A stretch of 55,457 nt of DNA, the filler included, from Sluysia triapertura (lineage: Eukaryota): assembly GCA_046118255.1 (NCBI GenBank). It is 3 parts of 3 records of this genome, joined end to end, with 100 filler letters (N's around TTAATTAATTAA, not from the genome) between each part and the next. Parts side by side here need not be neighbours in the genome. Positions count along the whole stretch, not along the records: positions 19,367 to 36,653 come from JBJNIA010189941.1; 2 more parts are not named here. The stretch is one strand, 5' to 3'. The translations under genes and the position numbers were made by a program. A model generated the notes under the pieces. It saw nothing but the letters and a program-made list of their open reading frames with translations. It searched no databases and was not told the origin of the DNA. Positions 1 to 55,457 of this stretch are shown piece after piece. Each line of letters starts with the position of its first letter. Within the stretch, counting starts at the first letter, position 1.

Positions 1-1209
1 ATACTGAGGTTTTGAGTTTATTTAATTATTGAGTTTTGATTTAATAATTTGGGAAAATAAAAGTATTAAAAGACACAGCAAATAGATGAAAGTTAATACT
101 TATTGTTGGATCGGGTAGTGGTTATGTTTCTCTGTATAAAGTAGGAATTATGTCTTTTTCTTATTACTAAAGTAAGTATTCTCAATAAAGACTTTGTAAT
201 ATTTTCATTTGTGCTATTATTTTGATTACAAAGTTCAACCATTTTTTCACAGTTAAAAAATTTAATCCTAAAATACAAATAAAATAAAATTCATAATAAT
301 TCAAATAAATGCCAACCACAATAAAATAAAATATTGAATTTTCTTGCAATGTAATACACTTGTAGCTATTAAACTTGAAAGTAGTAATCAGCAAAGTAGT
401 CTCAGCGGTATAACGTGACTTTGATCTTCGATTTTCCTGAGTGGAGCATGGCGTTTGTAATTTCAGTATATTTTGGTTCTGAAATAACTTAGGCTGAAAT
501 AGCTATACGACACGTCTGTTGCGGTCTCTTATATTCAAATTAAATTTTTGTGACATCAAAATTAAGTTTCAAAAGCCAGTTTAAGAAGCGTTGTTCTAGA
601 TACACGTGCTGCTGAGAACTCATTTAAAATTTGGAAACTGGAACTGCTACTTATTTTATATTTCATGCTCCTATATTCATATTATTTTATCCCTGCTATT
701 AAATTTTAGTTATAAACATGTTCTAAATATAACAGCCATCAAAGGAATAATTATAGATTTTTTTACAATTATTTAGTTACAATTGATGATAAAAGTGTTA
801 AGAGTTTTATCAAAAGTAGTTTGATGTTTTTTTCTTTGTTTTTATATTCATGTATTAAATATACGATGTGCACTTAATTGAATTTTGTGTGGAAATTAAT
901 GTGCATTTCTAAAAAGACATGATCTCTAGAGTCTGACAAAATTTTTGACTAATTAGTTCGTTGATGGTAAAATATCACTTTCAATTTTGTTCCTTATAAT
1001 CTTAAATAGTCTGAATAATATTGTGCACATTCGTTTTTAAATTTGTAAAGTTTATGATTATGTGGTATGAATGTAGAGTTATTCCTAATGTAAAGAGCGT
1101 TAAATAAATCACGAAATGCGCAATATCTTTATGAATTTTTGAGTGGATAATACTTATTCATAACATACTTATTCTACAAAAATTTTGATTTTTTCGATAT
1201 TATGATTAA

Positions 1210-8555
<7,346 letters not shown>

Positions 8556-8929
8556 TTACATCGATGTAGATTATAAGTGTTTTTAAATGTATAATATGTT
8601 TTGTTTTTGTTTTGTTTTTAATTCAAATAATCAATTTATTAAGTATAATATTAATTTTAATTTTTATAGTTTTAAAATTTTTTAGCAATCATAAATAAAC
8701 GATGTATCACTTTTGGTAATTGTAACTGACCATCTGGGAGACAATTAATTCAACATTTTTAATTTGAACATGGTAAAATAGGTTTATGTCGCATTTTATA
8801 AACAATTTCCACATACTTTTAAATAGTTGTCTCACAATAGTCGCATTTTGATTTTCACAAGCTAAAACTGAACATTTTTATTTAATTTTTTAGTGATTTA
8901 TTTTGTTTTTTTCAAACATTTTAAAATGG

Positions 8930-9520
8930 AATGATCAGCATTCGAATTCAAGATCTTTTCGTTATTGTATATATAATTATAGTATTTATATACAAAAAAA
9001 GCAATGATTCTTGGGAGGACATTGGTTTCAGTTTAATGATGAATCAAATGCTTATATATTCTACCAATTCTCTGATATCATCTGCCGTGCAAAAGCATAT
9101 TTCTCTTTATTAATGGAATTTGTATATTCAATTAAGTTAAATGGAAATTTGATAAAAGCAACTACATTTAGACCATAAATTCATTTCAATTATCAATTTT
9201 AATTTATCAATTCCGTTGCATTATTGGGCCATATTCATTGTGGGGATACAAAAAATTTTATATAGAGTTACTTTCTCAAATCTTCACTATCTGCAGCGCA
9301 TTGATTGTGTTTCGAAGTGTTAAAATTGCTTATTAATGTGATACTGAATATCCTGTTGTAAGACTTTATTCAAATAAACCCAAACGCATAAGCTTCGTTA
9401 ATCATTTCAAAACGGTATTATTAATATTGTGCACGTATGATAAAGGTCATTAGATTTTCACCAATCAAATCTGACTGGGCTTTATTTAAGCTTAATCATT
9501 ATCATGAGCAAATTAAATAT
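8930..9520 (-). mobile_element. Decayed non-LTR retrotransposon RT fragment
   Basis: Minus-strand relics in order: PQ..GPI (GVPQGSILGP-like), TADDIR (YADD-like) and EKDL(G)I. Frameshifted. Confidence 0.45.
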
Positions 9521-9544
9521 TGATGCTGGAAATGCCAAACTGTA

Positions 9545-11300
9545 GAACAAGAAATAAGTAAGAGATAGAATTATAAAGTATAGGAATAATTTACACAAAT
9601 GAATGAATTGCTGGAGCAATAATGATGAAAATGAAAACGTTTATGGTCATGTTAACAGCTGAAGAATACCTTCCAGAGTTTGTGGAAGCTTGAAATTGGT
9701 TTGGAAAACCTTTGCGAGTATGAAAACTTTTGAAGTCGTGAACCTTGAGGTCACTTATGATCTTATTGACTTATAGGTAATCTTGAAACATTGATAAGCA
9801 TTTGAGTAATCTAATGAAGTAGTTGAAATCTTTAAAATAAATTTAATACAGAAATAATTAACACAATGTAGTGAAAAAGGAATCAAATAGGTGAAGGTGA
9901 GAGAATGTAGAGTTTCCTGAATACCTTATATAGTGTCTTCTTATATAGTAAAACTTTAAATATAAAATAAAATGAAGTCTAAAAACAGATTAATTAATGA
10001 AAATCTTAATTAACTTAATTAAGAAAGAGTAGGTATTTCGTGAATAAAGTTTGAATGAGGAATTCCATGCTAAGGTTGAAACTGTGTATATTTGTTTTAT
10101 GAGACATTTCGTTGAAGGTACAGTTTGACGAGTTCATGAAATGAAAATTTGGTTTGAAAAATATTCGGAAATCAATTAAATTCTAAAAAGTGAAATTAAA
10201 TTCATTATTTTTTATGAATGTTAACAATATTGATGATTGTTAATATTAAAAACAATTTAAGTAAAGCAATAGAGTAGAATAAAGAAAAATAACGGTTGAT
10301 CATTAAGTATAAATTGGAACACTTAGAAGACATTATTTGCAGTTGATCACAAAAAGAAGATCCATGCTATTAGTAAGGTTTTATTTTATTTTATTTTGTT
10401 TTTAAATATTAATCTTAATTAAGAACGTTTTATTAGAATTATTTATAATAACATTAATTTGTAATCGATTGAATCATTTTTAGTAGTGCCTAATAAAGAT
10501 TTATAACTATATTAATTTGTAATTGATTTAATCATTGTTAGTAGTGCTTAATAGAGATTTGTAATAATACGAATTTGTAATTGATTTTTGTTTAATTAGT
10601 AAATTATATTGTTGCTTTTAATTCGATTTTCTTTTGTGGAGAATAATTATTATTATTAATAAATAAGAAAATTGTTCATAATTGATATTTGATATAGTGA
10701 GTACATAAACAATTAATTTTTTTGTAGTTATTTAAATTAAAATCCATTTAACGTAAATAATATTTTGAAAGGCTCCCAACACATTTAATAAAGTTTGGCA
10801 TGCTGTACCATGTTACTGTCAAGTTTATTATTGTCGGTTTAATTCTCAAAGAATGTAATAATGAATTGTGTGAGAGGATTTTTGATTTTAAAGCTCACGA
10901 ATTATTGGATAATGAGAAAGTATAAAAAGGAATTTTAAGTCAGAAGAAAATATTCGAAAAGAAATGAGAAGGTTCATTTTGATTTTTATTTATTTATTAA
11001 TTTAATTTATGTTTGTTTTTCTTTCGGGCCTTACGCAATTTTTTTAATAATTATATTTACTTTTGGGATTTATAATAATGTATTTATTGATTTTTATCTT
11101 TGGGCAATATCCGCTATATTAGTTTTAATAAATTTTAATGGATATTTTTTAGAAAAATGAATTAAATTGTATTGAGGAGATTCCCTTTTAAGTTTAATAT
11201 TGGTTAATTTTTGTTCACATTTGCTTTGTTATATTAATTGTATAATTAATTTTGTTATAATAGTTATTTTGTAGTTTTCTTTTAATTGAAACATGAGTTA
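9545..11300 (+). repeat. Dispersed repeat family A, copy 1 (includes ~59-bp tandem units at ~10435-10590)
   Basis: Blockwise similarity to 11745-13400 (e.g. aaatgaagtctaaaaacagattaattaa..aacttaattaagaaa; aattctcaaaga..aattgtgtgag). No recognisable ORF. Confidence 0.7.
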
Positions 11301-11744
11301 TTTATGTTGTATTCAATAGTGTCGTTTATACTTTTACTTTTACCAAATTACAATCCAATAATTAAACCAAATCGGAATCTCGATATATTATTTAAAAAAT
11401 TCACACTTATACAATAAAAATTCTTTTATAACAATACACCTCTATTATACAAATAAAACAAATTATTTTAATATCAAAACGTCCTTTATTATTATTAACT
11501 TCAAAATTACAAATCATTTAATATTATAAATCACTACCAGTGATGACACAACTCAAATAAAATAAATGTTGACAACCATATTAACTAAATTTAATGAATA
11601 AGGAACATGTTACTAACCCTTAAGTGTTTATATTACTCGGTTTCTAAGGAATAAGCCTTAATTTTACCACCGTTTCCACAGATGAATTGAAGCATCGTCC
11701 CTAAAGCTAAAAAGTTTGCAATTTCGTTATTGTCTTACTGTTGG

Positions 11745-13400
11745 GTTTGCCAAATTATGGAACAGAAAATGAGTGAGAAACATATAGAATTATAAAATGA
11801 AGAAATCACTGATACTAAGTGACGGATTGAACATCATAAGCAGAGTTGAAATAAAAATCATAAAAATAAAAACATCTGTAATAATAATAATAATAACAGT
11901 TAAAGAATACCTTGGAGTCCCAAAGAATTATATAAGGGTTTGAGACCGTATGAAAATTTGTGATAAACCTTTAAAGGCATTGCAATGCCTTTGAGCTTGT
12001 GAACTTTGAGATCATCTGAGACTTTATTAACCTTGATAAGCATCTAATTTCATCGAGTAATATTATAAAGCATTTAAAATCCTTGAAATATTTCAGAAAT
12101 AAAATTATTGTTATGGCATTAAGAATAAATTAGTAAGGCAATATTAACATGAAGAAGTAGAAAAAATTAGAGAAGTAAATGCGAAAAGATCTAGTGCTTC
12201 CTGAATTCCGTATAAAGTACTAAATAAATATTTAAACATAAAATAAGATGAAGTCCAAAAATAGATTAATTAATTAACTTAATTAACTTAATTAAGAAAA
12301 AATACTTTTTTGAGAATAACTTTTGAATGTGGAATGCTACGTTAAATTTGAAACTGTGTATGTATTTGTTTTAGAAAGACCTTACGATGACGGTGTGGTT
12401 TGACTGAGTTCATACAAGGAAAGCCTTAATATTTAGCAATATCAAATTTTAATTAATCTTTAATTATGGAATGTTGAATTTTTTATATTTAGAGTGATAA
12501 AAATGTAAACAGTGGAATATAGGATGATTGCTGTGAAAGAGGAGAATCTAGAAATGAGTTTGAAATGTTTGCATAAAGGCTTGTTTGATAATAAGAACCT
12601 TAAACATTTTTTCATTAGAAAATTGGGTGTGAAAAATCGGAAATCCATTAAATTCTAAAAAAAGAAATTAAATTCATTATTTTTATGTTAATAATATTGT
12701 TGATGGTTGTTTGAATGCGAGAAGTAATTTAAGTAAAAGCAGATTGAGCAGAGTAAAAGAAAACGATGGTTGATAATAAATCAAATTTTTGTGTTTTGTA
12801 CCTAATGAAGTTTGACAGAACGTACCTCTAATTATCAAAGTTGTTATTGCCGGTCCAATTCTCAAAGAGATTTTGATAATTTGTGTGAGCCAGTATTTGA
12901 TTGTGTAACTCAAAATTGATTGGATGATAAGAAATTATAAAATGAAAAACTTAAAGATTTTACAATGCAATCACACGATCAAAAAGATCTATGATTTTGG
13001 CAAGACTTCAGTATTTTATTTTTGTTATTTTGATTTTTTTATATTAATGATGATTATTATTATTATAATTAGAGATAAATTTTTGAGTGGTATCCTTAAA
13101 TTATTTTAATATTTGGGCTGTTTTATATATTGATAAATTTGATCTTTCTGAGGATCCCTGCCATAATTAATATTTAATCGTTATTAAGTAAGAATAAAAA
13201 TTATCCGAAAATATTTAAATATTATTAGAATTTCAACTTTTTAGTTATTGATAAATTAATTTTTGTAGCGTCACCTCTGGTTTCTTTGTATAGATTATTG
13301 TGGTTTTATAGTCATAAATATTATTGTTAATTTTGAAATTTAGTCATTTTTATTTAATTCATTTGTATTATCGTTTAAGCCGAAACTTGTAATAACGACT
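11745..13400 (+). repeat. Dispersed repeat family A, copy 2
   Basis: Shares blocks with 9545-11300, 15065-15170, 24330-24640 (inverted) and 55010-55160, e.g. actgatactaagtga..gaacat..ataagcag.gttg.aataa.aatcat. Confidence 0.7.
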
Positions 13401-15064
13401 TGTTTATTGAGTTGTAATTTAATAATTTGTAAGAATAAAAGTATTAAAAGAAACAATTATTATGCAATAAGCAAGCATTTCTTATTAAGTTATCAAATTA
13501 AACAAATTTTAAAAGTTAATTAATAATTGCACTTTAATACTTTAACAAACAAAACCCCGAAATGATTATTCTTTCGTATTTTTCATTATTTTTTCTTGAT
13601 TCCAGTATTTTATATGCTTATTTTGTTATTACAATTCATCATAATACCTTACCTTAATTCTTCAATAATGTTAATTTTATTCTATTATCTTGAGATATAA
13701 CCCAACAAATATAATTGAGTTAATCTTTTTAAGCTTACCAAATTTTTAATTAAAATAATTAAGTAATTTTGAATTAACTTAATTTTTTAGTTTCATCTCT
13801 GCCATTTAATTCAGGAACAGTAGGGTAAGGTTGCTCAATAGGTAAAATTGGTCGGCTTATTTCCGACTGAAAGAAAATCGATGTCTAATTTCCGTCTTCT
13901 TCAATTTCTGATTTTTAATTTCACTAATTGCCATAAAAATGCTGTTAAAAAGTGGTGTTAAGATGAATAAGTAATTATTAGTAAAGGTTAAGATGTATCA
14001 GTAATTTTAAGATAAGTTTGTTTGCATTAACGATTAATTATTAATAGAATTATTGATTATTTAACCTTTAATATCATTTTGTTAATTGTGCAATTAATTT
14101 AATATTTTTGGAATTTTATAATTAATATTTTGTTAATTTTGGACTTTTATTATTTGGAATTAATTAATTTTTGAAAGTAAGAGAATATTAAAATTTATTT
14201 TTATTAATTATTATTATTACAATTAAAAAATTTAAAATTATATAATCGCTTGACCTTCAAGGTCATCTTTTATAATATAAAAATACTGAAATAAAACTTC
14301 ATAAATCACAACAAACGACACAATATTTCTGCAAGTATAAACGCAGGGTATTTGTACAAATAGTATTGCATTGAATGAAAAAGTTTTTAATCGTATCAAT
14401 CCAAGGAGCCGACATACTTTTTGGGCCAACTATCACATTCTTTACAAATTATGGTTAATTCTTTTGCTTAAGGATTTAGCAAACTTTAATATTGCCTTTT
14501 TAAACTTTAACTTAAATTAATCTAAACGAACACTGCTATTTAGAAAATTAAAATATTTGATTAAAATAGATAAAGATAGGATTATTTGTAAATTAATCCA
14601 TTTTAAATTTTTTATCACTTTTACCTGTACATATATATACTTTGTAATATTTGTTGTTATTTAATATAAATTATTGTACGTTCAGTTAAATTTTTTAAGA
14701 GGTTCCATTTAGAACCTCATTGATATACCAATTTTTAAAGATTCGATCTTATTAAAATATAAATTAATTTTAAAGGTTCGCCTTAGAACCTAATTAAAAT
14801 CACTTGAAAGTAAAATTTAAGGTTCATCGTAAAATTTTCAGTTTAGGAACCTAATTAAATTACTGCTTAATTAAAATTCCTTTTTTAAAATTTTCAAAGA
14901 AAAACATTACACTAAAATTTTATAATCTCCTTAGATGTTACGTTTTTGCATTTCAAAAAATCCAACGCTAACCTAACTGTGAGACTAGTACGTTGATGAA
15001 ATCACTTTTCATTCGTAAGAAAAACACTAGAGGAATAGACCTTTATTCGTGAGAACCACAGATA

Positions 15065-15170
15065 TAAAATGAGATTATAAAATGAAAAAATTAAAAATTT
15101 TACATGATCAAGAAGATCTGTGATTTGGGTAAGACTTCAGTATTTTATTTTGTTATTTTAATTTTTTTAA
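15065..15170 (+). repeat. Family A fragment
   Basis: Near copy of 12930-13040 (ttataaaatgaaaaa..aagatct.tgattt.gg.aagacttcagtattttattt). Confidence 0.7.
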
Positions 15171-16097
15171 TTGAAATATAAAACTAGAAATCAAAAAATT
15201 TAAAACAAAATTTCAAATAACACTTATATCCAAATAAATAAGTGAATATATCAATTCATACAATGTTGTATTTGTGTAGTTCTAAGTAATTTTCCTCAAA
15301 ATTAAATCTAAAACTGTGGGATTCTGTCTAAGATTATTTTTTTATTTAATGAAGTTTTTTAATTCTGTTAGAATATGATGTAGTTCCTTTACAATTGAGA
15401 GTATACTATCCTAAAATTATCTGAGTTCATCGGTGGTCCACAGGATTATAGGAAATATCAATATCAACTAAAGTCTCTTAATATATCTGATGATCCTACA
15501 ATTATAATTTAGACAAGTGTTTTGTAATCTTACACAATTACTTTATTAATAAAATCTTCGTTTTAAAATCAAGCGAAAATGATTATTTTAACTCCTTTTA
15601 AAATAAGTTAAAAATAGGTATTGCATTTTGATTTAAATCACCCAAGTTTTAATCTCTTGTTTAAAATATTAAATAATCACAATTATTTTATACAGTATTA
15701 ATGATAACATAAGCTCATGATACAAATATACTATTTTAACTGAATACAGATAATACAACTGTAAATATGTGAATTATAGTATTACTACATTAGATTGATT
15801 TTAATGGACTATTTAAAATGGCCAGTAAAGATGATTATGATTTTAGCAGCGTTTTAAAACGGTGTAAAACTTATTAGTAAAATATTAACAGTAATCGAAA
15901 CAGTGTTTATGAACGTATTCAAACTGATAATTTCCGCATGGGATAGATGATAAACTGTCGAATAACAAAAACTGTTAACAGTTTAATGGTATTTATACTA
16001 TAGGAGTGGCAAGCATTTCAATATGGCATTTTAAATATTAAAATTTTCTAAATAATTCCTAAAATATTAAAACAGTAAACTTGAAAAATGTATTAAA

Positions 16098-17163
16098 TTA
16101 TTGATCTTCAATTTTTCGTTTCTTCTGAAGTTCTGAATGTTCATCTGCATCGTGCTTTCTCTTTTTAGCTTGTTTTTCTTTTTGATCACTTTCATTTATT
16201 TTATCAATAGACTTGAAGTATTTTTTACCGCGTACTTTTTGATATTTCAAATGAAATGTACCATCTTCTAGCATCTTATCAATTTTCGAAGGTTGTGGCG
16301 GGGGAGGAAATAAAGATTTTTCCTTCGAAGCAACCTAAATTTATTTTATAATTTTGAGAAAAAGTTTACTTTTGGTTTTCTTTTAATGTTTTTTTTCTTC
16401 GGCTCGATGAGTTTGAGAATAGGCCCCCAGTCTTTATCTTTCATTTCTGGTCGTAATTTTAGAGCCTTAATCATTTCATAACGCTTTATTGCGTATATGG
16501 GTAAATATTTCTTTTCAAATATATCTTTCACAAGTCGAACAGCATCATAAAAGTATTCTATTGGACCAATAACAGCAACAGTTTTACCATAAATGAAAAC
16601 TTTACAATTGGTACTACTAGTAAACATTTCTTTAAAACTATCTTGTTGCATTCTGTTTGCATATTTTGTTCGATTTTCTGGTACATCAACCAATTCGCCT
16701 AAGTAATCATCATTAAAAACTTTGAAAGCTTCTTCTACAGGTACGTAACGACATATAATGTTTAAGAACATTTTTGAATGTAATACTACAACTGGATTAA
16801 AACATGCTGCTGTAGTTTTTATCGTAATCTCTCCTTTTATTCTGTCTAATGATACTTGTAAACCCTATAATTTAAATAATTATAAAAATAAATTACATAT
16901 GGAGATATTTGTTCTTTTATAATGTGTAACACATTTTTAAAGTAATCATCTAATGCACGTGGGTATTTAACAGTATTTGATGATTCACATAATAAACGTC
17001 CACCAGGAATTTCATCTCTTGTTAACGGTTTATCCACCCAGTTTGGATCTATGTCTACTTTAACTGTTTCTTTAACTATATTCTTTTCTTTATTTATTTG
17101 TCCCGGTTGTAATAATATCCATCCAGGTTTAACTGGATAATCATGAACCTTATTATTTTTCAT
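16098..17163 (-). CDS. KRR1: KRR1-like small-subunit processome KH-domain protein, divergent (332 aa)
   Basis: Exons 17163-16897, 16864-16370 and 16334-16098; GT-AG introns of 32 and 35 nt, both phase 0, giving an open frame. KRR1 motifs in order: LL.ESS....P, LD.I.G..T.KTT....P, TNC.V...GKTV..IGP, PIY.IK...I..L...P..K..DW, FPPPPQPSKIDK.L..G. Confidence 0.88.
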
Positions 17164-18835
17164 GTTCTGTATTAAAACTTCATTTAAACAATATTTAAAC
17201 AAAAAAAGAATATGTGGTTTTAAATTAGCTGACAAAGATAAATATAAAACCTTTTCCCTAAATTCATAAACGAAAATATATTTGAGCTTTTGATACATAC
17301 GCATATATTCACAATATTACATTTGCAGTTGATTAAAAAGATAATATTTTGTTTAGTAATAGTTTCAATAATGGCTTTAATTTGAAATTTAACACTAAAA
17401 TAGAATAGGTTTCTTTTCTTTGTTAATAAATATAAAACTGTATATACTTCTTTGATTTTAAATTTATTAGATTGTTAATTTATCTGTAATGTTGCATTAT
17501 CAGGCATGATTTAACTGGGTTGACATTTCAAATTAAAAATAGGACTACTTTTTAATATTAACATAATCATAAATTGCTTGTTTAATTATAATTTATTTAG
17601 TGATTATAATTCTAAATTAAATACTAAAATAAAACAGGTGTTGTAAATTTTACAATAGTAAAAAATAATTTATTAATTTATATTGTACCAATATATACTA
17701 CAAAGTAAATATTCACAAGTGCTTAAATTAAATCATTCAATATAATACTTGTGAAAGGGAAACAAATGGTATATCGTTGTTTTTGTTTGAAAGTGAAGAA
17801 TTTAATTTTGGAAACCTTTACAAATATAAATATCGAGTATTATATATTGAGAATATTTTAACTTTTCTTATTCATCTATGTTTTTTATAATCCTTAGCGG
17901 CTAATATTTCTGGTTAATTATAATTCCATTCAATTTCCACTTTTGTAAGGAAATTAAATAAATTTACGACTTATAAGTAACTTTCCGCAATAAATCGAGA
18001 TTAAAATATAAGAGAATATACTTTCAGTCTGCTTTAAAGGAGAACTAAACAAAATGTTGTTTTAGAAATCAGTCTTAAATTCCTTTTACGAAAATTCGAT
18101 TATTATTGATCAATGCAATTAAATGCTGCTCATACATTTAAAAATTTGAATAATACTCATAAAATGAATTCAAATTTGAATTATCTTTATCAAACGTTAT
18201 TTGTGAATTTAACCTTAGATAAAATGATTATATAACCATCACGGCATATGAGAAATTAAGGTATGTGTACATAAAATTAGTTCGAAAACATTTATTAATC
18301 TAAATTGACAATGAAAAACGAAATATTTTATAAATTTTAAAATCAAAAATCAGATTCATTATTACTGATAGACATTAAATAATAAAAGGTATTTTAATCT
18401 GCGGAGTGACGTTTAGTAAAGTTTTTTCAATTAACTGAATGTTATCTGAATAATAATAATTAAATGTTAATATTTTTATCTAAAGTTTTATTGTATTATT
18501 TCTTTCCTTTATATTCTGAATGACATGCTTATATCATAAAAAATTTGAGGTTTGACCCTAACATTTGAAATTTAAACAATCCACATTTGGTTTTGTCTAA
18601 TAAAATAAATAAAAAATTTATTAAAAAGAATTTTTAAATTGTTTAAACTCGTAAAACATTTCATTGTTTCTAAGTGATAATAAATTTTCATTTTTTTACT
18701 TTATCAAATCTAATTTTAATTTTTTTATTGATTGTACATTTTAATATATATTTTATAAGTAAAAGAAATAATATAAATATTATAACAAATTTTCTTCAAA
18801 AAATTTCATACTTTATATTTATTTGAAATTATTTT

Positions 18836-19266
18836 ATGTCAGAATCTGAATTGGATAGTAATTTTTAATTTTAAATTTATTCAAAAGTAGATTTTGATGA
18901 TATTTTTAGTAGTGATGATGAAAATAAAGTTAAATTTGCGAAGTCAAAGAATTTAAAATTGGACAATTTATCTAAAAATAACGATGTTTCTGTTGATACC
19001 AACAAAAATAAAGTTGAGCTGCAAAAAAGTGTTATTTCCAATAAATCAAATTCAGTATTACCTTATGACATTGAAAATTCTTCGGAAACAATTTATAATA
19101 GCGACAGTAAAACTAAAACTATTAAAGCAGCAACGGCAGTATTAAATGATTTTCTTAAGCCAACGTCTACTTTAGCAGAACAAGAAAACCCAAAGTCACA
19201 TTTAAAATTTAATTCATTACTTAGTATTTTTTATAATTACAAATGATTTTTTTAGAAAAAGATAAT
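18836..19266 (+). CDS. Unknown protein, 5' end (acidic/Ser-rich N-terminus), truncated by assembly gap
   Basis: ATG at 18836; exons 18836-18857, 18891-19223 and 19256-gap joined in frame by 33- and 32-nt GT-AG introns (MSESELDNFDDIFSSDDENKVKF...). Divergent from KRR1. Confidence 0.65.
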
Positions 19267-19575
19267 NNNNNNNNNNNNNNNNNNNNNNNNNNNNNNNNNN
19301 NNNNNNNNNNTTAATTAATTAANNNNNNNNNNNNNNNNNNNNNNNNNNNNNNNNNNNNNNNNNNNNTAACGTTCCACTGACACTGCTGTCCTAAGTTTTG
19401 ACCCTTCTATCAACCCTTATTNNNNNNNNNNNNNNNNNNNNNNNNNNNNNNNNNNNNNNNNNNNNNNNNNNNNNNNNNNNNNNNNNNNNNNNNNNNNNNN
19501 NNNNNNNNNNNNNNNNNNNNNNNNNNNNNNNNNNNNNNNNNNNNNNNNNNNNNNNNNNNNNNNNNNNNNNNNNNN
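19267..19575. other. Assembly gaps (N-run containing an artificial TTAATTAATTAA linker, a 55-bp island, then a second N-run)
   Basis: The same 100-bp N44-linker-N44 structure occurs at 36654-36753. Confidence 0.95.
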
Positions 19576-19619
19576 TTTGCTAAGAATGACTTACTTCCTT
19601 AAGTAAGTTTTTTGATTGT

Positions 19620-20480
19620 AAACAATATGTTTAAGAAAATGTACGCTATCATGTAAAAATTCTATTATTTCTTCAATATTAAGAATTGCATCAATCACTA
19701 CTATATTTAAAAATTCAAGTATATCTCTTGTATTTATACGTTCAGTATTATTAATTCAGTAATAATCTTGATATCATCAATATTAGCAACATCAATTTAA
19801 TATCAATTATTCTTTTTCGATTTCCTTTGCTAATAATGTAAAAGAGTTACTTATACCAATTTTATCATCTTGAGGCGTTTCGTCATTTAAATCTTCCTTT
19901 TGCAATATGTAAACTATTCTACCAGGAATATTATATCTATTACTATTATAATTATTATTGTGTGAAAAATTAGCATTACTTTTTGTAAATTTGTAACTCG
20001 TTACTTATAATAATATCTATCGTTATTATTATTCTTATTATAATTCTTATCTCTTTTATACGCATCCTCATTATCACATACATAATTAAGACTATCCCTA
20101 TACTTCTTAATTTTTTAACTACATCCTTAAAAGGTTTACCATTTATCAGATAACATAGATACTTAAATTTGGACTTAGACCAGTTTTTAATTTATCAACT
20201 AATGTTATTTCTTTTTATCATCAAGGACTTTCGCCCTTGCTAAAAGGCTTTTTAGAGCGCAAGCGAATTCGTACACTGTTTTGTTGTCTTTTGTTTTCTT
20301 ATACTTAACTTAGCGTAGTGTTTTCCTATGTCATCGAGTGTGACTTCCTCAGAAAAAGCATTTATAAATGCATTCCATGTTTATTTATCTCTATCATTTT
20401 TTTTCTTATATGTCTGGATCGCTACTCCATTTAGATAATTTTGAATTCTTTTCATTTTTTCAGCTTTTAGCTTCGGTACT
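19620..20480 (-). mobile_element. Decayed LTR-retrotransposon gag (Ty3/gypsy-like capsid), with a possible protease relic downstream
   Basis: Read across frameshifts: EKMKRIQNYLNGVAIQTY..TWNAFINAF..AKLSIRKQK/DNKTVYEFACALKSLL../EITLVDKLKTGLSPNL/KY. This fits the L.G.A..W.Y, W..F...F, L....Q...TV.EF...L and GL.P capsid pattern. VIDAILNIE near 19690 weakly resembles a protease DTG region. Confidence 0.7.
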
Positions 20481-20544
20481 ACTATGGTATACGAATGAAA
20501 AGTCGCAGAGATCTTCCTCTGCTCCATTAAACTTACGCATTTAA

Positions 20545-21325
20545 AGTAATGCCATTATGAGGCATATATCTCTGGCTAATTGTGCAATGCATTCCACAAA
20601 GTTGAAACACCAACAATATTAATGGCCAGTAGAGAGGAAGATGGTTTGATCTTCATTTCTAAAGGGACAATAATCCGTTGTGGAAAAGAAATAACAGAAA
20701 CTAATTAAGGGATCTATTTATCTGAAATGACAATACAACAGGCTAAAAAGGCGTTGATGCGAAAAATGTAAAATTGTATACTTATTTTAACAATAAAATC
20801 GATTTTTACTACGACTTAGGTTTAATATCTTTAGATAAGATTTACCAAATTATGGTTACTCGCGATTTCCAATTGAATAAGGGAATTTTACGCACAACAT
20901 TGGCAGTAGCAATAACCAATCCAGATTTAATCGCACCATTACTAGCGCTAGAAGAAGGAGTTTTTGGTCGACTAATTGGAGAAGCGTTATATGCATATAA
21001 ATGTAAAAAGGTTGAAGTTCATTGGATATCAACTACCGAATGTACAAACGAATTACCTATATTCTACGCTAGAATAGAAACGTACTTAGAGCCAGAGTGA
21101 ATTTTCAAAATAATAAGGTTTAACCAAAATTAATGCATTGCTCCAATGCCATGGTTCCGGAATATAGAATAGATGATAATTTGTAGATATCACTACCACA
21201 AAGGAGCCAAGTTAAAACTCCAGAAATTATAAGACTGACATAATTAAAATGAAAATTAAAATTTTTAGCCACGAAAAATATTCCAAATTCCGGTATTTAT
21301 ACTAATGATGACATACAAGCGGCTT
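20545..21325 (+). pseudogene. Chuvirus-like (class III, gB-related) fusion glycoprotein relic, central ectodomain
   Basis: ..RCGKEITET..IYLSE../NVKLYTYFNNK..NPDLIAPLL..EGVFGRLIGEALYAYKCKKVEV..TECTNELPIF..YLEP*..C..P..NSGIYTNDDI. Follows the CG..T, Y.N.K, P..A..G....GE..Y...C..V.V..C..ELP..P, GIYT motif order of chuviral/retroelement glycoproteins. Contains stops and frameshifts. Confidence 0.8.
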
Positions 21326-22249
21326 GGCGGGAAATATAATATTTTATTGTATAGTGTTTGTAAATCATTTTTGTCTACTGATAATGCTTGTATATTATGA
21401 ATATCTTGTCATATCTAATCATATATTATATCATTATGTTATTTTATTAAATATTAAATGTTATTTAAAAAAATTAATTGATGCTCAAAGAAATCAATAT
21501 CTGTCAACAAATTATTTAACATATTATTTAACAAATTGTATGACATACGTTCAAGTATTTTAAAGGAATATTTTCATATGCAATTATTTTATAAAGCTAC
21601 TAATTCAGTTCATATAGCGTTTCTGTAATCTATTATTTATTTTTATTTTGATATAATTTCATGCCATGTTTATGGATATTTATTTACGGGTAGAGCTGTT
21701 TTATCATTCGGCATATCTTGTACATATTTGGCTATATTTTTACTCATTCCACATTTTAAAAAGCATGCCTATATTGGTATTATTTTAATATAATTTTAAA
21801 CATTATTTTTATTACTTCATCCTGTCTCAATTATTTGAATTCAATCATAAATGTTGATTTCGTTGTTATATTACACTTTATTTATGTTATTCCAATTAAA
21901 ATTATTATCAATCATAGTTATTGCACTCATTTTTATGTCATTTCTTTGCCATTTATTATCATATTGAAATTATAAACATTATGAACACCGATTTAAGTCA
22001 AATGTATTACTTGGATTCGAAAAATTACGTCATAGTAGTATTTTTCTCTATATTGTTACTTTTGACATTTTTTAATGAATTATATTTAAGATTTTTACAA
22101 TCATTACATTATAAAGGTGTTTTTATGCATTAATCCGAAATGCTAAAGGAAGAATAGAAATTAAAATAGCACAAGTTAAAATGTATTGGTTTAAAGCTAT
22201 TATACCCGTGTATAAAGCTTTTGTGTTTTTGTGTCTTTGTGTTCTATTT

Positions 22250-22830
22250 AATTACATTAATAAAATGTTAAATTTGTTAAATTGTTATTCTTTAAAGGCC
22301 TTAAGCCTAGTTTATTAATTCGTAAAGTTAATAGTTTTTTAATGGTTATAAAATTAAATTGTTCTCATTTAGCTAGAATTTTAAACTTATTAAATAAAAA
22401 AATTTAAATAAAATTTCATTCTTCTAATAATTTTTGTCAATTAAAAAATTAACTAAAAATAATTTTAATTTAATATCCACAAAACATAAAAAGCCTTCCC
22501 AACAATGGTTTAAACTAAACTAAAAAAATTTAGAAAATTCAATCATTTTGTCACATTAACATTGACATATCACTGATATTATTTTAATGTTTTGGAGAGG
22601 ACGTCTTCATTTTCAAATAGTTTAAAAAATAAATAAGGGAAATAAATAAAGGAAACTTTAACAATTAATTTAACAATAATCTGATATATTTGCTTGGAAA
22701 TTTTGACTACTCACTTAATGAAACTTTTATTTATTTTAAAAATTTCATAAATTTCAAAACAAAAACTTTAGGCTTAATGCCTTTAATGAATATCAAAATT
22801 TAACAATGAACAAGTTAACTAATCGAACAT
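22250..22830. mobile_element. Degenerate inverted-repeat element
   Basis: gttaaattgttattctttaaaggccttaagcctagtttt (~22278-22315) is matched in reverse complement by aaaactttaggcttaatgcctttaatgaatatcaaaatttaac (~22762-22804). Confidence 0.45.
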
Positions 22831-24249
22831 ATTATTAAAAGAAAGGAATAAAAATAAAAATATATAGTAACACACGTGATTAAACATTAAGGCTGAATAT
22901 CCTAGAAATACGTTATGTTAGAGTTTGATCCTCCCAAGTTACATCATAAAAACAAACTTTATATTGTATTTTTATAAACATTAATTGTAGATATTTATCC
23001 ATAATAGTCTTGAAATTTTTGGTCATTAAAATTTGTAAGCATTTCATAAATATACGTAACTTAAATATTACGAAATTTTTTATCGATTTAGGATTAATTT
23101 TTAATTATCATTTTTTATACCTTTTAATTTCAGGTATCGTGAATCAGTCACAGCAAATAAACATTTAAATTGCAGATTGTACCATGAAATAGAATTACAT
23201 CATACCAAATATATACAATATCAACAATCATTTAAATATCAAATAAATTAGATATTAACAAATCAAACTCGTATTTGAATGATAATATACACAGAGTCTA
23301 TACAACCTCATACTACACAAAATACAACGTACTGAAAAATCAACTACCGCACAATATTAAGTCACCAAAAATATGATATAATCAAAATAAATCCCATTCT
23401 AAGGTCTGAGTCCAAGACCACCAAAAACCATTGTATCCTTTACAACACAAAGACTCACGACTAATTCTATTGAAAAAAAACTATTAACATAAATCAGAAT
23501 AAAACTAAGACAGAAACTATAAATAGAATATAAAAATGCTCCCAATATATCATTTTAATTAAATGTTTTTAACATACATCTATTGAAGCACAACCAAGAC
23601 GTAAAAAATTAATTGCTTACCCATCAAAAAGGCATTATAATTTTAAATCGCGAACATTTGCACTACCCCTGCCACGGTCGTGTGTTCATACACATCGACC
23701 AAAAGGCACCCAATCAGATCCATGACGAGCTAAAGGAAAAGTCACGTCGCTAACAATTTGCCCATCACACGAAAAGGCAAAACAGAAATTCAAAACTTAG
23801 GAAATAATTTCAAATCAAAACGTTGAAAGGTGCTTTTTGACACATTTTTAAAATAAATAGATCAATAAATTCAAGTAACATTTAAATTTAATATAAATAT
23901 AATTAAAATAATTTAAGAGACTTTAATTATTAAAAGAAACCCTAATTTACAAGGTTAAATTTTGTTAAAAAATTGTTTAATTAAAGTAATTTAAAAGGAA
24001 ACGTTTTTAAAATTTAAAATTTTGTGTACAGATAAATATTATGTTAAGGTCACACACAAAAATATTGCGTGGATCGATACCTAGCACAAAAGAATTTTCT
24101 GTTCCAGATCACTCACACATTAAAAAATCAATTACAATATATATATTTCTTTTATGGAAAAAAGAAAATTATTTTAAAAAAGTAAAAATTTTTCTTCTCT
24201 ATAGGAAAAAGTAAGCCTTATTAAATTTTATACATTTTACTTTTTAGAG

Positions 24250-24328
24250 GCAATACAAAGCTGAAAATAGATGATAATAGAAGCAATACAAAGCTGAAAA
24301 TAGATGATAATAGAAGCAATACAAAGCT
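24250..24328 (+). repeat. 33-bp tandem repeat, 2.4 copies
   Basis: Unit gcaatacaaagctgaaaatagatgataatagaa, exact copies. Confidence 0.9.
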
Positions 24329-24329
24329 T

Positions 24330-24640
24330 ATCGATGTTTTAAGAGTACTTAAAGGTTACTAAGGTCTCAGATAATCTAACAGTTCACAAGTTCAAAAGTA
24401 CCTTAATACTTCAAAGAGTTTTCCAAGTCCATTTCAAACTTCCATAAAGGTCTTTGATAGATCTTTCATAAACTTTCATAGATCTTTGGAATGCCAAGAT
24501 ATTCTTTAGCTGTTAACATTATTATAAATGTTTAATTTATATGATTCTTATTCCAACGCTGCTTATAATGTCCAATACATCACTTAGTATCAGTTCTTTC
24601 TTAATTTTGTAGTTCTATATGTTTCTCAGTTGGGCACTCC
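24330..24640 (-). repeat. Family A fragment, inverted
   Basis: Reverse complement matches about 11775-12050. Confidence 0.7.
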
Positions 24641-24999
24641 CAACAATATCTTCTATTTTACGATCGATACAATTATTTGCACAATTGGTAAGGACTTATT
24701 TCGAAAAAAGAATAAGAAAAGTGTTCTCAAATGTGATGTTGAGGCGAATTAGAAAGGCGATATTACGATAGTTTATGAGTTGATGTCTTTATTTTTAAGT
24801 TTTGTAGTTTGTGTGATATGAGTTGAGGTGGTGAAATATCGGGAATATTAATGAGTGGATTTTATGTAAATATGTGATTGTACGTGGCAATAAAAGTACA
24901 GTATACGAGTGGGACCCCACATTAATATTTACTGTTATAGAATTAAAGTTATTGTTTTTATTAGCATTTATTCCAGCTGCTTGCGAATTTCAAATTATT

Positions 25000-26379
25000 G
25001 CTGTTATTAGTATTAGTAGTGCGTAATTCTTCCTCATCTGGTCTTGGATGACAATTCCTAGATTCACATAACGTATTCCAAATCCTAATACTAAACGAAT
25101 TTTCACTTTGTAAGAGACAATAATACCAAGATGTTCTTTGTTTGTTTCTGATGTTAAAGTAGATGACGCTAAATTAATATCTTCGCGTTTCAATTTACCA
25201 TCCAACGCTTATCCACGTTCATCACGATTGTTACTGAGTAACGGACACACTTTATATAGTTCACACCAACCAATTTGATTGGGATAATTAAGAAATCCAT
25301 CTTCAAAATCAATTTCTTCTACAAAACATTTATAACTTGTTGTACTATACAAACATGTATCAGCAAGTTGACGAATCATAGTCAGTTTCATACTCGAAAC
25401 ATGAATACATAGCACGATTGAATAGGATAATGTTGGCAAGTTGAATTGTAGCAATTTTAATCTTTTTAATACTCTTACTAGGGTTGTTATCGACAAGAAC
25501 ATTAACAAATATTGATTCACCATATTTCTCTTTGACAAGAGTTGCTTCCATCCTTGCAAATCCAGAACTCATCATAAATTCTTTTTGCACTTCTGACAAT
25601 TTTACACAACTTCTTTTGAGTCTTCTCATCAGGATTATCTGCTACATAAGCTTTCAATTCGTAATCAAATCCTCACGACTTTCCATTATCATTCGGAACA
25701 GGATATGTTACCGATGCAGGATTGTTATGTGGTAACTCAAAATGTTAAGCATTATGACCTAATTTATTAATAAGTCATTATCGCAAGTTAGTAATTTATG
25801 AGTTTGTTTATTGACAGCTGTACTATTATTGTTAGAATTGTTACCATTATCAATATTGTGATCTTTATTACTATTTAATTAATGTAGTGTTTGTTATTTT
25901 ATCTATGATTTTCGTTTTATCATTATTATTTTGCCAATTCATGTAATGTATAAGGACTTTTGTGTTTTTAGAAAGATAAATGTTTTAATAGTTTATAACT
26001 TTAATAATGCTTATCATAAATTAATGTTTCATAATCAAATTAATAAAGTACCAAAGACAAAAACATTAAAGACAGTCGTTAACATAATTGTTGGTAATGG
26101 AATGAACTGAACTTTGTTGGTTGTTTGATTTTTCTGTATTAACATTAGATGTCCATGAAGACGAAGAAACTTGTGTGTATTCAATATTGTTGCATTAGTT
26201 CCTTCTCCCGGTGCCGCGTATAGATAGACTTGTTGAGTAGCCAAATATAAATCTTTCCGGAATATTAATCCTAAAATGGCTAGGTCTTCTCGACCACACC
26301 GAAATGCACCTAAAACATGTACAAATACTTTTCTATCTTTGACGTATTCCGGATCTGATAGTATAACTCCATCAGCGAC
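25000..26379 (-). pseudogene. Beta-arrestin-like pseudogene, apparently intronless
   Basis: [35 protein letters not shown]; LINKLGHNA*HFELPHNNPASVT..GKS*GFDYELKAY; KEFMMS..VNVLVDNNPSKSIKKIK; [46 protein letters not shown]; HPRP. In-frame stops replace conserved Cys and Leu; several deletions and frameshifts. Confidence 0.9.
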
Positions 26380-26580
26380 AATTATCACCAAAATGACCAC
26401 ACAGACGCTAATCAAATTATTGATTATTAAACTTTTTTTCGTCCAAAATAATCACTTATAATATCAGATAAAAAGGCACTTATTCCAATTATAGCAAATG
26501 CTGCCATTACACTAGTGTAGAGATATGGCTTTCATTTCGTTTGTCTTTGTGATATTTGCATTAATGTCGCAATATGCTTT
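26380..26580 (-). pseudogene. GLUT/SLC2 (MFS sugar porter) fragment, TM2-TM3 region, fused to the arrestin relic
   Basis: [45 protein letters not shown]: MFS motif A (D..GRK) followed by the GLUT-type L..NN.L; 1-nt frameshift in an A7 run. Confidence 0.7.
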
Positions 26581-27314
26581 ATGCAAGCATGTAACTTTTA
26601 ATAGCTTATTACTTCTAAGAGATGAAAGTGATAGAAGTAGTAATAAAACTATAAGAACTAGGATAATAATAGTGATAAGATGTGAGAAACAATAAACGTG
26701 TACAAAATAAACACATAAAAAACAAATAGGAAGAGAGTGAACGGAGAAAACATTGTGACAGCAATAAAAGTTATAATGATAAAGTTATAGGTAACAAAAT
26801 AGGAGTATTATAACAAATTAATATAATTATGTTGATAATTATTATTATTGCGATAATGTAAATGAAAATAATTAATATCATGATAGAAATTATTTTAACA
26901 ATAACCATAATTTTACGATAATTATAAATGATTGCGTTTATGTTTTGAATGATTCGAGTAGCTTGTTTATAATTTTATTTATGTATGCAGCGTTGATTTT
27001 TGATGAATTGTGTTCGTGACTGTGCTGTATAGATGTGGAGTTCACTACAAATGTACTAGTTTTTTTCAAAATAATAAAAAATTATTTGATGCAGAGAAGT
27101 AGTCACAATCAACAATTACATGAAAAACAATTTCTATCCACAATTTGTTATTGTAAAATATTATTAAATTTATTTTGCGTGAACTGTCGCTTTTGATTTC
27201 TAATTTTTTAATATCTAGTTTAGACTAAAAGTTAGATGTTCAAATAACTACAGACCTAGTCACTATTATTACTAATAATAAGAATAATATCACAATTTAT
27301 GTAAAACGTACCGG

Positions 27315-27316
<2 letters not shown>

Positions 27317-27352
<36 letters not shown>
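27317..27352 (+). repeat. (AAT)n microsatellite
   Basis: Directly visible. Confidence 0.9.
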
Positions 27353-27354
<2 letters not shown>

Positions 27355-30300
27355 CTTAGTCTCGTAGTATTTTGATTTTGATAAATACAAATAACTGGTT
27401 ATAGTTTTCTTTATTGATAAGTATTATGACGCTTCCTAGGCCTACAAGGTGGAATGACCGACGTACAGATTATCTATTTTATCTATTTATCTATTTTTAT
27501 TTTCTTTAATTCACTCAGGTTTCAATTAATTATCATATTTACTTCAAATTTTTATTGCTTAGCATTGCCGTTTCGTCCTACCTTGCTTTATATATAACTT
27601 TAACTTTAGAATCAGTTAGTTTTACATTTAGTTTTACTCTTTCGTTTAAACTTCTTTTACATCTAAATTTGCTTTTATTTTTATAATCAAGTTTACCTTT
27701 ATCTTTAATCTCACATTTATATCCAAAGTGAAAAACGAAAAACACTTGATTCCGGCACCATTAATAAAAATAAAGACAACACTTGATTTAGTAAAAAGTA
27801 AAATTTAGCACCGAAATAATAACAATACCAGTGCACTACCTTGATCCATTGGAAGCTCATCATCCAATAATACCATGAAATAAGAAGTAACTTTAAATCA
27901 GGATTCATTGATTCACCACTATGAAATTTATAATTATTAAAATTTTTAAAATAATACTGACACTTATGCAAGTTATTTTGAAAAATTGAGAACAATGTTG
28001 AGCATTACTAATTATTTTTTTTAATTGATGAACACGACTGATTTGGTTTTCTTTATCATAATTAATTATTACAAAATTGAAGAGTTCGCCGATATCACGA
28101 GACTTATTACTAAGGGCTCGTTCATAGGATTTAAAACACAAATAAATTATTGTTGTTCAGGGATTTTCTTCTAATGCGACAACATTCTGGAAATGATTTA
28201 CAAGTTTCTTAAATTAATTTTCTAACTATTCTTAACTATAAGTATCTACTCAAAAAACTAGATATCCGATTAAAGAAAAACAACACTATCTTAAAAAACC
28301 CAAATTTTTATTACTTATAACAAAATTACAATATTATACGATGGCTATACAGTAATAAGAACAATTATATTAAATCAATTTTATCAAACTAATGATTATA
28401 ACAGCATATTGCGTCAAATCAAATTGGTAATGTATGTCTTTATAAAAAATAATATCAAAAGGCAAAACAAAATTATACAATCAATAAGGAGCGCTGGGAA
28501 TTTATGAATCTTAAAATAATTATCGAAAATTTAAAAAATTTTAAATATTTTTTAACAATTATTGTTTTAAAGTTATGTATTAGGCACTAAAAGCACTAAA
28601 CTTATTAATAATTCTCAAAAACTTTGCGATTCAACAAATATACTAATAAAAATGTGTATCTAAATTGCTTTAATAAATTACCGAACTATTAAACTATAAA
28701 TGATCAAAGTCACAAATATTCTAAAGTTATACAAAGTTTATTATTGTATTTTGTTCTTATTTGAAGCTTTATTTGTACACATACGTCATGGTCTATGATT
28801 TAAACAATTTAAATTATTTATTTTCTTCACTTTAATTTATAATTATTTTAAAATTTATTTTATTCTAATTTAAATTGTTTAATTTAAACTTCTACAGATT
28901 TAAAACTTATGTAACTTTAATTATTAAAATTTAATAATTACATAAATCATTCGCAATTTTTGTAATTGAACTCAAATATTGTTCGAGATACGTACATACT
29001 GTTCGAGACAGTTTTCTATATTGATTAATTGGAAAAATTTTGATCATGCTTTGTAATCCTGAATTGTTCGCGTTTTATGTTCCTGAATTTAATTAATCAC
29101 AGCGATCCTACTGTACTATCCACATTACTTGCATTTGGTATTCGAGAAAGAATCATTTTCCCAGATCAGTTTTTTTTGCTAATTTTGTAAATTTATAATT
29201 GTAAGTTTTTGTCTCTGTTAAGAGACATTATATCTACTTAAACTCGTGATAAATACATCTCTAGTTTCGCTGGAGACAATTCATTTATTAAAATTAAATA
29301 AATCATTTAGAATATTGTTTTCTAATTATATAGACTTTGAATTAGTTATTTTGTTTAATAAACTTTTGGAGACTTTGTCATGCTATATTGATATAATTAA
29401 AGATAAAAGAAATAGAGAATAATAAAGAAAGAAATTAATCTGTAAATTTAAGTTAAAAAGATAACAAAACTAATATAAAAGAAATCCAAGAGACGAAGGA
29501 AAAGAAAATACGAAATTTATCTCTGAAATTAAATTGGAGAAGTTTGTCTACAGTTTAGTAATCTATTAAAGAAAAAGTATTGCAGTACCCTAAATAAAAT
29601 CTTTTAAGAATTATTATAAAGAATTTCATAAAGCCAACTTTCCATCATTGATAAAGTTATTATATAAATAAAGATTAAAAAACATTAATAGAATTATTGT
29701 ATTATTTAAAATAATTAAGACCAATCGTTAAGAAACAATAAGGTGTAATAACTCCGTTAAGCAACATAAGGTATATTACGTTATTAAAATAATATACGAA
29801 TTGATAAAGAAAAATTTATAGACCCTCTTTAAAATTAATAATTAACGACGCGCTAAGCTTAAACCGTTAACATAATATATTATTTGCACAATAGTTTAAA
29901 ACACTAGCAGTATACTATTTCATATTCAAAATCACAAAATCAACGATGCAAGTGATAAATTATGAACCGCTTGTTTTTAATTAAAATTATAATTTTATAT
30001 AAATATCATTCAATGAACTAATAAAAGTAACCAATCAATTTAATCAACTAAAATTAATTAATAAAGTGTACTTTTAAATAAATTAATTGCGCTGTCCTTG
30101 CGCGTTTTTTTAAATAAAAAATGAAAAGTATTCTAAAGTCAGAATTAAAAATATCATACCAATAAAGATAAGACACAGAAAAATTATCTATGCATTCGAT
30201 GGTGTTACACTTTTTATTTTAGATAATTTTATTGATTCATGATTCGAATTTATTATCATCGAAAATTTTATACTAATCAAATTTATTACCAATTTAGCTT

Positions 30301-31442
30301 TGTGACACATTCCAATGTTACAGAACGTACCTGGATCCTACATACACATGGTGGCTTACGCGACTTGCAGAGTATGTTACGCACGAGGTCCTTTTCCAGC
30401 TGGACCATCATTTCGTGAATATCCAGAATACCGTGCTCGAAAGGCGTTTTCTCTTTGCCTTGACAATCGAGCTTTCCTGCTCCTGATACCAGTTCTTTTT
30501 CTCTATCGTTATCCGACCTTTCTTCTGTGTTTGCTTGACCTGTCTATGTGCGTACGATGATTTTATTTATTTTGTAATTATTTTTTATGCTTTGTACTTC
30601 CTTGTTTCATCCTCTTCTCTTTACATCTGTGGTACTAACCCTCTTCATTCTTTTTGTGGCCCCTTTGGTAGTGGTCCTGGCCCTACCGACGATGAAGATG
30701 ATAGAGCTCTTCTTCACTTCCATCCGCAGCCGTAACACTTGTCTCATTTCCTCCACGTAACACCCCTTCATTGACAGTCCCCGTTACTTTAAGAGGTCCA
30801 TTATTGGTCTTAACCCACATTGCTCCTTCTGCGCCAAAAACCATTTCTTCCTTCTGGTTATATTACTGAAGGTATCTTCACGCCAAAAATAATAAGTGCA
30901 CAATTTCCAGGGGTAAACTTCTCTCTTCCCGCATTTATGAGCTCCTCAATCACCCAGTCCTTTCCGCTTTTTGGAGGACTTAAATTTATTTATAATTTTA
31001 TCAAGTTTTAAATATAAATTACACTTTAAATTATTTGAAACGATTAAAATTTTAAATATAAACAAATTAAGAAACAAATGAGGCTTAATGCATTTAAAAA
31101 CAATACACAATTTTAAAACCAACAAATTAACAAAATTTTTATTATGAAACAAGTGTAATATTATTAGAATAAAAAGCATACATAACAGTCTCTATTGATT
31201 CAGCAATCAGACCACTTGATAATAGTTCCATTGGTAAGAATTTTTTGTATTCATAATTGCAAATTTGTTGAATAATACCATAAAAATCATAATTAACATG
31301 AATTCTTGTATAATCATTTTAACATAATTTTAAATATTGCATTTTTTTAAATCTTTGTAACTGCCAATTAAGTATTAATATTTTGTATTTATTTAATTTT
31401 TATAATTTCAGATACCATGGAGAACTGACAACAGCAGTATCA

Positions 31443-31445
31443 GTG

Positions 31446-31481
<36 letters not shown>
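31443..31481 (+). repeat. (AGT)n microsatellite
   Basis: Directly visible. Confidence 0.9.
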
Positions 31482-33977
31482 TTAAATTGTGTTATCATTC
31501 TACATGAATAAAATTTCTGTAAGTTTTTGGACCTCAGTATTTTTATCCATTATTTTACTTTCACCATAATTTTTGGAGAACGTAGTTACGACTCTTGAAT
31601 TTATGCAATTTTGATTAATAGTTTCATAGTAACTTTGAAAAATGTTGAATTTTATCACAACAATGTTCTTTAGTCAAATAATTCGATCATAATTACACGT
31701 ACATACTTCGAGACCGATTCAATTCAAAATGTTTAACACAAATATTACTAATATACGATGGATGATCTAATAAAAATAGTAGTATCAGACTTGGTTCGCG
31801 TTGATTTAACAAATGAGTATTGATAAATTCGATTTAACAAAACTTTAATTATAACTTTATCGACTGTGAAGTTTACTTATGATTTTGTAATTTTCTAGCT
31901 TTTAGGAGATTCAATAAAATCATGCATCGATTTTTTACGTGAATAGTAATAAATACACGATAATAAATAAAGCGATAAAATGTAAAAAGAGTGAAGAATA
32001 AACATACATACAAAAGTGCAAACTCATATTTATATTTATATATACACAAGAATGAGAAAAAAATGAAGTTTATAAAATGAAGTTTAAATTGAATTGTTAC
32101 TTGGTTTAATGTAATAATGTTGATGGAGTTACGATGATATGAGATTACCATTGTGATAGAATAAACATAACATAAACATAAACTAATGATAATTATATAC
32201 AGTGACTATGTTTATGTTTTGAATGACTTGAGTAATTTATTTAGTGTATTGTTTATGTAAGAAAAGTTCATATGTGATAAAGTGTGTTTGTAATTTTGAT
32301 ACACGCCTTACCTCCATTAACACAACTGCCATTCGACACTTTCTCCGCCCTAACCAACATCTTGGGTCTTCGAGGCTCAAATATTCTGCACTCCCTTAAA
32401 ACCAAACCGTTAACCAGCGTCCACTGAATCCTAAATAGATTTCGCAATGTTGCTCTTCCACCCAACGGCGTCACAAAGGTCATCCTCGTCCTCCTAATGG
32501 AGCATCCCGAACTAATTCAATTTTATCTAAACCATCAAAACCCTTTAACCTTCTTGTAAGCGTCCCCAATGACCTCCAGAAAAAACCTATTTCTCAACCT
32601 CCTCAACCTTCCTTTCTTACATAAGGTTTCCACCACGGAACTTTATCCTGTGGCAAGTCGATAACGTCCATTTCTGCCAACAATTGAATGAGAACCCTCC
32701 TCATATTTCAGTAAACATCTCTGGTGTTGTGTGACAGATAGTTGAGCTTGAATTTCCAATGTAGAATAATAGAACCAAAGAGAAAAAACACATTCAGACA
32801 TAAACAGTCTTTTTTAATTAAATTCACATTCATACAGCCAACTAATATGAGGAAAAAGCATAAGAAAATTAAAATATAATATAATACAATACAATACTTC
32901 AGATACATATAAGCTAAGCTTCAATATACTGTGTATCATAAATAAGAGAATTATTTGGATAGTGTGAAACTTTATTTTAAAATATTAAATAATGTTAAAT
33001 GACATTTGCGGATTACTGTGCAACGCATAATGCTAACATTTACTTTGATAAATATGTAAAAAATATCCTGATTATTATGTAAAAGCGAACTTTGTTATGA
33101 GAGTAATATTAATAAAATGATAAATAATACATTATATTAATAATCATAATTAATAATTATAATTACAATAATAATAATAAAACGGCGGAAATAATTTTAA
33201 GTCATCAAAGTCCAAATTAGAACTAGTATAAATAGTAAGCGTTATTATCTTACACGCACAAAGTTTTAGAATCTTATGAATCTTATTATTGGAAATTTTA
33301 CTTGACTTATATTCGGAGTTGAACAATATTCGGACATGTATTTGGATTTTCACAAATTGTCGCAAAATTTTAATAATCACGTTAGAATTTAAAATTAAGT
33401 TTTTCGAATCCTTAAGCAATATTATATTCGGACTTAAATTAATTTTTCTAATTAACCATTTTAAGAAGGTTAATAAATGTCTAAACTAAAATTACTGTCA
33501 AACTATTAACTACTTTGTGGTGGCCAACCTTTACAACTATTAAAATTTTACTAAAAACTGATATTTTTTTCTTTTTTTTCATCACACTCTAACACTCATA
33601 CATTCAATAGTTTGCGTTTTATCTTGTAATTAATAATTTTTGTAATTCATTGTTTAAATCCGATTACCGAGATCAATCATTGAATTCTAAATCAGAAATG
33701 CAATTTACGATTTATCCATATTCAACAAATAATAAATTACTAACTTGTACCCATTATTCATTTCAAGGAAATTATTGTGATCACTTTTATGAAGAACCGC
33801 CTTTGTCAAGAAAATTAGAACCTAAATTTTCTCATATTAGGAGAATGATGATCCTTAAAACAATTGATGGGTTTATCGTTGAGTGTATATTAATGAATAA
33901 ACATCGACGACAATCGAGAATTATTGTTAATTCGTCGAAATATTATTTCAAGATTATACCAAACTCTATGGTATAAA

Positions 33978-34343
33978 TCAAATCCTTCAAATTTATCGAA
34001 TAAAATGATGCATCAGGTACAAATAAAATGTTGTATGGAAAGAAATCTTGAAGTTGTTCAGATTTTAAATTATCCAGCAATAACACACCAAGTGATGGAA
34101 ATGACGCGTGACCCAGCTATGTTACATGAATCAATGCGGCATAACGATAGTGCATTAATAAATGTTGAAGCATTTCCAGACATTTTGAATTATTTCTATC
34201 GACATTATCAAGATCTTCAAAAATCATTAATGGAAGCTAATATTGATTCTAATCCTTTTGCTAATTTAACAAGTCGTAGATGTAATGTTACAAACTCAAC
34301 AAATAATCACTCTAAAAATAACGAGTTAGCACCATATCCTTGG
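33978..34343 (+). pseudogene. UBQLN: Ubiquilin central STI1-repeat fragment (no UBL or UBA domain seen)
   Basis: MERNLEVVQILNYPAITHQVMEMTRDPAMLHESMRHNDSALINVEAFP..YQDLQKSLMEA..NPFANL..NNELAPYPW aligns by eye to the ubiquilin pattern RNPE..H.LNNP...RQ.[49 protein letters not shown]. Several conserved residues are eroded. Confidence 0.8.
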
Positions 34344-35174
34344 TCAACTACAATTAATAATGGAAATACTAAATTCATTGATTCTGCAAATACATTTGCC
34401 AAGGTTGTTCAAAAGCTTATCATTATTGTTTATATTAATCATAACACATGTTGCATAAATACGTTGCCAACAAGCTCCAAAATTAAGATATGTATTCATC
34501 CACGAGCGAAAGTTTTAGACACTCATAGATCCGTGCTACAAAAAGAAGATTGATGATCTTAAAGTATTCTTGTAATTTTTTTAGAGTTTAGTTCCGGAGT
34601 GAAGTCGCCTGATATACCGACGGATGCAACAGTAAAATCTTCGAGATCAAATTTAAAATTAAACAAAACTTTAAACGTTATTAAATATGTTTTAGTAATA
34701 TTATTCAATTTAATAAATAATAGTTTTCGTGTATCTTCTGAATATTTTGTTGACAATATTTTATGTAACGATCAAAAAATTAAGTTCTATGAAATAAAAA
34801 GCAAGTTAACAGATTATGTTCTCCGCAATAACCAACTTCTCAAGTTTTGGTCTCATAATTTTATGGCAAACCACAAGTTATTACCACTCGGACATAATAA
34901 TCTTAGCATAATTATATTAAAATATGATAAGATAACATTTAACACTTTAAATTGTTCCGTATCATATAAATCCAATAATCCTCTGAATTTGTATACATTT
35001 TACAAAAACCTAAACTCCTCAAAGTCTTATTTGTTAAAATATTAAGGTACATTTGTTGATTAATTTAATTAAAAATAGTTTAATTTGATAAAGTGCTGAT
35101 AATAAAATTATTTTGTAATTCTTAATTTTAGTAGTGTAAGAAAAGTGAATAGAATAGAGTAAAATCAAAGAATT

Positions 35175-35226
35175 TGAGTTCACCAACGTACTGGGCTTAC
35201 CAGTTAGGGCCAGCCGTTGGATTTTG
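35175..35226. repeat. GC-rich ~50-nt hairpin-forming dispersed motif, copy 1
   Basis: tgagttcaccaacgtactgggcttaccagttagggccagccgttggattt; 3 mismatches to the copy at 53627. Confidence 0.85.
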
Positions 35227-36653
35227 CAAAAAATTTCTTAGAATATAGCTTTGGTTACGGTTTTCTTCTTTCTAATAAGGACATTCCTTGGTTATTCAGA
35301 CTTTAAAGAAAAAATTCTGGAGGTTATTAATATTAATATTATAGATAAGTTACGCAAATCCTATTAAAAGGATTTTCAACTCTTTAATATCAACTTCAAA
35401 TTAAACTACAAAATAAAACTTTCTTGAAGGTGTATTAAAAAAATATATATAATTCGAAGTTACAAGTAAATAAAAATAATATAATATTTTACGAGGGAAT
35501 TTATTAATTCCCAAAATTTATATGTATGTTTAAAAATTATTTTACACCGGATCTATGAAAAGATCCAATCTATTACAAAAGAAGGATTTTGAGTAAATTT
35601 TATAAATGTAAATGTTAGTAAATGTTATAAATGTTAGTAAAGTTAGTAAAGTCACAAGGTCAGTTTTAAAATCAAAGTTTAGTTAATTGTAATTAGTCTA
35701 ATAAATAATAAACATAAATATTTTAATCATATAAATTCATATAAATTTTAATTTTCATTATTTTATATTAGCATCAAAAAGGATTAATTTTCATTATTTT
35801 ATATTGGTATCAAAAAGGATTTTAAATTTTAAATATTTTAAATACCATCTTCCAAGTTAGTTAAATTTATTTTCATTTAATTTCATGATTATTTCATTTA
35901 AATTTCTTGATTATTGAATATTATTATTGAACATTATTTTACACAAAATTATGTATTATTGGATATTATTATTGAAAATTATTTTACACAAAATTATGTA
36001 TAAAATTATTATTTGTTAAAATATTATTAATTTATAAAATAAAATTATTATTAAAACTATTAAAATTATTATAGTTGTTTTAATAAAACTCACATTGACC
36101 TTCACAAAAATAAGTATATATACATCTTCTCACATAACTAAATTCACACTTTATCATCACACAATTTTTTAAAAAAGTTTAATTCGCGACTCAGACGTTC
36201 AAGCTTATTCAATATCGTTGATTACAACTAATTCGCCTAATTTAATCCAAATCACATTCTTCGAGACGCATACTCTTCGAAACAATTCAAATACGACTGT
36301 TTTTCGCTGTATATATATCTACGTTAGTTTTTTACTATAAGATTTCTTCGCAACGTTTAGTAGTTGCTTGACCAAAATCATACTAAAATTTTAATTGATA
36401 AATTCTTTAAAAGCTATTCTTTCTTAATAGCTTAGTAAAATCAGTTTTTAATATTATTATTAAAGATTATTAATTGAATAATCTCTCGTAACATTTGTAT
36501 ATTTTATTATTATTGTAACAAATTTTTCCTTTTAAATTTTGTGTTAATAGAATTTAGTAATTTAACTAGTTATCTCTTAAAAAATCAATTAAGGTTCGAG
36601 AAAGAACCATAGTAAAATCAACAATTTAGTAAAGGTTCATTTAGGTTGAACCT

Positions 36654-36753
36654 NNNNNNNNNNNNNNNNNNNNNNNNNNNNNNNNNNNNNNNNNNNNTTA
36701 ATTAATTAANNNNNNNNNNNNNNNNNNNNNNNNNNNNNNNNNNNNNNNNNNNN
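36654..36753. other. Assembly gap with TTAATTAATTAA linker
   Basis: N44-linker-N44. Confidence 0.95.
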
Positions 36754-36829
36754 CTTAATCAGTTGCGGAACCCCTGTCAACGTTCCAGGGAACCCTAGGG
36801 TTCCGCGGAACCCAGGTTGAAGACCCCTG
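36754..36829. mobile_element. Terminus of a hAT (Charlie-like) non-autonomous element
   Basis: Ends in gttgaagacccctg (reverse complement caggggtcttcaac, a Charlie-type TIR); subterminal palindrome ggaaccctagggttcc and repeated ggaaccc. The other end is lost in the gap. Confidence 0.6.
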
Positions 36830-37295
36830 AATTAAATGATAGCTATAAAATATTTTATATTGTATTTTCCCCTTGCATTAACTTAAAATATTGCTAAACT
36901 TGTTTAAAATAAAACTAACGATAAAAAATTGTAAAAATCGAGCAATAAAAGAATAGAAGCAATTTGATAATTATGATTATTTTAAAAGCCATAATCTCAT
37001 AATGTTTTTAACTAGTTTTAATCAGCTGTACTTTGTTGTGTACTTTAACTTTAACCTTGAAGTTCTAGATTAAATTTAAACAATTGGTATTAAATATATT
37101 ATAAATTCTAATAAATAATATATTTGTTTTCAAAATTACTTTTATTTTTACAATAATATTTACTATATATGGAATTTACAACTTTGCACACATAGATTCA
37201 ATCTTGACAATATTTACTTTTAAAAATTTATTTATTTTTTATATATTTATTTTATTTTTAGAAATTAATAAATAAAGAAATAAAATGAAACAAAC

Positions 37296-40200
37296 ATTAA
37301 TTTGATTTCGTATATCTTCAGAAACAATTGAATCATCGAAAAATTGAGTTTGCATCACCAAAGCAGCAGATTTAGCTTCCAGCTCTTCTAGATTTCGAAC
37401 TAATGCTTCGTAATGATGAATTATTTCTTGGGATTTGTTAATAGTTTCAATTAGTAATTCTTCGTGATGTGTCACTGCATCGATTTGTTTATCAAGTTCG
37501 TCTTCCATTTCTTTTATCCTAATGAACTGTTTCTTTTGTTCCGCATCGTGTTCTTTAGAATCAAGCCAAATCCCTTCACAATCTGCTTTCAATTGGGCTA
37601 TTTCTTTTTGTTTATCAATCAGAATCTGTTTACATTTCTGTTTAATTAAAAGTTAATTAATTTCGAATTTCGTATTAAATAATTTAATAACTTTATATTC
37701 AGAACTGAGAAAATCAAAATAAGATTTAACCTTAATATAATCCCAATTAATATAAATTTACTAATTATCGCGAATAAAAGTTACATATCACAACAAATCA
37801 AATAACCGTTAATTAACAATTAAATTATAGAGCGATAATAAGCAACTATGAAAATTAACCAAGGATTTCCCTGCAAAATTAAATCATTATAATAATCAAT
37901 TTAAAACAAACCACAGCTCACACATTTCCGTTATTATTAAATATAATAATGAAACATCATTCATAGTAATGAAATCGTCAATAAATTATTGAATCGTAAA
38001 TTAATAAAATGATTATAGAATTTAGAAGCAAGATAGAAACATTTTAATAAAAATTGCAACTGGTTAACTGATTGAACCAACTTCTTAACATGCTTCACAA
38101 CTTTGATATCTTTAATGGGATGATTCATCATATATTATGAATTATTAAAAATGAATAACCGGCATTGACTGATATCTTTGTTTACACTAGAAGATGTTAG
38201 AAGTTCGTGCAGCATCTATCAATAGAAAACAGTGCCAGTCGAGGCAATTAAAAAGTCAGTCTATTGAGAAATTCTACCAAATAATTATTACCATTAATAT
38301 TATATCTATTCTCACCATTATTATTATTATTATTAACGTTATCATCTTTACCATTATTATTAGTATTGTAAATTATAAATTTTAAAAAAGTATTATTATT
38401 ATCTAGTTTCAAATGTAATAATGTATTACGTATTATGAGCCATAAAGTATTTTTAAGAATAAAATAATAAATTGAATTTTTATATTCTAATTAAATATTA
38501 CTATTTACTATAATTCACCGACTTTATTATATATTTTAAACAAATTTATTTCAAATCAAAAGTATTTCATTGATAATTAATGAGTTATGATGTTTGTAAT
38601 AGACGAATACAAGAATATATAAAAAGAGCACACGAAGAAAATAGTACAGAGATAAAAATTAGTCTTAACAAGGTTTTTGTACCTCCAGTTCACTAAAGGA
38701 GATTTCAAGGATAAACCAATTATTAGTAGTGGTCTTTTCCTCAAGGATCGATATCATTTCTTTATTGGGATAATATATCATCATAATTTATTATTGTCGA
38801 TAAAGTAAGATACTAATTATTAAGTTTTTATCGTTCTAATATTTAGCGTTAAATTTCGACTTAAAATCGTTAATAGTTTTAAATCCACGTATTATACCTG
38901 CATTAATATAATTCCAAAATATTACTTAATTAATAGTTAATCAATAATTATTAATTAATAATTTTGTATTTAATAAATTTGTGTATCATTTTAGTTGATT
39001 TTTTCTAATTTATTAGCCCAGCTTAGGAGTAATAAAAGATTTCAAGAAAAGGTAAGAAAAATCATATTTGTTATATTCGTTTGATAAGGTAGTGATAAAG
39101 ATTTTTTGAGATATAATAAGTATTAAAAGATAAGATTAATTAAAGAATTATATAAATATTTTCATGAGTACGGAACACTTATTCTTAGTCAGTTCTGCAG
39201 ATATGTCCACTATATGTTCTAAATCGTATACTACAGACGGACCTGATTAAATTTTATAAATGATAATAAATTTGTTAATATTATTATTTCATAATAATTT
39301 CTTATTGATATTGGCCAAATATTTTAGATAAATAGACTAGATAGATTTATGAATGCGCATATTATTTTATAATCTATATTTGATTCGATAAAACCATACT
39401 ATGCACGATTATTTATTTATTTATCAAATATATAAACAAATAAACTGTGTAATCTTACTTGTATAACATTGTTATTATTGTTGAGATCCTCTAAATTCTT
39501 TTTATTCACACATTCCAATTTCATCTCACTGATTTCTTTATCACCATCATCCAAAATCATTTGACAATCATCTTCAGCACTATCGATTCTTTCTAATAAA
39601 CACAAGCATATTTCCTTTTTCTTATTCATATCATCTGAATGGTCTTGCAACATTTCAGTCAACTTCACATACTCATTCTCCAAATCGATTACTGTTTGAT
39701 TAATGGTTTCCATGGGAATATGCTCTTCGTCAAACTCGAGTTCCAATTCTTTTATTTGGTCTAATTTAGGTTTTAAATTGGTCATTATTTCCTGAGTCTT
39801 CTAAATGAATAATGTAAGTGGTAAAATAATAACAAAACATTACAAATGTGTGGTTCTAGAAAGATATTTTTTATTTTTAAATTTAATGCAGAAGTACAAG
39901 TGATGCTTGTTCAAGGCCATCTAAAGAAGAAACTTAAGTATGATGCATACAAAATTCCAATGATACAAGAATATTCTTCCTAATGATCCAACTCGTAAAT
40001 CTCACTAATTTCTAATTCTCTACAAACCCTGTTTTGAAGCTATTGAAGATGTATTAAAAAATTTAATATCTGTTTACAAACAGCTTATTTTTATATTTAC
40101 AAACGATAACAAACATACAAACAATTTATTAAACAAACCGCTCAATAATTATAAAACTTAAACACAGTCATAATAATTCCATAATTATTAAAATTTTGTA

Positions 40201-42517
40201 TATTATTAGCGTTGTTGCAAGATTTGGATTGTTGTTCTTTTTCATTATGCATATATATCTTTTTATTGTTATCACTGATTTTATTGTTATTATTTCTGCT
40301 ACTTATAAATGTTATTATAACTATTATTAAAATCTTTATGTTAATATTGTTGCAATTCTTCCTTATTATTATTTTTATTTTCATTACATCTGCTTCTTCG
40401 TAGTTGTGCTAAAAATGAAAATGAACTTAAAAGCCTTATTTTATATGGATTTAGCGAGGTAACAGACCTTAATTGTGATGTGCATTTAGGTAAATGTTGA
40501 AGCAAGATAAATTATAATGTTAAATCAAAAATATGTTTTATAATTGCTTTTAAATCAAAACTTTTTTAATTCATAAACTCATGAATTAAAATTTTGATTC
40601 TTCGATTATTAAATGACTAATTAAATTTACCTCTATCTGATCGATTTTAGCAGTGATTGGTTCCAAAGAAAGTGTTGTGATAGGTTCTTGTAAGACCGTC
40701 ATTACTTTTTGGAAATCTTGTTTCATATTCTTGTTTAACTCGTCGAAATTATTTACATTGTCAGACAATTTCGTAAATTTCTTTTGTGATTCTTCTAGCA
40801 TACACTGATAACTAACCACACTGTCTTTTCTGGATGCGTGTACACTAATATACTCTTGATGTGATTGCTGAACGGGATTCAATCTTTGTATTTCCACCAT
40901 CTCATGTTCCAACTTCTCTATTGTGTCCAGCATCTGATTACAATCTTGAACAGCCACGATCATTTCGTTTAGCGTAACCAATTTACTTTTAATACTTTCT
41001 TGTTCTAATTCATAATTTGAATTTGTATTCTGAAGATCTTTAAATTGTCCAAGTGATTCTTGCATCCATTGTTCTTGTTTTTCTTTCACAAAGTGTAATT
41101 GTTCTGTTATTTCTTGCTCGATATTTCTAATTCGCTGATTTTGTTCAGAAATTAATCTTGCTATATCATTTTGTACTTTCATCACTTCATTTCTCAATTG
41201 GATGGTTTCACGACAAATCAATTTTTCATACAAATCATCGATCTGTCCTTTTAAAACACTTACCTGTTCAGAACATGTCACCAATTTATCTAATCGTGCA
41301 TTTTGAAGTTCGAATTTTTTCGAATAATTTTCAATAAAATTTATTTCAGGTATCGGTATTAATTCAATAGAACGATTCACATCTTTGATTTGAATTTGTA
41401 AATTGTCATAGATTTTTATTAAATCTTTGAAATATATTTTACATGTTTTTAATTTATGGTCCACTTCTTCTATCAATTCATTGAATTCTTCTTGACTTAA
41501 TTGTGGAACTAATTGAGGCATACATTTGAAATTATCTTCAATACCTTTCAAAATACCTTTGATTTTAGCTATAGTTACCGATCTTGCTGGGTCGGCATTC
41601 GCATCATTGATTAATAATTTGTAAAATTCAGTAATTTCTTTATCTATCCCCATTAAATCGTCATTTAATCTGTTAATAATGGTTTCTTTGTCAATAAATT
41701 TCGCTAATTTCATTTTATTTTCTTGCGAAGAAATCAATAATTTGTTTAATATTTCTGCTTGTTCTTCACTATTTAAGTCAACTTTATTTATCTCATGCTG
41801 CATTCGATTTAGTATATCGATATTATTTTCACAATCTGCTATGGTAGCTGGTGTGTGATTCAAATTATTTTCATATTTTTCTAAATTTTCAGCAATTATT
41901 TTTATATTATTTTTTATGTTCTCTTCATATAAACAGAAATTTTTTGTAATTACATCGATTTTCTTAGTTAATTCTTCGCGATGTTCGTCGAATAAATTAT
42001 CATTTTGTTTTTCTTTTTTAAGGACAATATTATTTAATTGTAATTTCATTTGTTCTAAATTCATAATCAAATCTTTATGCGATAACAAAGGTTGTTGTTG
42101 CTGTTGTTGTTGATGTTGGATCTCAAAATTATCCAAGTCATTATTCACATCTTCGAAATTCTGTTTATAAAATAATGCCTTTGTTTTGTTATTGTTCAAC
42201 TGTTTAAGAATTTCTTCACTTTTACTAATTATTGATTTTGCATCTTCAATAAATTCTATTACATCTTTTGGTATTTTCGGAAATTTTTCAATATTTATTA
42301 AACATTGATTTAAATTTTCTTTATTGTTTTCTATACAATCACAACAAGCATCTATTTCTTCAATCGGACTGCAATAATCTGGAATTTTTTCTGCTTCAAC
42401 GTTGTCTGTTAAAATTGACAAACTAATCTTATATTTATCTAATTCTTGTTTTATTATTGAATATTCTCGTTCCAAGTCTTCCTTTTTCCTATTCAATTCT
42501 TTCACACATTCCAAATC

Positions 42518-42556
<39 letters not shown>

Positions 42557-45500
42557 TTCTTTATTTAAAGATTCAAGTTCAGTGTTTTGTTCACTAATCA
42601 TATTCAAAATTTCTTCGGAAGTTAAATTATTTGACGAATGATCGATGTCATTTAGTTTTTGAGTCAACTCAATTGATCGGCCACGTAATGTTTCGTTATT
42701 TATTGTCGTATGCAGTTGCTCTTCATGTTTCGCTATTTTATTGGCCAATTCCGACTTACCAATGATTAACTTACTAAGATTGGCACAATTCGTACTATAT
42801 TTACAGTCCGGTACTATTAGAGATTGTACGCGTTCTATATTACATTTCAATTTATTGATATTAAATTCGGGACTATTTTCTTCCAGTGCTACAGAATCTG
42901 TAAGAATTATTTGCAGTTTATTTAAAGATTCATCGATTATTTCTTGATCTTGATTAGCCAATTGTAAATCAATATTAAATAAAGATTTCAAGTCGGACAA
43001 TTTCTGTTTTTCTTTCAATAACAGATCAATTGTGTTACAAGATTGCTCTACTCGACTGTCGTTTCTCCACGCTATTTCTGTGCCATCGATTGATGATTGG
43101 AGAATTCGAAAATGATCGAAAATATAATTTTCAGTCAACGTAGATTCAGTATTTTCTAAATATTTCATCAGCATATCAATATCTACTCTCAGACGATCGA
43201 TATATGCTAAACGAGTACTTTTCAATTTTTCTGATTCGATTTTAGCATTAATAGTTCTAATTAATTCTTGAAAATGATTCTCTTGCTCTGTTTTATTGTG
43301 TTTCAAATCAGCTAAATCTAAACAGTGTTTATCATCAGTATTGAATATCTGAATAAAGTCTGAAAATGCTTTCTCCAAATTGTTTTTCATTAATACTAAT
43401 TCTTCTTCATCCAATGAGAAATTGTTCAATTTAGATTGATTTTCTGCCAGTAATTCATTATTTTTCACCAAAATTTGACTGTTTTCACTGTAAATCGATT
43501 TAATATTTGAAATATCCGTTTTTCGATTTTCGATTTTATCTGTAATTTCGTTAATAATAGCTCGAAACTCATCGCTTTCACAACTTAACGATTCTATCTT
43601 ACAACACAATTCAGTGAATTTCTTCTCGTTATTTCCTAATCCTACTTCTAAGACACTTAATTGGTTCCAATTATTTTCAACATTAGATTGATCTTCATTC
43701 AAATCTTTTTTCATTTGTTCAAATCGATTAATCAATTCTTCTTTTTCTCTCATTTCTGTGATTTCAACATCAGTTTGATCTATTAATTTATCAACTTTTT
43801 CTAACAATGTTTCTCCACTTTTTCTGCATAAATGAGCATCCTCCAATCCTACATTTAATTTATTTTCAACAATATCGATTAATTTACATTTAATTCCTTC
43901 TAAATAATCTTTACGTTCTAACAAATTGTTATTGGATTTATTTCTATCGATTTCTTTATCGAAATCTTGAATTTCATTCAGCACACCTTCCACAGAGTCT
44001 GTCTTGTCATCAAATTCCAATTTCATTTCTCGCATCAATTCTTGTGCCGTTTCGTCATCGGAACCCTTATCTAAATTTGAAGAACCTAGCAACTCAAACA
44101 ACTGATCTTTCAAATTAAATTTTCGGCAATCATTCGATTTAATAAAATTAATTGATTCCACTAAATCATCTTTAGTTAAGTGATTAATTTTATTTCGAAT
44201 TATATCAAAAAAGTCGTCATGAATTTCATTATTTTTCAAATTTAATTCCCGTATATCATTTTCAATTTGCTGCTGTCGTTCTTTTATGGCATCTTTTCGA
44301 GTTTGTAAATCAGTCGATATTTTATCATATTTTGTTTGCAATTCGATGCTAGTGTTGTCTAATTCATCGAAATTAATGACGATGACCGAGTTATCCAGTT
44401 TCAAGTGTTCTTTTGTGTCATTAGTACGCTGAATTCGTCGGGATAATTCCTTCAATTCCTCAATTCGATCTTCCACAGTACAAAGTGGCATGCTCGATAT
44501 TGCGGCAGCATTCATAAAATCCAATTCGTCGTTTACTTTTTGAGCGTCCACTAAACATTGTTTCACATTCGCCAAATTCGCTTTAGTCAAATGAATTGTT
44601 TGACATATTAACATACTTTGTGTGCTAATTTTATCAATTAAAGATGCTTTGCGAGCTTTTAAATCCGGATTATCGATTTTGCTTTCCAATTTATCGATTC
44701 TATTAGGTATAATTATCTCCATTCCATCGACATTTTCTTGTAGGGAGTCAATTAATTCATTAATACGATCATCACACAATGGTTCTGGTGGATGTTTCAA
44801 TGTAGCATCGATTTCCTGATATGTTTTAACTCGTTCGCAGACCTCTTTTTCAACTTCTAACAAATTATCGATCAATTCTATTTCATTATGGACGATTCGT
44901 TTCATTTCGTTCAATTCTTTTGCCTTTTGATTTAATATGTCAAACAAATCTGAATTTTTCCCGTCGTATTCTCGACTAATGTCTTTGTTGAACTGTTCCA
45001 CTTTCTGCAATTCCTCATCCACAATGTCTTTATATTCTTCCAAACTTAAATCGCCACCAAACATCGTCAATTCTGAATTACAATAATCATTTACTTTATC
45101 GAATAATAATATCCTTCGATTTAGTTTTACTAACTTTTCATCGATATCGTTTTTTAGCGATTCAAACATTTCGAAATTTAGACATTTGTGTAGTTTACTG
45201 AACGATTCTTTTTCAGTACTATCCAAATCGTTTCTAATCTCCTTCAAGTTTCCTATTCGAATAACTAAATCATCATTGATTTTCTTCAGATTTTCAATTT
45301 GATTTGTATCCAAATCCACTTCATCCAAATATACTTGGATATTATCCAACTCAATTTGCCCATTTTTTAGTTTATCTTGATAATATTTGTATCGATTTAC
45401 ACGGTTTGTAAATAGCGATTGTCTATCCTCGAAATTAGTTTCCAATTCATCGATTTTATTTCTCAATTCTTCTTCAAATTGCTTTAAGTTGTGCTCATTG

Positions 45501-48500
45501 AATTTGTCAATTAAATCATCAATCTGTGTATTAAAATTGAATATGTTTTCTTCCACCTCTTTAATAATCAATTGTGTATCATCAATCAGATCATCATCCA
45601 TTAGTTCTTGATTTACATTATTATTAATTTGTTCTAATTTATCAATACACTCATCAGCATTATCAAGTATATCGATTGATTTCGATATAATATCGATTTT
45701 AATTCCCAATTGATCGATAATTTCTGTACAATCTTTCAGTATACGTGAATTTCTTTGATTTAATTTATCACCATCTTTAATCGATAATACTTTCTTATTC
45801 AATATTTCATTTACAAATTCGATTTTTTTATTCAGATTTATTAATTCTGTTTTAAAATCGTTTATCAGATTTATACTGTTGTAATTTATATCTAAATTAG
45901 ACATTTCACAGTAAATCTGCATACTAATATCATTAATGACCTTATTGGAAATTACCAATTCATTTTCCACGAAATCATAAATATATTTCATTAACTTATC
46001 ATTAATATTACTCGGTTTTGTGCTCAATGATTTCAATATCGGAATCGATTTATAACTATCATTGATTGGGTCAATATTTTCCAAAGATTTATTCAAATCT
46101 ATCAATGTTTGTAATGCTGCTTTATCATAAATTGATAAACCATTTTGTTCGATTTCATCGTTTACTTTATTTTCGAAATTATTTAACACCATAAAAAATT
46201 TATCATGTTCTTGTTTTAATGCATCAATTAATAATAATTTGTTTTGCAATTCATTTTCAAATGTATCGATATTAACACAATAATTTCTATTGGTTAAATA
46301 TTCAATATTATTATTGAAATGTTTAAATATTTTTAAATCATTCATTTTCATCAAACACAAACTCCTCACGCACTCTATGTCATCTATTGAACTAACATTT
46401 TGGATTTGTTCGTCTATTTCATTTGATAATCGATCCAAATCAATCAATTTAGCAACAAACAATTTTGTAACGGCGTCATCGAAATGGGAATACTGTACCA
46501 TTCTTAGATCTGCAAATTGTATAAGAATTTCCTGTAACATTGGGGATAATGTGGATTCTTCAGGATCCACCGAATATAACTCCAAACTCGATTTGTAATT
46601 TTGTAAATTAGTTAGCAATCTCGAATCGTCTGAAATTTCAATACTAAATTTATCAATTCCAGTTAAAGCCGATTCAATGGTTTTGTTCATTTTATCTTTC
46701 TTCAATTGATTATTTAATTGATCAAGTTTTTCAATTTTATCTGCCAGAATACTATTGTAAGGATTTATTACTGATTCGGCGGTATCGAACTTGGAACCCA
46801 GTTTTTGTTCTACACATTTCAAGGATTCTAATTTCTGTTCCACAACTTTCACTCCAGATTCATCATCCACTCTATTGATTTCATTGTCAAATTCATCGAT
46901 TTTGGCATAAAAGTCTTGCCGTGTTTCAAAAAATTCTTTATTACATTCATAAATATTGATTGATTCGGTTTTCACTGCTACATAAAGATTTTCCATTTTT
47001 ATTAAATTTAGTTTGATAAATTTCGACACTTCTGGATCTTTAGCTTCCAAGGTTTCCCAATCTTGATTCAATTCATTCAATATTGCTTTTGTTTCTTGAA
47101 CAATCTGTTCTACTATTCGTTCTTGTTGAATTAATTGGCTTCGAATAATAGAATCGTCTATGTCAGTCTCTGTCCACTCAACAGGTATAATTTGTTCCTT
47201 TAATGACATTAATTTTTCGGTCTGTCTATTTATTTTATCTTTCAGTTTCATTGCATCTGAAATATGATTGGCTTTATTCCGTATGCGATCTAAATTCGTG
47301 TCATCGATTAATTGGAATTTTTCAACAGTTTCTTGCAATAAATCTGGAGATTGCATTTTCACGCGTTCATCATTTAATAATTCATCGACTGAAGATTTGA
47401 CAATCGAAATGTCGGGACAAAGATCACAGAATTTATTCAATACTTGGTTGTATTGTTCCGACGATACCGAAGAATCATCCAAGTTACTTAAATCAACTGA
47501 ATTAGTAAGATCAACGAAATTCGAAATCCAGACGTGTAATTGTGACAATTTCATTTGTTTTTCGTGGCACTGTTGTTTGTTCCAGCTTAAATCTTCATTC
47601 ACGCGTTCAATCCTACTCGAAACAGTCGAACATTGCTCTTGCAACATTTCTATGGTACTTTTCACTTCTACTTCATCAATCAATTCCACACTACTGCTTT
47701 TAATTTCAGACAATAATTCAGTCGACTGCTTTATGAAATTGATTTTTTCAAACAGTTCTTGGTGTTGTTCAATAACTTCATTGATTTTGTCGCAATTCCA
47801 GGTCTTAATAGCCATTTCTTCTTTGTCTAATTCACGCTCTACTTCGTTAATCAATTCAACAAGTTTATTCACAGCACTTTTATATCTTGGATATGATTTT
47901 AATCGATTGAAATTACTAATTACACTTTCCCATTTTTTAATCAATATATAACTCTCTTTGGAAATTTGATCGTTACTGTCATCTAGATCGATTATAATTT
48001 TATTAAGTTGCTCGATAATTGGTTGATATTGCAACGAATGAGATTGGATTTCATTTAATTTATCAGCTGCAACACTAGGTTCTGATCGTAAAATATCTGT
48101 ATGTTCTTTATGATACTTCTGAAACCACGGCTTTAATTGATTTTTTATTGATTGTAAATGAATAACTTTTGTTATTTGAACTTCGGTAGATTTTGCAAAT
48201 AAGAGTAAATTCTGAAAATAAGGTTATTTTAAATTATTTATTTACTATTGCAAACCACAAATAGAAAACGTTAAGTGAGATTAATCATTATTATTAATAT
48301 GTACAAATAATATGTACAATAATAATAACAAACTAATTTGAACATAATAGACATTGTAAAATGCACTTAATAAAAAAGGTGTGCAACCCGTTAAACTTTT
48401 AAAAATACAAAAATATTGTTAATTTTCGAAAAAATAAAATAAAATTTTCAAGGAAATTCGAGAATTATGATTGGCTGCTTTAATTCTAATTATTCTTACA

Positions 48501-51010
48501 TTTATAAATAATAAAGTTTCCCAGTTCCTAATGAAATTGTTACTAATTAAATTTACTAACGTTAATTTTTGTGATTGTAGTTGTTGTTTGTAGTCCCTTC
48601 GAAAAGTTCATAATTATTCTATAAAGCTCTACATTTGATAAATTACATAAATTGTATTAATCCATTCGCTGACAATCCTAAATTGTATGAAGTTATTCGT
48701 TGTGCCATTTCTGTTTTGAGTGTTGTTATTGTTTATCTAAGTTTTATTATTTCAAGATAGATACACACACATTTTGTCATAAATAATGATCATTTACATG
48801 TATAAAAATCAAACATGTATACTCTTGTGGTTCACAAGAGACTCGACATCCTTTTTCTTATTTGCACACGTTTAAGCAAGAAGAAAACACATCATGAATC
48901 ACATAAATACTAAAAAACATGAAACACAATTTTCTATAAATTTGGAAAGACTAGTTATATTCACTGCTGACTTCGATTACTTCGATTCTATTTCGTCTCA
49001 TAGATATTGAACAATTTGACTATCATCTCTCATCAGTAAGCATTGTGTAGTTTTGTAGAGTCAGAAGTGGTACCTATCAATAAATTATTAGTTGGTAAGA
49101 AAGAAACATACCAAATTAATAAACAAAGTAGAATTTTTGTAAAAACAATTTATTTGTAGCCCTTTTTTCAAGGTTTGCAAGCTCTCCACAAGTTCTACGT
49201 TATAATATATTGAAAGTATCACGAGTATATTCGTGGTTGACAGCGAATGGGTTAAGGAAAATTCTTACGTTAAGATGCTCTAGCTATTTTAAAATTCAAG
49301 AATATTATTACATTATTACAGTAATAAGTTAAGGATAAGTTAAAAATACACTGAAGAATATGAATTTAGAAATTGTAGTTACATGTACACCTACTCGCGT
49401 CATAATGTAGCTAAAATCTATTTTCCATGGTTTTCGAGTTAAGAAAACCACACAAAATTTATTAGGTTTTTCGAAAAAGTAATGCATCATTTTCGAAACA
49501 CAATATTTTTATTCAAAATAAAATCGATATTGTTTTAATCGGTCTCCCTAACTAGTTAATTTAATTTAAATAATAATATTTGTCTTTAAATGTGGCTTTA
49601 TTGAAAATCATGTTATTTAAAAAATGAGCCGAGTATTGCAGTGGTGGAACCAAGGATGGCAAGAAGTGTCAGGTGCCCCGGGGCACAGTGTCACGGGTCG
49701 CAAAATTGCTTCTAGAAAAATAGAAAAAGAAATAAATGTATATGTAAATGAGTAATGGTGTTTAGAAGTGGATAATCTAAATGACTAACGTAAATCTATC
49801 AAGATTATCTAATGATTTTTTGTTTTTTTGATGCGTAAAGTTTGACATAATCATACGAAATTAAAATTTTTATTTCTAAAGAACTAATTCTGAATAATTA
49901 TGATCAATCATAAAGCAACTTCTTAAGTCAGAGTTGAGAGCGTGACCATCAAGAATCAATTCGAAATAAACTATATATATTCGAAATTCAACCACAACAA
50001 GTTCACTAATCAAGTCTTTACTTTTCGTCATTAGTAACATCTGTCAAATATTTACATATCCGTTTTCTTTTTTATTTTCGTTTAAATGATATTTCCATAC
50101 CATAAATTCGATCACTTGATACAGTTCCAATCTATCTATGATACTTGGGTAATCAGGCTATCTTTATAAAGATATACTATTTTTGATAATAAGTAGAATA
50201 TTTCTCACGCTACATCGATTTAAAAATTGTACTACAAAAAGTACATTAATTATGTACTTATTTTACCAACAAAAAATATTCAAAAGTACATAAAGAAAAC
50301 ACTAACATTTAACAATTCTTCTGTAGAATTAATTTTCTGTTTCAAGACATCACAATTGAAATTAGGAAGTCCTAAAGACTCGATAGAACTGACACACTTT
50401 TGAGCATTATTCAAACTCTCATGCATTTTCGGAATAGAGTTTATACATACCTGGAAATAATATTTTCTTTTAACCGATTAATAGTCGAATTATTCGAGAA
50501 AATAGAGATAACAATCAAAACTGTATTAAATCAAATATCAAACAAGCTTTAGCAACTGTATACACGAAATATTCCGAAAAATGAGTAAATAAAGTAAAGA
50601 TATGATGAAATTTGATATCGATTTATTAAAATAAAACCAACAAAATTATTCAAAAAATCCAAATTTAAATAAGTTTTCAAGAAATTTAATTAATTAATTA
50701 ATGAAATTAAAATTCGAGTTTTCAAAAATATATTCGGTTTGTATACATATACTTTTATTGTAATTTTCTTTATTCTATTTTAATTCTATTTCTTTGTAAC
50801 AATTTTATTTTAAATTCGATGCTACTTTAAATTTGCATTAACAAAATCTCGTGTCATTATTAATCTTAATATTATCATTATTATTTTTATTATCATTACT
50901 ATTGTTATTATTATCATTATTATTTTTTCTTATCATTATTATTTTTATTATCGTTAATATTGTTAGTATTATTACCATTATCATCATTATTATTATCTGT
51001 ATTATTATTA

Positions 51011-51056
<46 letters not shown>

Positions 51057-51899
51057 TTTATCCCATAAATAATCAAATGAAATTACTTTAACTTTGTCTG
51101 AAACTAATCGTTTACTATCGATTTGATCAGCTTCATCGCTACTTTCTGTGGAAAGTGTCGTAGTAATTTGTATTTCCGATAATTGATTTTCCCATTCTTT
51201 CACCCAACTGGCTACACCGGATTCCAGTTCAGTAGATTTTACAAATACTTTCAACAAATTATTCATTTTAACAACATGATCCGGTAAAATATTTATCAGT
51301 TTCACTAATCGATCTTTGTGAATTCGTAGTTCACCAATCATCTTTTCAGATTCGGATTTCGAACAGTTCTTACTCATTGTTTGACCCATTTTCGAAACAG
51401 TCTGTAAAATAATTATTTATATTTCTGAATTTATATTCAATATAAAGAAATTAACTCGCAAAAGTATGTTGAATCGAAACTTGATTTCTTTTTTGAAGTG
51501 AAATTCGTTTTCTTTGAAATGTTAAAATATTTTAAATAGTCGTTTGGTTTATCTCATTTAAAAATCGAATTTAGATGGTGATTCCCTAAGCTAGTATGAA
51601 GTACTCAATCAATGCTTGAACAGGCTCATTAACCAGGAAATCGTTGTGTTTCATTTTACACATTATTTGAGTGTGGATCTCTGAGTTAATTGTAACTCTG
51701 AGATTTTATAATATTTTAAGCTGTTTAATATTGATTAAGCACGCTGTCAAGAGAGTAAGAATTATATGAAATTAAATAAATCGATAAAGATTTATAGTTT
51801 CATAATTTCTAAAACTAACATTAATTAAATTATAATATTTAAATAATAGTATTATTAAATTATAATCATAATAATAGTGTTAAGAATAAAAATTCATTC

Positions 51900-51963
<64 letters not shown>

Positions 51964-52870
51964 GTAATAATAATAATAATAATAATGTAAATTGTAAACA
52001 ATAAAATCACCTTGAAATCTTCTTTTACATTTTCTGTTGATTTTGATGCTTTAGTTAAAACTTCGATATATTCTTCGATGTGTTTCGATGATGGTGGAAC
52101 GTTCGTCCGTAATAACATTTCTGATTTATCCAAATACTTCTTTATACCGAGTACTTTCTTATTATATTCTTCGTATAATGCCTCAAAATGGGGCCTTTGT
52201 AATTTCTATCATTTAATAAAAATGATAATAATTATGATAATAATAATGATAATATAATATATATACAAAACATTACATTAGATTCATTAAAGAAATATTT
52301 TTCAAAAAATAAAAATCGATATTAAAATATGAATAAAATTTTAAAACCGATATCATTTTTATTTATTAAATTAATATTACTTCCACAACGGCTCGATATC
52401 TATTTTCGATTCTCTTTATATTATCGTCTAATACTTGCTTTTGTTTGGCTGTGCTTTGTTCTTTAATAAATAATACTAAGCATTGTATTTCTTTTAATTG
52501 TGACGTGTGACCACGGATATCATCTTCTGTACCTTGTCGAACCTCCATGTTATTAAGCCAGTCTTCGAATTGAAAAATTTGCTGCACGAAATAATAACAG
52601 AATTCATAAATAAAAATACCATCCAGTAATTAATAAAATGATTATATAATAATAAAAATATAAAATATTAACATTTTCCATTCGTTTACACTCTACCAAA
52701 TAAGTATTCAAAGCATCTTGTAAATGATCAGCTTCACGAATGGTATTCGAAAGTTGTTCTTTAAGTTCAAAATATTTCTTCGAAATCGGTTGTGTCCAGG
52801 TTACTTTTGTTGGATCTAGTTCTTTTAAAGTTTGCTCGATTTTTGGTTTCAGATTTTTGATAAATACATT
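37296..52870 (-). CDS. Giant spectrin-repeat-like coiled-coil protein (nesprin/Msp300/spectraplakin-like), partial, about 3100 aa in window
   Basis: Exons 52870-52673, 52581-52381, 52205-52011, 51401-51087, 50450-50307, 48211-40631, 39800-39459 and 37637-37296; all GT-AG and phase 0, joining into one frame. Heptad-rich, with spectrin-like Trp motifs (FEDWLNNME, SWVKEWE, HVWISNF, LKPWFQ). 5' end not seen; 3' end unresolved. CDS is secure, family assignment tentative. Confidence 0.8.
48657..49255. mobile_element. piggyBac-type non-autonomous element in an intron
   Basis: TTAA-tccattcgctgacaa ... ttgacagcgaatggg-TTAA: 15-bp TIRs with 2 mismatches and TTAA target duplications. Confidence 0.75.
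49639..49710 (+). mobile_element. Possible hAT-like element terminus
   Basis: GC-rich cagtggtggaaccaagg..gtcaggtgccccggg resembles hAT MITE ends; no partner TIR found. Confidence 0.35.
50855..51058. repeat. Degenerate (ATT)n microsatellite
   Basis: Directly visible; intronic. Confidence 0.9.
51899..51986. repeat. (AAT)n microsatellite
   Basis: Directly visible; intronic. Confidence 0.95.
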
Positions 52871-53626
52871 CTGAAATTTAATAATATCATGTATCATATA
52901 CTTTTTGAGATTTAGATCTATGCTTAATCATTAAAGTTTAAAGAAGTTAAACTGATACAACTTTGATAAATTAATCTACTTATAATAATAAGTAATTAAT
53001 TTACAGCAAAATTTTAAATCCAAATTTATTTTATTGCATTATTACATAAATAAAATAAAATATATTAATTAATTATTAATAATCAATAATGTTTTAATAT
53101 TAATGTTAGATTTATTATTATTTCATCGGTAGTGTAAAAAGATACATCATATAAAAGTTGTTCACAATCTTTTGCGACGAATAACTTATTTTTCGATATT
53201 TAAACAAACAGTTCGACCTGCGAATGAATGGATACTTTTAAAAAGTTAATTATTATTCTCATCACGATATCTCGTAACATCTCATTATTCGTGACTTGAT
53301 GATGAGTAATGTTCACTGATTGTCTGAATTAATTGGTCAGAAAAAGATGATCAAATTTTTCCAGCTTGTTTAATGGAAAATCATTGACCAGAGCCTGCTT
53401 ATCACCAGTTACTATTTGCAGTTACTATCTGCCATAGCCCCTTTGGATAGTCAATTTGCATAATTGATGGAAAGGGATTCTTAAATAAAAGCACATTTAA
53501 GATAGATACTTTGTTAAATAACAGATGATATATTTCATTATAGCTACTTGGGATTTCTGGTTTATGTAATCTTTATATAATTGTGAGAACGTTAAGTTAA
53601 TAGAATAAAAAATTAATTTAAAGCTC

Positions 53627-53678
53627 TGAGTTCACCAACGTACTGGACTTACCAGCGAGGGCCAGCCGTTGGATTTGG
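53627..53678. repeat. GC-rich ~50-nt hairpin-forming dispersed motif, copy 2
   Basis: tgagttcaccaacgtactggacttaccagcgagggccagccgttggattt. Confidence 0.85.
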
Positions 53679-55009
53679 TAAAATAAAAGTAATGGATGTT
53701 AAGAGAGCTTACTAAATGTCTTAACAATAGGCTAATTGACTTAACTATTGATTTAGACTTAACTGATTTAATTATTAATTTAATAATTATAAGTTATTGA
53801 AAAGTTTAAATAAGATTTTACGCTTGATCCTGTGAAATAGGATCAGAATAGTTAAATGGTTAGAGTTATATTCTAACCAAAAAACTCTCAAACTAGTTTA
53901 TACGATTTTAGTTTATTTTGTGACTATAAAAATTAGATAATCAAAGAAAAACTTCAAATTTACAATGTGTATTATCAAAATAAATTATGTAAAAAATATA
54001 CAAAAATTTATAATTATATATATTTAAGAACATTGCGATAAGAATTAAATTAATTCCTTTAATTTATTAGATTCTAGATTGGAGTTTACGCTTGAATCTA
54101 TTATAAGATTCGGAATATAATGTTAAATGAGTCTAAGTTTGAGTTTACGAAGGATATTTAATAAATATCCGACCTTAACAAAAATAAACTAACTATACAG
54201 AGAAATAAAAATCGAATTGCATATTCCGTCGGGACGATACAATAAAGTTCGGAATTTATTATGCCAAAAGAGAATTGCGTAATAAAATTTGAGATTGACT
54301 TCGTCTTCTATAAGCCAAAGAAGAAAATTGTGGCAAAAATTTAGTGAAACGCTTGTGTTGATGGTCAGACTAAAACAAAACAAATATTTAATTTAAAAAA
54401 TATAATTTTAAATTTTCGTGTAAATTTTGAATTAATTTTTTAGAAGATTTTAAAGAATTAATTACCTTCAAATAATTCAAAAATTATTTCCAAAAATTAT
54501 CCAGACAAATCAAAATATAAATTATTAAAGGACAAATATAAAATCAATTTAATAATGTGTATAAAATAAATCAATAATGCACAAAGTTATAAAACTGTAG
54601 TTATTATAAAGTTGTAGAGTAATGTGCATAAACAGTTATTAGTCACCACAATATAAATTAAACTATAAGATCTATTATGAGTTTAATTAAACTAGACTTT
54701 TACGTTCTAGTTTCAGTATAAATAAATTTTGGTTAATGTTAAAAATGGAACTAGCCTTTATATGGTCTAGCATATACTCTTAATACTTCAAAAACTTTAT
54801 AATTTCAAAAGAAAACAAAGTAAAAACAAATCTTAAAGTTTATTATTTAAAATTTTATTTACTTATATAAAACATACAACAGAAAAGATATATAAATTAT
54901 AAAAATAATGCGTCGATATGCAAAATTATAGTAATAATATGTATTTTATGTAGTAATTAAAGGATTCTAATTCCTTTAGTATTTAAATCTTTAAGTTATA
55001 ATTATTCTA

Positions 55010-55160
55010 GTCTAGAATTGTTGAGATTGCCCAACTGTGGATCACGAGATGAGTAAGAAACATAGAACTATAAAATCACGGAAGAACTGATACAAAGTGA
55101 TTGATTGAACATTGTTGAAATAAGAATCATGAAAAGAAAATATTTATAATGATGTTAACA
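55010..55160 (+). repeat. Family A fragment
   Basis: agaactataaaat..gaagaactgatacaaagtgatt..gttgaaataagaatcat..tttataatgatgttaaca matches 11785-11900 and the reverse complement of 24505-24615. Confidence 0.7.
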
Positions 55161-55457
55161 AGTAAATGGTCTCACTAAACATGGTATTAAACCTAAGAAT
55201 AATTTCCACCTTAATCTAATAACTTTATATAATTCTTAAGTGGATATTAATTGCTGAAATAAAGTTTTAATAATTATTATAATATAATAAACTCCCATAA
55301 GACCTGCCATTGCTTGTCCAAATATGAGGAATTTTCCCCATATTTGCTTCATAACATTTTTAGCCGCTTTTTCAAAATGGTTTTCAGACAACAATCTTTC
55401 AAAATCAGGTCTATTTGTGTTTTTAACCAGAGATGTCTCAACTATTTCCGTAAGTAT
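55155..55457 (-). pseudogene. Chuvirus-like glycoprotein relic, membrane-proximal and transmembrane region (runs off window edge)
   Basis: Not in the ORF track: ILTEIVETSLVKNTNRPDFERLLSENHFEKAAKNVMKQIWGKFLIFGQAMAGLMGVYYIIIIIKTLFQQLIST*ELYKVIRLRWKLFLGLIPCL. Fits the WG.F..FG...AG..G...I...IK.....I....LY......W.L pattern; one internal stop. Confidence 0.7.

Follow-up and report, generated by a model that had tools for sequence, protein, structure and literature searches.

Divergent gag and chuvirus-type env relics in a flatworm genome as probable rearranged debris of Burro-like Ty3/gypsy retroelements

A decayed Ty3/gypsy-type gag (minus strand) and a decayed chuvirus-type env (plus strand) lie head to head in the window, the 55,457-nucleotide stretch of Sluysia triapertura DNA (filler included) analysed here. 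Their homologies diverge on opposite strands ∼40 nt apart, within the 100 bp of the original prediction. We consider that the locus is probably rearranged debris of Burro-like Ty3/gypsy LTR retroelements of a flatworm; as gag and env are on opposite strands, it is assigned to such debris of the lineage and not to a member element. Both relics are visible in a six-frame translation of the window, and both are interrupted by stops and frameshifts, such that no functional product is encoded here. Though real, the finding is largely ordinary: a fossil left by an env-bearing gypsy lineage that is already known. The features concerned are as follows.

19630–20098, minus strand: post-gag region, with an Asn/Tyr-rich stretch followed by weak similarity to the spacer that precedes env in the relative P0019 (shuffles, low-complexity match).
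20099–20543, minus strand: gag relic, a decayed Ty3/gypsy capsid domain extending from the N-terminal motif of the capsid as far as the end of its C-terminal lobe (alignment, profile, and motif blocks against the gags of relatives).
20544–20584, no strand: joint between the two homologies, ∼40 nt, too short for an LTR plus leader (ends of homology, spanning contig).
20580–20599, no strand: 20-nt palindrome, near-perfect (9 of 10 pairs) and without a loop, located where env homology begins.
20585–21351, plus strand: env relic, a decayed internal slice of the chuvirus-type (HSV gB-fold) env of Burro-like elements (PF24664 match, alignment to relatives).
55128–55457, minus strand: second env scrap, comprising stem and transmembrane part with one stop, cut by the window end (PF24664, E = 4.1e-13).

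Profile searches support the predicted chuvirus-type class III glycoprotein: a stop-free piece of the env relic (20747–21097, plus strand) matches Pfam family PF24664 (Monjiviricetes_fusion) with E = 4.9e-17 over profile positions 299–413 of 653, and a further plus-strand piece (21091–21345) matches with E = 5.6e-7 over positions 425–493 (61.6 and 28.3 bits, respectively, with a cut-off of 27). A frameshift-aware alignment to relatives runs from 20585/20598 to 21351 (∼254 codons), with 28%–48% identity to the 12 relatives aligned. Counted against P0006, of which only residues 392–645 are represented, the relic is broken by three frameshifts (near 20600, 20750–20765, and 21100) and six stops; alignment to relatives shows it to be without a signal peptide, the N-terminal half of the ectodomain, and the transmembrane C-terminal anchor. 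On sequence grounds it is to be regarded as a fossil and not as a working fusogen. A plus-strand segment at 20315–20374 was considered as env domain I (match at E = 1.1; z of 4.4 in one of five env queries); it lies inside gag, is not colinear with the env relic, and was taken as chance.

An unfiltered HMMER search with the stop-free env piece gave 148 matches, 21 of them at E ≤ 1e-10; 12 of these 21 were scanned with Pfam, the other nine being fragments of 100–447 aa. The proposed link of the env to Ty3/gypsy elements is borne out by nine of the 12 scanned relatives, in which the env-bearing chain also contains protease, RT, integrase, zinc knuckle, or gag, the remaining three (P0007, P0016, and P0028) having no retroelement domains beside env. 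The domain order in the relatives is gag, zinc knuckle, ubiquitin-like and Bcl-2-like modules, env, one to several aspartic proteases, RT, RNase H, and integrase. P0155, for example, has env-PR-RT-RH-IN and ankyrin repeats on a single chain of 4844 aa, and the pol of a relative from the same cluster has Ty3 Gag-Pol as its closest PDB match (E = 1.9e-122). Only Ty3/gypsy domains were found in the relatives, BEL/Pao gag/pol domains being absent. Up to seven aspartic-protease-like stretches per polyprotein, some past the integrase, are seen in P0006, P0015, and P0155. P0019 (NCBI HBK71150.1; 2627 aa, env-PR-RT-RH-IN) is deposited under a Flavobacteriaceae MAG and probably represents a mis-binned animal contig.

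A quick tree of 52 rows places the env relic inside a 22-row group of polyprotein envs with an SH-aLRT of 93, which is below the tool's star threshold (98 with the long-branched P0044), and apart from 29 stand-alone glycoproteins, including two named fish chuvirus G proteins. The tree labels were set by the analyst, five "polyprotein" rows are without a shown protease or RT, and the tree's 30 stand-alone rows are a hand-picked subset of the 148 HMMER matches. A model of P0007 (pLDDT 82.3; 46% identical to the stop-free env piece) has herpesvirus gB as all of its listed Foldseek matches (best E = 1.1e-13), with a query TM of only 0.18–0.36; the gB-like fold is thus modelled for P0007, not for the relic. 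These analyses place the env relic in the env group of the Burro-like GAG-ENV-POL lineage. The independent capture originally suggested is not upheld: PMC6431247 already describes the pairing in planarian Burro, as does PMC13524379 in flatworm GAG-ENV-POL elements, and in the tree the relic falls among polyprotein envs.

The same data bear on whether the env could instead be a stand-alone chuvirus glycoprotein EVE integrated beside a gypsy element, an arrangement common in arthropods. The matched family, PF24664, is one of Monjiviricetes proteins, and the available part of PMC10084718 describes such EVEs as often flanked by gypsy fragments. However, the 117-aa env piece is 31%–33% identical to the chuvirus G proteins P0040 and P0051, compared with 40%–57% for its ten best matches, the chuvirus G proteins lie in the other half of the tree, and many diverged copies are present in run X1 (below). 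The identities, the domain context, and the tree largely refute the EVE reading, which we regard as extremely unlikely.

A metagenome scan yielded five confirmed loci (L001–L005) from 496 pattern matches. In L001, L002, and L004, env is inside one long frame with pol (gag is shown in L002 and L004), and in L003 it is in frame behind gag with one stop between; env is on the gag/pol strand in four of the five fetched loci, the fifth (L005, 1.8 kb) being too short to tell. No locus was matched in GTDB genomes (P0019; alignment A1), metagenomes (A1), or IMG/VR (A1). Downstream of the polyprotein, L001 (10617–12104) and L002 (12085–13470) contain an accessory ORF with a DEDD exonuclease match (PF00929, E = 1.4e-5 and 1.1e-3, respectively), which recalls the DEDDy ORF3 reported for rotifer LTR elements in the part of PMC5408684 consulted.

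Env orientation in the relatives does not favor the antisense env of the original prediction, in which a gypsy family would carry env in antisense and a deletion spanning the LTR junction of tandem copies would have brought it up against gag. Its geometry fits the locus, which is divergent with 5′ parts missing; however, none of the four informative loci and none of the nine domain-bearing chains has an antisense env, every informative relative having env in the gag/pol sense, the env relic groups with in-frame polyprotein envs, and no such element appeared among the papers listed by an open-access literature search. We therefore consider this reading very unlikely; the fallback of the prediction, that the two pieces came together by chance or secondarily, is the better fit. 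Similarly improbable is a Burro-derived family in which env has moved out of the polyprotein to lie antisense or divergent to gag, or in which the joint has been amplified as a non-autonomous derivative; were it true, the freed env or amplified joint would be an arrangement unseen among the relatives or in the portions of the literature consulted. If the divergent layout were a family trait, an in-frame fusogen would have been freed from its polyprotein and come under separate control.

Pfam scans of three window pieces of the gag relic matched no gag domain, and the relic was therefore tested against the gags of the relatives, which are of Ty3/gypsy type (matching PF03732, Retrotrans_gag; PF19259, Ty3_capsid; and the dArc2 capsid). 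Alignment to these on the minus strand gave a score of 85, which none of 100 shuffles attained (maximum 42), and the relic is the best match in the window to a six-sequence gag profile (E = 1e-4). Of four gag motif blocks, three take first rank among ∼110,700 six-frame window positions and are colinear on the minus strand (at 20543, 20470, and 20288); the remaining block ranked only 47th. The results point to a Ty3/gypsy-type capsid gag at the locus, as had been predicted. The relic carries at least four frameshifts and several stops. While the proposed orientations and the decay were correct, the limits were not: gag, thought to read leftward from ∼20480, reaches ∼20543, and homology of the glycoprotein, thought to read rightward from ∼20545, begins near 20585. 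Likewise, the supposed loss of both N-termini applies to env but not to gag, where the capsid N-terminal motif is present and hence no more than a short leader can have been lost.

The gag relic, compared here with Burro-like gags, is only 20%–31% identical to them, so the gag family is not fixed. A chance nesting has an appreciable probability, though in our judgement it is less likely than rearranged Burro-like debris: a Burro-like env scrap would have come to lie next to the gag of an unrelated, env-less Ty3/gypsy element, both being trimmed by later deletions. This low identity is in its favor, as is a match in the adjacent spacer that does not discriminate. Past gag, an Asn/Tyr-rich stretch resembles the linker of the relatives (a low-complexity match to L002), and the post-gag spacer matches the pre-env spacer of P0019 weakly (1 of 200 shuffles); P0019 is top of 1087 protein windows, but with a score of 49 compared with 47 for unrelated proteins. 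That the Burro-like P0019 nevertheless ranks first counts against chance nesting. Helix and helix plus ubiquitin profiles did not single out the spacer in the window, and a Pfam scan of 19577–20100 gave nothing. Searches on the minus strand left of gag found neither a Bcl-2-like module nor the inverted N-terminal half of env, with N gaps at 19267–19575 hiding part of that side; the window yielded no pol fragment.

The joint itself is covered by a 444-nt contig of run X1 (20189–20632, 0 differences; X1 may be the window's own source), demonstrating that the head-to-head layout is not a scaffolding artefact. The contig has a depth of 14.2, and single-copy flanks in the same run have depths of 9–15. 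No LTR-like direct repeat or LTR pair was detected around the locus, where the N gaps on the left limit the search. In the relatives, one strand carries both gag and the matching part of env, separated by hundreds of codons. Given ∼40 nt, opposite strands, and no LTR between the relics, the joint must have arisen as a secondary breakpoint whichever model is adopted, and the reading that fits best is an inversion or deletion after insertion. The palindrome at the start of env homology is a possible strand-switch scar; it was noticed post hoc, there are 12 such palindromes in the window, and they arise in 57 of 20,000 shuffles of the joint zone without a loop and in 53 of 5000 with loops of 0–4 nt (0.3%–1%).

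Both gag and env pieces have many diverged copies in run X1, in which 4347 contigs were placed on 19580–24500, 2187 of them less than 90% alike. Summed contig depth, which is not copy number, was 976–26,331 over gag bins and 31,433–128,031 over env bins. The second env scrap, 34 kb from the first relic, is 68% identical to P0019 over 98 aa, while the first relic is 34% identical to it over another region; the scrap probably represents another subfamily. The many env copies together with this scrap imply that env debris is common and that neighbors arise easily. Directly past the env relic, 21400–22550 is repeated (summed depth ∼340–3,700 in run X1) and T-rich on the plus strand, and a Pfam scan of 21340–22300 gave nothing. 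A ∼300-bp repeat occurs in four diverged copies (9533–9802, 11739–12034, 24323–24628, and 55019–55166); the copies at 9.5–11 kb and 11.7–13 kb extend into a longer shared repeat, and the copy at the window end begins right where the env homology of the second scrap stops. A Pfam scan of the minus strand frames of the 24200–24700 copy gave nothing.

In rearranged Burro-like debris, the explanation we prefer, both relics would derive from Burro-like Ty3/gypsy LTR retroelements of a flatworm, whose intact members would encode, as shown in the relatives, Gag, zinc knuckle, ubiquitin-like and Bcl-2-like modules, Env, protease(s), RT, RNase H, and integrase in one frame. Intact elements would process this polyprotein and would rely on env to spread between cells; cleavage by the element's own and host proteases would presumably free a membrane-anchored gB-fold fusogen. 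A dead copy, or two neighboring copies, may then have been rearranged after insertion, with an inversion or a strand switch with deletion placing the gag start against the env middle and removing the LTR, the N-terminal half and anchor of env, and pol. The sequence comparisons argue strongly for an env derived from a one-frame gag-env-pol element; we have moderate confidence that gag comes from the same lineage, and likewise that the joint arose by inversion or strand switch with deletion.

A single rearranged element is favored by the similar decay of the two pieces (∼3–4 breaks per 100 codons), which also counts against chance nesting, and by the weak P0019 spacer match (negative in the profile test) and the post hoc palindrome; counted against it are the missing inverted N-terminal half of env, the missing pol, and the fact that all intact relatives are from other hosts. 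Chance nesting gains from a region packed with repeats and from the second env scrap 34 kb away, but it too requires a rearrangement, because the joint is without an LTR end.

The predicted flatworm host is supported by an MCM3 exon (4318–4650), whose 14 best organism-named matches are all from flatworms (among the 120 of 158 matches listed): 13 trematodes at 105–111 bits and one cestode at 88, the next named match among those listed being a tardigrade at 80, with Macrostomum at 74. The exon is only ∼60% identical to trematodes, implying a flatworm without a close match among those listed. From these sequences we assign the AT-rich host to the flatworms. Elsewhere in the window, 16346–17316 (minus strand) contains a divergent KRR1-like KH-domain gene (E = 6e-11 and 2e-8), perhaps a paralogue. 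A 2544-codon stop-free frame at 40586–48223 (minus strand) is coiled-coil-like by eye, and a Pfam scan of the 2544-aa ORF gave nothing. A probable host gene start with an apparent 31-nt intron, read by eye, is present at 18838–19246 (plus strand), and the gag/env debris may sit in an intron of this gene. Broken frames at 30270–30950 lie in a GC-richer island (36% over 30001–31000 compared with ∼25%); a minus strand Pfam scan of these frames gave nothing, and they are possibly another mobile-element scrap. No tRNA genes were found.

The window extends the list of flatworms in which Burro-like, env-bearing gypsy debris is abundant, and possibly holds two env subfamilies within 55 kb. Such abundance supports, and does not alter, the published view that Burro-like elements are old residents of flatworm genomes. 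Burro/GYPSM1 elements are described, in the part of PMC6431247 consulted, as giant gypsy-like LTR retrotransposons of planarians, with a 4873-aa ORF1 and an env that matches arthropod and fish mononegavirus fusion glycoproteins; this env occupies an in-frame position between gag and pol, preceded by ubiquitin-like and BCL2-like modules, and decayed Burro fragments are reported there for Dugesia japonica. The same two modules occur in the closest relatives of the env relic, and the Burro ORF1 resembles P0155 (4844 aa). In contrast to Burro, only gag and an env slice are present at our locus, on opposite strands and without LTR or pol.

Chary and Hayashi, in the portion of PMC13524379 available, report HSV/gB-type env on Ty3/gypsy elements across animals, with a GAG-ENV-POL order for gB-type "errantiviruses" in Platyhelminthes, Nematoda, and Bryozoa, and list nine flatworm elements, from Macrostomum, Prostheceraeus, and Schmidtea (six). 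Other ORF arrangements were outside their search. By eye, 21 of 40 positions are alike between the env piece at 20604–20723 and the tail of the Smed_errantivirus_2 env segment given there. As in the relatives of the env relic, the flatworm "errantiviruses" as described combine a gB-fold env with a Ty3/gypsy pol; they are intact and sense-oriented, whereas the locus described here is decayed, with its genes on opposite strands. Anakin-type BEL/Pao elements of mosquitoes bear a chuvirus glycoprotein (cited in the consulted parts of PMC13524379 and PMC10084718), which belongs to the same superfamily as the env; according to the former, the mosquito BEL/Pao glycoprotein has also been found beside gypsy pol. 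In contrast, the relatives identified here have a Ty3/gypsy-type pol, with env before pol in one frame. In the part of PMC10084718 consulted, gypsy fragments are reported beside arthropod chuvirus EVEs, but no gypsy capture. The chuvirus glycoproteins themselves (Wenling fish chu-like virus, P0040; Hardyhead chuvirus, P0051) are PF24664 members like the env relic, but are stand-alone RNA-virus genes of ∼650 aa and form a separate group in the tree.
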